Below, in pieces: positions 1 to 64,000 of a stretch of DNA of 64,000 bases. The stretch comes from Promethearchaeota archaeon (GTDB lineage: Archaea > Asgardarchaeota > Lokiarchaeia > Sigyniarchaeales > SOKP01). A model generated the notes under the pieces. That model saw nothing but the letters and a program-made list of their open reading frames with translations. It made no database searches and was not told the origin of the DNA. Both the position numbers and the translations under genes were made by a program. The stretch's first letter is position 1. The number at the start of each line of letters is the position of its first letter. The DNA is taken from positions 1 to 64,000 of the forward strand of contig JAFGOA010000063.1 in the NCBI GenBank assembly GCA_016926735.1, in the 5' to 3' direction.

Positions 1-78
1 ATTTTTTTATTTAGTTTTTTTTCTTCTGTTGTTGTGTGTTTTTTGTTGTGTTCAAAATTGATTGTTTGAAAAAAAAAA

Positions 79-711
79 TCAAAACATTTTTTTTTGTTTT
101 TTGAATATTTTTTTTTTTTTTTCGTTAGTATTTATTTCTTCTCCTAAAATTTGTAAGTTAGGTTCTTTATCCAATTTTATCATTTTCAGAACAATATCTG
201 AAATCAATTTATCAAGATTTAATTCTTTTGACATATCTACTGTATAATCTGGTTGATCCCATTTATATTTTTGAAAGCTATCAAATTTTCTATTTATATT
301 AAAAATAACGTTATCAGGTATTGTATATCCTCTTTTTTTATTCCATTCTATGCAAATATTAAAAGGCGTAGCTATATAGATTATAAACATTCTTAATTTT
401 AAATTGCTAGATATTTCTCTTAATTCATGTCTCATGCTTGAATAATAATTTAAATCATCACTGATAACTATTTTCTTTTCAATCAGGTTTTTTTCAATTA
501 ATTTTAGATTCTTCTCTCTAACTAAAATCTCCTTTTTATGATTAAATTCCTTGTCATAGAGAGAATGTCTAATTTTATCTGTATCAATAATAATAGTCTC
601 AAAGTTATTTTGTATTCGTGAAAGTCCTTCCTTTAATTTTTTAGCAAAAATAGATTTTCCTGATGCTGGTAATCCTGTTAGACATATTAAAAAATTATTT
701 TTTAATTCCAA
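79..711 (-). CDS. pstK: L-seryl-tRNA(Sec) kinase (PSTK)/Kti12-family P-loop kinase; C-terminus probably corrupted by low-quality sequence at the window start
   Basis: Walker A GLPASGKS; family motif ISDDLNYYSSMR; KYKWDQP; TTG start. Confidence 0.75.
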   Translation of the reverse strand: MELKNNFLICLTGLPASGKSIFAKKLKEGLSRIQNNFETIIIDTDKIRHSLYDKEFNHKKEILVREKNLKLIEKNLIEKKIVISDDLNYYSSMRHELREISSNLKLRMFIIYIATPFNICIEWNKKRGYTIPDNVIFNINRKFDSFQKYKWDQPDYTVDMSKELNLDKLISDIVLKMIKLDKEPNLQILGEEINTNEKKKKIFKKQKKMF

Positions 712-717
712 AATAAC

Positions 718-984
718 TCATCCTTTTGAAAAATTTTTAATTAGATCAAGTTTTTTTTCTCGAGTAAAGCTTTTAATCTCTAATTCTCTTTTCATAGCTT
801 CCTTAATATCCATATATGATTCAAAATATTTTATTTCTATATCTTTTCCTTTACAAAATTTAGCTCCTCTATTATTTTTATGTTCTTTAAGTCTTCTCAA
901 TAAATCATTCGTATATCCAGTATAGAATTTTGTCTTTCCATTCTTAGTTGTAGTCTCTAAGATATATACATAAAATACAGACAT
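718..984 (-). CDS. Small GIY-YIG nuclease (UPF0213/YhbQ-like)
   Basis: FYVYIL...FYTGYTNDLLRRLKEH...GAKF...AMKRELEIK. Confidence 0.85.
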   Translation of the reverse strand: MSVFYVYILETTTKNGKTKFYTGYTNDLLRRLKEHKNNRGAKFCKGKDIEIKYFESYMDIKEAMKRELEIKSFTREKKLDLIKNFSKG

Positions 985-1349
985 AAGTTTATTCCTCTTA
1001 TATTGAATAATTCTTAATTTAATTATAATCTCTTTTATTTTTATATATTTTATTTTTGATAATTATTCAGAGAAATCAATTTATATTTCAATAATATAAC
1101 TTATCAGAAAAAAAAAATTGAATAATATAATTTGTTTATTGAAGAAAATATTTATCATAATTCTATTATAATAACAATATTCTGAATCTTCTGATTTTTA
1201 CTAATTATTTGTAATTAATCAAATGATCTGAAAGAAATTAAAAAAAAATAAATTAGTAAAATAAAATTATTCTACTGTAGAAAAAAATTTATTGAAAATT
1301 TATTCTAATAATATTGAAAAATCAATAAATTTCTCATTATGTGATAAAT

Positions 1350-1985
1350 ATGGTTAAAGGAGTTGCACTTATTACTTGGGATACTATTGAGGGGGGTGTA
1401 GTTCAAATAAAATATCCAGATAATCTCAATGTCCCAAACAATATAGTGCAACAGATTCAAATTTCACATAATTTTTCTGAATCGTATATTATCACTGAAG
1501 AAAAGAATTGGAACTCAATTTCTTTTTTTAATAAAGAAAAAGAAGCAATTATAATGTTAATTCTAGAAAAATATGATGATGGATCTGATTATATTCCCGT
1601 TCTTGAAGAATTTAATAAAGAAATTGAAACTAATGCCAATGGAGGAGTTTTAAAAGAACATTTGAAAAGAATATATGATTTTAGTTTAAATGTATTTAGA
1701 ACTCGTGATGAAGTTATTTCAAAATTAAGTAATGAAGTTGCTCAATTACGAACTAAAGAGTATGATGTTCAAAAGAAAATTGAAAAAATAATAAATTCAG
1801 ATTATTTACCCGTAAAGAGTAAAATACAAATACTCCTTAGTATAAATGACTATCAAACATTTGATGATCTATTGGCTTCTATCAATACTTCAAAAAATTG
1901 GTTGCAGAAGGTATTAAACAATTTAGTAAATAAGGATATTATTGAATATAATAAAAAAAAAAAATTCTATCATTTACAATTCTAA
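1350..1985 (+). CDS. Hypothetical protein: uDENN/longin-like N-terminus, coiled coil, C-terminal winged HTH
   Basis: VKGVALITWDTIEGGVVQIKYP resembles a uDENN first strand-turn-YP; heptad stretch EVISKLSNEVAQLRTKE; wHTH-like end LQKVLNNLVNKDIIEY. ATG at 1350 preferred over GTG at 1341. Confidence 0.45.
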   Translation: MVKGVALITWDTIEGGVVQIKYPDNLNVPNNIVQQIQISHNFSESYIITEEKNWNSISFFNKEKEAIIMLILEKYDDGSDYIPVLEEFNKEIETNANGGVLKEHLKRIYDFSLNVFRTRDEVISKLSNEVAQLRTKEYDVQKKIEKIINSDYLPVKSKIQILLSINDYQTFDDLLASINTSKNWLQKVLNNLVNKDIIEYNKKKKFYHLQF

Positions 1986-2088
1986 ATATATTTACTTTTT
2001 TCTCATAATTAAAAAATATTCTTGGTAAATAAATATAAATTCAAGTGATCGATGATTTTATTTCTAAAAAGTTCTTTATTAAAATTAT

Positions 2089-2361
2089 ATGAAACGGATT
2101 ATTATTGATGTTTTCGGGATTGTTCAAGGTGTATTTTTTCGTCATAATACACAAAAAATAGCAAGAAAACTTAATTTAACCGGATATGTTAGAAATATGT
2201 CTAATGGAAGCGTTCATATTGAGGCTGAAGGTCCACAAGAAAAATTAGAAGAACTTCTGAAATTTGCAAAAATAGGACCTATTTATGCAAGAGTAGATAA
2301 AATTAACTACAGATATATAGAACCAACTAATGAATTTAGTCACTTTAGTTATTCTTTCTAA
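2089..2361 (+). CDS. acyP: Acylphosphatase
   Basis: GIVQGVFFR and GYVRNMSNGSVHIEAEG motifs, 90 aa. Confidence 0.93.
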   Translation: MKRIIIDVFGIVQGVFFRHNTQKIARKLNLTGYVRNMSNGSVHIEAEGPQEKLEELLKFAKIGPIYARVDKINYRYIEPTNEFSHFSYSF

Positions 2362-2477
2362 TTGAATTTATTAAAATTTTTAAAAATTATAGAATTATAA
2401 ACATTTGAAATATGCAATATTTTATTAAATAGAAAAGGTATAAATTAAATAATTATTATTTAAATATTTGAATAAAC

Positions 2478-3014
2478 ATGGTTGAACCAAATTATATCGT
2501 AAAGCTATGCCTTTTAGGAGAAGCATCTGTAGGGAAGACTTCTCTTGTTTATAGATTTGTTCAGAACTCTTTTCGAGAATCATATAAAAGTACTCTTGGA
2601 GTTAATTTATTAAAGAAAGATCTAATTATTGACGGGTATGGGGGTGTTTCAGCGCAAATCTGGGATTTAGGTGGTCAAGAAAGTTTTAAATCTTTACGTA
2701 AACTATATTTAGAAGGAGCTAATGGAGCTTTAGTAATTTATGATACAACAAATGTAAAATCTTTTAAAAAATTAGACGAATGGATTGGTAGTTTTAAAGA
2801 GACTAGAGGGATTAAACCACTTTTTCTTATTGGAAATAAAATAGATTTAGAAGAAAAAATAAAAGTTACCGAAGAAGAGGGAAGACAATATGCAAAAGAC
2901 AATGGGATGGATTTTATGATTACTTCTGCTAAAACAGGTAATAATGTTGAAATAGCATTTAGTAAAATTATAAAATCAATATTGGATGAGATCTCTCAGG
3001 ATGATTTAACCTAG
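2478..3014 (+). CDS. Rab-like small GTPase (Asgard ESP)
   Basis: G1 GEASVGKTS, G2 STLG, G3 WDLGGQE, G4 GNKID, G5 TSAKTG; no prenylation Cys at the C-terminus. Confidence 0.93.
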   Translation: MVEPNYIVKLCLLGEASVGKTSLVYRFVQNSFRESYKSTLGVNLLKKDLIIDGYGGVSAQIWDLGGQESFKSLRKLYLEGANGALVIYDTTNVKSFKKLDEWIGSFKETRGIKPLFLIGNKIDLEEKIKVTEEEGRQYAKDNGMDFMITSAKTGNNVEIAFSKIIKSILDEISQDDLT

Positions 3015-3065
3015 ATATCTTTTTTTAAAATAATTATTAAAATGTTAATTTTGTCTTTAAATATA

Positions 3066-3428
3066 TTATATTTCATCATTCATTTCTATTTTTTGGCAGA
3101 TAGCTCTAATTGAATTAAGATATTCATGATATAATTCATTTAATAATTTAGCATCTTTTGCTTTTTTATAAGCCATAAGAAATAATTGATTTAATGATCT
3201 TTTATTATTTTCAGAATAAATATTGTTTTTTAATCCAATAAGATCACTATACTGATCCAGAAAATTACATAAGATATATCGATTCTCAATAGTCAGATTC
3301 GATCTATTTAATGCACCAAACATTCTGAGAATTAGAGGTGTTTTATATTTACTCCCTAAAGTATTGATTGTAGCTAAAATATTTGAAAAAACATGCTTAA
3401 GGGAATATTGATCTGAAAATAAACTCAT
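3066..3428 (-). CDS. Hypothetical protein (helical)
   Basis: 120-aa ORF with ATG start; no motif recognised. Confidence 0.6.
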   Translation of the reverse strand: MSLFSDQYSLKHVFSNILATINTLGSKYKTPLILRMFGALNRSNLTIENRYILCNFLDQYSDLIGLKNNIYSENNKRSLNQLFLMAYKKAKDAKLLNELYHEYLNSIRAICQKIEMNDEI

Positions 3429-3528
3429 ATAAAAAAAAAGAATTAAAAAGATTTAATGAAAAAGAGTAATATGCTAATATCACTACTTTATTAAATAACT
3501 AATTTATAAAAACATGTTTTAAATTTTT

Positions 3529-4038
3529 TTAATCTTTTTGAAATACAATCATAAATTCACAAGAATCTTCTCCTGTTTGTAGACTGCAACTTAACTCTTG
3601 GGCAAAACAATGTACATCACTAATCCCTTCTACGATCCCTGCTAATAATCCTGCTTCAAAAGAACAGAAATTCGCTTTGGTTCTTATTTCTTGACCAATT
3701 AATCCTTGTAGTGATGAGTGGTTCTTTAATTTTAATTGAACAATTTCATCTGTTTTATTTGTTATTTCAACATCGCCTATGTTAAATTCTTTGATTATAT
3801 TTTTTATTTCATCAGGAATCTTATCTGGTGATACTATGTCTTTAGTTTTTATGAGTGAACCAAGTTCATGACCTAAATAATAAAAAATAGCTTCTAATTG
3901 CTGACCTAAAGCGAAAAGGGCTCCATATTTAAGATCTCCAATTGATTTTCCTTCCTTAAGATACATTTTCATTTGAGTTAATATTTTTGATAATAGTGAA
4001 CGATCCATAAATTTATCTCCTTTTTTTTCTTCATTCAA
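3529..4038 (-). CDS. V4R domain protein
   Basis: FCSFEAGLLAGIVEG...AQELSC...GEDSCEFMI pattern with conserved Cys. Confidence 0.88.
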   Translation of the reverse strand: MNEEKKGDKFMDRSLLSKILTQMKMYLKEGKSIGDLKYGALFALGQQLEAIFYYLGHELGSLIKTKDIVSPDKIPDEIKNIIKEFNIGDVEITNKTDEIVQLKLKNHSSLQGLIGQEIRTKANFCSFEAGLLAGIVEGISDVHCFAQELSCSLQTGEDSCEFMIVFQKD

Positions 4039-4043
4039 ATTTT

Positions 4044-4346
4044 TTATATTTTTACAGAGGCTATAAATGCATACAAAATACTATCAATAATATCCTCCTC
4101 CTCGATATTTAGCATTAATTTCCTTTCTCCAATAATTAATGTTGGAACGGATGTAATATTATATTTATTTATTAGCTCTCTATTTTCTTGCATGTTTATA
4201 TTGATTTTATCAATCTGTAATCTTTTACCAAACATAGATATATTGATTCTTTTTAATTTTTCTTCCACAGGTTTACAAGGCATACAATGTTGCGACGAAA
4301 AAAACAAAATTTTTGGATAATCTTGTCTAAAATTCTCATCAATCAT
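4044..4346 (-). CDS. Thioredoxin-family protein
   Basis: CMPC active site; ITSVPTLII cis-Pro motif. Confidence 0.88.
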   Translation of the reverse strand: MIDENFRQDYPKILFFSSQHCMPCKPVEEKLKRINISMFGKRLQIDKININMQENRELINKYNITSVPTLIIGERKLMLNIEEEDIIDSILYAFIASVKI

Positions 4347-4360
4347 GCAAAATACAAGTT

Positions 4361-4900
4361 TTATTTATCTTTATATTCAAAATATAATTCTTTTATAATT
4401 TCCTGAAATCCTTCATATACTCCTGCACCAGTCTTTGCTGATGTGTTAAAATATTTTAAGAATCCCCTATCATCAACTAGTTTATCAATTTTTTTACTAT
4501 CCAAATCTTTTTCATCAATTAGGTCTATTTTATTTCCAAATAAGACAATAGGGATATCACCACAATATTTTTCAATATCTTCATACCATTTTGGTATATT
4601 TTTAAAGCTATCTTCATTGGTATGTGAGAAAACAATGATCGCTGCTTTACTTCCTTTATAAAATGTAGGTCTCATAAAATTCCATTCATCTTGACCTGCT
4701 ATATCCCAAAAAAACAATTTACAACTTTCGCCATCTATTTCTTCATCATATTTTGAAAATTGAGCGCCCATAGTCTTAATATAGTCTTTTTGAAATGATC
4801 CTTTCGTATATTTTTTTATAAGTGATGTTTTTCCCACAGCTCCATCGCCAATAACTGTTATTTTAAAGACAAATCCTCTTTTTTCATCATAATCTTTCAT
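4361..4900 (-). CDS. Rab-like small GTPase (Asgard ESP)
   Basis: GDGAVGKTS, KTMG, WDIAGQD, GNKID, TSAKTG. Confidence 0.93.
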   Translation of the reverse strand: MKDYDEKRGFVFKITVIGDGAVGKTSLIKKYTKGSFQKDYIKTMGAQFSKYDEEIDGESCKLFFWDIAGQDEWNFMRPTFYKGSKAAIIVFSHTNEDSFKNIPKWYEDIEKYCGDIPIVLFGNKIDLIDEKDLDSKKIDKLVDDRGFLKYFNTSAKTGAGVYEGFQEIIKELYFEYKDK

Positions 4901-5156
4901 TTAATCACTCTGAAGAAATCAATATTTCATTTGTATAATAATATGAATATTAGATAATTATATTTTCTGTTATTTATTAGTTATTAATTTATAATATATA
5001 TTATAAAACTTTTATTAAAAACTATCCAAGTCTCATTACAGACAAAATCTTATATTTTATTTTTGTGAAATTATTTTTTTCAAATTTAATATTAAAATAT
5101 TAGAATTGGATATTAACAAAATAAAAAACAATGAAAAAAGAAGATAGAGATTCAAA

Positions 5157-5633
5157 ATGAAATTATTGATAAGAGTTCAAAATATTATTGATCAACTATA
5201 TAAAATGAAAAAAAAAATAGCTATAGCTGAATCCTGTACAGGAGGATATATCTGTCATATGATTACAAACATATCTGGAGCCTCAAAAATATTTGAACGG
5301 GGAATAATTTGTTATAGTAATCAATCAAAAATGGAATTATTGGCAATTAATAAAGAGAATTTAGAAAAATATGGAGCTGTCTCTGACATAGTTGCATCTC
5401 AACTTGCAAAGAATATTAAAGAAATTTCAAAGGTTGATTTAGGAATTAGCATCACTGGTATAGCAGGTCCTAATGGAGGTACATTATTAAAACCTGTTGG
5501 ATTAGTTTTTATTGGATTTGCATTCTTAGATAAAGTTCTTGTAGAAAAGTATCAGATAAAGGCTAGTAGAATTATTTTTAAGGAAAAGGTTTTAGAAAAA
5601 GTTTTAAGCTTTTTGGAACAATACGTGAAATAA
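5157..5633 (+). CDS. pncC: CinA C-terminal domain / NMN deamidase (PncC)
   Basis: AIAESCTGG, ISGAS, YSNQSK, GAVS, ITGIAGPNGG...KPVGLVFIG. Confidence 0.9.
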   Translation: MKLLIRVQNIIDQLYKMKKKIAIAESCTGGYICHMITNISGASKIFERGIICYSNQSKMELLAINKENLEKYGAVSDIVASQLAKNIKEISKVDLGISITGIAGPNGGTLLKPVGLVFIGFAFLDKVLVEKYQIKASRIIFKEKVLEKVLSFLEQYVK

Positions 5634-5759
5634 AGAAAAAAAAGGATTTTATCCTATTAATTATTTTTAAAATTGTTTTATTACAATAAACAATTGTAAA
5701 TTAAAATTAATAGTTCAAAATATCATGAATATAAGTGAATAACCTTAATTTATAAAACA

Positions 5760-6134
5760 CTATTTAATTTTATGTGTTTTTGAGCATTTTATACATATGA
5801 ATTGAAAGATATTATTTTCCCATAATTCAATGATTTTACCTAAACCTAACGAAGAATTCAAATAGAAAAAATCAATAAACTCAATTTCATTGCCACAATT
5901 TAAGCAATTTTTTTTTTCCAAATCATTGTAATTAATACCTATATCATTTAATAAATTTTTAAAGATCTCTCTTCTGGAAATTATAAATTTCTTCCAAATT
6001 TTAATAATTTTTCTTTTTTTTCTTTTTAAGTTAGAAGGGGTAATTTTAATAGAACTTATAATAGAATTTGGTGAATTTTTTTCATTTTTATCAAGAAGAA
6101 TTGAATCAAAACTAATATTATGCATTAAAACCAC
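5760..6134 (-). CDS. Hypothetical protein with CxxC...CxxC zinc finger
   Basis: CLNC and CIKC pairs. Confidence 0.55.
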   Translation of the reverse strand: MVLMHNISFDSILLDKNEKNSPNSIISSIKITPSNLKRKKRKIIKIWKKFIISRREIFKNLLNDIGINYNDLEKKNCLNCGNEIEFIDFFYLNSSLGLGKIIELWENNIFQFICIKCSKTHKIK

Positions 6135-6481
6135 TTGAATAAATACTTAAACTCGAAATTTATGTCTTTTTTTTTTTAAAATATAATTTATTAGAGCTTG
6201 AAAATTAATGAAATATATAAATATTTGTCGATTTTTGATCATATTTGATAATTAAGTTTTAAAAATATATTTTCATAAAAAATTAATGCAAGTACAGAGG
6301 AAAATATCGTAATATATTGTTTTTTATATAATAGAGAGAATAATTTATTCTTATTTCAAATTATTTTATTTCACAGGAATAGATAAAAATTCAATAATTT
6401 TATATTGTTGTTTGTTTATTAAAATTATGGGTTCATAATATATGATTATCTAATAGATAGTTATTTGTTTAGGGGTATATT

Positions 6482-6940
6482 ATGGTAATAAGGGAAGTAG
6501 GTATCCTCTTTAGAGGTAATGATTTAATTAATGTTCAATATCATGTAACAAGTGGAAAGATAGATCATGATATTAGGAGCGCTTTTTTCACTGCCATAAT
6601 TGATTTTGCAGAATCCACTTTTAATTCTAATAAGATGAAATATTTGGGAGGAGAAAAATATATTATTGCTTTTTTAGAAGATAAGATTTCTTCTATTGAT
6701 TTACCCATTGAAGAATCATTTTATGCATATATGATTCTCGATAAAGAAAAGAAAATGGAGAAATATTTCAATAAAGTAATTAGTCCTCTTTTATTTAAGG
6801 TTATTAGAAAATTTAAGAATATGTATAATGGTAAATATCTCTCTAAGACCAGTCAATTTACTGAATTTAAGAAAAATTTAGATGAAATTTGTGGTTCTAT
6901 GACTCAAAATATGGATCAAAAATTAAAAGGCACTTTTTAA
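6482..6940 (+). CDS. Hypothetical protein, probable longin-like domain
   Basis: beta-beta-alpha-beta3-alpha pattern (IREVGILFRG...SAFFTAIIDFAE...KYIIAF...YAYMIL...VIRKFKNMY). Confidence 0.45.
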   Translation: MVIREVGILFRGNDLINVQYHVTSGKIDHDIRSAFFTAIIDFAESTFNSNKMKYLGGEKYIIAFLEDKISSIDLPIEESFYAYMILDKEKKMEKYFNKVISPLLFKVIRKFKNMYNGKYLSKTSQFTEFKKNLDEICGSMTQNMDQKLKGTF

Positions 6941-7884
6941 TCTGTAATAACTGTCTTTAAATACCAGTAAATTAATGGGAGTACTATTGTTGCATCTGAA
7001 ATTATTGTAGAATATTCTGCTTTTTCATGTATTTTGCCCCAAGACATTGCTTCTCTTAAAGATGCTCCACTAAGTCCTCCTGGTTCTGGGCGATCCATTG
7101 TGATTTGAATTGCATATTTAGCTGAGTTTGGACAAAATTGTTGGGATTGAAAGATAAAATTTTTAGGAGTTCCTCCTCCTATAATACATACGCCAGATGT
7201 TTTTGCTTCCCATGAAATATCAACTAATTCTAACATATCTTTAAAATGATTAAGATTTAATCCTCGATTATGAAATCCTAATTGTAATGCTAATCCTGAA
7301 TCGGTAAAAGCAGGACAGAAAATTGGTATATTTTTTTCTGAAGCAATTTTTAAAATAGATTTTGAATTCTCTGGCAATTGTTTACCTAAAAAATTTAAGA
7401 ATTTACTAACTGACATAGAGTTATCAGGAATTTTTAATTTAGATATGAAATCTTCTAATCCTTCATAGACCGAATTCGGTAAAAATACATCATAAATACG
7501 ATTAATCTCTTCTTCATGCAAAAAACTATCATCTATTTTATTAATATCAATATCTCCTTGAAGATGTTGATAACCTAAACTTTCAGCAATATCATGAGTT
7601 AAATTAGCTCCAGTAGTGACTAAGATATCAATAAATCCATCTTTTATAAAATCATAAATTATCCCTTGCATTCCTACAGGAACCATAGCACCAGCTAAAC
7701 CAAAAAATTTTACACAATTTATGTCTTTTACCATTGTTTCATAAATATTACATGCTTTAGCCAGTCTTTTAGCATTAAAACCTGTATTAATAAATTGATT
7801 AATTATTTCTTTTATTGTACTATCCTTTTTGATTCTAAACTGATTAACTTCCTTAAGGTGATCTTTAAAATCTTTTTCATTCAT
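6937..7884 (-). CDS. dys: Deoxyhypusine synthase
   Basis: TGFNA, VTTGANLTHD, CPAFTDS, GGGTPKNF, GGLSGA..EAMSWGK (catalytic Lys). Confidence 0.95.
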   Translation of the reverse strand: MNEKDFKDHLKEVNQFRIKKDSTIKEIINQFINTGFNAKRLAKACNIYETMVKDINCVKFFGLAGAMVPVGMQGIIYDFIKDGFIDILVTTGANLTHDIAESLGYQHLQGDIDINKIDDSFLHEEEINRIYDVFLPNSVYEGLEDFISKLKIPDNSMSVSKFLNFLGKQLPENSKSILKIASEKNIPIFCPAFTDSGLALQLGFHNRGLNLNHFKDMLELVDISWEAKTSGVCIIGGGTPKNFIFQSQQFCPNSAKYAIQITMDRPEPGGLSGASLREAMSWGKIHEKAEYSTIISDATIVLPLIYWYLKTVITD

Positions 7885-8792
7885 AATTTGTTCTTATTTA
7901 ATGTTATAAATGATATTAATTCGATTATAATTTTAGCTGCTAAATTTGAAGTAATCTGATTTGATAAATCTAAATTAGGAGCAACTTCAACTAAATCAAA
8001 TCCAATAATTTCAAATTCATTTGTTATTTTTTTTAACATTATCCAAAAGTCCCTATAGGTAAATCCTCCAGGAATTGCAAATCCCGTAGCAGGAGCAATT
8101 GAGGGATCTAATGCATCAATATCTATTGAAATATAAAGAGTCTTAATCCCAGAAGATTGAAAGAAGTTAATGATCTTATTGATATATTCATCTAGACCTA
8201 ATTCTGGGACGAGATATGAGTTTAAATAAGTAATATTTTCATTCTGAGCAATCTCAATTTCAGGTATATCGATATCCCTTGTTCCAGCTATTAAAAGATT
8301 TTTGTTATGTATATACTCTAAATCAAAGATTCTATGGGTAACGGTTGCATGTGAATATACTCCTTTATCCCATTCTTCATATAAATCCAAATGTGAATCA
8401 AAGATTAAAACTCCCAAATTTTCTTTATTTTCTAAATTTCTTCCAATTGCTTTAAATACAGGAAAAGTACAGAAATGATCCCCTCCAATCATTATTGGAA
8501 CTATATCTTTCTTTTTATTATAAATTTTATTGACATAATTTTTAATTTCATTGATATTAGTATCAACTTCATTTGGAATTATATTCACATCCCCAATATC
8601 TACAACATTTAGTTCAGGAATTGACATCCCTAATTCTGTAGTTAAAGCTAAATTATTCGTTACATCTCGTATTATTTGAGGTGCAATTGAAGAATTTGGT
8701 GCTTTTATAGATGTTAAATAGTCCCATGGAATTCCAAATATTACAAATTCAGTATTTTCATCAATAATAATCCCATAATCATAAAAAGTCAT
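7881..8792 (-). CDS. speB: Agmatinase (ureohydrolase family)
   Basis: GGDH, DSHLD, SHAT, SIDIDALDP..APATG, DLVEVAP; 4-nt ATGA overlap with dys. Confidence 0.9.
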   Translation of the reverse strand: MTFYDYGIIIDENTEFVIFGIPWDYLTSIKAPNSSIAPQIIRDVTNNLALTTELGMSIPELNVVDIGDVNIIPNEVDTNINEIKNYVNKIYNKKKDIVPIMIGGDHFCTFPVFKAIGRNLENKENLGVLIFDSHLDLYEEWDKGVYSHATVTHRIFDLEYIHNKNLLIAGTRDIDIPEIEIAQNENITYLNSYLVPELGLDEYINKIINFFQSSGIKTLYISIDIDALDPSIAPATGFAIPGGFTYRDFWIMLKKITNEFEIIGFDLVEVAPNLDLSNQITSNLAAKIIIELISFITLNKNKL

Positions 8793-8815
8793 AATATCTC
8801 TCTTTTTTATTTAAT

Positions 8816-10501
8816 TTACATATTTTCAGGAGCTTTGATTCCTAAAAGACTTAATCCATTTTTTAAGATAATACGAGTGCATTCAGCTAATAATAATCGT
8901 CCTTTTCTTAAATCTTTATACTCTTTCAATATATTGCAGCTATTATAAAATTTATTAAATGTTTGGGAGAGCTCAATAAGAAAAGTAGCGATTATATGTG
9001 GCTTATACTCTAATGCTGCTTTTTCTACAATCGTGCTAAACTCTCCTAAAATTTTAGATAATTCAAACTCTATATCTTCTTTGAATATACTAAAATCTAT
9101 CTCGTTTGATATTGAATCTTCTGTTTTTCTTAAAATACTACAAATTCTTGCATGTGTATATTGAATATAGGGTGCAGTTTCTCCTTTAAAATCTAACGCT
9201 TTTTCCCATGAGAACTCAATATCATTTGTTCGATCGTTTGATAAATCTCCAAATATTATTGCACCAATACCAATTTGTTCAGCTATTTTTTCTTTTTCAG
9301 GTAAATCAGGATTTTTTTCTTCAATAATCTCTCTGACGGTTTTAATTGCTTTATCTATAACATCACTAAGATGGATAAAATTTCCTTCCCTAGTTGACAT
9401 CATAACCCCTTCATAAGTCATTGTACCAAATTCTATATGTATGAATCTATTTTCATCATAACCTATCATTCCTAAGAGAGTAAATAATTGTTTGAAATGT
9501 AATTTTTGTGGGGCGCCTACTACATATAGAATTTTATCTGGATTATATTCTTTGATACGATATAATGCTGCGGCAATATCTCTTGTATGATATGTGGAAG
9601 CACCATCAGATTTTTGAATAATCATTGGGGTTTTTATTTTTTTATCTTCTAATTTAATAATTAATGCATTATCAGATATTTCTGTTTGAATATTATCTTT
9701 TAAAAAATCAATAGTATCTGTTAATTTATCATTATAAAAGGATTCACCTTGAAAATAATCAAATGAAATATTCAATCTGTCATAATATTTGCAAAATTCA
9801 TTTAAACTTAAATCTCTAAAATGTTTCCAATATTTAACTTCCTTGGAAGATCCTTTTTCTAAATTTTTGAATGATTCTCTCGCTTTTTCATCCAAACCAG
9901 GATTTTCTTTTGCTTTTTTTCCAAATTTAATATATATTTTCACCAAATAATCAATAGCATTATCTTTTAATTTATCATCATCTCCCCATTCATCAAAAGC
10001 AACCATTAATTTTCCAAATTGAGTACCCCAATCACCTAAATGATTTATTTTTATTATTCTATATCCTAATTTTGAAAGAATATGATATAATGCATTTCCA
10101 ATTACAGTTGATCGTAAATGAGCAATACCAAATGGTTTTGCGATATTTGGTGATGAAAAATCTATAATAATTGTCTTTCCTTTCCCTATTGTTTGTGAAC
10201 CATAATCCTCTTTTCTTTTAAAAATTTCACATAAATTATTTTTTATTAGTTCTTCTCTGTTAACAAAAAAATTAAGATAAGCTCCAATATTTTTCACATT
10301 TTCAAAAAATTTATTCAATACTAATTTTTCTGCAAGATCTGAGGCAATTTTTTTAGGATCTTCTTTAAATTCCTTAGAAAAGCGAAAACACGGAATAGAG
10401 TAATCTCCAAACTCTGCATTAGGCGGGTTTTCAATCAAAGACTTATCTATATTAACAAATGGTTTTAATAGGTTTATGATCTCTTCTTTAAACTTAATCA
10501 T
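8816..10501 (-). CDS. argS: Arginine--tRNA ligase
   Basis: DFSSPNIAKPFGIAHLRST, HLGDWGTQFG, MSTREG, PYIQYTHARICSI, C-terminal APENM. Confidence 0.97.
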   Translation of the reverse strand: MIKFKEEIINLLKPFVNIDKSLIENPPNAEFGDYSIPCFRFSKEFKEDPKKIASDLAEKLVLNKFFENVKNIGAYLNFFVNREELIKNNLCEIFKRKEDYGSQTIGKGKTIIIDFSSPNIAKPFGIAHLRSTVIGNALYHILSKLGYRIIKINHLGDWGTQFGKLMVAFDEWGDDDKLKDNAIDYLVKIYIKFGKKAKENPGLDEKARESFKNLEKGSSKEVKYWKHFRDLSLNEFCKYYDRLNISFDYFQGESFYNDKLTDTIDFLKDNIQTEISDNALIIKLEDKKIKTPMIIQKSDGASTYHTRDIAAALYRIKEYNPDKILYVVGAPQKLHFKQLFTLLGMIGYDENRFIHIEFGTMTYEGVMMSTREGNFIHLSDVIDKAIKTVREIIEEKNPDLPEKEKIAEQIGIGAIIFGDLSNDRTNDIEFSWEKALDFKGETAPYIQYTHARICSILRKTEDSISNEIDFSIFKEDIEFELSKILGEFSTIVEKAALEYKPHIIATFLIELSQTFNKFYNSCNILKEYKDLRKGRLLLAECTRIILKNGLSLLGIKAPENM

Positions 10502-10846
10502 AGTTCAAAAATTGAAAGATAATAAAAATTAAAAATCTTTTTATGAATTTTAGATAATTTTCCTTTTAGTTTTTCTTTTCTGTAATAGAAATCTGTTTTA
10601 TTTTCATAATGTAATATGTTTGACTATAAATTATTATAATAATGTTATCATAAAAATCTAATTTCAGATATTTCCTTGGAAAAAATAAAAAATACCAAGG
10701 TTTAAAAATTCTTTAACTATGTTTTTGTAAAACAAATTTTTTTATAATTTAGAAGGTTATTAGTTACATTAAAAAATTTTTCAAATTTTAAATTATAAAA
10801 CAATTAGAAATCAAAAGTTAGTAAACTTCCGATAAGGTGAATTACT

Positions 10847-11383
10847 ATTTCAATTTATGATGCAACTTTTAAGCTGGTAGTCTTTGGGGATGCAGGTACT
10901 GGAAAAACTACTCTTACTCATAGATTTTTAACAAATTTATTCAAATCAGATAGTACTATGACTATTGGTGTAGATTTTAATGTAAAAAGTCTTGAAGTAA
11001 ATGGAAAAAAAGTAAAATTACAAATTTGGGATTTTGGTGGAGAAGAGAGATTCAGGTTTTTACTACCAACTTATGTTAGGGGTGCTGCTGGAGCTTTATT
11101 CATGTATGATATAACAAACTTTTCTTCTTTAGCACATATTGATGATTGGTTGATGGTTGTGAAAAAAGAACTTAAGCCGGATCATGTATTTCCTATTTTA
11201 ATGGTTGGGGGAAAAGCTGATTTGGTTGATCAAAGAGAAGTTCCTTCTGATGAAGGTATAAATATTGCAAAATCCAGAGGTTTAAGTGGATATATTGAAT
11301 GTAGTTCAAAGACAGGAAAAAATGTTGAAAAAACATTTGAAGGTATCACCCAGCTTATGATAAAAAATTCTCGTTTAGAATAA
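10847..11383 (+). CDS. Rab-like small GTPase with probable ATT start (ORF track started too late, at 10958)
   Basis: Frame extends upstream through FKLVVFGDAGTGKTT (G1) to an in-frame TGA at 10838-40; AGGTGA SD followed by ATT at 10847 gives MSIYDATFKLVVFG; G3 WDFGGEE, G4 GGKAD, G5 CSSKTG. Confidence 0.9.
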   Translation: MSIYDATFKLVVFGDAGTGKTTLTHRFLTNLFKSDSTMTIGVDFNVKSLEVNGKKVKLQIWDFGGEERFRFLLPTYVRGAAGALFMYDITNFSSLAHIDDWLMVVKKELKPDHVFPILMVGGKADLVDQREVPSDEGINIAKSRGLSGYIECSSKTGKNVEKTFEGITQLMIKNSRLE

Positions 11384-11428
11384 AAAATAGAAAATCTACA
11401 AAAAAAACAGTTGTTAAAAAAAGAGAAT

Positions 11429-13231
11429 TTATATCTTATCTTGTTCTTGTGGTTCTCCATATTTTTCACGATAAATAGGATCATTAATTTGAAGAATCCT
11501 CCGTTGTACCTTTCCAATTAAGTTTTTTGGAATATCATCAATAATATCAATATAGTAAGGTCTTTTGAAATGAGTTATATTTTCATTAATCCAATCTTTA
11601 ATCTCATCTAATGTGATTTTGGATCTTGGAATTAATTTAATCCATGCTTTAATTACTTCTCCAAAACTTTCATGCGGTATCCCTGTTATTGCTACTTCTG
11701 AAATTTCTGGGTGCGCCATTATCAATTCCTCTACTTCTTTTGGAAATACAGAATATCCTTTTACTTTTATGAGTTCTTTTTTTCGGTCTTTTAAAACAAC
11801 GGTTCCATCTTTATTCATAAACCCAATATCTCCTGTTAACAACCATAATTTCCCCTTATATTCCCGAAAAACTGAACTTGTTTCTTCTGGTTGATTTAAG
11901 TATTCTAACATCACCTGTGGTCCATGGATACATAGTTCACCAATATGTTCTTCCCCATAATTTGTATCTTCTGGATCTCCCAAACAAATTGGTCCTTTGT
12001 TAAAGTCATCTATTGGCCAAATCCCCCATTCCATACCTGGATAAGGTAATCCAATTACTCCAACTGGACTTTCTCCAAATAAATTTCCCGCACAAACAAC
12101 AGGACTCGCTTCTGTTAATCCATATCCTTCGACGAGATTTCCATTTGTATTTCTTACAAATGCATCACGAACACTTTCATGTAATGGTCCTGCTCCAGAA
12201 ATACATAATATTAATTTTCCCATTATTCCCGGATATTTATGCATTTTCTTAAATTCTGCCAATCTCTTAAATAATAATTCTGCTCCTACATAAGCAAATC
12301 CTCGATTTGTTGCCAATTTCTCAATACTTTCCACAATCTCCTCAGTTGGAGGTGGTTTTGGGAAGATTAACATCCATCCACCAAAAACAATAGTTGCATT
12401 CATTACTACTGTATGAGCAAAACTGTGAAAAAAGGGCATTACTCCAATATTTCCTAATTCGGGTTCTTCTCCTCCTAACCAAAGTTTACTCTGATAGGCA
12501 TTCGCATATGTATTAAAGTGTGTTAAAATTGCTGCTTTAGGTAAACCTGTTGTACCTCCTGTCATAATATACGTTGCAGGATCTAATTTTACATCTAGAT
12601 CTACTTTTGGTACATTTGGTTCTATTTGCATAAGGTCAATAAATTTAAAAGCACCAGGAAAATCAACTTTTCCAGTTGGAATTTTCTTAAATATTTTTCC
12701 TAAAATTCTTTTAATACCTAAACCATGTGCTAAGTCCGCTATATTAGTATAAATTACTTTTTCTACACTAGATTTATTGATAATAGGTTTTATATTATCT
12801 TTATATAAATAATCCAAAGCAATTAGCACTTTAGGTTTAATTGCTTGTAATTGATGTAATATTTCTATTGGTTTATATGTAGGATTAATTCCTGAAACTA
12901 TTGCACCAATTCTAATTACAGCATAATATGAAACAACATATTGTATACTATTAGGTAAATGTAATGCTACAACATCTCCTTTTCTAACACCCAATTTATA
13001 TAGAGCTGTAGCAAATTTCAGTACATATTCATGAAATTCTGAATAGGATACCCATGTATCCAAAAACCACATTAAATGTTTATCTTGATATATCTTTACT
13101 TTTTCATCAAGTATGTCATTTAATGACTTTTCTTCAAATTGAACGGTTTTTGGGACATTTTCAGGCCACCATTTTTGGAACCATACTTTTTTTTCGTCAA
13201 TCTGATATGTATCATCTTTATTTACAGGCAA
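11429..13231 (-). CDS. Long-chain fatty-acid--CoA ligase (AMP-binding enzyme)
   Basis: MTGGTTGLPKAA, EGYGLTEASP, LLTGDIG, DRKKELIK, GKVQRR; TTG start with GGGAGTGA SD. Confidence 0.93.
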   Translation of the reverse strand: MPVNKDDTYQIDEKKVWFQKWWPENVPKTVQFEEKSLNDILDEKVKIYQDKHLMWFLDTWVSYSEFHEYVLKFATALYKLGVRKGDVVALHLPNSIQYVVSYYAVIRIGAIVSGINPTYKPIEILHQLQAIKPKVLIALDYLYKDNIKPIINKSSVEKVIYTNIADLAHGLGIKRILGKIFKKIPTGKVDFPGAFKFIDLMQIEPNVPKVDLDVKLDPATYIMTGGTTGLPKAAILTHFNTYANAYQSKLWLGGEEPELGNIGVMPFFHSFAHTVVMNATIVFGGWMLIFPKPPPTEEIVESIEKLATNRGFAYVGAELLFKRLAEFKKMHKYPGIMGKLILCISGAGPLHESVRDAFVRNTNGNLVEGYGLTEASPVVCAGNLFGESPVGVIGLPYPGMEWGIWPIDDFNKGPICLGDPEDTNYGEEHIGELCIHGPQVMLEYLNQPEETSSVFREYKGKLWLLTGDIGFMNKDGTVVLKDRKKELIKVKGYSVFPKEVEELIMAHPEISEVAITGIPHESFGEVIKAWIKLIPRSKITLDEIKDWINENITHFKRPYYIDIIDDIPKNLIGKVQRRILQINDPIYREKYGEPQEQDKI

Positions 13232-13455
13232 AATATATTCACTCCCAACTTATATTGATTTTTTTTATTCGATTACCCTGCTTAAAAGAATAAAATTGAA
13301 ATTAAAATACTAATAAAATTAGAAATTTTAAATATTTCTAATTGCAGCAGTACAAAGTATAATTATATATTATATTTTCTAGCATTGTAAAATTTGAAAA
13401 AAAACCCCGATTAATAATATAATAAAAGAAAAAGAAAAAAATTAAAGGAAAACTT

Positions 13456-14469
13456 TTAAAATTCTGTCTCATCCATCCAAATAAATGTTACCAGAAAAAC
13501 AATAATAAATACTCCAGCTAATACTATCATACTTATTATACTGATAATCTCAGCACTCGAACTTTGAAATATTAAGACATTTGATCCCATAAATAATGCT
13601 GCTAAAATATATCCTAAGATATGGCTTTTATAACTTCCTGATTTCTGTCTTTCTGCAAAATGATTTACTATAGAAACAAAGATTATTAATATAAATCCTG
13701 CTGTATAGAATACTTCTATAATTTTAAATTCTCCATAAGCTAAAATTAAAAGAAAAATAAATAATCCAAGTTCTACAATATTCACATACCACATTTTTTT
13801 CTTCTGAGTTTTTTCTACAAATATTGATTCATATTCACTCACTCCCTTATTCGCTAACAAAACAAACAAAGATCCTACTGCTAGTGCAGTACAAAGACAA
13901 TAACTTATATTATAAATATGATATGTCAAATCTTGCCAAATTGATAGCGAAAATAAGAAAGAAATACGCAAATATTCACCTACTATCGAAATCGTACAAA
14001 AAATAGGTAAAAGTGCTGCAATGACCATAAGAATTTTTGTATAGAAAGGAGTTTTGGATTCATCCCAATTATCTTTTTTTCTAGTAGTCACATGCCAAGC
14101 TACTGACATAAAACTTAAAATCGAAACAAAAGGAGTTATTATTGGTAAAATAAAAATAAAGATTACTACTATTGCAATAGCACCATAAAATAATTTCAGT
14201 CTTAAAGGAACTATTGCAATTGTGCTATCCATATTATCAAAACTCATCGCAAGTCTATTTAAAAAAATTGCTATGAAAAAAAACCATGATAAACTAAAGA
14301 CTAAAGGACATAATACTTTTGTCATCCAAAAAACAAGATTTACATCAGTCGAATACCATAAACTAAAATCTGCAAACATAAAGATTAAAAATGAAGATAA
14401 AGGAATTATGATAAGTGTAACTAAAACAATTAATCTACTAACTATTATACCTCCAACTTTACGGGACAT
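13456..14469 (-). CDS. Polytopic membrane protein of unknown function
   Basis: About 9-10 hydrophobic segments. Confidence 0.7.
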   Translation of the reverse strand: MSRKVGGIIVSRLIVLVTLIIIPLSSFLIFMFADFSLWYSTDVNLVFWMTKVLCPLVFSLSWFFFIAIFLNRLAMSFDNMDSTIAIVPLRLKLFYGAIAIVVIFIFILPIITPFVSILSFMSVAWHVTTRKKDNWDESKTPFYTKILMVIAALLPIFCTISIVGEYLRISFLFSLSIWQDLTYHIYNISYCLCTALAVGSLFVLLANKGVSEYESIFVEKTQKKKMWYVNIVELGLFIFLLILAYGEFKIIEVFYTAGFILIIFVSIVNHFAERQKSGSYKSHILGYILAALFMGSNVLIFQSSSAEIISIISMIVLAGVFIIVFLVTFIWMDETEF

Positions 14470-14666
14470 TAATTTATCAATTCTTATTATTATCTATTAA
14501 ATAATATTATAATTAATTTCTTTCTATTAAATTTTTATAATACCCTAACTCAAATGAAGAATTTTATAACTTAAAAATAAATCAATCTATTTTATTTTTA
14601 ATGTAAATAATTGAAGTAAAAATAAAATAAAAATTAGAACCTTATAATAAAATAGAGATTAAAAAA

Positions 14667-15359
14667 TCATTTTATATTTTGAATTTTACCACGTTTCATA
14701 GTTATTATTTTGTTTGCATAACTATTTAATTTATCTCGATGAGTGACTACGACTACAGTTGTATCCGAATCCTTATTAATTTCTTTTAATAGATCCATAA
14801 TTTCTTTTTCTGACTCGGGGTCTAGATTTCCCGTGGGTTCATCTGCTAATATTACTCTTGGTCTATGAATGATTGCTCTTGCCAATCCACATTTTTGTTT
14901 TTCTCCACCACTTAATTGAACTGGAAAATGATCTTTTCTTTCAATTAAATTAACGTCTCTAAGTGCTGTTATTGCTCTTCTTTCGATCTCAGAAGTTCTT
15001 AAGACTGTTGGCCATAATACACTTTCCACATTTTCCATTGCTGTTAAAGTATTGATTAAATTGAAATCTTGAAAAACAAATCCAATTTTCATTCTTCTTA
15101 TACGAGAGAGTCTATCTTCTTTTGCTCGAGCTATGTTTTCTCCATCAAAGATAATTTTTCCGGAATCAGGAATATCTAAACCTGATAGAACATTTAATAA
15201 TGTAGACTTACCACATCCAGTTGGCCCTTGGATTATTACAAATTCACCAGATTTAATTGTTAAATTTACATCATTCAAAGCATGTATGATTGCACCAGCG
15301 CGTCGATATTCCTTATTTACATTCATCGCTTCAATCATAGTATCTTTAGATATTGGCAT
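14667..15359 (-). CDS. ABC transporter ATP-binding protein (LolD/FtsE/MacB-like)
   Basis: GPTGCGKST, GFVFQDFNL, LSGGEKQ, ILADEPTGNLD, VTH. Confidence 0.95.
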   Translation of the reverse strand: MPISKDTMIEAMNVNKEYRRAGAIIHALNDVNLTIKSGEFVIIQGPTGCGKSTLLNVLSGLDIPDSGKIIFDGENIARAKEDRLSRIRRMKIGFVFQDFNLINTLTAMENVESVLWPTVLRTSEIERRAITALRDVNLIERKDHFPVQLSGGEKQKCGLARAIIHRPRVILADEPTGNLDPESEKEIMDLLKEINKDSDTTVVVVTHRDKLNSYANKIITMKRGKIQNIK

Positions 15360-15364
15360 TTTTT

Positions 15365-15910
15365 TTACTCACCTACTCTTTTTAATGCTATTAATGGTCT
15401 TACTTTTAATACTTTACTATAAATTATAATAATTGAAAAGAGTTGTACACCTATAAATAAAAAGCTGGTCACAAGTATAGGTACCAATTCAATCAATATT
15501 GAAGGAAGATCAAATTCTATATCTGCACTTGCGAGATACGCAAGAATTGCTGTGTAATGAAATACAACTTCAATTACAATAATTAAACCCATAAGCGTAG
15601 TAAAAATTATAATTCCTGAAATAATAGATATTATATTTTTATTGGTATATCCTATGCATTTAAGTGTCGCCCAATCTCGTCGTTTACGGGAAACTAAAAT
15701 AAAAGCATAAAGTAAAGACATGGCTAAGCTGACAATTAAAAAAATTAAAATTAGATATCCTGCTGAACCAGTAAACCCATTTTCATATGTGTTATTCCAA
15801 AATAGACTTGTTAAAAAAATCAATAATGTATAAATCAAGGTAAATATTATAAAGGTTCTTTTTTCCCTTAGTGTTAAAAGGACTCCTTTTCTCCATATAC
15901 GCAATCCCAA
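15365..15910 (-). CDS. Minimal FtsX-like ABC permease
   Basis: 4 TM segments; RRDWATLKCIGYT motif; C-terminal VRPLIALK; no large extracellular loop. Confidence 0.8.
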   Translation of the reverse strand: MGLRIWRKGVLLTLREKRTFIIFTLIYTLLIFLTSLFWNNTYENGFTGSAGYLILIFLIVSLAMSLLYAFILVSRKRRDWATLKCIGYTNKNIISIISGIIIFTTLMGLIIVIEVVFHYTAILAYLASADIEFDLPSILIELVPILVTSFLFIGVQLFSIIIIYSKVLKVRPLIALKRVGE

Positions 15911-16013
15911 ACTATGTCAACCTTTTTTTTTATATAAATATATAAGCTATTAATTTAAATTATAGTACTATATTAGTTATATAAATAAAACACGCATATA
16001 ATATTTAGGAAAA

Positions 16014-16415
16014 ATGTCAAATTTAGAATCTATTATTGATAATCTTTTGGATAAAGAGCAAAACGTACATGGTGTAGCTATTATTGGAAAAGATGGACAA
16101 TTAATAACCCAAACAGAAAATTGGAATATTGCAAATGATTTATCTCTAATCAATAAATTACTCCAAACACATTTAAAATTAGGAGAAAAGGGGATCTCAA
16201 GCATTGAAATCCAAGGAATTAAATATATGATTGTTGAAAATACTGAAGAAAGAAAGATTGGAACTAATATAACAGGGAAAGGTCATTTGATAATTTGTCC
16301 TGTTCCTATTGGAGGTACTGGTGCACTTGTTTGTTATATTAATCCACAAATTAGTCCTCGAGATGCATTATTCACAGTTCAAGAATTTGCAAAAGAATTA
16401 GATAATATTATCTGA
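16014..16415 (+). CDS. Asgard (Loki-type) profilin
   Basis: Closely resembles characterised Loki profilin as recalled: HGVAIIGKDGQLITQTENWNI, IQGIKYMIVENTEERKIGTNITGKGH, PIGGTGAL. Confidence 0.92.
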   Translation: MSNLESIIDNLLDKEQNVHGVAIIGKDGQLITQTENWNIANDLSLINKLLQTHLKLGEKGISSIEIQGIKYMIVENTEERKIGTNITGKGHLIICPVPIGGTGALVCYINPQISPRDALFTVQEFAKELDNII

Positions 16416-16467
16416 ATTAATATTTTTTTCTTTTCTTTATTTTGAATAATAAAATAAATAGTTGATA

Positions 16468-18834
16468 TTATTCTCCCATTTTAACAACGATTTCATGACT
16501 TTTGTTATCATTAAAAATTGGAATTAAATTTCCATTAATATTTTTATTATCTACGATGATCTCTTGAATTCCTTTTGAGATATGATCTGGATTTTGAACA
16601 ATAATTTTATATATTGAATTTCTATAATTTCGAATCACATTAAATCCATTCCATGATTCGGGGATGCATGGATCAATCAGTAGACCTTTAAATTCAGGTC
16701 TTATACCAAGTATCCAATCTGTTGCTGCTTTTAATGTCCAAGCAGCTGTTCCTGTAAGCCATGAATTTCTTGCGTTTCCAAATTTAGGATGATCATTACC
16801 AGTAATCATTTGAGCAAAAACATAAGGTTCTGCCCTATGAATATCTGCGATATTATTTTTTGTTGTTGGTGCAATTTTTTCATAATATTCATAAGCATAA
16901 TTACCTCTACCTATAATACATTCTGCTATTTCAGCCCAAGGATTAGTATGACTAAAAATACTTCCATTTTCTTTAAGACCCGGTGTAAAAGAAGATATTC
17001 CTCCAAATTTAGGATAAAAACGTGAATAAGGGGGATTCAATAATTTTATTCCATAGTCTGTAACTAAATATTTTCTCACAGAATTCATACATTTTAAAGC
17101 TCTCTCTTTAGGTGCAATACCACTAAAAACAGCCCAAGATTGTGTATTGAGGAAAATTCTTCCTTCCTTATTTTTATGACTTCCTATTACTGTTCCATCA
17201 TCATCAAAAGCACGTATATACCATTCTCCATCCCATGCTTTTTTATTGAGAAGATCTTTCATTTCATCCGCAAGTTTTTTAAATTCTAAACAATCATCAT
17301 TAATACCTGATTGCTGTGCAATATCATACAAATCTAATAAAGCTTTATGGTATTGCATTGCAACCATTATACTTTCACCCTGTTTATGAGGTCCACGCAA
17401 TTGTAGAGTATCGTTCCAGTCCGCTGTACCAATCAATGGGAATCCATGGGGGCCTGTATGATTTTTAGTGAATTCTATAGCTCTTTTAAGATGATCATAC
17501 ATATTTTCTATAGTTCCTTCAACATAGGGTACATTTTCTTTCAAAATAGAATAGTCTCCTGTTTCTTTTATATAATTACTTAAGGCGAATATCATCCATA
17601 AATGATCATCACCAAAAAAAACTTGTTGCTGGTTTGTATAGTTAGGAAAATCTCCTTTTTTTGTTATTGGATAATATAAATGATATACCTTTCCGCTTTC
17701 AAATTGAATTCCTGCTGTTATTAATAGTTTCTGACGGACTTTTTTTGGAAGTCTATCACAAACCCCCAAAGTATCTTGATTAAAATCACGAAATCCTATA
17801 CCTCTCCCGATACCGGTTTCATAAAATGAAACATAACGAGACCAATCAAAAGTTGTTTTACATTGATATGGATTCCAGATATTTACAATTAAGTTAAAAT
17901 TTTTATCTGGTGTATTTGCTTCAAATCCTTTTAGGTAATTATTCCAATTATTTTTTAATTCTTTAAAAGAGGATTCAATCTTATCAATATTATCATATTT
18001 ACTTATAAATTCCTTTATCTTTGTTTTATTTTGAGAAAGTCCTAAAAGAAAAATCACCTTTTTAGTTTCATTTGGTTTTAAAGTTATTTTACTTGATGTT
18101 GCGGCTATAGGATTTCCACCTAAAGCTATAGAATTAGAACAAGCACCTTTTTCGACTCCAATAGGATTTTCTTCTGAACGATAATTTCCAATAAAGCTTT
18201 CTCTATCTCCATCATAAGTTTCTATATTATTGCTAGAATAAAAGAAAAATAATCCATTCAATAAGCTAAAAAGGTTATAAACCATTGAATTAATTTCCTC
18301 ATCATATTTTGAGACAGCAATATTTAGATTGTATTGTAAATCTTTTTGATCGCTATCAGCATCCCAAATACAAAATTCAGCATATGAGAATAGATCTAAA
18401 TTTTTTAATTTAGAAGTTTCATTTTTAACGGTTAATATCCATAACTCTAAATCATCATTTGGAGGTACAAAATACAACACTTCACTATTGATTCCTTGAT
18501 AAGAGGAACTGATTTTTGTATATCCAAGTCCATGAGCGCACTTATAATCATCGAGTTTTTTCATCGTTGGTTGCCAAGTAGGAGACCAATATTCGGATGT
18601 CTCTCTATCTCTTAAATATAAATATCTACCTGGGCGGTCTACTGGAATATTGTTATATCTATATCGAAGAATCCTATTTTCTTTTGGATCAATATAAAAA
18701 CTATAACCCCCTCCTGTATTAGAGACCATAGCACAATATTTTCCATTGTTAAGATAATTAATCCATGGTGTAGGTGTGTCTGGTCTAGTAATAATATATT
18801 CTCTATTATCTTCAGAAAAATAACCATAATTCAT
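16468..18834 (-). CDS. GH94 glycoside phosphorylase (cellobiose/chitobiose phosphorylase-like)
   Basis: YGYF..DNREYIITRPDTPTPWINYL; GRGIGFRD.NQD; catalytic ADWND; KENGSIFSHTNPW; NSWLTGTAAW. Confidence 0.93.
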   Translation of the reverse strand: MNYGYFSEDNREYIITRPDTPTPWINYLNNGKYCAMVSNTGGGYSFYIDPKENRILRYRYNNIPVDRPGRYLYLRDRETSEYWSPTWQPTMKKLDDYKCAHGLGYTKISSSYQGINSEVLYFVPPNDDLELWILTVKNETSKLKNLDLFSYAEFCIWDADSDQKDLQYNLNIAVSKYDEEINSMVYNLFSLLNGLFFFYSSNNIETYDGDRESFIGNYRSEENPIGVEKGACSNSIALGGNPIAATSSKITLKPNETKKVIFLLGLSQNKTKIKEFISKYDNIDKIESSFKELKNNWNNYLKGFEANTPDKNFNLIVNIWNPYQCKTTFDWSRYVSFYETGIGRGIGFRDFNQDTLGVCDRLPKKVRQKLLITAGIQFESGKVYHLYYPITKKGDFPNYTNQQQVFFGDDHLWMIFALSNYIKETGDYSILKENVPYVEGTIENMYDHLKRAIEFTKNHTGPHGFPLIGTADWNDTLQLRGPHKQGESIMVAMQYHKALLDLYDIAQQSGINDDCLEFKKLADEMKDLLNKKAWDGEWYIRAFDDDGTVIGSHKNKEGRIFLNTQSWAVFSGIAPKERALKCMNSVRKYLVTDYGIKLLNPPYSRFYPKFGGISSFTPGLKENGSIFSHTNPWAEIAECIIGRGNYAYEYYEKIAPTTKNNIADIHRAEPYVFAQMITGNDHPKFGNARNSWLTGTAAWTLKAATDWILGIRPEFKGLLIDPCIPESWNGFNVIRNYRNSIYKIIVQNPDHISKGIQEIIVDNKNINGNLIPIFNDNKSHEIVVKMGE

Positions 18835-18967
18835 AAAAAAATCTCAAATTTAAGAAAAATTTGTATAATTATAACAATAAAGTAATATAAATTAAATTTT
18901 TTAAAATAAAGAATTAAAGCTAGATCTTATATTTTTTATATTACTTAATTAGAATAAAAAAAAAAAC

Positions 18968-20455
18968 ATGACTATCCACGAGACTAATATTCTTTTAGAA
19001 CCTCCTAACGAATATTTTATTCCAGAAATCTCTGCCAAATTTAAAAATGAAAATTTTATCTCATTAAAATATGCTGAGGGGATTTTTTCAAGATATATGA
19101 ATTTATGGAATAATATGCTTATATGGGGAGATAATAAGGATATTATGAATACTTTACTAAAAGACTATAAAGACAAAATAGACCTTATTTATATTGATCC
19201 TCCTTTTTTTACAGGTAGTGAATATAATAAGCGGATTTTTCTAAATAAGCAATATATTAAAAAAATTTCATATAATGACAAATGGAATAATAATTTAAAT
19301 TTATATTTAAATTTCCTTCAAGAAAGATTAAATATCATGAAAGATCTTTTATCAAAACAAGGATCGATCTATGTTCACCTCGATTGGCATGTCAACCATC
19401 ATATTAAACTTCTTATGGATAGAATATTTGGTACTGTAAATTTTAGAAATGAAATTATTTGGTTTTATCCTGCAGCATCCTCTCAAACAAAAAGATATTA
19501 TGTTCGATCATATGATTCTATTTTTTTTTACACAAAAACAAATGAATATATTTTTAATGATACCCCAGAGATTTACATGGATTATTCTAATCGGGTAAAG
19601 GATGCATTAAAAAAAGATCAAAATGGGATTTATTATCACAGAGGAGGAAGTCATGATGGTAAAAAATTAAAAAAAAAAATCTATTTAAATAAAAGAGGGA
19701 TATTTCCAAGAGATGTTTGGATAGATATTCCATACGTTAGAGCGAATACTCCTGAATATCAAGGTTTCTTTACACAAAAACCAGAAAGACTACTTAAGAG
19801 AATAATTTTAGCTTCTAGTAATAAAGATAGCATTGTTGCAGATTTTTTTTGTGGATCGGGAACAACTATTGCTGTAGCAGAAAAATTAGGACGAAAATGG
19901 ATTGGATGTGATAAAAATAAAGAATCAATAATTACAACTTGGAAGAGATTACTTGAATTAAATAACTCTAATGATTTGTTAAATTGGAATGATAAATATA
20001 AAATATCCCTTAATCCATTTAAGTTATTTAATATGAATAAAAAAAAAAAAGAAGTTAAAATTCCTAAAAAAATATTCAAAATTAATAATAAGAAGCACTT
20101 AGACTCTCTTTCGAAATCTGAGTCTAATATTGAATTAGATATTAAGAGAAATAAAAATAAAATAAAGCTAGAATTTGTTAATTTCAATGTCCCTTATTTT
20201 GATTTGCTTAATGATGATGTAAAATTATCTATAAAAGATTGGTATGAATTGATTGATTCCATTTCCATCGATTTTAATTATAGAAATGAAATTTTTAAAC
20301 CAACTTGGATTTCATATAAAACCCCAAAAAAAAGGAAATTATCTCTTGAAACTGGAGAATTTGAATATGAAGAACATAATTCTTATACTCTTAAAATAAA
20401 AGTAATTGATTTTCTTGGATTTGAAACAATGAAAAATATCACTATTAATACTTAA
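18968..20455 (+). CDS. Site-specific DNA methyltransferase (beta-class N6/N4, Mod-like); no cognate restriction gene adjacent
   Basis: IDLIYIDPPF precedes TQKPERLL and DFFCGSGTT; GSIYVHLDWH. Confidence 0.9.
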   Translation: MTIHETNILLEPPNEYFIPEISAKFKNENFISLKYAEGIFSRYMNLWNNMLIWGDNKDIMNTLLKDYKDKIDLIYIDPPFFTGSEYNKRIFLNKQYIKKISYNDKWNNNLNLYLNFLQERLNIMKDLLSKQGSIYVHLDWHVNHHIKLLMDRIFGTVNFRNEIIWFYPAASSQTKRYYVRSYDSIFFYTKTNEYIFNDTPEIYMDYSNRVKDALKKDQNGIYYHRGGSHDGKKLKKKIYLNKRGIFPRDVWIDIPYVRANTPEYQGFFTQKPERLLKRIILASSNKDSIVADFFCGSGTTIAVAEKLGRKWIGCDKNKESIITTWKRLLELNNSNDLLNWNDKYKISLNPFKLFNMNKKKKEVKIPKKIFKINNKKHLDSLSKSESNIELDIKRNKNKIKLEFVNFNVPYFDLLNDDVKLSIKDWYELIDSISIDFNYRNEIFKPTWISYKTPKKRKLSLETGEFEYEEHNSYTLKIKVIDFLGFETMKNITINT

Positions 20456-20488
20456 ACAGTTTATTTACACTTTAAAAGTAATACAAAT

Positions 20489-21880
20489 TTAAGTTGATTT
20501 TATTAATTCTCTAAGAAGCATTGTAGCATAAGAACCTTTATTTAAAGAGAATTCGAATTTTAGCTTCTTGTTTTCTGGATAAATTTCATCCTCAACAATT
20601 TTTATTATTTTAAGACCAATTGGTTTTATTGTGATTGCTCTATATGATCCTTTCATTTTAAATTTTTCAAAAAATTCACTTTGAAAAATTTCTGAACTGA
20701 TTCCTTCTTCATCTATAATCTTTTGAAATATATCTTCCATAAGTGGAAATTCACTAAGATCTGTATGATATCCTACAATTGGAGCCACAATAACGGCTTT
20801 ATCTAACTCAATAGCTTTTTTTAAGAATTGATCATAACTCTCTCCAAAAATATAACTTACATTTGTAATATTTCCTTTTGTATCATCTAAAATACAGACT
20901 CGATCACCTTCAATTGGGTTAAATAATGAAATTCCCTTTTTAACTCTTAAAGAAAGCATTTTATTAAATATATATGATTGAAATGCATTAACTATTAGAT
21001 TAAGAACATTTGGATTTAACCTTTTAAAAGCACCCTCAAAATCATTAGGATTATTTATTATATGATATATAAGTTTACTTTCATAGGATAAGCTTTTGGG
21101 AAATTCTCTATAAAGTTGTTGAAGAGCCTCTGGGGTATTTAAAGATAATCCAATATTGTTTCTAATTTTACTTAATTCTATATTTTCTGTAGAGTATGTA
21201 TTACTCACAAATTCTTTGAAAGCACTCTCATAATCTCCCTCTAATAAAAACCTCCCAATAAGGTGAGAATTTGGACGATAAGTGCCAAATCTTTGCAATC
21301 CAAAGAAGTTAGGGATTCCTTTTTTTGACAATATATCAAAAATTTGATTTATTTTAAATTCTAAATTCTCTTTATTTTCAATATTTCTAATTGTAATACT
21401 AAAATTATTTCCCCTATTGCTTCCTAACATCACAGGTTTTTTAGAAGGATAAATGGATCGTATAAAAGTATCTCTTAATTTAAGCTTTTTAAGCTCTTTA
21501 ATATAGTTTCCTCGTATTGAAATCTTCTGTACACTTATAGAACATTTATCTTTCAATCCAGAGTAGAAAATATGCTCTTTTGGTATATGTAATGCTCTTC
21601 TTATCTCTTTAAGTGCATTGAATGTGTCTTTATTAATTTTAATTAGATTAAAATTCGTAAATTTGTCTTTTTTTTCTGAATATGAAGGACTTTCTCTATC
21701 TTCTTTTATTTCTAAAATCTGCCCTGATTCCGTTATCTCTTTTACAATAAAATCTTTAAAATTATCCTTATAAATTCCCCCTATTCCCTCTATTTCAGGA
21801 GTTGAATAGATTTGTATTCCTGTAAAATTCTCTATCTCTTTCTCATTATCTGCATTTTTAAAAGTATAATTAAAATTCAT
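20489..21880 (-). CDS. truD: tRNA pseudouridine(13) synthase TruD/Pus7
   Basis: DFIVKEI, GLKDK (catalytic Asp), GNNFSITIR, PNFFGLQRFG, GSYATMLLREL. Confidence 0.95.
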   Translation of the reverse strand: MNFNYTFKNADNEKEIENFTGIQIYSTPEIEGIGGIYKDNFKDFIVKEITESGQILEIKEDRESPSYSEKKDKFTNFNLIKINKDTFNALKEIRRALHIPKEHIFYSGLKDKCSISVQKISIRGNYIKELKKLKLRDTFIRSIYPSKKPVMLGSNRGNNFSITIRNIENKENLEFKINQIFDILSKKGIPNFFGLQRFGTYRPNSHLIGRFLLEGDYESAFKEFVSNTYSTENIELSKIRNNIGLSLNTPEALQQLYREFPKSLSYESKLIYHIINNPNDFEGAFKRLNPNVLNLIVNAFQSYIFNKMLSLRVKKGISLFNPIEGDRVCILDDTKGNITNVSYIFGESYDQFLKKAIELDKAVIVAPIVGYHTDLSEFPLMEDIFQKIIDEEGISSEIFQSEFFEKFKMKGSYRAITIKPIGLKIIKIVEDEIYPENKKLKFEFSLNKGSYATMLLRELIKST

Positions 21881-21905
21881 AGATAATCAATTTTCTAGAT
21901 TTTGA

Positions 21906-22262
21906 TTATAATAGTTTAAGATTCCCAGTTATCTTATCAATCTTATTTGATAAATCTGGACCGATTCCTAGAGCTGTGGTGGTTCCTGGTTCTAATTGAG
22001 TCAATCCTGCATCATTTATTATAGAACAGATAATATTATTTCTTTTTAATTTTCCAAATATATCCTCTAATTCTTCAAGACTTTGTATTTTCAGAACAAC
22101 CTTCTTTTGACCCGAATTTATCCAATCTTTCCATATTTTTGTATTCTCTTTTCTAACCCTATTTGAAGAACTAATGCTTGCATGACAGGCCTGAGCACAC
22201 TTTTTTCCTGCTCCCATCTTTAAATCGGTTCTGATAACAATTATTTGCTTTATTTCTTCCAT
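21906..22262 (-). CDS. pth2: Peptidyl-tRNA hydrolase Pth2
   Basis: KQIIVIRTDLKM, GK..AQACHA, GQKKVVLK, DAGLTQ..PGT.TALGIGP. Confidence 0.95.
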   Translation of the reverse strand: MEEIKQIIVIRTDLKMGAGKKCAQACHASISSSNRVRKENTKIWKDWINSGQKKVVLKIQSLEELEDIFGKLKRNNIICSIINDAGLTQLEPGTTTALGIGPDLSNKIDKITGNLKLL

Positions 22263-22368
22263 AAAATTAATCCTATTGTTAAATTAAATTCCTTCATTAT
22301 TTATATCCTTTATAATATATAAGGATTTTAGGAAATTGAATAAAAATTGGAAAATAAGTTCTTAAAGT

Positions 22369-22878
22369 TTATTCATATTCTATTCTTACTATTTCTTCAG
22401 TTAATTCCATTACAAGCTCTTCTAACTCTTCTTTTGTAAAAAGAATTCGATCAATATCTTGTTTTTGGAGCACTGCCCGAAATTCAGTATCTCCAGTAGC
22501 TAAAAAGATTTCATTTAAAGATTTTACTTTCCCCGGTGAGATTAAAGCTTCAATTACTAGTCTAGGGTTATTGATTTTCTCAATTAGAATAATCTGATCT
22601 ATCTCATAGTTTTCTTTTATCCAATTTAATAGATCTTGCGAAAATTTTAATTTATCTCCCTTTCCTATAACAATAATAACAACATCCTCATAATCTATAG
22701 CTTTATAAAAGGATATTTTTTCTAAAAAACTAAACTTTCCACTCTCCTCTAATTCAAGTAAATCCTTCGCTAAATCTAATTCAAATGAAGTGATCTGTTC
22801 TTCATCCAATTTCTCTTGACAACTGGTACATAAAAATCCAGATTTTATACAGGTCTCACATGCAGGGAGAAATTTCAT
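22369..22878 (-). CDS. Archaeal NusA-like protein (N-terminal Cys4 cluster, KH-like domains)
   Basis: CETCIKSGFLCTSCQEKL N-terminus typical of the archaeal NusA paralogue. Confidence 0.65.
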   Translation of the reverse strand: MKFLPACETCIKSGFLCTSCQEKLDEEQITSFELDLAKDLLELEESGKFSFLEKISFYKAIDYEDVVIIVIGKGDKLKFSQDLLNWIKENYEIDQIILIEKINNPRLVIEALISPGKVKSLNEIFLATGDTEFRAVLQKQDIDRILFTKEELEELVMELTEEIVRIEYE

Positions 22879-22891
22879 AATAAAAAACCAT

Positions 22892-23086
22892 TTATAATTC
22901 TATTATGTCGCAACCAACATCTCTTAATAATCTTTCAGCAGAGCCAGGATCAGTTTTAAAGGTATATAATGACTTTTTTGTTCTTAATTTTAATTTAACA
23001 ATATCTTTTACTCTTATTACTCGACAATGAACTGCTCGATCTGATATCTTTATAAACTCTTCTTCACTAAATATTTCTTTTGGCAA
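22892..23086 (-). CDS. rpl38e: Ribosomal protein L38e
   Basis: (M)PKEI...VKLKLRTKKSLYT; TTG at 23086 gives the canonical MPKEI start. Confidence 0.85.
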   Translation of the reverse strand: MPKEIFSEEEFIKISDRAVHCRVIRVKDIVKLKLRTKKSLYTFKTDPGSAERLLRDVGCDIIEL

Positions 23087-23306
23087 TTTAAACAACTATA
23101 ATATTTGTTATTGAAATAAATCCTTAGTATGTATTATCTTATTATTTATTAAATTTTAATTTTATCACTTGTGTTTTCTTAGAAGAATTATCCATCTCCA
23201 AAATTCTAACAGATTCAAAAATTTTATTTTATATGTATTTTTTCTTATATTAATCTCGAAGAGACTGGTTTTGTATAAAAAATAAATAAATAAAAATTGA
23301 ATTATC

Positions 23307-23468
23307 ATGCCACTTGATGACCCATATAAAAAAACAATTGCTCGCCATCACTTACTCATGAAAACAGTCTGCAGAAAATGTGGTTCTTTAAACCCATTAA
23401 AAGCAAAAAAATGCAGAAGATGTCATAGTAAGGATTTACGATTAAAGAAAAGAGAAGTATCAAAATAA
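23307..23468 (+). CDS. rpl40e: Ribosomal protein L40e (53 aa; below the ORF track cut-off)
   Basis: [53 protein letters not shown], translated by hand; CRKC/CRRC zinc ribbon and LRLKK. Confidence 0.93.
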
Positions 23469-23472
23469 TTTA

Positions 23473-23760
23473 TCAAACTGGTGAATCCTCACCAAAAAAT
23501 AGTTTTCTCTTTAATACTTTAATTTTAAGCTTTTCAATAACTTTTTCTATTTCCAAGATTTCTTCATAGTTTAATTTATCAAAAAAGATATCCTTAATAT
23601 AATTTTCACAGAAGTCTAATTCGGGATTAAAATATATTGAATATTTTAATAGTAGATCTATTTTTCTTTTTTGTAGATTTGGAATTAGATTTAAAGTTTC
23701 ATGCACTTTTTACCATAAAATTACATCATCTTTTTCCAATAATTCTTTTAAAACTTCCAT
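23473..23760 (-). pseudogene. Small hypothetical gene interrupted by an in-frame TAA
   Basis: MEVLKELLEKDDVILW*KVHETLNL...; ATG at 23760, TAA at 23710-12, same frame as the 77-aa ORF. Confidence 0.4.
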
Positions 23761-23794
23761 ATATCCATTAGTTTTGGTTTATATTTTGATGTTA

Positions 23795-24403
23795 TTATCG
23801 TTTTTGGAATATATAACAACGCCAACTCATATTATATATTTTTTTATCCAAAAATCCTTCTCGAACAAATTTAAATGAGCACTGACTTAGAATAAAATTT
23901 AATTTCTCAAATGAATAGAGATAAATCTTACGATCATAAATCTTATCTGCATTTTTAAATTTATCAATTCTTTCTCCTTGTCCATCTTGTGTAATAATCT
24001 CAATAAATCCCCCATCTCCTAATAAATTATAAAGAATTCGAAATAATTTAGGCATTTGTCCCTCTGAAATATGAATAATTGAACCTGAAGAAAAAATTCC
24101 ATCAAATAATCCTAAACTCTCATCTAACTCAAAAAAGTTTTTAACTAAAAAAGTACATTGTGGTGTCTTTTTTTTTGCAATCCTTATTGATTCTTCACTA
24201 AAATCTACTCCAACAACTTCTGCGCCTAAAGAGTGTAATCTCATACTTTCATGACCTGTACCACATCCTAAATCTAATATTTTAGGAGAATCATTAAAAT
24301 TAGATAAGAAATCTTTTATTGTTGGTAAAAGAATATTATTTGGATACCATTCTTCAGCACATTTTTCAGCATTTAGATCATAAAACCTTTTGATATTGTT
24401 CAT
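23795..24403 (-). CDS. Class I SAM-dependent methyltransferase
   Basis: ILDLGCGTG, VVGVDFS, FDGIFSSGSIIHI. Confidence 0.9.
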   Translation of the reverse strand: MNNIKRFYDLNAEKCAEEWYPNNILLPTIKDFLSNFNDSPKILDLGCGTGHESMRLHSLGAEVVGVDFSEESIRIAKKKTPQCTFLVKNFFELDESLGLFDGIFSSGSIIHISEGQMPKLFRILYNLLGDGGFIEIITQDGQGERIDKFKNADKIYDRKIYLYSFEKLNFILSQCSFKFVREGFLDKKIYNMSWRCYIFQKR

Positions 24404-24768
24404 GCTTCTCTCTTTAAAAAAAATACAACTTTATTTTTAACTTTTCTATTCATTTGAAATCTATTTTTGAGACTGTAAAATTAAAAATTAATTTCATGGA
24501 TTTTCTTAATACAGTAAATAAAAAAATAAAAGAAAAAAAAGTAAGAATAAAATCTTATTCATACTTCCATTTCCTTTATTTCTTTATTTCCAACCAAAAA
24601 ATAGTCTTTCGCCCAATATCCTTTACTAAGTAAAGACAAGTTAGATTAATTTAAATGATTTGAGGTACACTTTTCTAATTATTATACTATATAAACAGAA
24701 AAAAAAGAGTAGAAATACCTATAATGTAAAAAATACGGAAAATATTTATTATTGAGATACATTATTAT

Positions 24769-27018
24769 CTAAAATCTTGAAAATTCATTATTTTTCAGAT
24801 ACAAATTTAAAAAACGACCATTTCTTGTAGATGTTATTAATTTTTTCTTTTCTAATTTTCTTATATGATAATTAATTGTACTTGGTTTAAAATTAAGTCT
24901 ATTTGCAATAATCTTCGGAATTATGCCTGGTTGATTTTCAATAATATCTAATATTTTTAAACTTGTTTCTGATTTTATTAATTTATCCTTATATTTTTTT
25001 GAATGATTTTTTTCGCTTATTGGGTAGAAAATATTATATTGTCCAATTTTTCTTTTTTTGATTATTTCATGTTCTAATAAAACTCTTAAGTGCCATTGTA
25101 ATTGACCATTAGAAAGATTACATTCTCTTAATAATTCTTTAAAATGGATTTCTGAATTACTAAGGATTTTCTCAATTATATTCTGCCGGTTTTCATTATC
25201 AAATATCTTATCAAAATTAATCTTTGGAAAAGCTTCATTTTTAGTATCTCTCGATTTTAAATATTGTCTATATTCTTTTAGTGTAAGTCCCATAGAAAAT
25301 GAGATTAAAATTAATATTACTAATGCTATTAAAAGCAAGAAATAAGGAATTATAAAAATTAAGAAATCATTTGAAAATAACCCAATATTGTTTCTATAGT
25401 TATAATTTATCTGATAGTATTGAAGTGTAATTACACCTGCATTTAGGATAAGATTTATTCCATTAACAAGAGTATTTTTCTTAATTGTCTTTAATTTTTT
25501 TATAGATTTGTTGTCATTAAATAAAATACAACCACCAATCCCTAATATTAACATTGTTAGAATCAAATTAACATAAAAAAAATCTATAGAATAATCAATT
25601 GATTCTAATGAGAGAGTAATATACATAATTTCTATATCGTCTCCCCACGAACCATCTGTTGCATCTGACCATATTATATGTAAATTACCATTGGGATCAA
25701 AAGCCATTGATGGATTTGCGCTGTTATCGTCATTCCAATATATTTTGTTATTATCATCAGATATAATTGTAATATTTGACCATCCCGTTGCATTATTAAA
25801 ATGATTTAGCATAATTTCAGGATCACTTCCCCATATTCCACTAGTATGTCCTTGCCATGAAACATAAGGGTTTCCTAAATCATCCATAACTATATTTGGA
25901 AGCCAATTATCACGATTATTCCATTTTGTTTCATCATCAGATATAATTGTGGCATTCGACCAAGAATACCCATCATTTGAATAAACACTCATTATTTCTG
26001 TATTATTACCCCAAATACCATCTGTTTCATCCATCCATACTACAAATATCTCTCCTTGATGATTCACTGCTATTGATGGGAAATAAGACCATCCATTATT
26101 CCATTCTGTACCATTATAACCATCTGAAATAACCGTAGCATTTAACCATGTTTTCCCATCTAGAGAGGAGGAATATAAAATATCCATATCATCACCCCAA
26201 ATTCCATCAGAATTACCACACCAAACAAGATACAATTTTCCATTATCATCAAAGGTTATTCTTGGAGAAAAATAATCTCTTGAATAAAACTTGACCCCAT
26301 TATATTCATCTGAAATTACAGAAGCATTCGACCATGTTTTTCCATCTAAAGAAGAAATATACATAATTTTTGTATCACTTCCCCATATTCCATCTGTTTC
26401 ATCCTCCCATACTATATGAATCGTATTTGAATTATCAATTACCATATCTGGATAAGTGCTTACGCCATTATTCCAATATATTCCATCAAACCCATCTGAA
26501 ATTACCGTAGCATTCGACCAAGATATTCCATCTAAAGACGAGGTACACATTATTTCTGTGTCGCTTCCCCAAATTCCATCTGTATTATCTTCCCAAACGA
26601 CAAAAATCGTTCCATTATTATTGACGGAAATAGAAGGGTTTGCACTACTTCTATCATTCCAATATACTCCATTAAAACCATCTGAAATCACAGTAGCATT
26701 TGACCATGATAATCCATCTAAAGAAGAAGCATACATTATTTCAACATCGCTACCCCATACACCGTCTGTATTATCTTCCCAAACTATATGAAATCTTCCA
26801 AAAGAATCAATAAATATATCTGAATTAATACTATTGTTATCATTCCATAAATAACCCTCTACATCCTCTGAAATAATAATTGTATTCGAATTTTTAATTA
26901 AATTCCCCTTATTGAAATTTCGATGGCTTAAACTTAATGAAGGTTGAAATAAAGAAACTATCAATAATGAAAAAATTAATAATACTAATAATTTAATCTT
27001 CTTCATGCCGTTGATCAA
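24769..27018 (-). CDS. Membrane-anchored one-component regulator: signal peptide, 7 x ~62-aa Asp-box/BNR repeats (beta-propeller), 3 TM, tandem winged-HTH
   Basis: Repeat HIVWEDNTDG.WGSD.EIMY.SSLDG.SWSNATVISDG; C-terminal NENRQNIIEKI..HFKELLREC..SNGQLQWHLRVL and PGI...IANRL....STINYHIRKL. Confidence 0.8.
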   Translation of the reverse strand: MINGMKKIKLLVLLIFSLLIVSLFQPSLSLSHRNFNKGNLIKNSNTIIISEDVEGYLWNDNNSINSDIFIDSFGRFHIVWEDNTDGVWGSDVEIMYASSLDGLSWSNATVISDGFNGVYWNDRSSANPSISVNNNGTIFVVWEDNTDGIWGSDTEIMCTSSLDGISWSNATVISDGFDGIYWNNGVSTYPDMVIDNSNTIHIVWEDETDGIWGSDTKIMYISSLDGKTWSNASVISDEYNGVKFYSRDYFSPRITFDDNGKLYLVWCGNSDGIWGDDMDILYSSSLDGKTWLNATVISDGYNGTEWNNGWSYFPSIAVNHQGEIFVVWMDETDGIWGNNTEIMSVYSNDGYSWSNATIISDDETKWNNRDNWLPNIVMDDLGNPYVSWQGHTSGIWGSDPEIMLNHFNNATGWSNITIISDDNNKIYWNDDNSANPSMAFDPNGNLHIIWSDATDGSWGDDIEIMYITLSLESIDYSIDFFYVNLILTMLILGIGGCILFNDNKSIKKLKTIKKNTLVNGINLILNAGVITLQYYQINYNYRNNIGLFSNDFLIFIIPYFLLLIALVILILISFSMGLTLKEYRQYLKSRDTKNEAFPKINFDKIFDNENRQNIIEKILSNSEIHFKELLRECNLSNGQLQWHLRVLLEHEIIKKRKIGQYNIFYPISEKNHSKKYKDKLIKSETSLKILDIIENQPGIIPKIIANRLNFKPSTINYHIRKLEKKKLITSTRNGRFLNLYLKNNEFSRF
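25620..26850 (-). repeat. Seven intragenic ~186-bp repeats encoding propeller blades
   Basis: Recurring plus-strand ccatctgaaattaccgtagcattcgacca-like units at about 25940, 26120, 26310, 26495 and 26680; boundaries approximate. Confidence 0.8.
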
Positions 27019-27230
27019 GTTTAATATATTTACCCAAATAAAAAAAAAAAGTTGTTATATCTATCAATAATGAGATCTCATTTTAAATAATCTTCGTTAA
27101 ATCAATCACCAATTTTAATTTTGAAATTTTTAATTTCTATTCTCAATCAATATTGGGCTTTAAATCGTACTTTTAAATAACTTACAGTCGAAAATCAAAA
27201 AATTTCCTTAACTTTAATGATTCTTGAAAA

Positions 27231-27385
27231 ATTCAATATCGTCCCATATTCCTTTAAATATGGCTGAAAATGAAAGAGTATTATAATTTTAATAAAAATA
27301 AAATATCAAGTGAAAAAAATGCAAAAACAAAAATTAATTAAAATTAAAGCAAAACTTGTAATAGCTCTATTTTTAGTGAATATGA
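27231..27385 (+). repeat. Copy 1 of duplicated promoter + start + signal-peptide segment
   Basis: attcaatatcgtcccatattcctttaaatatggctgaaaa...aaataaaatatcaagtgaaaaaaatgcaaaaacaaaaattaa; ungapped match to copy 2 at offset 3052. Confidence 0.92.
27244..27263. promoter_or_regulatory. Palindrome CCATATT-N6-AATATGG overlapping a TATA-like TTTAAATA
   Basis: Perfect 7-bp inverted repeat, identical in copy 2 at 30296-30315. Confidence 0.55.
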
Positions 27386-30078
27386 TCTGTGGATTTGGAT
27401 TCTTAGCTTTAACATTAGCAGATGGTGGTGTTATGGGATTAAGTCTCTCATCTAATAATATTAAAGAAGGAGAAAGCATCACTATTACATGGTCTTATTT
27501 TCATCCTCCTTCTCCTGATGGTGGAAAAAATGATTATAGTGATTTTGATATACAAATTTATACAAGGGTAAAAGATCAAGATACAGGACAATGGGGGTCA
27601 TGGATTCATAGAGCTGGTGTTGATTGCAATTATCGTAAATATCAAAGTTATCCTCTCTCATTTGAAGAGGGTGGAATATACCAAATAAAATTAGTTCAAC
27701 ATGCTCGCAAATTAGGTCATACGGAATATGATGGGACATATCATTGGGTTGGGATTACAGGTAATTGGGTAAATGCTGAAGAGATCTCAAATGAAATTAC
27801 TGTAGAATATTCAATGAAAGTCCAATTAGATACAACTTATATGGAAGAAGGTGATAGCATCACAATCTCTTGGATTCTTATTAATAAAGAATGTAATGAT
27901 TATCTCGATGGATATCAATTAAGCTATTCTGATTATGATACTGAAATATGGATGCAAAAAGATTCTGGTGAGTTTACTAAAATTGCTACAGTAGATATGG
28001 TTGGTGCAAGTTGGATTAACGATAGATCACAAACACAGTATTATACAAAAATGATACTTGAATCTGGGAATTACAAATTCCTTCTAAAAGAATACTCTCG
28101 TGAAAAAGGATATGTTGATTTGAATCCTGATTTTTACAAACGAGAATGGCATGGTATTAGAGAAGATAATCTACTCTATGAAGAAGAAAGTGAATATCTA
28201 ACTGTAAAAAGTATCGTTGATTTAACTATAAGTGAATCTTATATAGAATTAGGAGAATCAATAATACTCAATTGGAATGTTCCCCAAATAGATCAATATT
28301 ATGATTATTATACATCTATTTATGAAAGTAGAAATGGAAAACCATGGGAAAATATCGAATCTATTGACGGTTCAGGATCAATATCTTATGAATATATACC
28401 TCAGAAACAAGGGATTTATATTTTTAAGGTTGATATCTATGCTAGGATTTTTAATTCTAATGATAATAATATTTCAGAAACAGGGAACTATTTATTGTTT
28501 AAGAACCAATCTACTAAACCATGTGAAGTAAATCTTGAAAATTTATATGATTTTAAGGATGATATTTTAGGTATGGTTCCAACTGGTTGGCAAAGAACTG
28601 AATATAAAACATCATCATTTGAAAATGCCGGAAATTCTAATGATCTATATACTAAAGTAGTCAATAGTGATCAACTAGATTTAGATATTCCCGATAGTAG
28701 TGATGCCTCCGGAAATATGATAGAATTTTATGCAACTAATTATGGAAGAAGCATCATTCAAAGAATAGGTAAAGAATTTAATATTCAAAATCTTGCTTCT
28801 GAAGAAGATAAAAAAGTAATTTATCTAAGTTTTGATATAGGGCATTCATATTGTGGATCTGACCAAGATAGAGGAGCAGAATTAGAGATAAAATTAGCAG
28901 GGCAGTATAATTGTTTTTCAATAAAATATAAATTGTCTATAGATCATGCTACAATTAGTATTGGTCATACAAATTATTATCCACATGATTTAGAATATTT
29001 AGATATGGAGGTTATTTATAACGAAATTCCTTCTTCAACTATGACCCATCTTGAATTTATATTATCCTTTGCTAATGATGATAATGGACTTACTAAAGCT
29101 ACTTGTCAATCATATGTTAATGGTGCATTTAATTCAATAAATTCTGCATCTCTTAGTGTATTATATGAATTAAAGAATATTTTTATATCTCATAATACAG
29201 CAATGTACCCAGCAAGCACATCAAAATTTTATTTAGATAATTTCTATTATGAAGTAATGGATATAGAAGGAGGAAGTGATTGGGAAGATGTGAAGTTTCC
29301 AATTCCAATAATGTATATAGAAGCTCCTCAAATTCCACGTCTTTATACTGATATATTCTTTTATTCTGCAGATAAAACTACTCATACATTTGATCTTACG
29401 CTTAGTATTCCTTTATATCTTACAGCTTCTATGCCTCTTACGTTTCCAATACCTTTAGATGAAGATATTAATTATGCTTATATCAATGAACGATCATTTA
29501 TATATTATGAAGGACAACCAAAACCAAGTGCTACAATTCTCTATCATAAAATTGAAAGTAAAGCTAAAATTACCCAAATTATGTTTCCTGGATCAAATAT
29601 AGTCGTTAGAACTGTATTTGCAGATTTTGATTTTAAAAATGCTGTTAGAACAACATGTAATGATCCTATTGATTATTTTAACGCTGATTTTGAGGATTTA
29701 GGTGACTTTATTCATAAATGCGGGGATTATTTCAATTGGATAAAAACAAATCCACAAAATGAAAATCTCGGATCATTTACATATGATTATGATTATAAAG
29801 GATATGATAAATTTGAAGATATAAAGGAACCTTGGATTAATGATGAATTGAGTTATTTATTTGACATTTCTCTCACAGAAAATGATTATTCAATAAATTT
29901 ATTCAGTATTCCATATGCCTATTTTGGAATTACGGCATCATATTCTTGTCTTAGAATTATGAAATATAGTATAATGTACCATTTTGATGCGGAACATACT
30001 AGTTGCTCTTTTTCTGTATGGCAACCTGAAAATTATTTTCCTCCATTTGGAATTCCTCAGATTCAAATAAGAGCATAA
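27310..30078 (+). CDS. Large secreted/surface protein (signal peptide, Ig/FN3-like repeats, LamG/ConA-like domain, unknown C-terminal domain)
   Basis: Basic N-terminus + hydrophobic stretch; three EG(E/D)SI..(S/N)W modules; LYDFKDD...FYLDNF jelly-roll-like segment; no C-terminal TM. Confidence 0.7.
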   Translation: MKKMQKQKLIKIKAKLVIALFLVNMICGFGFLALTLADGGVMGLSLSSNNIKEGESITITWSYFHPPSPDGGKNDYSDFDIQIYTRVKDQDTGQWGSWIHRAGVDCNYRKYQSYPLSFEEGGIYQIKLVQHARKLGHTEYDGTYHWVGITGNWVNAEEISNEITVEYSMKVQLDTTYMEEGDSITISWILINKECNDYLDGYQLSYSDYDTEIWMQKDSGEFTKIATVDMVGASWINDRSQTQYYTKMILESGNYKFLLKEYSREKGYVDLNPDFYKREWHGIREDNLLYEEESEYLTVKSIVDLTISESYIELGESIILNWNVPQIDQYYDYYTSIYESRNGKPWENIESIDGSGSISYEYIPQKQGIYIFKVDIYARIFNSNDNNISETGNYLLFKNQSTKPCEVNLENLYDFKDDILGMVPTGWQRTEYKTSSFENAGNSNDLYTKVVNSDQLDLDIPDSSDASGNMIEFYATNYGRSIIQRIGKEFNIQNLASEEDKKVIYLSFDIGHSYCGSDQDRGAELEIKLAGQYNCFSIKYKLSIDHATISIGHTNYYPHDLEYLDMEVIYNEIPSSTMTHLEFILSFANDDNGLTKATCQSYVNGAFNSINSASLSVLYELKNIFISHNTAMYPASTSKFYLDNFYYEVMDIEGGSDWEDVKFPIPIMYIEAPQIPRLYTDIFFYSADKTTHTFDLTLSIPLYLTASMPLTFPIPLDEDINYAYINERSFIYYEGQPKPSATILYHKIESKAKITQIMFPGSNIVVRTVFADFDFKNAVRTTCNDPIDYFNADFEDLGDFIHKCGDYFNWIKTNPQNENLGSFTYDYDYKGYDKFEDIKEPWINDELSYLFDISLTENDYSINLFSIPYAYFGITASYSCLRIMKYSIMYHFDAEHTSCSFSVWQPENYFPPFGIPQIQIRA

Positions 30079-30140
30079 CTACCTTTTTTTTTTCTTTTTT
30101 TTCTATTCTAATTATAAATACTAACAATTTAAAATCTACA

Positions 30141-30173
30141 AAATAAAATCAAACAATTTTTTAAAAATTCTGA
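30141..30173 (+). repeat. 3' intergenic motif, copy 1 (AAATAAAATCAAA.AATTTTTTAAAAATTCTGA), after a T-tract
   Basis: Similar copies at about 33963-33990 and 35100-35132. Confidence 0.6.
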
Positions 30174-30282
30174 GTTGGATTTGAAAAAAAAAACTGTTTT
30201 GGATTCTTCATATCATTTGAGAAGTCTTTAATAATACAATTCTGATAAATTTTTTTTTCATACAATTTTTTAAAATTTCCAT

Positions 30283-30437
30283 ATTCAATATCGTCCCATA
30301 TTCCTTTAAATATGGCTGAAAATAAAAGAGTAATATAATTATATTAAAAATAAAATATCAAGTGAAAAAAATGCAAAAACAAAAATTAACAAAATTTAAG
30401 GCGAAACTTGTTATAGCACTATTTCTTATCAATATGG
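30283..30437 (+). repeat. Copy 2 of duplicated promoter + start + signal-peptide segment
   Basis: Matches 27231-27385. Confidence 0.92.
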
Positions 30438-33400
30438 TTTGTATATTCGGATTTGGAAGTTCTACTTTAGCATCCGAATCTATGAATCCTCAATTTGATA
30501 TAAATGAAGGATATTGTGCTACATATGATTTTGAAGATGAGCTTGTAGGAGCTGAAGGAACTGCTATTTCATTTGTTAATAGTATGTATGATAAATATGG
30601 AACTGTTTATGCAAAAATAACTGATTCTGGCGATCCTCATCAATATTGCTTAGAAATGTATGAAGGACGTATATCATCAACTATGCATGTTCAAAATATG
30701 TTCAACACAGCAATAAATGAAGGTACTGTTGAATTTTGGTGGTATCCATATCAAACAACTCATACAGGATGCATATCACTAATTCCAGAAGAAGGAAGTA
30801 ATTATGGAATTGTAATACAATATACAAATGAAGGTGGATGGACATATTATAATGGACAAGCATGGATAGATATTAATGGTGCTACATATTCAGCATTAAC
30901 ATGGCATCATATCAAAATATCATGGGATTGTGATGATACCTATTATAAGCTGTTTATTAATAATGTTGATGTATCTATTGCCCATGGTGATGAATTGTAT
31001 TATCGAGGTGATTCAAATAATTTTGATTCATTACTTTATCTTAGATTTTGGTATGGATGGAGTGATAATACTGTAGGAAAAGAATTATTTGATGCTATCG
31101 GGTATTCTTGGGATTCTAATTATAATATCGGCGATAACAGAATTGTTGATCAATTATATGAGGGTGATACTGTTACTCTCTCTTGGAATCTTATTGATAA
31201 AGAATGTAATGATTATGTCGATGGATATCAATTAAGTTATACTGATTATGATACTGAGATATGGATACAAAAAGATTCTAGTGAGTTTACTAAAATCGCA
31301 ACCCTGGATTTTTCCGGTGGTTTTAGTGGTGGTGTATCAAGCACTCAATACTATACATTGACAATACCTATAGCGGGAAATTACAAGTTCCTTCTAAAAG
31401 AATATTCCCGTGAGAAAGGCTATTTAATAACCTCTGAAATGATATGGCATAGCATTCGAGAAGATAATTTAATATGCGAGGAAGAAACTGACGTTTTAGT
31501 TGTTGATGAACTTCTTTATAATCTAAATCTAATTCCAAATAGCGTTCATCAAGGAGAACAAACAGAAATATCTTGGAATGTGGATTCTAAAGATGAAGAG
31601 GGTATCATTTATGAAACAAGTCTTTCTCTTAAATATCCGGGGGAAGAAACATTTCAATATATATCAACTTATGAAGGAATTGGGGAATTTAGTTATGAAA
31701 CTGAACCATTAATTGAATTGGGAGAATACCTTTTTCACGCTAATTTGTCTCTTACATATAACTCTGAGATCATCTCAACCACTTCAGAATTTCTACCATT
31801 TTTAGTGAATAGAATCGATATTAAAAATGAGGATCTTAGTGATTATTCTCAACTTGAACCTCTTATTGATTATGAAATTAATCCTTCCTCTTACAATCCG
31901 GAGAATAATGATATAGTCATACCAAATATTGATAATTATTATGAGATTGGAGAAGGAGATGATAAAAAACCAGTATTAGGGTTTCCATTAATATATGATA
32001 CTCCTGCAGATTTAGATATATTTTCTCAATCTATTTTAATACAATCTGTTTTAACAGGTGACAAAACAATTATTGATTTCGAAAGTTCTAATGATATAAT
32101 TCCTTTCCCTAAAGAAAATGGCAATTACACTATTGAAATATTAGGTCATTATTTATACTGGAATACGAATACTCAAGGATTTGAATTTCATAAATGTCGT
32201 TCATCTCAAAATACCTTTGAAATAGAATATGAAATTGAGATAAATAATTTAAAAGATGGGGCTATTGCAGTACCTGATCCTGGAATATATCCCGCAACTT
32301 TTGGATTTGAAGATGAAAATATACTCTTTTCAAATGAATATGGATTTATAAGTGATTATGATCAATACTCAGATGACGAGATTAGAATTCTTGATAATCT
32401 CAATGGTCATCAAAATATATTAATGATAAATGATCCAACAAATCCAAATGTTCAATCAAGAGTAGAACATATTATTAAAAATCCACAATCAAAAGGTGTT
32501 ATTGAATTCTACAATTTATTTCAATGGAATGATGCTCCAGGATCACAAACAATATCATTCATGGATGAAAATGATAATTTAGCTTTTAAAATTGAATTGG
32601 AACCTGAAGTATATCCTACATATAGCGATTTTAACATTAACGGATTTCATGGGATAGTACCATACTCTTATGTAATGCAAAACAGTTGGTATCATCATTC
32701 TATAGAATTTGATTTTGATAAAGGTACTCAAGGAGAGGTAATATGGATTTTAAAAGACAATGAGGGTGAAGTTATAAATCAAATTGATACATATATTTTA
32801 GATACAGAATCTTCTAGTAAAACGATCGCTACGATCCAAATAGAAACAAGTAAAGACGATAGTGGATATTCAATCTATTTCGATGCTTTTGGCTTCTCTT
32901 GGGATCCATTCTATAATGTTGGAGATAACCTACAGAGAGGATTTGAAGTAACATTTGATAAATTTGATTCTTTAGGAAAAATTCGAGTTTATCATGATAA
33001 TATCATTTCAAATGAATTATATTCAAATTCTGTAGTTATACCATACAAACAGGATGCTAAAAATCATCTTATTTATATAAGTGGTAAAGATTCTACAGGT
33101 GTTGAAACTTTCTCTAACATCATTGATTATAATAATGGAAATTACAAAGTAGATGTTAAAATTGGTTATGATTCTAAAGCAGCATGGTATATTCGAACTA
33201 AATGGGGACAGGGTCCTGAATATTTAGCTGATCGTGTATCAAAGGCTCTTAATGAAGGATTTAGACAATATTTTCCTATTGTTTTTAGGACAGGAACTTC
33301 TGAAGGATGGCTTGAACATCAAGAATTCACTCCTACTTCGGACCTAGAATATTCAATAGGAGATCGATTGGATGATTGGCATACTGATTTTAATTGGCAC

Positions 33401-33889
33401 ATTGATAAAAGTATTCCAGGTGAATCTAGTGATTTTGATCTTCTAATTATGTTCACATTTGATGATAGCTTGGTCTGGGATAAAAATATTGGTGGAATGG
33501 CTGGAGTGGGAGGTGATCGTGCTGTTATTAACCTTGGATGGATTCCTGGTGGTATAGATTACATTACAGGATTACCTGTAAATAATCAATGGAGTGATTT
33601 TTGTCATTTCACTATTTTTGGACTTTTAGGTATGTTTTTCCTTGGATTTAATCATCCTGGAATCCTTAGCATGATAATGCATGAAGTTGGACATTGTTTT
33701 GGCATAACAGGTGAGGGGGACCTCATGAATGGAGGATCTGACTGTTTTGGATCTTTAGAGTCTACAGGTGATACATACATGTTTAGATTTTCAGTTATGG
33801 ATTATTTTTGGGGTTTTCGTGGATATCATAAAGTTTTTGATTATGGTCACCAAAAAACAATAAGAAATTATCTAATACAAAATTACTAA
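30362..33889 (+). CDS. Large secreted protein: two LamG/ConA-like domains, Ig-like domains, C-terminal metzincin-like zinc metalloprotease
   Basis: Same leader MKKMQKQKL as 27310; two ...FDA.G(Y/F)SWD..YN.GDN domains; shared KECNDY.DGYQLSY.DYDTEIW.QKDS module; HEVGHCFG and Met-turn SVMDY. Confidence 0.75.
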   Translation: MKKMQKQKLTKFKAKLVIALFLINMVCIFGFGSSTLASESMNPQFDINEGYCATYDFEDELVGAEGTAISFVNSMYDKYGTVYAKITDSGDPHQYCLEMYEGRISSTMHVQNMFNTAINEGTVEFWWYPYQTTHTGCISLIPEEGSNYGIVIQYTNEGGWTYYNGQAWIDINGATYSALTWHHIKISWDCDDTYYKLFINNVDVSIAHGDELYYRGDSNNFDSLLYLRFWYGWSDNTVGKELFDAIGYSWDSNYNIGDNRIVDQLYEGDTVTLSWNLIDKECNDYVDGYQLSYTDYDTEIWIQKDSSEFTKIATLDFSGGFSGGVSSTQYYTLTIPIAGNYKFLLKEYSREKGYLITSEMIWHSIREDNLICEEETDVLVVDELLYNLNLIPNSVHQGEQTEISWNVDSKDEEGIIYETSLSLKYPGEETFQYISTYEGIGEFSYETEPLIELGEYLFHANLSLTYNSEIISTTSEFLPFLVNRIDIKNEDLSDYSQLEPLIDYEINPSSYNPENNDIVIPNIDNYYEIGEGDDKKPVLGFPLIYDTPADLDIFSQSILIQSVLTGDKTIIDFESSNDIIPFPKENGNYTIEILGHYLYWNTNTQGFEFHKCRSSQNTFEIEYEIEINNLKDGAIAVPDPGIYPATFGFEDENILFSNEYGFISDYDQYSDDEIRILDNLNGHQNILMINDPTNPNVQSRVEHIIKNPQSKGVIEFYNLFQWNDAPGSQTISFMDENDNLAFKIELEPEVYPTYSDFNINGFHGIVPYSYVMQNSWYHHSIEFDFDKGTQGEVIWILKDNEGEVINQIDTYILDTESSSKTIATIQIETSKDDSGYSIYFDAFGFSWDPFYNVGDNLQRGFEVTFDKFDSLGKIRVYHDNIISNELYSNSVVIPYKQDAKNHLIYISGKDSTGVETFSNIIDYNNGNYKVDVKIGYDSKAAWYIRTKWGQGPEYLADRVSKALNEGFRQYFPIVFRTGTSEGWLEHQEFTPTSDLEYSIGDRLDDWHTDFNWHIDKSIPGESSDFDLLIMFTFDDSLVWDKNIGGMAGVGGDRAVINLGWIPGGIDYITGLPVNNQWSDFCHFTIFGLLGMFFLGFNHPGILSMIMHEVGHCFGITGEGDLMNGGSDCFGSLESTGDTYMFRFSVMDYFWGFRGYHKVFDYGHQKTIRNYLIQNY

Positions 33890-33923
33890 ACTTCAATATT
33901 TTTTTTTTCTTTATTTTAATTTA

Positions 33924-35012
33924 TTGCTTACTTATTTATACTTTCATCTATATAACTTGCAATCTAAAATCAAAAAATTTTTTGAAATTCAAATTTATTA
34001 TACTTATGACCCTTGGCCAACAGCTATAGATCATGATAATTCGAAAATTACCTTAGAATATATAAAAGTCGGAGGAATAGACTTTTGGGAAATAGAACCA
34101 TCAGAAAATAGTGATATATGTTATAATCCTACGATTGGTTACTTGTATAAAGATGTTTTTGATGGGATGCTACCTTATAAGAGCACAGGCGCTATGGAGA
34201 ATAATCCCCTAAATTATGATAAATTAATTGCAGGGTGTCCTACATTATTTGAAAACATAAATAATGATTTCATTATGTCATTTAACTCAAGACATCCAGG
34301 AAAGAGAGGATCAGGAGATTATGATGGAGATGGGTTTTTTAGGCCGAGTATGACATGTTTTCTAGCTAATGATAGATCTATCCCACACTACAAGCTTGAT
34401 AATTGGATCAATTCATTAGAATTGAATTTACGAATAATAAGATCAGATGGAACAGTTATTAATCATGCTATGGGACAAACTCTAATTGGATTATTTCCGT
34501 CTAAAAATGCTTATAACTATGATATTTCTGATATAGAAGAATCTGCGGGTATGTTGGAACAAATATCTTTTTGGACAGGAATGCTCAGTACTGTTGGACT
34601 CATTCCAACACCATATACAGAAGCTGCTGGAGTGATTTTAGAAGTTATAACTATAATTATAGATGTAATATTAGCCCTTTCAAAATATCAATCTCAACCT
34701 CCAACTGAAAAAGTTATTACTGAAGGAGAAGACTTATCTGCAAAATGGGAGACAGGCTTTAATTCTTATTTTGCGAATCCAGACTTAAATAATTTTGGTA
34801 TGGATGTGAGAATTGATCCAGATTTTCAATTAGATAATTCTCCAGAAGATCCAGGATTTTATCAGATTCAATTTAGTTGGAAAGCCGACATCAGACGTTT
34901 ATTCTCCTTTTTTCTTAGTGATCAAAATATACTACCAAATTTTCAGTTCTTTTATAAAAAAATAATCACAGGTTCATACTATATAAATTTCGAATATAAA
35001 GGTTCGGAGTAG
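33924..35012 (+). CDS. Headless C-terminal cassette of a secreted protein with a hydrophobic helical hairpin
   Basis: No signal peptide; nominal N-terminus runs through the T-tract and 3' repeat motif; FWTGMLSTVGLIPTPYTEAAGVILEVITIIIDVILAL. Confidence 0.55.
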   Translation: MLTYLYFHLYNLQSKIKKFFEIQIYYTYDPWPTAIDHDNSKITLEYIKVGGIDFWEIEPSENSDICYNPTIGYLYKDVFDGMLPYKSTGAMENNPLNYDKLIAGCPTLFENINNDFIMSFNSRHPGKRGSGDYDGDGFFRPSMTCFLANDRSIPHYKLDNWINSLELNLRIIRSDGTVINHAMGQTLIGLFPSKNAYNYDISDIEESAGMLEQISFWTGMLSTVGLIPTPYTEAAGVILEVITIIIDVILALSKYQSQPPTEKVITEGEDLSAKWETGFNSYFANPDLNNFGMDVRIDPDFQLDNSPEDPGFYQIQFSWKADIRRLFSFFLSDQNILPNFQFFYKKIITGSYYINFEYKGSE

Positions 35013-35217
35013 TGATTAATTAATCTAAACAATTACCTTTTTTTTTATTTCTATTTTATTTCTTTTTAATCATCTGATACTACTTACTAAAAATTTAAAA
35101 AATAAAATCAAAAAATTTTTTAAAAATTCTGATTTAAAGATCATTATATATAAAAACTGAATTGCAAGTTTTAAATTTAAAATTCAAAAATTAAAAATCT
35201 TAAAAACGTGAAATATT

Positions 35218-36909
35218 ATGTGTGCACAACTAGGTGGACAACCTATTTTTATTATGAAAGAAGGCACTGAAAGAACTCGAGGAAAAGACGCTATGCAAAA
35301 TAACATCGCAGCAGCTAAAGTCATCGCTGAAGCGGTACGAACGTCGCTCGGACCACGAGGTATGGACAAAATGCTCGTAGATCAATTCGGAGATGTCGTC
35401 ATTACAAATGATGGCGCAACAATCTTAAAAGAAATTGATGTACAACATCCTGCCGCTAAAATGATGGTCGAGGTCGCTAAAACTCAAGACTCCGAAGTTG
35501 GCGATGGTACAACAACAAGTGTTATTCTTGCGGGGGAATTCTTAAAAAGAGCTGAAAAATTACTCGAACAAAAAATTCACCCTACTGTTATCGTCGAAGG
35601 GTTCAGAAAAGCCAGTGAAAAAGCTATCGAAATACTCGAAAGCATATCCGTACAAAGCGGAATTGATGATCATAAAGGTTTAAAAAATGCTGCTATGACT
35701 TGCATGTCTTCTAAAATCGTATCTGAAAGCAAAGAAATGCTTGCTGAATTATGCATTGATGCGATTACAGCAGTCGCAGAACAAAATGAAAATGGAGAAT
35801 GGGTTGCTGATATTGATAAAATCCAAATCCAAAAAAAACAAGGCGAAATGATTGATGATACCAAATTAATTAAAGGTATTATCCTCGATAAAGAAGTCGT
35901 CAGCCCTGGAATGCCTAAAACTATAAAAGACGCAAAAGTACTCCTTTTACAATCTGCTCTCGAAATTGAAAAAACTGAATTCGACTCTAAATTACAAATT
36001 ACAAGCCCAGATCAAATACAAGCTTTCCTTGATGAAGAAGAAAAAATGCTCAAAACTATGGCTGATAAAATTGAAGCCGTAGGAGCTAATGTCGTCATAT
36101 GCCAAAAAGGTATCGATGATATGGTACAACACTTCTTAACAAAAGCAGGTATCATGGCTGTAAGAAGAGTGAAAAAATCCGATCTCGAAAAATTAGCCCA
36201 AGCAACTGGAGGTAAATTACTCAATGGTCTTGATGATATCACTCCTGAATCCCTCGGAAATGCTGGACTTGTCGAAGAAAGAAAAATCATGGGAGATTCA
36301 TGGTTATTCATTGAAGAATGCACTAACCCTAAATCTGTTGTTATCTTAATCAGAGGAGGAACTGAATTGGTCATTGATGAAGTTGAAAGAGCCATTCACG
36401 ATGCACTCTGTGTTGTAAGAGATGTCGTAGAAGACCAAAAACTCGTCGGTGGTGGAGGTGCTCCTGAATTAGAAACTGCTGTTCAATTAAGAAAATATGC
36501 ATCAACCCTTGGTGGACGTGAACAACTTGCTGTTGAGGTTTTTGCTGATAGCCTTGATATAATTCCAAAAACACTCGCAGAAAATGCCGGACTTGACCAA
36601 ATTGACATTCTCATGAAATTAAGAGCTGCTCACCAAAAAGGTAATGTTTTCGCTGGATTCAATCTCGAAAATGGTGAAATCCAGAATAACATGACCGATG
36701 TTAATGTAGCTGAACCTACTGTTGTAAAAATTCAAGCTATTAAATCAGCCACAGAGGCATGCTCTATGATTTTGCGCATCGATGATGTAATTGCAGGAGT
36801 TAAAAGCTCTTCTGCTGATATGCCTCCAGGTGGAATGCCTCCAGGTATGGGTGGTATGGGAGGTATGGGCGGTATGCCTGGCATGGGCGGATATCCGGGA
36901 ATGATGTAA
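35218..36909 (+). CDS. thsA: Thermosome (group II chaperonin) subunit
   Basis: [42 protein letters not shown]-repeat tail. Confidence 0.97.
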
Positions 36910-37075
36910 TAAAATCAAAAACAAATTTTATTTCTTTTTTTATTTTAACATATTTGAAGAATTTTTATATTTTTTTAAGTCCCTCAAATCCATTTTTATT
37001 TTAGTTTATATATTTTTTTCAGAAAAAATTATCGATTAAAAATTTAAAATCTCTGAATATATAGTTCTAAAAAAA

Positions 37076-38914
37076 ATGGAAAAAGAACAAGAAAGACCTT
37101 ATGGATATATATATAAAGTAATAAATTGCATTAATGGAAAAGTGTACATAGGTCAAACGGTTAGTAGTCGTTGGTCTGCAAATAAAATTCCTATTGAAGA
37201 AAGATGGAATGAGGAAATTAGAGAAGCATATAATAAGTATAGAAATGGAAAATCACTTCGTTATATTGAAAGAGCTATTATTAAATATGGACCTGAAAAT
37301 ATGAATCTTTTTGAACAAGATATAGCATATAAAAATCAAAAAGAGCTGGATGATAAGGAGATTTTTTGGGTAAAAGAGTGCAAATCATCTAATAAAGAGT
37401 TTGGATATAATTCAACTGAGGGTGGAATGGGAGGAAAATTAAATGATGATGTAAAGGAAAAATTAAGTCAGATTAGTAAAGAATTTTGGAGTGATCCAGA
37501 ATACCGTGAAAAATTAACTCAGATTAATAGAGAAAGATGGAATGATCCAGAATATAGAGAAAAAGTCATCCAAGGTATGAAAGAGAGTTGGACTGATGAA
37601 CGAATAGAGAAAAAACGGGAAGAATTATTAGAAAAATGGCAAGATCCAGATTTTAGAAAACTAAGAACAGAAATAAATAGAGAAATTGGTCAAAGACCAG
37701 AATTTAAAGAAAAAATAAGCGAAATTTCTAAAGAGCTTTGGCAAGATCCAGATTATCGAGAAAAACAATGTAAGATAAATAAAGAGCGTTGGCAAGATCC
37801 AGAATTTCGAGAAAAACAGATAAATGAAAGAATACAACGGCAAAAAGATCCAGAATATCGAGAAAGAGTAAGTAATACAATGAAAAAAGTTTGGGAAGAT
37901 CCTAAATATAGAAAGAAGCAAAGTAAAATAAATCGAGAGAGATGGGAAGACCCAGAATATAAAGAAAAACAAAGAAAAATAATAAAAAAAAGATGGCAAG
38001 ATCCAGAATTTAGAGATAAATCTATAAAAATAAGACAAGAATATGGTAATACACCTGAATATAAGGAAAAAATGAGTGATATTGTTAAGGAACGTTGGAA
38101 AGACAATGAGTATCAAGAAAAAGTAAGGAAAGGTATGGAAAAAAAATGGCAAGATCCAAAATATCAAGATAAAATGAGTAAAATTCATAAAAATAAATGG
38201 AATGATCCAGAATATCGAGAAAAACAATTAAAAGCAAGACAACAAAAAAGAAAAGAAATTCCTGATAAATATCAATTTTTTAAAGATATTTTAAATATGA
38301 AATATAAAGATATTTCTTCCAAATATAAAATGGGCAGTACCGCCTTTACCAAGAGAATTAAGGAGACCCTAGGTGATTTTGGAGGTAAGAACTACACAAC
38401 AGCAAAGGAAATTTTAAAGGACAAAGATCTTGATGAGTTTATAAAGCAAATCGAAAATAAAGATAAAAAGATTAAAGCTCAAGATCAATCCAAAGAAAAG
38501 AATTCTAAAATTCAAGAGGATAAGAATTTTAAAGAAAAAGGTAAAGAGAAAGAAAAGAAGACAGAATCGATCCAAGATTCTAAAGAGAAACTCCAAAAAG
38601 TTGAAAAACGCTCTGATTCTAAATCTTCGATGAGCAAAGACTTGAAGCATCTAACCACCAGACCTCCTCGAAAGCGACCATTAATACAAGATTTTTTATT
38701 CATTAAACCCCCAGAGAAAAAAAGTGATTTTTTAGGGATAACAATGGCTTCAAAACCTCACAAAGATGATCTGAGAGGACTAATTCTAAATCGAGATAAG
38801 AAAGGAGATGATCTTAAGCGATTACAAATCACTAGTGAAAAATCTCAACCTAAGAATCCTGATATTATTCTAGCAGATAAAATAAAGAAAAAGCGTAAGA
38901 CTCATGAATTATAA
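37076..38914 (+). CDS. GIY-YIG homing-endonuclease-like protein with 15 tandem 17-aa W.DPEYREK repeats, HTH-like segment and charged tail
   Basis: GYIYKVINCINGKVYIGQT..RW..AIIKYG..ELDDKE..GYNSTEGG; repeats counted directly. Confidence 0.85.
   Translation: MEKEQERPYGYIYKVINCINGKVYIGQTVSSRWSANKIPIEERWNEEIREAYNKYRNGKSLRYIERAIIKYGPENMNLFEQDIAYKNQKELDDKEIFWVKECKSSNKEFGYNSTEGGMGGKLNDDVKEKLSQISKEFWSDPEYREKLTQINRERWNDPEYREKVIQGMKESWTDERIEKKREELLEKWQDPDFRKLRTEINREIGQRPEFKEKISEISKELWQDPDYREKQCKINKERWQDPEFREKQINERIQRQKDPEYRERVSNTMKKVWEDPKYRKKQSKINRERWEDPEYKEKQRKIIKKRWQDPEFRDKSIKIRQEYGNTPEYKEKMSDIVKERWKDNEYQEKVRKGMEKKWQDPKYQDKMSKIHKNKWNDPEYREKQLKARQQKRKEIPDKYQFFKDILNMKYKDISSKYKMGSTAFTKRIKETLGDFGGKNYTTAKEILKDKDLDEFIKQIENKDKKIKAQDQSKEKNSKIQEDKNFKEKGKEKEKKTESIQDSKEKLQKVEKRSDSKSSMSKDLKHLTTRPPRKRPLIQDFLFIKPPEKKSDFLGITMASKPHKDDLRGLILNRDKKGDDLKRLQITSEKSQPKNPDIILADKIKKKRKTHEL
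37487..38248 (+). repeat. 15 tandem ~51-bp coding repeats (tggcaagatccagaatatcgagaaaaa core)
   Basis: 14 units of 17 aa and one of 16 aa. Confidence 0.9.
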
Positions 38915-39004
38915 TATTACCTAATCTCGAAAAACCTTGAGATTTAAGAAGGTAATTTGTAAATATATCTTAACCACTCATTAAACTTGATTTTTTGTTA
39001 ATAT

Positions 39005-41000
39005 ATGAATGATCCTCAAGAGCCATTAATTTGGCAGACAAGAATTAAAATAACCCAAGCACCTCATACTCTCGAGGAAAAAAAATTACCTAATATAACA
39101 TCTCAAGATGATTATTATGCATTACAACCAGTAGACAAGTTAGATACATTTTTGATGGACCCTTTTGGATTTCTAAACCGACAATCATATGGAATTGAAT
39201 TAACTTCAGAGAAAAAGATAAATTGGGTTTTCTATACCAAAGCTGAATCTAAACAAAAGGCATTCGAAAGGGGGTATACTTGGTTATCAGAATTAAAATA
39301 TCAATTCAAAGGATTGGATGGAATAGTAAGTGCTAAACCGATCTATTTGGGCGAATTTTTAGGAAAATCCAACCTAAATATTCATAATTGGAGTAGAATA
39401 CAAGAGATCACAATTCCAAAAGGGATTTTGAAGTATAAGATCAATATTCTTGAGAAATTCATCACCATTTTTTACCTTTAATCAAGCTCAAGCGCGAGAA
39501 ATCAAATTGTACTTAATTTGGTGTAAACTTCCCCCACGAGAAGATGAGCATCTTCATAAAAACACATTATATCTGTTTCGAATCTTTATCATATATAATA
39601 AAAAGAATTTAGATGAAGAGGATCTTTTGAAGATAAGAGGAAATATTGAATTTTTATGTGCTAATTTAGAGGATTTAAATGCGAAAAAATCAAGATTAAA
39701 ATATCCTAAAGATATCCAGTTCCATAATCTTTTATCTGGAGAAGTCTTTTCGGAAATAAAGGATAGATATTCTAAGAGCATATTGGATGAGAGTATTAAT
39801 TTCACATTTCCAACAAGCTTACCTTTACCGAGATTACCTATTTTAAAACATGATAATGTAAGATATATTGACCTCGATGATAAATTTATAGATGATGCCA
39901 TCCCACTTGGATATCATCTTAAAGATGGAGTGATAACAACCCATATTACTTATATCCCAATTAATAAATTTTCCCAAGATTGTGTAATATTTGGCAAATC
40001 TGGGAGTGGAAAAACCTATTTTCTCGCTAATTTAGTACATGAATTTTATAAAAAAACTAAAGATCGACGTTTAGGTATCCTTATTCTCAATGTAGCTAAG
40101 GAAAACCAAGAGATCTTCTATCAAGATTTTTTGATTCTAAAATATTCGGATGCTGATTTTAAAATTCCCTATTTTTTTAGTGATGATACAAATAAACTTG
40201 AAAAGCACCTACAAGAAACTGCTACTTATATCTGTGCCTCCTTAGGATTGAAGAATGTTTTTGAAAAGATAATTTATCGCTCTATGGTTGGGATAATTCG
40301 TTTAGAGGGGCATCTACCAAAGAATTTTTACGAATTATTGGAGCTAGTTGAAAATTATATGAATATTAATTCCTATGGTCCAGAGGAACAAGCTAATCTT
40401 ATGCAAGCATTTCGTAATCGAAAGAATGTATTTGAAGAAGAAAAAATCCAAGATGTTTTAAATCTTTCAGAAGAGATTCCTGAATGGTTGAATGATTGGA
40501 TGAATGGTAAGAATATTTATCTTGATTTATCAGTATGTAGCAAATTCATAAAATTGTTAGTTGTAAATGCAATATTCCAACTTATTAGGGTAATAACAAA
40601 AGATATTGAATCTGATGAATTAAGAAACCTCATAATCATTGATGAGGCTCATGTAATTCTTGAAAAACCTATAACTAATAATAGTGATGATGCTGATTTT
40701 ATCATGAAAGAACAAATGTCTAAAATCTTCTCTGAATTGTTGAAGGAATATAGAAGTCGGGGTGTGGGTTTTATTATTGTTGATCAATCACCTGAGCGTC
40801 TATTTGAAGATGTTTCTTCTCAACCAAGTATTAAATTCCTTTTACGTTTGGATTATCCTAATAATCTCTTATTTTCCGAAGATCCTGAAGAAAGACAAAT
40901 GCTTTCTCAATTAGAAAATCGCTTATTATTAGTAAATAATGGAACAACGGGTGAAAAATTTCTATTAAAGACTCCAAATCTATATAAATCAAACTATTAA
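39005..41000 (+). CDS. HerA/FtsK/VirB4-type ATPase (DUF87-like), split by a frameshift near 39467-39473
   Basis: ORFs 39005-39481 and 39450-41000 join (..KFITIF/TFNQAQ..) if one T is removed from a T6 run; Walker A GKSGSGKT, Walker B IIIDEAH, KEYRSRGVG, DQSP. Confidence 0.8.
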
Positions 41001-41248
41001 ATCTCAATATCATTAATTGAAAACAACTTAAATTAAAATTATATAGGTAATTTCTAAATTTTCATATCCCAATTATATACAACAACAAATAGAATATGAT
41101 TATTGTTGATCTTAAAAAATCTGGAAAATGGTAATAAATAAATAAGAGTTTGAGTATTAGAAATTTGGACGAATTAATGCATAAAAACTAAATAAAGTTG
41201 TTTTTTTCAACCAATAAAGACAAAAATTAAAAAAGAGGTATTCAAACT

Positions 41249-42007
41249 ATTAATTTCACAAAAGGAAATTATTGGTTTAAGTGGGATTTTCATTGTCATA
41301 TGCCTGATGATCCAAATTGGAGTTTTTCTTCATCTTCACCTATATCTAAAAAAGATTTTGCAAAGAAATTTATAAATAAAGCTAAAGAGAATGAATTTGA
41401 ACTTATAGCTATAACTGATCATTTTAATTATCAAGATTATAAAGATAGTTATATGGCTTATATATATAACAGTGTAAAAAAAGAAATCTTAAAAATTATT
41501 CTTGGATGAGAGATAACTGCTAGGGAGGGACGTAAAGGCATTCATATCCTTGTGCTTTTCTCAGATAAAATCTCTAATAATTCAAATGAATTATTTGATA
41601 TTATTGGCAGAATAATGAATAAATCACATTCAGCTCGCAATGAAACAAGAAGCAGGGATATTCCTATATCCAAAAATAATATTGAAGAGATTTATAATAC
41701 TCTTAATGAACAGTTACCATCTAATCATTTTTTAATTATTTTCGCACATGTAGATAGTAACAAAGGGATACTTAATCAACATGATCTAGAAGGAACTTTA
41801 AGAAAAGAAAAATGGAATAAATCTAAAATAAAAGTAGCTCAATGGACAAAAGATTCTTTTTCTTATAGTTCTGGAATTTTAGATAATATTGGAAAGAATA
41901 TCAGTAATGACTATCAGAAAAAAATCCATGATGTAGGTTTTGATTGTAAAATGGTAGTTTTTGATTTTAATAATATGAATTTGTTATTATTGATATTTAG
42001 CTCATAA
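41249..42007 (+). pseudogene. PHP-domain N-terminus of a TrlF/Ppl-type PHP-ATPase; in-frame TGA and C-terminal truncation
   Basis: (ATT)NFTKGNYWFKWDFHCHMP...IAITDHFN...ILG*EIT...GIHILVLF...FAHVDSNKG; the two track ORFs share one frame across TGA 41507-09; no SDxH motif or ATPase follows. Confidence 0.75.
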
Positions 42008-42674
42008 GATATTGAGAATGATAATGAGATAATTGTGTTTTATCTTCTGGTTTAAGCCATAATTCATAAGCTAAAATATATCCGATATGATCTCTAAATT
42101 TTTTATCAAGATCTTCTATTATAGAATTATGTTCAATAACATTCATTAATTCATCTGCATATGATTCAACTTCATGTTTAACTATATTATATTCCTTTCC
42201 ATAATCGAGTTTTCTACTTTTTTCTAAAACACGTTTTATCAAATCATCTAATTGTACTATTTTATCATTCATTATATATCTAAAAATATCTGCATCCTTT
42301 TTTAGATTAAATCTCCTCAATAAAGATATTGTTTTTTCTATAAATAAGGGAGAAATTACATAATCTTTAAGTATTTTTTCTCCCGCCATCTTATGTCGTA
42401 GTATAACTAATTTTTGCTTTAGTTCATAAAAATCTTTTAAATTATTTTTATAATTGTTAATAACTCTACTTATATATAAGATAAGTGGAATTAAAATAAT
42501 AGCTAAATCTAAGCAAATTTCTGAGAATATTATATGTGCTTTTACATTTTCGCTTCCATGAACAAATATAAATAATATCAAAAAGGAAATCCCTATAGCT
42601 ACAGAGATAAACAATTTAAATAAATACCATGATTTTTCTCCATAATATTTACTTTTTTTAATTTTATTTGACAT
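41997..42674 (-). CDS. Hypothetical protein with 2 N-terminal TM helices and a helical soluble domain
   Basis: Hydrophobic LFISVAIGISFLILFIFV and LAIILIPLILYI. Confidence 0.65.
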   Translation of the reverse strand: MSNKIKKSKYYGEKSWYLFKLFISVAIGISFLILFIFVHGSENVKAHIIFSEICLDLAIILIPLILYISRVINNYKNNLKDFYELKQKLVILRHKMAGEKILKDYVISPLFIEKTISLLRRFNLKKDADIFRYIMNDKIVQLDDLIKRVLEKSRKLDYGKEYNIVKHEVESYADELMNVIEHNSIIEDLDKKFRDHIGYILAYELWLKPEDKTQLSHYHSQYLMS

Positions 42675-43406
42675 ATTATATATTTTGTTTTTAGTAATAA
42701 AATTATTATTAAAAAGAATTATTTTGGATTTAAATTTTTAATTATTTTCTTCTTAATAACAAATATCTTTATTTAAAACAAATATCTAAATAAAATATGT
42801 TTCATAAATTCGTAATATCCTTTCATTCTTATATTTAAATGATTGATAAAGAATTATCAGAAAATATTTCTATGTAATATCATATACTTTTAAATTTTAT
42901 ATCTAAATTCAATACTGTTTATTGTTTTATTTAATGATAATTCAATAGTTAAACACTTGAAAACATCTTAAAAAATCACCGCCTCGATTCAGGAAAAGAT
43001 ATTTATATACATCTACTACGCTGAATCTCAAAATTAAAAAAAATTACGTTCTTAATTTTTGAATTAAAATTCAATCTTAGGCTAAATTTAAGACTAAGAA
43101 TGCCTAATTAATAATTAAATCTTTTAAGATTTTATAATAAAATTGTTTAAGTTTAATAAGAAGCGAGATAAAAGGTTATACTTAGATTATACTTCATAGT
43201 AATTTTATATATAAAATAATAATTTTCACTTTTTTATTTCAATGAACATTGAAATAGTTTGAAGAATCTCAGAAATCTATCTATTTGATTTCTATGAACA
43301 TAAAAAGTAAATATTCTTTTTAAGATATTTTTTAGTCAAAAATATATTAATAATAACGATGATTTCTTCCAAAAAATATTATAATGAAAATAGATATTTT
43401 TAATAG

Positions 43407-44615
43407 ATGGAGTTTAAAAAAGAAATTGATAACATAGATATTGAAAATTATCGAGCAATAGAAAAACTAAGCTTTTCAACAAAAAAAATAAATATTATTG
43501 TAGGTCGAAATAATACGGGAAAAACATCCTTAATGGATGCAATTTATTTAGGATTATTAAATATTAATTCTTTTGAGAATATCAGGAAGAAAGATTTTAA
43601 TTTTCCATTAAATAATCTTATTTATAAGAATAGAAAGCAAGCGAAAATTCTACTTGGGATTAATCATGAAAATAGAAAAATGACTTTTGAAACTATAATA
43701 GATTTTAAGAAACATATTCCAAAAGATCGTGAATTTAGATCTTTTTTATATCGGGAAAGGGAAGAAATTTTAGAAGATGAACTGAATAAAATTAAAGAAA
43801 AAATGAAATCACTTGATATTCCTGTAAATAAAAGAATGTTATTTGAAGAAGATTATGATTTGAGAAAGGCGGAGATTATTAATGATATTGAGATATCTTT
43901 TGATGAATCCTATTCTAACACTTTATTTTTTACATTGTTAATGAATAAAAATCCAATCTCAAAGTATGTATATAATAAAGAATACAAGAATAGATCTTTT
44001 TATTTTGGTCTAAATCCCTTTCAGAATATTGTAATCTATGAACTACTTCATGAACGAGTAAAATTTTTATTTAATATGATAGATCAAAGAAAAGTAAATC
44101 CAAAAGATAATTTTAAGAGAATACTTAATTCAAAAGATATATTTATTTTTTTGGAAGTATTGAAGGATAAATTTCCAAATATATATGACATTCGAAATAT
44201 CGATGACAATGTTAATATTGTTCTCTTAGATAATGATAATGAGAAAATTTTAATTCCTCTTGAATTAATGGGAGATGGTTTTAAATCATTATTATATTCA
44301 TATACGTTATTCTATATTTTTTCAGAAGGAATTTTATTGTTTGAAGAACCTGAAATATCATTACATCCTGGATATATGGAAATATTAGCAGAATTAATAT
44401 TGTCAAACATAAATAATTATCAATTTTTTTTTACAACCCATAGTTTAGATTTTATCGAAGCAATTATAAAGATAGCTAAGAAGGAAGATAAACTAAAATT
44501 TATTCAAATTATTAGACTTACCAATAAAAATGCCGTTGTTGATAGAGAAATTCTAAATGAAAATGAAATTTTAGACGAATTAGAGGAAATTAAAATCGAT
44601 TTAAGAGGGTATTGA
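43407..44615 (+). CDS. ABC-type AAA_15/AAA_21 ATPase (OLD/AbiEii/AriA-like)
   Basis: IENYRAI, GRNNTGKTSL, MGDGF, LLFEEPEISLHP, FFFTTHS. Confidence 0.9.
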   Translation: MEFKKEIDNIDIENYRAIEKLSFSTKKINIIVGRNNTGKTSLMDAIYLGLLNINSFENIRKKDFNFPLNNLIYKNRKQAKILLGINHENRKMTFETIIDFKKHIPKDREFRSFLYREREEILEDELNKIKEKMKSLDIPVNKRMLFEEDYDLRKAEIINDIEISFDESYSNTLFFTLLMNKNPISKYVYNKEYKNRSFYFGLNPFQNIVIYELLHERVKFLFNMIDQRKVNPKDNFKRILNSKDIFIFLEVLKDKFPNIYDIRNIDDNVNIVLLDNDNEKILIPLELMGDGFKSLLYSYTLFYIFSEGILLFEEPEISLHPGYMEILAELILSNINNYQFFFTTHSLDFIEAIIKIAKKEDKLKFIQIIRLTNKNAVVDREILNENEILDELEEIKIDLRGY

Positions 44616-45306
44616 GATTCTTGTAATTTTAGGAGAAGGTAAATTCGATTCTTGGTTTTTTGATGAACTTCTTTCGAATTTATCTCAAGAAAATGAAAAT
44701 ATCTTAAATATAAAAACAGATTATGGAGATAAGTTCAGTAGTTTATTTAATTGTCTTGCGAGGAATTGCACAAAAAATTCTTATTATAAGAGTATTATAT
44801 GGGGTGATAAAGGAAGACAATTTATGTTATTAAAAGTATATCCTAAAGTATTAGGTTTTATTATAAGACATGTGAGGAAAAATTCATTGTTAATCTTATG
44901 TGAAGATAGTGATAATAGAAATACAGAACAACTTTATAATAATTGGAAAGATAATACTGAGAATTTTCTCTTTAATCCTAATAATTTTCAAAAATGTATT
45001 GATTTTAATATTATTTCAAACTCTAATATAAACATAGATATTGGTTCTAATAATTTGTTATCTTCATGTTATCATTATATTCCTAAAAGTTTAGAATATC
45101 AAATCGCATACATCAATATGATAGAAAATAATCTGAATATTCCTAATAATATTCAAAATAACCATCATGATTTTTTAAATAAAGTTGTAGAATTATTAGA
45201 TCAGAATCATGAAACATTAATTAGAAATTCAGTAAATTTACTTAGAGGAAAACAATGGTTAGTTCATATCTCTAATTCTATAATGAATTTTATATCTGAG
45301 ATTTAA
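44611..45306 (+). CDS. TOPRIM-like partner of the ATPase; probable ATT start at 44611 or 44617 (track started at 44824)
   Basis: Open frame from TAA 44602-04: IEILVILGEGKFDSWFF...ILCEDSD...PKSLE; EGxxD and DxD TOPRIM signature; overlaps or abuts the ATPase stop. Confidence 0.7.
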   Translation: MEILVILGEGKFDSWFFDELLSNLSQENENILNIKTDYGDKFSSLFNCLARNCTKNSYYKSIIWGDKGRQFMLLKVYPKVLGFIIRHVRKNSLLILCEDSDNRNTEQLYNNWKDNTENFLFNPNNFQKCIDFNIISNSNINIDIGSNNLLSSCYHYIPKSLEYQIAYINMIENNLNIPNNIQNNHHDFLNKVVELLDQNHETLIRNSVNLLRGKQWLVHISNSIMNFISEI

Positions 45307-45714
45307 TCAATAAAGCTTTTCAATTGATATTAAAATTTTATTATTTTATACTTGTATAGTTATAATTCAAATAAAAGTCTAAAACATAGTTCTATATATT
45401 CTAAGAAAAATAATATTTGCTTCTTTTCAGTGATATTTCAAATTAATATAAATTGGTTGTTATAAAAACTACTAAAATAATATAATTATGTGATTTCTGT
45501 TGACATGGAGGGTAAATTTAAGTTTTTAAATAATTGTTAAGATTGTTATAAGAACTATAAAGGTATAGAGGACTTTAATTTTATAAATTTCTTTTATCAT
45601 GGATATTAAAATTCTTTAATAAACAATATAATAGAATATATTGAATTTTATATGATAATCAAAAATTATAAAAATACAGAATTTTTATTATTAATTAAAC
45701 ACTAAAAATTTACT

Positions 45715-45765
45715 TTTTTAAAAGAGGTTTTTTTGTCTTTTTAAAAAGGGATCTTTTGTCTTATT
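45715..45765 (+). promoter_or_regulatory. Imperfect tandem direct repeat upstream of the wHTH operon
   Basis: ttttaaaagaggtttttttgtctt followed by tttaaaaagggatcttttgtctt. Confidence 0.4.
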
Positions 45766-45781
45766 TTAAATTTAAAAGTAG

Positions 45782-46204
45782 GTGATTAAAATAGAAGTAA
45801 ACCAGTCAGATGATGTAAATTCAAAAATATTAGATATGGGTGTGTTAGAAGAATTATTTGTTAGTGATAAAACGGCACGAACAATTGAATTCTTTATTCT
45901 TCATGAAAAATGGATTCAGAATAAAAAAGAATTAATGGAAATTTTAGATATCTATCCTGAAGCTATGAAAGAGATATTAGAAAGATTAGTAAAATTAGAC
46001 ATAATTGAGGTCGATAAAAAGATAGCAAGTTCAAAATTCTATAAAGTTAATAAAAAATCAAATTTAATAATACCATTAAGAACTTTAATTCATAATTTAA
46101 GTTTAAATAGAGCATTATTGATGATAGACGAGAATAAAAATGTTATAAAAGAAAAAGAATTAGAATCAAACATAAGGAGTTATGTAAATCAAGATGATGA
46201 ATAA
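45782..46204 (+). CDS. Winged-HTH protein (ArsR-like)
   Basis: LEELF.S...ARTIEFF...KELMEILDI....KEILERLVKLDII......SKFYKVN. Confidence 0.75.
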   Translation: MIKIEVNQSDDVNSKILDMGVLEELFVSDKTARTIEFFILHEKWIQNKKELMEILDIYPEAMKEILERLVKLDIIEVDKKIASSKFYKVNKKSNLIIPLRTLIHNLSLNRALLMIDENKNVIKEKELESNIRSYVNQDDE

Positions 46205-46892
46205 AGATAATTTTAATAATCTTTTTATAATTCAGGAAATTGGGAATTTTCCTACAATTATAAAAAGAAAGGATGAATTACTAAGAGAAATTGAGGAAGA
46301 AAGGAGTTATAATCTTTTATCAAGAGAAAATTTTTCAATTAAAGATTTAGATAATTTAAATAAATATATAAAAATAAATAATTTAGAAAAAAAAGAGATC
46401 TTTGAAGATCTAACAGAATCTGAATCTGAATTTATTGGTTTTATTTTAAAAGATAGAATAAAAAAAGAACTGAGAATTAAAATCAGAATCGATCTTGGAA
46501 AATATCATATATTTATTTTCCCTGAATGCCCCTCAAATTTAGTATATCGAAGTTTTTTATTACTAACATCTGACTTAGAAACATTTGAAAAAGATTTAAT
46601 AGATTATTTAGGTTTTAAAGAAAAAACAAAAGACTTTACATTTCTTCAAACAAAAAAAATTATTCATTTGTATATGAAAATCAAAAATGAAAATGAAATT
46701 ATAGATAAATTTCTGAACACATTTGCAAGTAAAGAAAGATTCCAAAATATTATTATACTCAATAATAAACTTTCTAAAGATAGTAGACGTATTTTAATAG
46801 GAGAAAAAACAAATTATCTTTCAAGTATAGGAAATATTTTTGATTTAGACTATATATTGAATATTAAAGAATATTTAAGAAGATTTATTTAG
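46194..46892 (+). CDS. Hypothetical protein
   Basis: 232 aa, overlaps the upstream gene by 11 nt; no motif recognised. Confidence 0.65.
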   Translation: MMNKDNFNNLFIIQEIGNFPTIIKRKDELLREIEEERSYNLLSRENFSIKDLDNLNKYIKINNLEKKEIFEDLTESESEFIGFILKDRIKKELRIKIRIDLGKYHIFIFPECPSNLVYRSFLLLTSDLETFEKDLIDYLGFKEKTKDFTFLQTKKIIHLYMKIKNENEIIDKFLNTFASKERFQNIIILNNKLSKDSRRILIGEKTNYLSSIGNIFDLDYILNIKEYLRRFI

Positions 46893-46894
46893 AG

Positions 46895-47239
46895 GTGTTA
46901 GATATTTCTGATTGTAAGTTAAATTTTTATGATTTTTTTTTACTTCGAAAAATAACAACATATAAATACATAGGAGGGCACAAAACTAAATTGTCTCATA
47001 TTGTACGAGGTATAGAAAGAAGTGATGTAGGATATGTAAAAAGGGCTTTTAAAAAATTTCTGAAAATGGGTTTTTTTGAATCAGAAATGAGAAATAGAGA
47101 TTATTATTTTTCATTAAAAAGAGAATATATTAAACGTGTTTTTGAATTAATAGAGAAAAATAGTTGTCCCTATTGTTCAGATTATTTAAAAAAAAAAGAT
47201 TTTTGTAATTATTGTAAAAAAGAAATTTCACAAGAATAA
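46895..47239 (+). CDS. Small wHTH protein with C-terminal zinc ribbon
   Basis: YIGGHKT...VKRAFKKFLKMGF...YYFSL; CPYC..CNYC. Confidence 0.7.
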   Translation: MLDISDCKLNFYDFFLLRKITTYKYIGGHKTKLSHIVRGIERSDVGYVKRAFKKFLKMGFFESEMRNRDYYFSLKREYIKRVFELIEKNSCPYCSDYLKKKDFCNYCKKEISQE

Positions 47240-47270
47240 TATATATCATAACCTTTTTTATATATTAAAG

Positions 47271-47870
47271 ATGTCATCAGAAGGCAATTTTAAAACACTA
47301 AGATTATTTGTTGAGAAAAGTCTCGCAAAAAAGATATTACTTACTCGATATTTAGAATTTATTTTAATTAGTTTTCTCGAATTAAAGAATTTAGAAATAA
47401 TAAAAATACGTCCATTTTATAAGACTTTTATAATTATATTTTTTCGGAATTTTATACAAAATGATAACCTAAAGCAGAATTTAAATAAATTTCTTATCGA
47501 TAATCCTATGATGGATAAATTCTTAAAAGAAAATAATATGGATTATTCAATACTTATTTTGGATTTTGAATATGAATTTAATTTTTGTGAAGAATTTCTT
47601 GGTGAAGATAATATTACTTTTAATTCAAAAGTTTTTTTATCTAAATTAAACGATTATATTGAGCAAAATCGCCAGGAAGTAAGACATTTAATAAATTTTC
47701 GTGATATTTTGGCTGAAAAAATAGAGTACGTAGGAAAATGTATTATTTGCGAAAAAAAGACACTATATAAATGTAAGAAATGTAACCAAAGCACGTGTGA
47801 AAATCATTTAAATAAAGGTTATTGTGATAATTGTGCTGATAAAATATTGGAAGAATATGATTCAAAATAA
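47271..47870 (+). CDS. Hypothetical protein with C-terminal binuclear zinc finger (HIT/AN1-like)
   Basis: CIIC-x7-CKKC-x4-CENH-x5-CDNC. Confidence 0.7.
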   Translation: MSSEGNFKTLRLFVEKSLAKKILLTRYLEFILISFLELKNLEIIKIRPFYKTFIIIFFRNFIQNDNLKQNLNKFLIDNPMMDKFLKENNMDYSILILDFEYEFNFCEEFLGEDNITFNSKVFLSKLNDYIEQNRQEVRHLINFRDILAEKIEYVGKCIICEKKTLYKCKKCNQSTCENHLNKGYCDNCADKILEEYDSK

Positions 47871-47922
47871 TTTTTTGTATCAACTTATCGAATAACCTGA
47901 TCATAATAAGATTAGTAATAAA

Positions 47923-49419
47923 TTATAGAAAAATAGTAATTTTATCCTGAATAATCCTTTTTAATTTTTTAGATACTCTTTCATTATTAATCGTTTTATC
48001 AATATAGCCAAGAAAAAATCTTTTTCTCTGTTTTAAGATCTTTTCATTTTTTTTTGTATTTTTAAATTTATTGTCAAATTTCTTTCTATCTAAACTTCGA
48101 AGAAATTCTTTTTTTTTTAAAAAACTATCAAATTGATAATAAAATAAAAGTGATATTCTCGCGCATTGTAAAATCTGTTTTGTAATTAATTTTAGTTCTT
48201 CTCCATTTGTATTAATTATAGAACCATGGCTATAAGCATTTCTAATTTTATAAGCCTTATTTACTATATTATAAATACTTAGAGATTTGAATCCTAATAT
48301 TTGAAATATTTTTGAAATTCTTTGACTTAATTTTCGATTTAATTCACCAACATCTTCTGAAAATAAAGCTTCTAAACATGAAATTGCATAAGTAATTTGA
48401 GATTCAAATGATTCAATACTTATAAATGAGTTTAAATATCTACTAAAAGCTATTTTAATAAATGTCTTTTCTTTTGTAAAAATAGTTTCTCTTGTCTCAG
48501 TTTTATTAAAAATTGAAATAATTTGATTTAATTTAGGAATATCTTCATTATATAGAGTATAAACATAATTACGCCTAATATTAAGGAGGGGATTTTCATG
48601 TGTTATTAATCCTACATCAAATTCAAAATGAGAATTAGAATATCCATATCCCCCTATAAATGTAAGACCCCCCGCCAATACATTTGTAGGAATTATAGTT
48701 CTTCGTGTAAATACAGAACCAAATCTAAAGAAAATTAAAGATAAATAAATTATTCTTAAATATTGTAATATTTCTTCTTGTACTTTTTTTGAATTTAATG
48801 AGTTAATTTCAATAGGATAATTCCAAATTAAAACAGAATAGGGAAAATTCTTACAAGGTAAACCTCTAAAATTAAACTTAATATCCGTAGAGATAGTATT
48901 TTCAAAATCGGAAGGTTTTACTCTTCTTATTTTAAGATCTTTTGATAATTTTAATTTTAAGTTATTTATCCAAACACCTTCCAAAAACATTTTTATTTTT
49001 ATATAATAGAATTTTGGATCATTAGTCCAAATAGTCCAATTATCTATATATTTTTGTAATTTCTCTTTATTTGATTTCTTATTATATTTTCTTATTATTT
49101 CAATTAAAAATCCTTTTAATAGCAAATTTGATTTCTCTATGTCGAAATTTTGGTTTTTTTCAAATAATTCTAATATATCTTTATATTCTGAAAGTAAAAT
49201 TAGTTTATCTAGAAGAGGTTTATCAATTATAATTTTCTTTTTTTCTTCAATATCACTTTCTTCAAAATCATATTTTATTTCTCTATTTTTAAAATCTAAA
49301 GTTGATAAATTAGGTATGTAATAGTTCTTATATTTCAAATCTATACTATCTAATTCTTTAAATATTGAATTTGATAATCTTTCAAGTAATTTTATTAACT
49401 CAATCTTATTGAATATCAT
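47923..49419 (-). CDS. ApeA-like HEPN domain protein
   Basis: ISCLEALF..ELNRKLSQRI..AYKIRNAYSHG (Rx4H). Confidence 0.8.
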   Translation of the reverse strand: MIFNKIELIKLLERLSNSIFKELDSIDLKYKNYYIPNLSTLDFKNREIKYDFEESDIEEKKKIIIDKPLLDKLILLSEYKDILELFEKNQNFDIEKSNLLLKGFLIEIIRKYNKKSNKEKLQKYIDNWTIWTNDPKFYYIKIKMFLEGVWINNLKLKLSKDLKIRRVKPSDFENTISTDIKFNFRGLPCKNFPYSVLIWNYPIEINSLNSKKVQEEILQYLRIIYLSLIFFRFGSVFTRRTIIPTNVLAGGLTFIGGYGYSNSHFEFDVGLITHENPLLNIRRNYVYTLYNEDIPKLNQIISIFNKTETRETIFTKEKTFIKIAFSRYLNSFISIESFESQITYAISCLEALFSEDVGELNRKLSQRISKIFQILGFKSLSIYNIVNKAYKIRNAYSHGSIINTNGEELKLITKQILQCARISLLFYYQFDSFLKKKEFLRSLDRKKFDNKFKNTKKNEKILKQRKRFFLGYIDKTINNERVSKKLKRIIQDKITIFL

Positions 49420-49533
49420 ATTTTTTATCCTTTTGTTATTTTTGAGTTAATATCTAATAACTTTTATTGATTTATAACCTTTTTCTCTTGAATCTTTACT
49501 ATATTAAATAAGAATTTGAAATAAAGATTTTAT

Positions 49534-51030
49534 ATGAAATCTCTTCCTTTTTTATATTTAAAACAAATATTCAAGATGAATATGGTAAAAAATAAAGATT
49601 GGTTATTTGAATTAATTAATCTATATCGAAATGATGTTAAAACTCCCACCGATATAAATGGTTTTGAACTAAATACTGGATTTGACTTAAGGCCACCATT
49701 ACAAATATCTATTTTATGGTTCGAAAGTGAGATAAATAATATTCAATTTTTTTTAATTAGTCATTCTAAAGAGTTCCCAGATAAACAGATTAATATTTTT
49801 GGACCATTTAAAATCCAGAATAAAATAGATATCGAAAATTTTGAAACTATTTTAAATACAGAAAAATTATTTAAACATATTAAAGATGACCAAAATGAAA
49901 ATCTTATTGATGATCTAAAGGAAAGATTGTTTAAAATCACACAAAATAATATTAAGCTTTTGGCAAATGAACCAAGAAATGCCTTTGGTAATAGTGGTGT
50001 ATTTTATGATATGTGTCATTATATAATATATGAGGGGAATATATTTAATAATTCTATAACCAAGATTATTCAAGCTTTTCATAAAACTAAAGAAATTAGT
50101 AGAAATTTATATATTATGCATAAAGAACTACCTCTAAAATATGAAATGATACCATTTTTTGCTGGATATATTCTTCCTCCTATATGGTTTGGAGAGTATC
50201 CAAAATTATCTATCACAGATAACCTAAAAGGTAAAAAACTAAGAGGATTTATCAAGAGGATTTACGAAGGGGAGATCGCTGGAAAAAAAATTATTATTGA
50301 GAATGATGGATATATGGGGATTGCTATAAATGATAATAGAGATGGACAATTCGAAAATAAGGAATTATATGATACAATTAAAATTCTAAATTTTTTTTTT
50401 GGTATTATCCTTCTTAAAGGATATAAAATTCAATCTATTCAAACAAGTGACTTTTCATATACAACCTATTTACCTAAGTCAGGTTACTTTACACAAACTT
50501 ATAGAAACCATTCGAAATCAGAAAAACTATTTAAAGAAAGAAATGAAAATTTAAAAATAAAAGAATTTATAAAAGCAAGAAATAAAATCTCTACAGATGA
50601 GCTAAAAAAAATAATAGATAATACTAATAAATTAATTCAATATGATAAAATCATAGATTTATTAGGTATATTCATTCAATCATATTCTAATTTATCTAAA
50701 AATGAGATTATTCAATCTTTTATCTTAAGTTGGACATTAATTGAAGAATATCTTAATTATATATGGGAATCTTTGTTAGAAGGGAAAAACATTTCCAATA
50801 GTAAAAGAATAGATAAGCTTAAAGGAAGAGATTTTACAGCGAGTATTATATCCGAAATATTAAATATAACAGGAAATATAGATAATAATGAACTAAAAAT
50901 CTTAAATCGATTGCGGAAGAAGCGAAATGCTTTTATGCATGATCTAAAACCTATAAATTATAAAATAGCAGTAGAATCTTTTGATTTAGCGTTAAACTAT
51001 TTGCAAAAAAGAATAAAAAAATTATTATAA
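49534..51030 (+). CDS. HEPN domain protein
   Basis: SFILSWTLIEEYL...LNRLRKKRNAFMHDL (Rx4H); true start may be a downstream ATG. Confidence 0.75.
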   Translation: MKSLPFLYLKQIFKMNMVKNKDWLFELINLYRNDVKTPTDINGFELNTGFDLRPPLQISILWFESEINNIQFFLISHSKEFPDKQINIFGPFKIQNKIDIENFETILNTEKLFKHIKDDQNENLIDDLKERLFKITQNNIKLLANEPRNAFGNSGVFYDMCHYIIYEGNIFNNSITKIIQAFHKTKEISRNLYIMHKELPLKYEMIPFFAGYILPPIWFGEYPKLSITDNLKGKKLRGFIKRIYEGEIAGKKIIIENDGYMGIAINDNRDGQFENKELYDTIKILNFFFGIILLKGYKIQSIQTSDFSYTTYLPKSGYFTQTYRNHSKSEKLFKERNENLKIKEFIKARNKISTDELKKIIDNTNKLIQYDKIIDLLGIFIQSYSNLSKNEIIQSFILSWTLIEEYLNYIWESLLEGKNISNSKRIDKLKGRDFTASIISEILNITGNIDNNELKILNRLRKKRNAFMHDLKPINYKIAVESFDLALNYLQKRIKKLL

Positions 51031-51319
51031 TTAAAATAAGAAAAATATATAAAAAAATAAATTAATTCTCTTTTTTTATAATCTCTAAAACATATATATT
51101 ACATCTGATCATAGGTTGCATCTAATTCTGATTGACGTTCTTCTTAATATTCTTTTTCATATTTATATTTTTCATGATAAATTATTTTATATCGTTAGAA
51201 TTTTGGGAATTTTCTTAGAAATAACTTAAAGTTTAGGAAAGATAAAAATAATCTCTTCATAACCTTTAATCTTTCCATCTTTCAGAGAATACTATTTTAT
51301 CACCGGATTTATTAATAAT

Positions 51320-51868
51320 CTATAATTTCGGGTCCTGATAAAAAATCTTGATTGAAGTTTTAATTAAATAATTAGATACTGGATCTTCCATTCCTTCTAA
51401 TGCTTGTATTATTGATTTTTCTTCTAATGAAATATATTCGTTAGTTTTAAAAATATCCTTAATTCTATGAAATATCCTTATTATTGCGTTCCGATCTTCA
51501 TATTTAAATTCTTTATAATTACAAATTAAATGTCTTGCTAAATCATTTGAGTTCTTTATTTTCCAGATTTCCTTTTCTTTTTTTGATTCTCTATTTATTT
51601 TTCTCTCTTTTTTTTCTAAATTGTTTCGAAATTTAAAGAAAGTTCCTTCTCTTATAATCGTCTTAACTATTATGTTCTGTTTCTCAAACCATTCTTTGTT
51701 GTCTTCGAGTATCTTTCTATATTTCCAATTATTTCTGAGGGTAGGATCATCTGGAATATAATTTTCGATTTCATTTAGAAATTTTTCCTCTGTTTCAGTT
51801 CCATAAAATTGGATTTTAATATATGCTCGTACTGAATCTATATATGAAGTGATAGATTTTTTTTTTAT
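51320..51868 (-). CDS. Unannotated ~182-codon ORF lacking a canonical start (ATA start or pseudogene)
   Basis: Hand translation: IKKKSITSYIDSVRAYIKIQFYGTETEEKFLNEIENYIPDDPTLRNNWKYRK...FYQDPKL*; first ATG only about 25 codons from the end. Confidence 0.55.
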   Translation of the reverse strand: MKKKSITSYIDSVRAYIKIQFYGTETEEKFLNEIENYIPDDPTLRNNWKYRKILEDNKEWFEKQNIIVKTIIREGTFFKFRNNLEKKERKINRESKKEKEIWKIKNSNDLARHLICNYKEFKYEDRNAIIRIFHRIKDIFKTNEYISLEEKSIIQALEGMEDPVSNYLIKTSIKIFYQDPKL

Positions 51869-51933
51869 TCTTTAAAAGATTTTAAATAAAAAAACCAATA
51901 AATAAAATAAAAATATATGAATCCCGATTCTAA

Positions 51934-54909
51934 TTATATAAATAAATATTCTCTGATTACTTTACTAGATTCGACTGATTTAAGGATATTTAATCCATGA
52001 ACAATAATCTCTTTTAAATCTACTTGAATTAAAGAATTAAGTTCAGATTCTTTTATTTTATCCCCTTTTTCAATATAATTTCTTACTTTCTTATGACAAG
52101 ATTCTGAAAGTGACGCGATTAATAATTGTTCTTTAGTATTATTAAACTTAGGGATGTTGAAATAGAGTGGTCTTTTATGATGATGTCTTGTATCGCTGAT
52201 AATTTTTACGCTTTTAGATAATTCAGGAATATTTAGCATCCCACATAGATAGTGAGCTTCTATTTTATTAGTAGTGCCATAATAATAAAGAGTAGAATCA
52301 ATGAAAATTCTTCCATTAGGATCTTCGATAACAGCGGAACACAAGCTCTTAGCATTTGGAAATATAATCTTATAAGGCATCCTTTGTTTCTTTTTAACAA
52401 TAGAATTTGTACATAGTTTATTTCTATAGTTAATTCCGATATCAAACAAATCTTTGTTCAATACTTTAAAATATATATCTTTTATTAATTCCCAATGTTT
52501 TCTACTAAATGGTCCTAAAGAGGAGATTGAATACGCATAATTTTTATTTAAAGGTAAAAAAATATATCTGGGTTCTATATAAAAAGGATACATTTCTCTT
52601 GAAAGTGTAGCTTGAAAAAGACAATCAGTTTCTATCCTTTGATTTTTATAGTGAGATTTATTCCAAGGTGCTTTGGCTTGTGGGGATATCCAAGGATTAA
52701 TTACTGCAATATTACCATTTTGAACTATATTTGAGACTTCACAATAGAGAAGTGATTTTGGTATTAGATCGGCTCCTTGTAAGAACCTTCTATAATAATC
52801 GGAGAGATGACATGGTAGTAAATCATTTTTTTTTTCAGATTTTATTAATTTTTTAATGGTATATTTTTGTCCTGATTTTTCTTGGAAATAAATATATGGT
52901 TCACGATGATACATTTCTATGTCCTGCATATCATTATGATTAATAAAATGGCTTATTATGGGATACTTATCAAAAACCTTGTTAATAGGCGATTCTTGTC
53001 TATTATATAATGCAAATATACAACAACAATCTATATTAAAAACCATATCATCAAATTCAAATAGTTCAATATTTTCAAAGGGTTCAAATCGTCTAGCTTT
53101 CTCGTTTTGAGAGGACATAATAAGAGATTTAGGCATAACAAAAGCTATTTTTCCTTTTCCATCTTTTTTAAGATAAAGATCAGGAATTTTATATAGAAAT
53201 ACCACAGCTTCTTCTATATTGGTAATATTTTGAGCTGCTGGTTTTATATCAAATTGATCTGATATTTTCTTCATTGTTTTTTTTAATTTTGGATCTGCAT
53301 CTTTATAAGTTAACCAAGGAGGATTAGTTATTATAAGATCCATTTTTTTCCTAAGTAACAAAATTCGAATCCCAACTAAATTATTAAGAATGTACAACCA
53401 AATATGATCTTTATCTTTTATCTTTAGATCAAAAAGAATCTTAAAAAATTGGTGAATTGATTTATTATTTTCACTATCTTGTTCAGAATATATTTCCTTG
53501 AGAATTTCATTAGATGAAATTGCTGCATCCCAAGTATCCTTGAATTTATTAAAATCTTCCCAAACATTATAAATTGCTTTAATTAATAATTGAAAGCTTT
53601 CTATTTTCGATGGTTCTAAAAAGTCACTAGGAATTTTCAACTGTAGCTCATCACTAATGAGATCTACACAAAATGAATAATATTTACCTAATTCTAGATC
53701 GGATGATTCAGAAAATTCTAAGGGATCAATAGAATTGCAGAGATATATATTTATATCAATCTTCTCTATGAAATCCTTTTTATCTTTAAAATATAAAATA
53801 CAATTAGCTTTTGTAGTGAGTACTGCAATTGGATTAATATCAAATCCAAATATATTATTAATCGCATTAAACCATTGTTCGGGAAGATTACTATTTTTTA
53901 AGATATTATAGTATTGGTCTATATTTTTGTATATTTCAATTATAAAAGTACCAGAACCACAAGAAGAATCTAAAACACGATCTCCTATTTTATAGAATTT
54001 ATCTACCATTTTTTTACATAATAATTCAGGTGTATAATATTCTCCCAACTTATGTCGTACACCTGCTATTATCATTTCTTGATAAATCGTTCTAAATATA
54101 TCTGTTGCTTTTAAACTCAATAATTTTATTTTTTCAAAGTAATCATCACATAAATTAGGAACGTTGATTACCCAAAGAAAGAAATCATGATGAAATAATG
54201 AAATTCCTAATAATTCAAAGTAATTCTTTAAGTCTTTAAAGTAATCACGAGAATATTGCTCTGGATCAAGAAATTCTTTGTATAAAATTAATTTTATTAA
54301 CATACTTAGATAAGAATGTCTTAAGAATAATTCCTTTCCTACCTCTTGATCATGGTAAGCAAGAGAAAAATGTTTTTTCCACTGTTGAAAGCAAACAGTT
54401 TTTTCACCATTATGATCATCAAATCTATTTTCCAATCTTGAATATGCTAAAATATATAATGGTGAATTTACTCCAAAAAGAGTTGCAAATTGCTCTGAAT
54501 CAATTTTCTTTGGCTCTAATAAACATTCTAAGAGAGATTTAATTGTTTTTTCATTAACATCGCATTTATTTTTTAATATTAAATTCGTATCATAATACCA
54601 AATAAAAGATTCTGAAATAACTACCAGAAGTGATGGATTCCTTCCCCTTGTTTTATAATATTCTTCAATATACTGCCTTCCTTTAGATTCAACCCAAAGA
54701 TTTAATGTTTTTTTTTTTATCTTAAATTTAAAATCTATGATAATATCTCCAATTAAACAATCAGGTTTTCCCCTTAAAATTCGATTTTGAGCTTGATAAA
54801 CGAGTCCTATTCTATCAAACCAACTATCAAATCGATGTTCTATGTCATATTCATTAGAAGCTCTTTTGATTTTAGTAGTATCTATTTCTAAATCTTTTAT
54901 TAAGAACAT
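51934..54909 (-). CDS. Type IIG/IIL restriction-modification enzyme (nuclease + N6-MTase + TRD)
   Basis: N-terminal KPD..IIIDFK PD-(D/E)xK; LGEYYTP, DSSCGSGTF, GFDINP, ITNPPW. Confidence 0.88.
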   Translation of the reverse strand: MFLIKDLEIDTTKIKRASNEYDIEHRFDSWFDRIGLVYQAQNRILRGKPDCLIGDIIIDFKFKIKKKTLNLWVESKGRQYIEEYYKTRGRNPSLLVVISESFIWYYDTNLILKNKCDVNEKTIKSLLECLLEPKKIDSEQFATLFGVNSPLYILAYSRLENRFDDHNGEKTVCFQQWKKHFSLAYHDQEVGKELFLRHSYLSMLIKLILYKEFLDPEQYSRDYFKDLKNYFELLGISLFHHDFFLWVINVPNLCDDYFEKIKLLSLKATDIFRTIYQEMIIAGVRHKLGEYYTPELLCKKMVDKFYKIGDRVLDSSCGSGTFIIEIYKNIDQYYNILKNSNLPEQWFNAINNIFGFDINPIAVLTTKANCILYFKDKKDFIEKIDINIYLCNSIDPLEFSESSDLELGKYYSFCVDLISDELQLKIPSDFLEPSKIESFQLLIKAIYNVWEDFNKFKDTWDAAISSNEILKEIYSEQDSENNKSIHQFFKILFDLKIKDKDHIWLYILNNLVGIRILLLRKKMDLIITNPPWLTYKDADPKLKKTMKKISDQFDIKPAAQNITNIEEAVVFLYKIPDLYLKKDGKGKIAFVMPKSLIMSSQNEKARRFEPFENIELFEFDDMVFNIDCCCIFALYNRQESPINKVFDKYPIISHFINHNDMQDIEMYHREPYIYFQEKSGQKYTIKKLIKSEKKNDLLPCHLSDYYRRFLQGADLIPKSLLYCEVSNIVQNGNIAVINPWISPQAKAPWNKSHYKNQRIETDCLFQATLSREMYPFYIEPRYIFLPLNKNYAYSISSLGPFSRKHWELIKDIYFKVLNKDLFDIGINYRNKLCTNSIVKKKQRMPYKIIFPNAKSLCSAVIEDPNGRIFIDSTLYYYGTTNKIEAHYLCGMLNIPELSKSVKIISDTRHHHKRPLYFNIPKFNNTKEQLLIASLSESCHKKVRNYIEKGDKIKESELNSLIQVDLKEIIVHGLNILKSVESSKVIREYLFI

Positions 54910-55030
54910 AATAACAATTCTTTTTATTGAACGTGATTTTTTGAATCTTAAGGAAATTACAAATTTATAATACTCCTATATTTTTTTAAATCTTTGCTAT
55001 TAATGACTATAAAATAAGAGTAATATACAA

Positions 55031-55552
55031 ATGATACAACATAAATCTCTGAATTATTTATTGGAAAAAACATCTACTTTTAACCAAATTAAATTAGGAA
55101 AGATAAAAACTGCTTTAGAAAGTATAGCAAGAAAGAATGGTGAAGATGAATATTATGCAATAGATATATTAAATGAAAAAAGAAAAATAGAAATCGGATT
55201 AGATGAAGTAAAGACCTTAAGAAATAGATATATATGGATCTGGATAACTATACCTTATAAGGAAAATACTTTTTTAAAAATCCAAGAATTAAATGATATT
55301 TATAATCTTCCAAAAAAGGATTATATTAAATTATTAGAAATAGACAATAATAAATTTATTAAATTTGTAGAAAAAATTGAAATATGTGCTGTTTTTAAAG
55401 ATGTATTTGAGATTTTAAAAGAGAAGTATGATATTAATAGTACTTTTTTAAATGAAAATGAATGGATATACATTCAAAATACAAATATATGGAATGAAGC
55501 AGAAATCCAAACTGCTCGAGAATTAATTGCTGAAAAACTTTTAAATCAATAA
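55031..55552 (+). CDS. Hypothetical protein
   Basis: 173-aa ORF; no motif recognised. Confidence 0.6.
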   Translation: MIQHKSLNYLLEKTSTFNQIKLGKIKTALESIARKNGEDEYYAIDILNEKRKIEIGLDEVKTLRNRYIWIWITIPYKENTFLKIQELNDIYNLPKKDYIKLLEIDNNKFIKFVEKIEICAVFKDVFEILKEKYDINSTFLNENEWIYIQNTNIWNEAEIQTARELIAEKLLNQ

Positions 55553-55819
55553 TAAAAACATCCCAAATACCTCTAATTCTCTAATCTTTTTCTAAAAGAT
55601 TATAGACCAAATAAAATAACAAAAATTTGAAGTTTTAAAAGAAAAACATTAGATTCTTAGATAAAAGGAATATATTGATTATTTATTGATGTATATATTC
55701 ACACTCAATTCATCCATATTAAAGAAAGCAGTCTTCTTGGGTGATAACGTATAAAAAACAAAGTATAAATATTATTTAAAATAAGTTTTTTTTACTAAAA
55801 TTAAATAATAAATTCTATC

Positions 55820-56275
55820 ATGAATTCTAAAGTAGGATATATTAAGATTGTTAATGTTTTAATTCTTCCCTTAGCTATCTTCATTTTTGTTAATAAGCTT
55901 TATCTTGATATCGTTTTAGACGGAATTCATTCATTTGGATCCACATTGGGAATTATTTTTATAATTTTTGTTTTTATAATGTTTATTATTGTGATATTAA
56001 AGGATTATTTTCAATCAAAATTAAAAAAAATGGATGAAACAATAGTTCCTTATCAATCAAGAACCTATGCTATCATTCTTGTTATAATCGGACTCTCACA
56101 ATTTATTTTAGGGATTACTCTCCCTTGGCTTATTAAAAATAGATTTGAGTGGATAAATATTGCCTCAAATATTGTATTACTCTTTATTGTAGATTGGGAT
56201 ATTGCATTTCCTAAATTCTCAAAAAAAATAGAAGGATTTCTTGAATTTATTAGGAGAATTTTACGATATACTTAA
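55820..56275 (+). CDS. Hypothetical membrane protein (~4 TM)
   Basis: Four hydrophobic segments. Confidence 0.65.
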   Translation: MNSKVGYIKIVNVLILPLAIFIFVNKLYLDIVLDGIHSFGSTLGIIFIIFVFIMFIIVILKDYFQSKLKKMDETIVPYQSRTYAIILVIIGLSQFILGITLPWLIKNRFEWINIASNIVLLFIVDWDIAFPKFSKKIEGFLEFIRRILRYT

Positions 56276-56358
56276 TTAAATTAAAAGTTAAAATAATTAG
56301 GATTAAAAATATACTTTTTTTTTTATAATTAAGATTCTTAAATAGAATAAGGTATTTA

Positions 56359-57231
56359 TTATAAATATTTTTTAAAGAACTCTAACATTTTTTTTGGAGA
56401 ATGGCTAAACCAATCATATGATTCTAATCTTTTTGTAGTTCCTTTAATCCAATACATTTCTTTTTCGACCTTTAATTCGTTATAGTATTCTTTTACCCAA
56501 TCAAGGTTTGCCCATGGATCTCCTTCTGCTTGAACTACTAAAGTAGGAACTGTGATATTTTTTACGTTAGATAAACATGATGCGTAAAAATCAACTCCGC
56601 CACGTTCAAGGTTTATTTCATTTGCTCCTCTTACTTTTTTTTCAGAAAATCCATATCCTTTGATAAAATCTGAAATAACTATTGGTTGATTTGCTATAAG
56701 TGCTTTGATATTCTTATATTCTTGAAGTCCATTTTCAATTCCATATGCATAAGTAGTGGAATTTGCCCCCATACAGTAACTTAGAAGACCTATATTGCTA
56801 TCTTTATAATCATTATGAGTTGATATAAAATTAACAGCGGCAAGTACATCCTTATATTCTTCAACACCTCCCGCAATCCATTCAATTATACCTTTTTCAC
56901 TATTGCCGTGGTTTCTTAAGTCATACATCAGCACAGTATATCCTTCTTTTATAAGATGCCTCATTGTATTCAAATAATTTATTTCTTTTTTGTATGGCTT
57001 TGTCACTCCTTTTCCTTTAGGCGTATACCCACTTCTGCTAGATTGCATTCCAAAATGAGTAAATATAATAACTTTTTCTTTCTTTCCTTTAATTAGCCAT
57101 CCAGATAAGGTAATACCATCACTTGCTTTAAATGTTACATCTTCATACTCAAATCCAAAATCTTTCGGATTACTAAATACGGGGGAATGTCCTGGTTTTG
57201 CAACTGAATTTGCGATAAATTTTTCTAACAT
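56359..57231 (-). CDS. Alpha/beta hydrolase
   Basis: FKASDGITLSGW, YDLRNHGNSE, nucleophile elbow SYCMGA, VPTLVVQAEGDPW. Confidence 0.88.
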   Translation of the reverse strand: MLEKFIANSVAKPGHSPVFSNPKDFGFEYEDVTFKASDGITLSGWLIKGKKEKVIIFTHFGMQSSRSGYTPKGKGVTKPYKKEINYLNTMRHLIKEGYTVLMYDLRNHGNSEKGIIEWIAGGVEEYKDVLAAVNFISTHNDYKDSNIGLLSYCMGANSTTYAYGIENGLQEYKNIKALIANQPIVISDFIKGYGFSEKKVRGANEINLERGGVDFYASCLSNVKNITVPTLVVQAEGDPWANLDWVKEYYNELKVEKEMYWIKGTTKRLESYDWFSHSPKKMLEFFKKYL

Positions 57232-57314
57232 TTTAATTCCTCTATCCTATAATTTATTTTTATCTCACTTATCTTTTATATTATTTTTAAAGTAATTTTT
57301 AAAATTATCTTAAA

Positions 57315-57447
57315 TGAGTGACTCGTCACTCAATATTATTATTAGAAATGAATCATCACTCATATATAAATGTTTTTTTTTGTAATAATAAAGCTTAAAA
57401 ATTATTAAGTATAATTTATTTATAAATAATTATGAGTCATCACTCAT
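57315..57447. promoter_or_regulatory. Three palindromic TetR operator-like sites
   Basis: TGAGTGAC-TC-GTCACTCA (57315-32, perfect); ATGAATCATCACTCAT (57348-63); ATGAGTCATCACTCAT (57432-47); between the divergent hydrolase and TetR genes. Confidence 0.8.
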
Positions 57448-57484
57448 TATAATCATATTAATAACCAAAATCAAAATAATTTAT

Positions 57485-58066
57485 ATGTCAAAAAATAAAG
57501 AAAGAAGGCAGGAAATATTAAATCATGCTCTAAATTTATTTGTCGAAAAAGGGTATCATGAAACACGTACTTCTGAAATCTCAGAGAGTGTTGGAATTGC
57601 TTCAGGGACTTTATTTAATTATTTTGATAAGAAAGAGGAATTAATCAATAATTTATATATTCAAATTAAAGAGGAGCTTTTTTCAATTTTAATCAATAAA
57701 AAACCCTCAGATGAGCATATATACAGCTATATAAAGAGGAATTGGATGAATTTTGTTTCATGGGGTGTGAAAAATCATAAAAAAGTTCTTTTTATTATGC
57801 AAATGGAGGATTCTCCAATAATTTCAGAAGAAATTAAAAATAAGGTTGAAGCTAAAGTTGCTGATTATATCTCAATTTATGAAGAAGGGATTACTCAAGG
57901 GTTATTAAAAGATATTCCATCAATGCTTGGTTTAAGAATGTATTATAATGCTGTTTTTTCTACTATTAATTATATCGTTAAATTTGAATCGAATATAACG
58001 GAAGCACAGCAGGCTGAAATTTCAGAAAAAGCATTTAATAATTATCTATATGGAGTCAGACTTTAA
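57485..58066 (+). CDS. TetR/AcrR family transcriptional regulator
   Basis: ILNHALNLFVEKGYHETRTSEISESVGIASGTLFNYFDKKEEL. Confidence 0.95.
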   Translation: MSKNKERRQEILNHALNLFVEKGYHETRTSEISESVGIASGTLFNYFDKKEELINNLYIQIKEELFSILINKKPSDEHIYSYIKRNWMNFVSWGVKNHKKVLFIMQMEDSPIISEEIKNKVEAKVADYISIYEEGITQGLLKDIPSMLGLRMYYNAVFSTINYIVKFESNITEAQQAEISEKAFNNYLYGVRL

Positions 58067-58069
58067 GAA

Positions 58070-59020
58070 ATGGATCTTTTTACTCATTTTGTTTTTGGTT
58101 TGCTAATGTATGTCTTTTTTTTAAAAGATGTAACTTTTAATTATATCATACTTGCCTTATTTGCGTCAATTTTGCCTGATTTAGATGTTTTTTTATCTCC
58201 TTTAAAAAGAAAATTCAAATCAAATTACCTTGAACATCGAGGCGGATCTCATTCTTACATAATTGGAATAATAACATCTTTAGTTATTGGTTTATTATTT
58301 GCTTTACTCACACATCAATCATTTTTCTTATCTTGGCTTATAAGCTCGATTTTTTATAGTCTTCATGTATCTATGGATCTTCTTACAACATCAAAAATCC
58401 CCTATTTATATCCTCTTTCTAAAAAGGAATATTGTTTTTATGTAGAAAAAGCAGGTAGTCTGTTTACAATGATAAATTCAATAGTTTTTCTAATCTTATT
58501 GCAATTATTAGTATATAATTCTGCTGATATTTTTCTGCTTAATTTATATGCTAATTTTTATACCATTTTTTTTATTGCTTATTATATATACCGAATACTT
58601 TCAAAAATCCTAATCTCTTTAGATCTTAAAAAAGAATATAAATATTTTCCTGGAATTTTACCTTTTAATTATTTTCTATATAAATTTGATTATTCTGGAA
58701 GTAAAATATCACAAAGTATAGAGAGAAAATCTCATTTTTGGAAAAAAAAAAAGATACAAAATATTGATAACATATTAGATACTGAAGAAAAAGAGATATT
58801 CATGAAAGCTATAGAAAAGTGTAAAAAAATATACTATTACACAAAATGGACTTTGTTTCCTATTTTTATTCGAAATGGTGTTTTATTTACTGTGAAATTT
58901 TTCTTTTTAGAAACCATGATAAGGAATAGAACGATGTATATTCAATTTGATTTTAACAAACTTACTCACAATCTAATTAATACTTCTCGAGGATCTGGTA
59001 TTATTTCAACTGTTTGTTGA
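58070..59020 (+). CDS. Membrane-bound metal-dependent hydrolase (YdjM-like)
   Basis: MDLFTH, SILPDLD, HRGGSHS, LHVSMDLLT. Confidence 0.88.
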   Translation: MDLFTHFVFGLLMYVFFLKDVTFNYIILALFASILPDLDVFLSPLKRKFKSNYLEHRGGSHSYIIGIITSLVIGLLFALLTHQSFFLSWLISSIFYSLHVSMDLLTTSKIPYLYPLSKKEYCFYVEKAGSLFTMINSIVFLILLQLLVYNSADIFLLNLYANFYTIFFIAYYIYRILSKILISLDLKKEYKYFPGILPFNYFLYKFDYSGSKISQSIERKSHFWKKKKIQNIDNILDTEEKEIFMKAIEKCKKIYYYTKWTLFPIFIRNGVLFTVKFFFLETMIRNRTMYIQFDFNKLTHNLINTSRGSGIISTVC

Positions 59021-59096
59021 AATTTTATAGAGACAATAATTATTTATAATAACCATAAAATTGTGATTAAATCCAACAACCTCATAAAAATATAAA

Positions 59097-60212
59097 TTAA
59101 GAGAAATATTTCAATGCTATTTCTTCTGCTTCACTAAAATTAGAAGATTGACCTTTAAAAGTTCTCAGTTCTTTAGAGAAATTTTTTTCAAACTCTTCTA
59201 CGAAATTCTTATGGGCAATTTCAGATGCTTGAGTTGAGTAATCAATAATTATAACGCTTATAAAGTGTTCACGAGATATAAATCTTACTTCCCTGCCTTT
59301 TAAATTAATTGATTCAAGCTCTTCTGGAGTTCTAGTTGTTTCTTGGACTAAAGAATTTATTACAGAGAAAACTCCTGCAATTAAACCTGATTCTTCTTGA
59401 TCAAATTTTCTGTAAAATGATTTATTAAACAATTCAATTCCACTTCTATTAAAAACCATTAACAAGTGAATTTTTTGTCTTTGTAATAACCAAGGATTTT
59501 TAGATACTTTCAAGAAAGCGTAACAATTTATATATACTCCTATGTGTTGAATGAATACGGTTAATATTGCAAAGTTAATAAATACATTAGCATAACTGCT
59601 GGGATCAGTGAATTCTATTGCAAATGGAACAATCGCAACAGAAAGTGATAAAAGAATTCCAACTATTAGTCTAGACATGAAAGTTTTTTGTTTTTTTGAC
59701 CATGCTTCTTTTTTGTTATTGTAAAGCATAACTACTAACAAGACAAATGTTATAAAATAGAAACACGCCATAATAATTGCTATAGGGCTTCTTGAATAAG
59801 TAAATAGATGGTATGCTTCAAATGATTCATTTATTACTGGAGGTCTTGAAATTAATCCTCCAATCATTGCAAATATAAACATAGACATTATTGTTTGTTT
59901 TATTGTAAATTGAGTATTTTTTTCAAATACTTCAAGTAACATTATAAGTGCGAATAAAGTAGACATATCTAATATTTCACTTATAATATGAAAGATTAAT
60001 GCAATATCATCATTGCTAAGTACTAATTTAAAATATCCAAAGAAATTTGCTAAGATGTGATTGGCTAGATAAAATATTAAATATGCTATAATTTTTTGTT
60101 TGGTCCTGATATAATTTCTAATGAAATGAATTAAAAACGATAATGATATTACTGCAAAAAGAAAAAAAGATAATTCATACATAATAATAAAGATAGTTGT
60201 CACATCTGCCAT
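59097..60212 (-). CDS. 7TM membrane protein with cytoplasmic longin/roadblock-like C-terminal domain
   Basis: About 7 hydrophobic helices, then HLLMVFNRSGIELF...LIAGVFSVINSLVQE...LESINL...FVEEFEKNF. Confidence 0.65.
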   Translation of the reverse strand: MADVTTIFIIMYELSFFLFAVISLSFLIHFIRNYIRTKQKIIAYLIFYLANHILANFFGYFKLVLSNDDIALIFHIISEILDMSTLFALIMLLEVFEKNTQFTIKQTIMSMFIFAMIGGLISRPPVINESFEAYHLFTYSRSPIAIIMACFYFITFVLLVVMLYNNKKEAWSKKQKTFMSRLIVGILLSLSVAIVPFAIEFTDPSSYANVFINFAILTVFIQHIGVYINCYAFLKVSKNPWLLQRQKIHLLMVFNRSGIELFNKSFYRKFDQEESGLIAGVFSVINSLVQETTRTPEELESINLKGREVRFISREHFISVIIIDYSTQASEIAHKNFVEEFEKNFSKELRTFKGQSSNFSEAEEIALKYFS

Positions 60213-60623
60213 ATCATTACATCAAATTCTATTTAATTCATTTTCTAATTAATATTAGATTCAGAATTTAAGTTTTTTTTTTATTCATATGTTTTTTTTT
60301 TAAGAATCTTATGAAAAAATATCCAATATACGATTAAAATTTCTTGAAAGTTATGTTTTAATTTTTTAAAATTAACAATATTATATTATAACAGTCTAAA
60401 ATGCGAAAAGATGAAAGAGATCTTACAGTTCCAATTTCACTTTTAATTTATAAATTCAGGAAGATTTTCTCAAACTTATAGAATGAAAATTTTTTTTAGA
60501 CAAAGGTTGGATAAAGAATTAGATTTGAATTTGGATTTTTAAATTCTTATAATAACATAATTCAATTAAATATTTGATATAGAAAATTAATCAAACTTAT
60601 ATAATTTTAAAATAATAATTTAA

Positions 60624-62063
60624 ATGAATAAACACATGGCTGATAAATTGGCAAAAATATCAGAAAGACATTATAGAAGAACATTGGGTGTACATTTAAC
60701 ATCTAAAGATATTTTTAATAGATATATTTTTCCAAGAATAAAAGATATCCTATATAATTATATTTGGGTTGATCTCTATGCAGGAGAGGGTAATTTAGTT
60801 CTTCCTATTTTAAATTCAGTTCCTAATAAAGAACGCATAGAATTCTTTAAAAACCATATTTATTTATTTGATATTCAAAAAGATATGGTTGAAAAATCTA
60901 TAGAAAATGCTATTGGATATGGTATTCCTAAAGATATAGCGAAAATAAATATATTTCAGAGAGATAATTTAGCATCTTTTCCAAAATTTCTGTTAAAAAA
61001 AAAGATTCCAATTTTCCATATTACTAATCCCCCATATCTTTATTTAGGATTTATAAGAAAACATAAAAATGCTCAAATTCATTTAAAATATTTTAAAGAA
61101 GAAAATCGAGGATATCAAGATCTTTATCAAATAGCTATGATGAATGATTTAAGGAATAATATCGAACATCTAATCTATATAATTCCCTCGAATTTTCTTT
61201 TTGGGTCATCTGTTTCAAATAAATTTAGAAATGATCTCTTGAAACACTTTAAAATTGAAAAAATGCTTATTTTTGAAACAAAAATATTTGAATATACTGG
61301 AATGAATATTTGTATAGGATTTTTCAAGAAAAAAAAAAGCCCTAAATCAGTTATAATGACTTTTAAAGGAATAAAAATAAAAAATGACAATAAATTTATA
61401 GAAAGAGAATATAAATTAAAACCAGAATATAATTATCGTGGAGGAAGTGATTTCGATGAATTTGTTCACTATTATAAAAATAAATCTTCATTAAATGTCA
61501 AATATTATCTTTTGAAAAAAGATATTGATGAAAATTTGGGCGATTATCCAATTAAAGTAATAAATTCAAGTGATTATAACTCAAATAAGTATAATAAATT
61601 AACTTTAACTGTAAATAAAAATTTAAAGGAAAAGATTGAGAAAAATATACTTTATGTTAGAACCGTTGATACTGGTTCCTATAAAGGACGGGTAGGACTA
61701 TATGTAATTAAAGATGATTTCCAAGTTGACGGAATCTATGTTTCAAGAAATACATATCGAACATCTCCTATTCACATTTTTATAGAACCTACAATTTCAA
61801 TAGAAGAGCAATATTTATTGAAAAATTATGTTAATTTTATTTTAGAACATTTTAGAGAAAATCTTGATAGTGACTTTTTAACTACATATAAATACTCTAA
61901 TGCAGATTATACACGAAAATATCTTGGATTAACTCAAACAAGAGAATTAATTCAGTCATTTCCAAATTTAAATCGAAATTTAGAAATTAAGGGTAAATTC
62001 CAAGACGCTATAAAAAATAGGGATTTCTTAAAAGTAAATAAAATTATGAAAAACTCCTTTTGA
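60624..62063 (+). CDS. N6-adenine DNA methyltransferase (gamma class), orphan
   Basis: WVDLYAGEGNL followed by ITNPPY; YIIPSNFL. Confidence 0.85.
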   Translation: MNKHMADKLAKISERHYRRTLGVHLTSKDIFNRYIFPRIKDILYNYIWVDLYAGEGNLVLPILNSVPNKERIEFFKNHIYLFDIQKDMVEKSIENAIGYGIPKDIAKINIFQRDNLASFPKFLLKKKIPIFHITNPPYLYLGFIRKHKNAQIHLKYFKEENRGYQDLYQIAMMNDLRNNIEHLIYIIPSNFLFGSSVSNKFRNDLLKHFKIEKMLIFETKIFEYTGMNICIGFFKKKKSPKSVIMTFKGIKIKNDNKFIEREYKLKPEYNYRGGSDFDEFVHYYKNKSSLNVKYYLLKKDIDENLGDYPIKVINSSDYNSNKYNKLTLTVNKNLKEKIEKNILYVRTVDTGSYKGRVGLYVIKDDFQVDGIYVSRNTYRTSPIHIFIEPTISIEEQYLLKNYVNFILEHFRENLDSDFLTTYKYSNADYTRKYLGLTQTRELIQSFPNLNRNLEIKGKFQDAIKNRDFLKVNKIMKNSF

Positions 62064-62103
62064 TGATTTAAATACTACCAGCTCCCACTCCATTGTATAA
62101 ATT

Positions 62104-62181
62104 TTATAATGATTCAAACCGTTTTAATACTTTTAAGGCTCCAAAAGTATCCCATCTTTTGGGTTTATCAATCTCTTTCAT
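62104..62181 (-). pseudogene. 25-aa remnant resembling the C-terminus of prenyltransferase/squalene-cyclase-repeat-like hypothetical proteins
   Basis: MKEIDKPKRWDTFGALKVLKRFESL versus recalled consensus ME..GKPSRWNTLRALRVLK. Confidence 0.35.
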
Positions 62182-62192
62182 AAGAAAATAAA

Positions 62193-62972
62193 TTATTTTT
62201 TAAGTTTTTTATAAATTTCAAATACAATAAAAACACCAATAATGATCATTGCTGTTAATGCTGTATATCCCACTAATGGATTTAAAGAATTTTGCTTGAT
62301 AAAAATACCTAATAATGCCCAAATACTTACTAATGAAAACGCAATATCTTTCCGTGTATATAAAATCAAAAGATTAATAATTACTGCAACGCTGATTACT
62401 AAAATCGTCCAAAATTCTTCAGGTAAACCAAATCCATCCCAATTTATTGAGACTAGAAAAGCAGTTACATTTGCGATTGTTGCAATTGTTATCCACCCTA
62501 TATAGATACTGATTGGGATATGAATAAATCTATTTTCTCCCTTTGACACCTTAATTTTTCCAATACCTAAGCGAAGATACAATATTAACAAAGATATAAA
62601 TAAAATTATCATAATTAATAATGAAAGAGGTACTAGTTGATAATGCCAAGCGAATATCCAAGCAAAATTAGCAATATTACTCACGATAAAAAAAAAACTA
62701 ATTTTTTCTAAAAATGGTAAAGTTCCTTTTTCTTTTTTTAATAAATCTTTTGCTTGATAATAGCTAAAAACACCTAATAGAATGTAAATTATTGACCATA
62801 TACTAAAAGTAATTCCAGCAGGAACAAATAAATTAGGATATGCATCAGAAAGCTCAGCTGTGCTTTTATTATTTAAAGGTAGTATCACAGCTAACATATT
62901 TGCAATAAACATTAAAATAAAAGTAAATATGTTTAAAATTTGCATTAATTTTTTATTGTCTAATTTAATCAT
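62193..62972 (-). CDS. TspO/tryptophan-rich sensory-like membrane protein
   Basis: LSDAYPNLFVPAGITFSIWSIIY, WIFAWHY, SIYIGWITIATIAN. Confidence 0.8.
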   Translation of the reverse strand: MIKLDNKKLMQILNIFTFILMFIANMLAVILPLNNKSTAELSDAYPNLFVPAGITFSIWSIIYILLGVFSYYQAKDLLKKEKGTLPFLEKISFFFIVSNIANFAWIFAWHYQLVPLSLLIMIILFISLLILYLRLGIGKIKVSKGENRFIHIPISIYIGWITIATIANVTAFLVSINWDGFGLPEEFWTILVISVAVIINLLILYTRKDIAFSLVSIWALLGIFIKQNSLNPLVGYTALTAMIIIGVFIVFEIYKKLKK

Positions 62973-63357
62973 TTCTAAATGATCTCTATAGTATTAAAAT
63001 TATAAGTAATAATTAACAACTAAACGTTTAAAATTTGATATTATAGATTATAAATTTATCAAATAAAACAATATAAAATATACCTAGGATAATACAAAGT
63101 ATTAAAGAAAAGATATCAGAACAATTGTTCAGCAAAAATTATTAAAATACGATATAACACTTTATCAGTTTTTTTTCCTATATGATTTTATATTATATCA
63201 TAAATCATTACGCAATTATGATTTATTCTTATAATCTTATTTTTAAAAAGATATTTGTTTTATAACCAACATATATTTTAACTAAAATATCATAATTTTC
63301 TATAATTTTAATTCAAATTGAATATAAAATTGAATAATTAATAACAGAGGTGAATTT

Positions 63358-63807
63358 ATGTTAAAAAAAGGAAATCCTGTACCAATGAATATTGAATTAT
63401 ACAACCAAGATGGACAATTAATTAAATTAACAGACTATAAAGGTCAAAAACTAGTAATTTATTTCTATCCAAAAGATAATACTCCTGGGTGTACTACAGA
63501 AGCTAAACAATTTAGAGATAATATAAAAGAATATGAAGAAAAAGGGATTAAAATAATTGGTATTAGCGCTGATTCTGTAAAATCACATAAAAGATTTCAA
63601 ACAAAATATGATCTCCCATTTTTATTGCTTTCTGATCCTGAAAAGGTTGCAGCTAAAGCTTTTGGAGCATTAGAGAGTGGTAGGGTTAAAAGACGAACCT
63701 GGTTAATAAACGAAGATTGGATAATCGAAAAAGTCTATGAAAAAGTATCAGCTTCGAAACATAATGATGAATTATGTACTTATTATGGTCTTAAACCTCT
63801 TTTATAA
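63358..63807 (+). CDS. bcp: Peroxiredoxin, BCP/PrxQ type
   Basis: YFYPKDNTPGCTTEA, GISADS..SHKRF, LLSDP. Confidence 0.93.
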   Translation: MLKKGNPVPMNIELYNQDGQLIKLTDYKGQKLVIYFYPKDNTPGCTTEAKQFRDNIKEYEEKGIKIIGISADSVKSHKRFQTKYDLPFLLLSDPEKVAAKAFGALESGRVKRRTWLINEDWIIEKVYEKVSASKHNDELCTYYGLKPLL

Positions 63808-63903
63808 TCTTTACTGAATAGGGTTCTAAAAAATACGATTTAAAATCAAGGAATATTAAAAAATGATCACTTTAAAATGAAATGAAGTTTAAAAAATCCT
63901 TAC

Positions 63904-64000
63904 TTAAATCATTTCTAATTCTTTCAAGTCTTCTTCATCATCATTTTGTATTTTCTCAATAAATTCAATTGCATTTTCTCCTTTGTTAGTTATATTGTAA
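63904..64000 (-). CDS. 3' end of a winged-HTH protein (runs off the window)
   Basis: YNITNKGENAIEFIEKIQNDDEEDLKELEMI*; Y.IT.KG wing motif. Confidence 0.55.
   Translation of the reverse strand, partial: YNITNKGENAIEFIEKIQNDDEEDLKELEMI

What the first reader, a model, noticed from the sequence alone, without database searches (positions are those of the whole stretch)
37076..38914. GIY-YIG nuclease with a 15 x 17-aa repeat array: candidate modular DNA-recognition nuclease
Seen: a GIY-YIG domain is followed by 15 near-regular units. Their first half is conserved (W-x-D-P-E-Y-R-E-K) and their second half varies; positions 13-14 read IN, GM, LL, IN, IS, IN, ER, TM, IN, II, IR, IV, GM, IH, AR. Units 5, 8 and 12 replace W with G/Q/G. 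An HTH-like segment (YKDISSKYKMGSTAFTKRIKE) follows. Known: I-TevI-type GIY-YIG enzymes use strings of small modules such as NUMOD3 to read long targets. Inference: this long array may wrap DNA, with repeat number and variable residues setting specificity (loosely TALE/PPR-like), or act as a ruler between HTH and nuclease. The gene is free-standing, directly after the thermosome gene at the island edge.
Basis: partly seen in the sequence, partly recalled or inferred. Interest (0 to 1): 0.8.

Follow-up and report, generated by a model that had tools for sequence, protein, structure and literature searches.

The report
Homing-type nuclease with long NUMOD3-like array
This archaeal gene encodes a selfish-type DNA-cutting enzyme whose DNA-holding arm is an unusually long string of 16 short helices, an unnamed but very widespread cousin of a known DNA-binding motif, and it sits beside the chaperonin gene at the edge of a defence island.

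Summary
ORF 37076-38914 (612 aa) has an I-TevI-type GIY-YIG domain, 15 W-x-D-P-E-Y-R-E-K units of 17 aa (plus one S-capped unit before them), one HTH module and a basic tail. The repeat is not new to nature. It is an unnamed variant of the NUMOD3 minor-groove helix of homing endonucleases, with the same 17-aa period and register as canonical NUMOD3 arrays. Pfam mislabels it 'GerD'. It occurs in more than 1000 protein clusters fused to GIY-YIG, HNH, Vsr-like, Mom and other DNA enzymes, including T6-type phage Seg genes. A TALE-like code at positions 13-14 is not supported: units are only 39% alike and their whole second half varies. By homology to I-TevI, position 2 would be the base-facing residue. 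Relatives carry 2-14 units and 1-3 HTH modules, inversely related; this array is the longest seen. The gene is patchy (31 of 400 Asgard genomes). In 22 of 30 loci it lies directly 3' of a thermosome gene, here at the edge of a ~20 kb defence island. Cutting, homing and DNA contact are inferred. This scan had already noted such repeats on other DNA. Verdict: new variant of a known kind.

The parts
37076..38914 (+). Whole gene, 612 aa: free-standing GIY-YIG endonuclease with repeat array, HTH module and basic tail
   Evidence: ORF list. It is the only copy in its 3.88 Mb genome.
37100..37429 (+). GIY-YIG catalytic domain (aa 9-118). Y13, Y24, R43, E95 and N112 align with I-TevI Y6, Y17, R27, E75 and N90. 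E47 stands where I-TevI has H31.
   Evidence: E 9.5e-18 to 1mk0; Z 11.6; Foldseek E 4e-4, TMt 0.84; hhalign 98.2%; invariant columns Y24, G26, R43, E95, N112.
37436..37486 (+). Unit 0 (aa 121-137): first helix of the array, with a NUMOD3-like S/N cap (N-D-D-V-K-E-K-L-S)
   Evidence: Read from the sequence. Family consensus is S-x-x-x-K-E-x-x-S. AF2 helix H124-139.
37487..38248 (+). 15 W-type units (aa 138-391). Consensus is W-x-D-P-E-Y-R-E-K-h-S-x-I-x-K-E-R. Each unit is one 14-16 residue helix broken at x-D-P. Net charge of aa 121-391 is +15.
   Evidence: periodicity; AF2; register with NUMOD3.
38249..38485 (+). C-terminal HTH-like module (aa 392-470), present in 1-3 copies in relatives
   Evidence: AF2 helices 398-469. 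VIA Z 4-5.2 to AraC/LuxR/NarL HTH domains. Jackhmmer module counts. Among family members, Pfam FokI_D3 matches 6 of 36 and HTH_24 matches 1.
38486..38911 (+). Basic, K/E-rich tail (aa 471-612, net +17). Its end is conserved in same-genus G002 (..DFLGITMASKPHKDDL..).
35218..36909 (+). Thermosome (Cpn60/TCP-1) gene, the conserved left neighbour
   Evidence: Pfam E 6.8e-185. A thermosome gene is directly upstream of the nuclease gene in 22 of 30 loci.
36910..37075 (.). 166-nt AT-rich spacer with T-runs and TATA-like TTTATATA strings
   Evidence: Read from the sequence. Signals are not tested.
39005..41000 (+). orf158 plus HerA/DUF87-type ATPase pair (32-nt overlap), the usual right neighbour of the nuclease gene but a separable module
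   Evidence: pair intact in 16 of 16 loci; the pair also occurs without the nuclease gene.
39005..59000 (.). ~20 kb low-GC variable island, absent from same-genus G002. It holds an OLD/AbiL-like ATPase at 43407-44615 and a type IIG restriction-modification gene at 51934-54909. The nuclease gene lies at its left edge.

Best explanation
The gene encodes a free-standing, I-TevI-type GIY-YIG endonuclease of the homing kind. Its N-terminal domain cuts DNA. The rest of the protein positions it. This consists of 16 consecutive short helices (one S-capped and 15 W-x-D-P-capped units of 17 aa), then one helix-turn-helix module and a basic tail. The 17-aa unit is a sequence variant of the NUMOD3 minor-groove helix of I-TevI, I-BmoI and I-HmuI. 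The helix core (E-x-R/K-x-K-h-S-E) is kept, and the G-K-x-H-S connector is replaced by W-x-D-P. I infer three things. The array lies along DNA as a rather rigid, net-basic arm that makes mostly backbone or minor-groove contacts (Ser11 corresponds to I-TevI S191, position 2 to H182). The HTH module supplies the sequence anchor. Array length sets how far from the anchor the nuclease reaches. Units and HTH modules are gained and lost quickly. The gene behaves as a selfish or accessory element parked 3' of the thermosome gene, at the border between conserved genome and a variable defence island. Shown: domain identities, repeat anatomy, homology to NUMOD3 arrays, distribution and linkage. Inferred: DNA contact, cleavage, homing and the target.
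For: Catalytic domain: with catalytic residues present.

Repeat is NUMOD3-related:
- A relative's gene (G061, locus L057) has GIY-YIG followed by at least 8 canonical NUMOD3 units (Pfam hit over cut-off) with the same 17-aa period.
- BLASTP of our array against it gives E 3e-5, gapless over ~9 units, in the register DPEYREK / TQETKEK.
- 0 of 100 column-permuted and 0 of 100 shuffled controls reach 29.3 bits; their maxima are 23.5 and 23.9.
- NUMOD3 units replace W-type units in register inside single arrays (P0126, P0228, P0242, P0083). P0160 carries intermediate N-P-E-T-R-x-K-I-S units that Pfam calls NUMOD3.
- The G061 gene continues in front of an orf158-herA pair, the same position that W-type genes hold next to that pair.

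DNA-targeting role:
- The array query finds 5636, 1076 and 19 representative clusters at E <= 1e-3, 1e-10 and 1e-30.
- Of the 122 of the 150 listed hits that I scanned, 32 carry GIY-YIG-type domains, 9 Mom, 5 Vsr/DUF559/MTES only, 2 HNH, 1 endonuclease I, 1 TnsA-like, 1 sigma-70, 1 SET and 5 NUMOD3 (counted by hand).
- In small HNH or Vsr-like nucleases the array is the only non-catalytic part.
- Units are net basic, +1.08 per unit over 698 units.
- In P0098 the array sits between GIY-YIG and an I-TevI_DNA-bd HTH.

Rigidity: an 8-unit model has pLDDT 97.4 and pTM 0.64.

Modular turnover:
- 42 family proteins have 2-14 units and 1-3 HTH modules, Spearman -0.60.
- G034 has four identical tandem units.

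Selfish or accessory behaviour:
- One copy in its own genome. Found in 13 of 41 and in 31 of 400 genomes.
- Truncated or stop-containing copies exist in G016, G020 and G010.
- A thermosome gene is directly upstream in 22 of 30 loci across 7 genera of 3 families, including the other thermosome paralog in 2 of them.
- The nuclease tree mixes genera: 12 label changes, minimum 8, shuffled mean 16.3.
- Different cargo occupies the same site in genomes lacking the gene.

Phage relatives are annotated Seg-like or GIY-YIG homing endonucleases.
Against: - Pfam's NUMOD3 model does not match this ORF even at E <= 10. The similarity to NUMOD3 rests on one pairwise comparison with controls plus intermediates.
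- No DNA contact, cleavage or homing has been shown.
- No empty-site allele was found. Contigs of four runs gave only weak joints.
- There is no co-conversion signal in the thermosome 3' end, and no nuclease-linked substitutions in thermosome nt 1201-1605 (best p 0.002 among 1620 tests).
- All three same-genus genomes whose orthologous thermosome gene was found carry the gene, so recent inheritance there looks vertical.
- The residue at the I-TevI H31 position is Glu in this subfamily.
- Neither model found a solved analogue of the array. The best is GerD, at Z 4.8-5.4 with rmsd 5.5-9.1 A.
- The negative unit/module correlation comes from related proteins that are not independent.
Confidence: 0.62

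Rival explanations
1. TALE/PPR-like code: each 17-aa unit reads one or a few bases through its variable residues, so the order of units spells the target.
For: The array is regular, long and confidently modelled. Unit number changes quickly and units duplicate in tandem. Position 2 corresponds to the base-contacting H182 of I-TevI and is polar and variable (S N T Q Q Q Q K E E Q N K Q N) between invariant W and D. The same array is fused to many effector types.
Against: Units are 39% identical on average, and eight positions vary about equally, so there is no constant scaffold with a hypervariable pair. Proteins at the same chromosomal site have 2-14 units. In I-BmoI the His residues equivalent to H182 tolerate substitution (PMC2853131, passages read). 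No DNA model could be made.
Confidence: 0.1
2. Passive structural element: the array is a spacer or an oligomerisation rope like GerD (a trimeric helical rope) and does not touch DNA.
For: Pfam GerD scores above its gathering cut-off (36.4 and 45.6 bits against 29.5). The array profile hits the GerD structure 4o8w at E 2e-5 to 2e-4. GerD is the best, though weak, structural match (Z 5.4, rmsd 9.1 A over 108 residues). GerD forms a helical trimer (PMC11841064, passage read).
Against: GerD shares only the K-D-P-x-F/Y helix cap; its helices are hydrophobic where ours are charged. The NCBIfam GerD equivalog scores 31.8 bits against a cut-off of 100. The array is net basic. It is the sole non-catalytic part of many small nucleases, and it is interchangeable in register with NUMOD3 DNA-binding units. 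GIY-YIG homing enzymes are reported to act as monomers (PMC3664794, abstract as shown in the search listing).
Confidence: 0.13
3. Defence effector: the nuclease works with the downstream orf158 plus HerA-type ATPase as a three-gene immune module, and is not a selfish homing gene.
For: The order nuclease gene, orf158, herA recurs in at least 10 genomes of 4 genera. Five genomes lacking the nuclease gene also lack the herA ortholog. HerA matches PADLOC HerA and mad8 models. The locus borders a defence island.
Against: The orf158-herA pair occurs without the nuclease gene or the thermosome gene in G041, G235, G253 and G245. The nuclease gene occurs without the herA ortholog in the same-genus genomes G001 and G002 and in others. 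PADLOC does not match the nuclease or orf158. GIY-YIG with NUMOD-type arrays and an HTH is the hallmark build of homing endonucleases.
Confidence: 0.1
4. Domesticated DNA-binding protein (for example a regulator of the thermosome locus) that has lost or muted its nuclease activity.
For: Linkage to thermosome genes is strong. Inheritance within the genus looks vertical. Glu stands at the I-TevI H31 position.
Against: Y13, Y24, R43, E95 and N112 are invariant or nearly invariant in the family alignment. Distribution is patchy and decayed copies exist.
Confidence: 0.05

Closest known systems
I-TevI (phage T4 td intron endonuclease) and I-BmoI: GIY-YIG homing endonucleases with NUMOD3 helices and a C-terminal HTH
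   Same: Same order of parts: N-terminal GIY-YIG domain (hhalign 98.2%, VIA Z 11.6), helical NUMOD3-type modules, then a terminal HTH. The helix core E-x-K/R-x-K-I/M-S is shared. I-TevI H182 and S191 map to unit positions 2 and 11 (PMC2853131 and PMC3664794, passages read).
   Different: I-TevI has one NUMOD3 helix and I-BmoI three, plus a linker and a zinc finger. Here there are 16 back-to-back helices with 1-2 residue breaks, no zinc finger, and W-x-D-P in place of G-K-x-H-S. Pfam NUMOD3 does not score. The gene is free-standing in an archaeal chromosome, not intron-borne.
Free-standing Seg-type GIY-YIG endonucleases of T-even phages (for example T6 EcT6_00147, T4 SegA-G)
   Same: Free-standing genes placed next to conserved essential genes. 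The T6 protein carries 4 of the same W/A-x-[DNS]-P-E-Y-R-K units.
   Different: The phage proteins are ~290 aa with 3-4 units. The host here is an Asgard archaeon, the array is four times longer, and the neighbour is a chaperonin gene.
Canonical 17-aa NUMOD3 arrays in related Asgard genomes (G061, locus L057) and repeated DNA-binding modules of phage homing endonuclease genes ('beads on a string', PMC10448857, section 23 read)
   Same: Same period, same position after GIY-YIG, same neighbourhood in front of orf158-herA. The same idea of repeat gain, loss and shuffling in homing endonuclease DNA-binding regions.
   Different: The cap differs (T-Q-E-T after G-R-x-H against D-P-E-Y after W-x). 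In the paper the repeated modules are Zn-finger domains joined by linkers, not contiguous helices.
GerD spore germination protein core (PF17898, PDB 4o8w)
   Same: K-D-P-x-F/Y helix-cap repeats at 13-17 aa spacing. Pfam and PDB sequence hits and the best structural match are all to GerD.
   Different: GerD is a hydrophobic, trimeric lipoprotein of Bacillus spores. The NCBIfam equivalog cut-off is not reached. There is no shared context. The structural match is weak (rmsd 9.1 A). I treat the Pfam label as an annotation trap.
TALE repeats
   Same: Tandem helical repeats fused naturally or artificially to nucleases; repeat number varies.
   Different: TALE repeats are 33-35 aa, nearly identical, with a two-residue hypervariable loop (recalled, not from a call). 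Here units are 17 aa, 39% alike and have no such pair.

Membership tests
GIY-YIG homing endonucleases (I-TevI-like, TIGR01453 / PF01541) | GIY-YIG alpha/beta catalytic domain | tested here: met
   The family profile against 1mk0 gives E 9.5e-18. VIA to 1ln0_A gives Z 11.6, rmsd 2.3 A over 91 residues. hhalign to T4 I-TevI gives 98.2%. Pfam PF01541 itself misses this protein but hits 21 of 36 family members. TIGR01453 scores 23.2 bits, below its cut-off of 56.
GIY-YIG homing endonucleases (I-TevI-like, TIGR01453 / PF01541) | Catalytic residues (I-TevI Y6, Y17, R27, E75, N90) | tested here: met
   Y13, Y24, R43, E95 and N112 align with them and are invariant or nearly invariant in 36 sequences. 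E47 replaces H31.
GIY-YIG homing endonucleases (I-TevI-like, TIGR01453 / PF01541) | C-terminal modular DNA-binding region (NUMODs, HTH) | tested here: met
   A NUMOD3-related array and an HTH-like module. Relatives carry NUMOD1, NUMOD3 and I-TevI_DNA-bd.
GIY-YIG homing endonucleases (I-TevI-like, TIGR01453 / PF01541) | Site-specific cleavage of alleles lacking the gene, and homing | not testable with these tools
   Only indirect signs: patchy distribution, decayed copies and a recurrent site next to thermosome genes. No empty-site allele or co-conversion tract was found.
NUMOD3 (PF07460) | Score at or above the Pfam gathering cut-off (20.4 bits) | tested here: not met
   No NUMOD3 hit at E <= 1 on the protein, nor at E <= 10 on this ORF in the six-frame genome search.
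NUMOD3 (PF07460) | Short helix with core [ST/D]-x-E-x-[KR]-x-K-[IML]-S, repeated at ~17 aa | tested here: met
   In-register BLASTP to a canonical array gives E 3e-5, and 0 of 200 controls reach its score. Mixed arrays and intermediates exist.
NUMOD3 (PF07460) | G-K-x-H-[ST] segment before the helix (His = I-TevI H182) | tested here: not met
   It is replaced by W-x-D-P in 12 of 15 units. Only unit 0 keeps an S/N cap.
NUMOD3 (PF07460) | Binds the DNA minor groove | not testable with these tools
   No protein-DNA prediction was available. Inferred from homology only.
GerD (PF17898 / NF040801) | Pfam gathering score | tested here: met
   36.4 bits (full protein) and 45.6 bits (aa 1-470) against a cut-off of 29.5.
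GerD (PF17898 / NF040801) | NCBIfam equivalog cut-off (100 bits) | tested here: not met
   31.8 bits.
GerD (PF17898 / NF040801) | Same fold as the GerD core | tested here: inconclusive
   VIA gives Z 4.8 (49 residues, rmsd 5.5 A) and Z 5.4 (108 residues, rmsd 9.1 A). Foldseek gives E 0.8, TMt 0.34.
TALE-like coded repeats | Near-identical repeats with a hypervariable residue pair | tested here: not met
   Mean pairwise unit identity is 0.39 (range 0.06-0.71). Positions 2, 10, 11, 12, 14, 15 and 17 all have entropy of 2 bits or more.

The most novel reading that the evidence does not exclude
The W-x-D-P variant of NUMOD3 may be a natural, portable, rigid DNA-tracking array. In this reading each 17-aa helix covers about 2.5-3 bp, and the polar residue between the invariant W and D (position 2, the homolog of the base-reading His182 of I-TevI) reads the minor groove. 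Unit duplication, loss and shuffling would then retarget a whole toolbox of effectors (GIY-YIG, HNH, Vsr-like, Mom, SET, sigma factor). In Asgard archaea such an enzyme would cut next to thermosome genes and so drive exchange of the adjoining defence island.
Probability: 0.1. Interest if true: 0.85.

Novelty: new variant of a known kind. Interest (0 to 1): 0.45.

Why it matters
- Annotation. A repeat found in more than 1000 protein clusters, which represent a far larger number of member sequences, of phage, bacterial and archaeal DNA enzymes has no name of its own. It is currently labelled 'GerD', a spore germination protein. Recognising it as a NUMOD3 variant corrects the annotation and gives it a structural and functional frame.
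- Natural experiments. This family varies in unit number (2-15 units against 1-3 HTH modules at one chromosomal site). One relative has swapped W-type units for canonical NUMOD3 units. Both make the old question of what NUMOD3 strings do (read, hold or measure) directly testable.
- Genome dynamics. A homing-type nuclease tied to the thermosome gene at the edge of a variable defence island would extend the 'nuclease genes at boundaries of genetic exchange' picture from phages (PMC10448857) to the chromosomes of Asgard archaea.

Tried and rejected
- Complex prediction (three copies of the array, to test a GerD-like trimer): queue full, then unavailable. Not run.
- Pfam NUMOD3 on this ORF: no hit.
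- ESM Atlas on the array: only leads under 0.9 (DUF7167 0.84, a NUMOD3 cluster 0.82).
- Foldseek and VIA on both models: no solved analogue of the array. Long coiled coils align only at rmsd 25-88 A.
- The GerD structure paper (PMC4038265) is not held.
- Sequencing runs: no RNA holder is listed. Salt-marsh runs hold short contigs, 90-99% alike, over the thermosome gene, the nuclease gene, orf158 and herA. The skipping joints have sides of only 20-31 letters, so there is no evidence for an empty-site allele.
- Co-conversion: thermosome identity to G000 is not raised near the 3' end in carriers from other genera.
- Nuclease-linked substitutions in thermosome nt 1201-1605: best p 0.002 among 1620 tests, so nothing is significant. 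15 carriers and 13 non-carriers were compared; 3 of 31 loci were dropped for incomplete cover.
- Flanking direct or inverted repeats, tRNA genes: only AT-rich chance matches and no tRNA.
- PADLOC: no model matches the nuclease or orf158.
- Literature: searches for DPEYR-type motifs, NUMOD3, 'homing endonuclease + Asgard + GIY-YIG' and 'thermosome + homing endonuclease' found no description of this repeat or of this linkage in the held library. Subscription papers, including the original NUMOD paper, are not held.
- Single alpha-helix or coiled-coil reading: rejected, because a Pro every 17 residues and the DSSP breaks interrupt the helix.
Full report
**What is there.** ORF 37076-38914 (+) encodes 612 aa.

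- Residues 9-118 are a GIY-YIG domain. Single-sequence tools barely see it: Pfam gives none, TIGR01453 gives 23 bits, and phmmer to 1mk0 gives E 0.27.
- A profile of 36 family members hits the I-TevI catalytic domain at E 9.5e-18, and hhalign to T4 I-TevI gives 98.2% and E 4e-14.
- The AlphaFold2 model (pLDDT 89.8) superposes on 1ln0 with Z 11.6, rmsd 2.3 A over 91 residues.
- Y13, Y24, R43, E95 and N112 align with I-TevI Y6, Y17, R27, E75 and N90 and are invariant or nearly so. The enzyme therefore looks active. Glu47 stands where I-TevI has His31.

**The repeat.** Fifteen units start at aa 138, 155, 172, 188, 205, ... 375.

- All are 17 aa except unit 3, which is 16 aa.
- Identity at lag 17 is 94 of 254, against 22.8 +/- 4.4 in 1000 shuffles.
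- The DNA copies are old: period 51 nt, 60-74% identity.
- aa 121-137 form one more helix with an S/N cap, so there are 16 helices, exactly as AlphaFold2 draws them. Each is 14-16 residues, broken for 1-2 residues at x-D-P.
- W1, D3, P4, E5, Y6, R7, E8 and K9 are conserved. Positions 10-17 vary, with preferences h10, S11, I13, K15, E16 and R17.
- Units are 39% identical to each other on average. The array carries net charge +15.

**What the repeat is.** Pfam calls it GerD (36.4 bits against a cut-off of 29.5). The GerD sequence shares only the K-D-P-x-F/Y helix cap and is hydrophobic where our units are charged. The NCBIfam GerD equivalog is far below its cut-off (31.8 bits against 100). Five observations point instead to NUMOD3, the minor-groove helix of I-TevI, I-BmoI and I-HmuI (passages of PMC3664794 and PMC2853131).

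1. A related Asgard genome (G061) has a GIY-YIG gene followed by at least 8 canonical NUMOD3 units, over the Pfam cut-off, with the same 17-aa period.
2. BLASTP of our array against that gene gives E 3e-5 with gapless, in-register alignment (D-P-E-Y-R-E-K over T-Q-E-T-K-E-K) across about nine units. None of 100 column-permuted or 100 shuffled versions reaches its 29.3 bits; their maxima are 23.5 and 23.9.
3. In single proteins NUMOD3 units replace W-type units in register, and intermediate N-P-E-T-R-x-K-I-S units exist that Pfam scores as NUMOD3.
4. More distant GIY-YIG relatives in the same order carry canonical NUMOD3 directly after the catalytic domain.
5. The G061 gene, which runs off the end of one contig and appears to continue at the start of another, ends in front of an orf158-herA pair. 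That is the position W-type genes hold next to this pair.

Against membership in the strict sense, the Pfam NUMOD3 model does not score this ORF at all, and the G-K-x-H-S connector is replaced by W-x-D-P. I therefore call it a NUMOD3-related variant, not a Pfam NUMOD3 member.

**How widespread it is.**

- The array alone finds 5636 representative clusters at E <= 1e-3, 1076 at E <= 1e-10 and 19 at E <= 1e-30.
- I scanned 122 of the best 150 against Pfam and counted by hand: 32 GIY-YIG-type domains, 9 Mom (most with a Vsr-like MTES_1575 domain), 5 Vsr/DUF559/MTES only, 2 HNH, 1 phage endonuclease I, 1 TnsA-like, 1 sigma-70, 1 SET, 1 cold-shock, 1 HTH_17, 2 ROS/MucR and 5 NUMOD3. The rest had no partner domain.
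- An earlier set adds intein-HNH, NUMOD1 and I-TevI_DNA-bd partners.
- In small HNH or Vsr-like nucleases the array is the only non-catalytic region. Across 698 units the mean net charge is +1.08.
- 57 phage records match, among them T6-type Seg-like genes, Bacillus phage SP-15 and Dickeya phages.
- 181 predicted viral structures match the model at E <= 1e-3, nearly all named GIY-YIG or intron endonucleases.
- Two earlier findings of this scan on other DNA had already called such units NUMOD3-like.

**Code or arm.** A TALE-like code is not supported.

- There is no constant scaffold with a hypervariable pair.
- Proteins at the same site vary from 2 to 14 units.
- Mapping onto I-TevI (H182-S-D-I-T-K-S-K-I-S191, numbering checked) puts the base-contacting His at unit position 2 and the phosphate-contacting Ser at position 11. 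If any residue reads bases it is therefore position 2 (S N T Q Q Q Q K E E Q N K Q N here), not positions 13-14. This is inference by homology.
- In I-BmoI the equivalent His residues tolerate substitution (PMC2853131, passage read).
- An 8-unit sub-array folds with pLDDT 97.4 and pTM 0.64, which speaks for a defined, rather rigid arm.
- No solved structure resembles it. GerD is best at Z 5.4, rmsd 9.1 A; Foldseek finds nothing at E <= 1e-3.
- From the rmsd to straight coiled coils (37-39 A over 140 residues; 83 A over 283) I back-calculate roughly 10 A per unit, about 150 A or 45 bp for the whole array. This is a rough estimate and was not measured on coordinates.

**Family anatomy.**

- The closest relatives are Promethearchaeota proteins, as NCBI names some of them. 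All share GIY-YIG, then W-type units, then 1-3 copies of a ~75-aa HTH module, then a variable tail.
- In 42 proteins the units number 2-14 and the modules 1-3, inversely related (Spearman -0.60, p 3e-5; the proteins are kin, so the p-value overstates). The window's protein has the longest array.
- Same-genus G002 has 5 units and 3 modules at the same locus. G034 has four identical tandem units, which is a recent expansion. G014 has no units but several HTH-like repeats.
- The HTH module matches AraC/LuxR/NarL HTH domains weakly (Z 4-5.2). Pfam FokI_D3 matches 6 of 36 members and HTH_24 matches 1.

**Genomic behaviour.**

- The window's own genome has one copy.
- 13 of 41 relatives and 31 of 400 genomes of the phylum have a match, 28 of them among 134 genomes of one family.
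- Some copies are truncated or carry stop codons.
- In 22 of the 30 loci returned (31 genomes matched; one had no locus), a thermosome gene lies directly upstream on the same strand. In 20 of these it is the ortholog (77-100% identity) and in 2 the other paralog (45-50%), in two other families.
- Of the 8 others, one is cut by a contig start, and two lie about 3.8 kb from the paralog.
- Among 20 orthologous thermosome loci of the family, 5 had the gene. What follows the thermosome gene is otherwise not syntenic between genera.
- The nuclease tree clusters only partly by genus: 12 label changes, minimum 8, shuffled mean 16.3. Two genera appear in two separate clades, and branch supports are modest.
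- I found no co-conversion tract, no nuclease-linked substitutions and no empty-site allele. Within the window's genus, inheritance looks vertical. Homing is therefore inferred from the family, not shown.

**Neighbours.**

- Downstream lie orf158 and a HerA/DUF87 ATPase, a strict pair in 16 of 16 loci.
- This pair follows the nuclease gene in at least 10 genomes, but it also occurs in other contexts, and the nuclease gene occurs without it.
- Comparison with G002 shows that window ~39-59 kb is a ~20 kb island holding the HerA pair, an OLD/AbiL-like ATPase and a type IIG restriction-modification gene.
- The nuclease gene thus marks the border between the conserved chaperonin gene and variable defence cargo. 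This recalls the 'HEG islands' described for phages (PMC10448857, abstract and section 23 read).

**Verdict.** The NUMOD3 lead is right, and the TALE-like code is not supported. The protein is a new, extreme member of a known kind (I-TevI/Seg-type GIY-YIG endonucleases). It carries an unnamed, widespread and mis-annotated NUMOD3 variant, and its linkage to thermosome genes in Asgard archaea has not been described in the literature I could search. DNA binding, cleavage, target and homing remain to be shown.

Noticed in passing
window 39005-59000: ~20 kb low-GC island, absent from same-genus genome G002. It holds the orf158+HerA pair, PHP-domain fragments (41300-42007), an AAA_21/OLD-like ATPase (43407-44615; PADLOC PDC-M38A 7e-29, AbiLi, AriA) and a type IIG restriction-modification gene (51934-54909; PADLOC 1e-53). 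No integrase was seen.
   Followed up: partly
window 39005-41000: orf158 (no family; Atlas lead DUF8128 at 0.87) always precedes a HerA/DUF87 ATPase (16 of 16 loci) and overlaps its start by 32 nt. The pair moves as a unit, and in other genomes it sits next to OLD-like ATPase and helicase genes.
   Followed up: partly
window 38486-38911; P0006; L063: C-terminal tails of this nuclease family carry repeated short motifs of the type [KS]-D-[YF]-x-G-I-[DT] (here SDFLGIT, KDDLRGL, GDDLKRL; elsewhere KDYDGID, KDFEGID). Their meaning is unknown; they may be a docking motif.
   Followed up: no
L057 / L125 (G061:C87 end) and L063 / L114 (G061:C65 start): A GIY-YIG gene with at least 8 near-identical canonical NUMOD3 units of 17 aa runs off one contig end. 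It appears to continue at the start of another contig, in front of orf158-herA. This is a natural swap of NUMOD3 for W-type units in the same family.
   Followed up: partly
Pfam PF17898 (GerD) hits on P0026-P0242: The GerD model scores W-type repeats of many nucleases well above its cut-off (for example P0123, 82 bits). GerD labels on phage and archaeal nuclease genes are therefore probably annotation artefacts.
   Followed up: partly
L087, L094, L096 against L088 (genus g11): A ~110-nt stretch just after the thermosome stop codon in nuclease-carrying genomes matches, at 83%, a site 5.8 kb downstream in G013, which lacks the gene. It looks like the 3' end of a convergent gene. Different cargo has entered the same spot in different genomes.
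   Followed up: partly
PDB 4ob1, 9cjx; Pfam NHase_alpha hits: Nitrile hydratase alpha subunits and NHLP leader peptides share the W-x-D-P-E-F-K/R motif with the repeat. This is probably a common helix-capping box rather than homology.
   Followed up: no
own genome G000:C105:1171-1233: A 1338-aa open frame elsewhere in the genome gives the only NUMOD3 hit (sub-threshold: 18.8 bits, E 0.009).
   Followed up: no
L007, L078, L083 (genus g8): In genus g8 the homologous nuclease carries a ~480-aa K/E-rich N-terminal extension. It lies ~3.8 kb from the second thermosome paralog rather than directly after the first.
   Followed up: no
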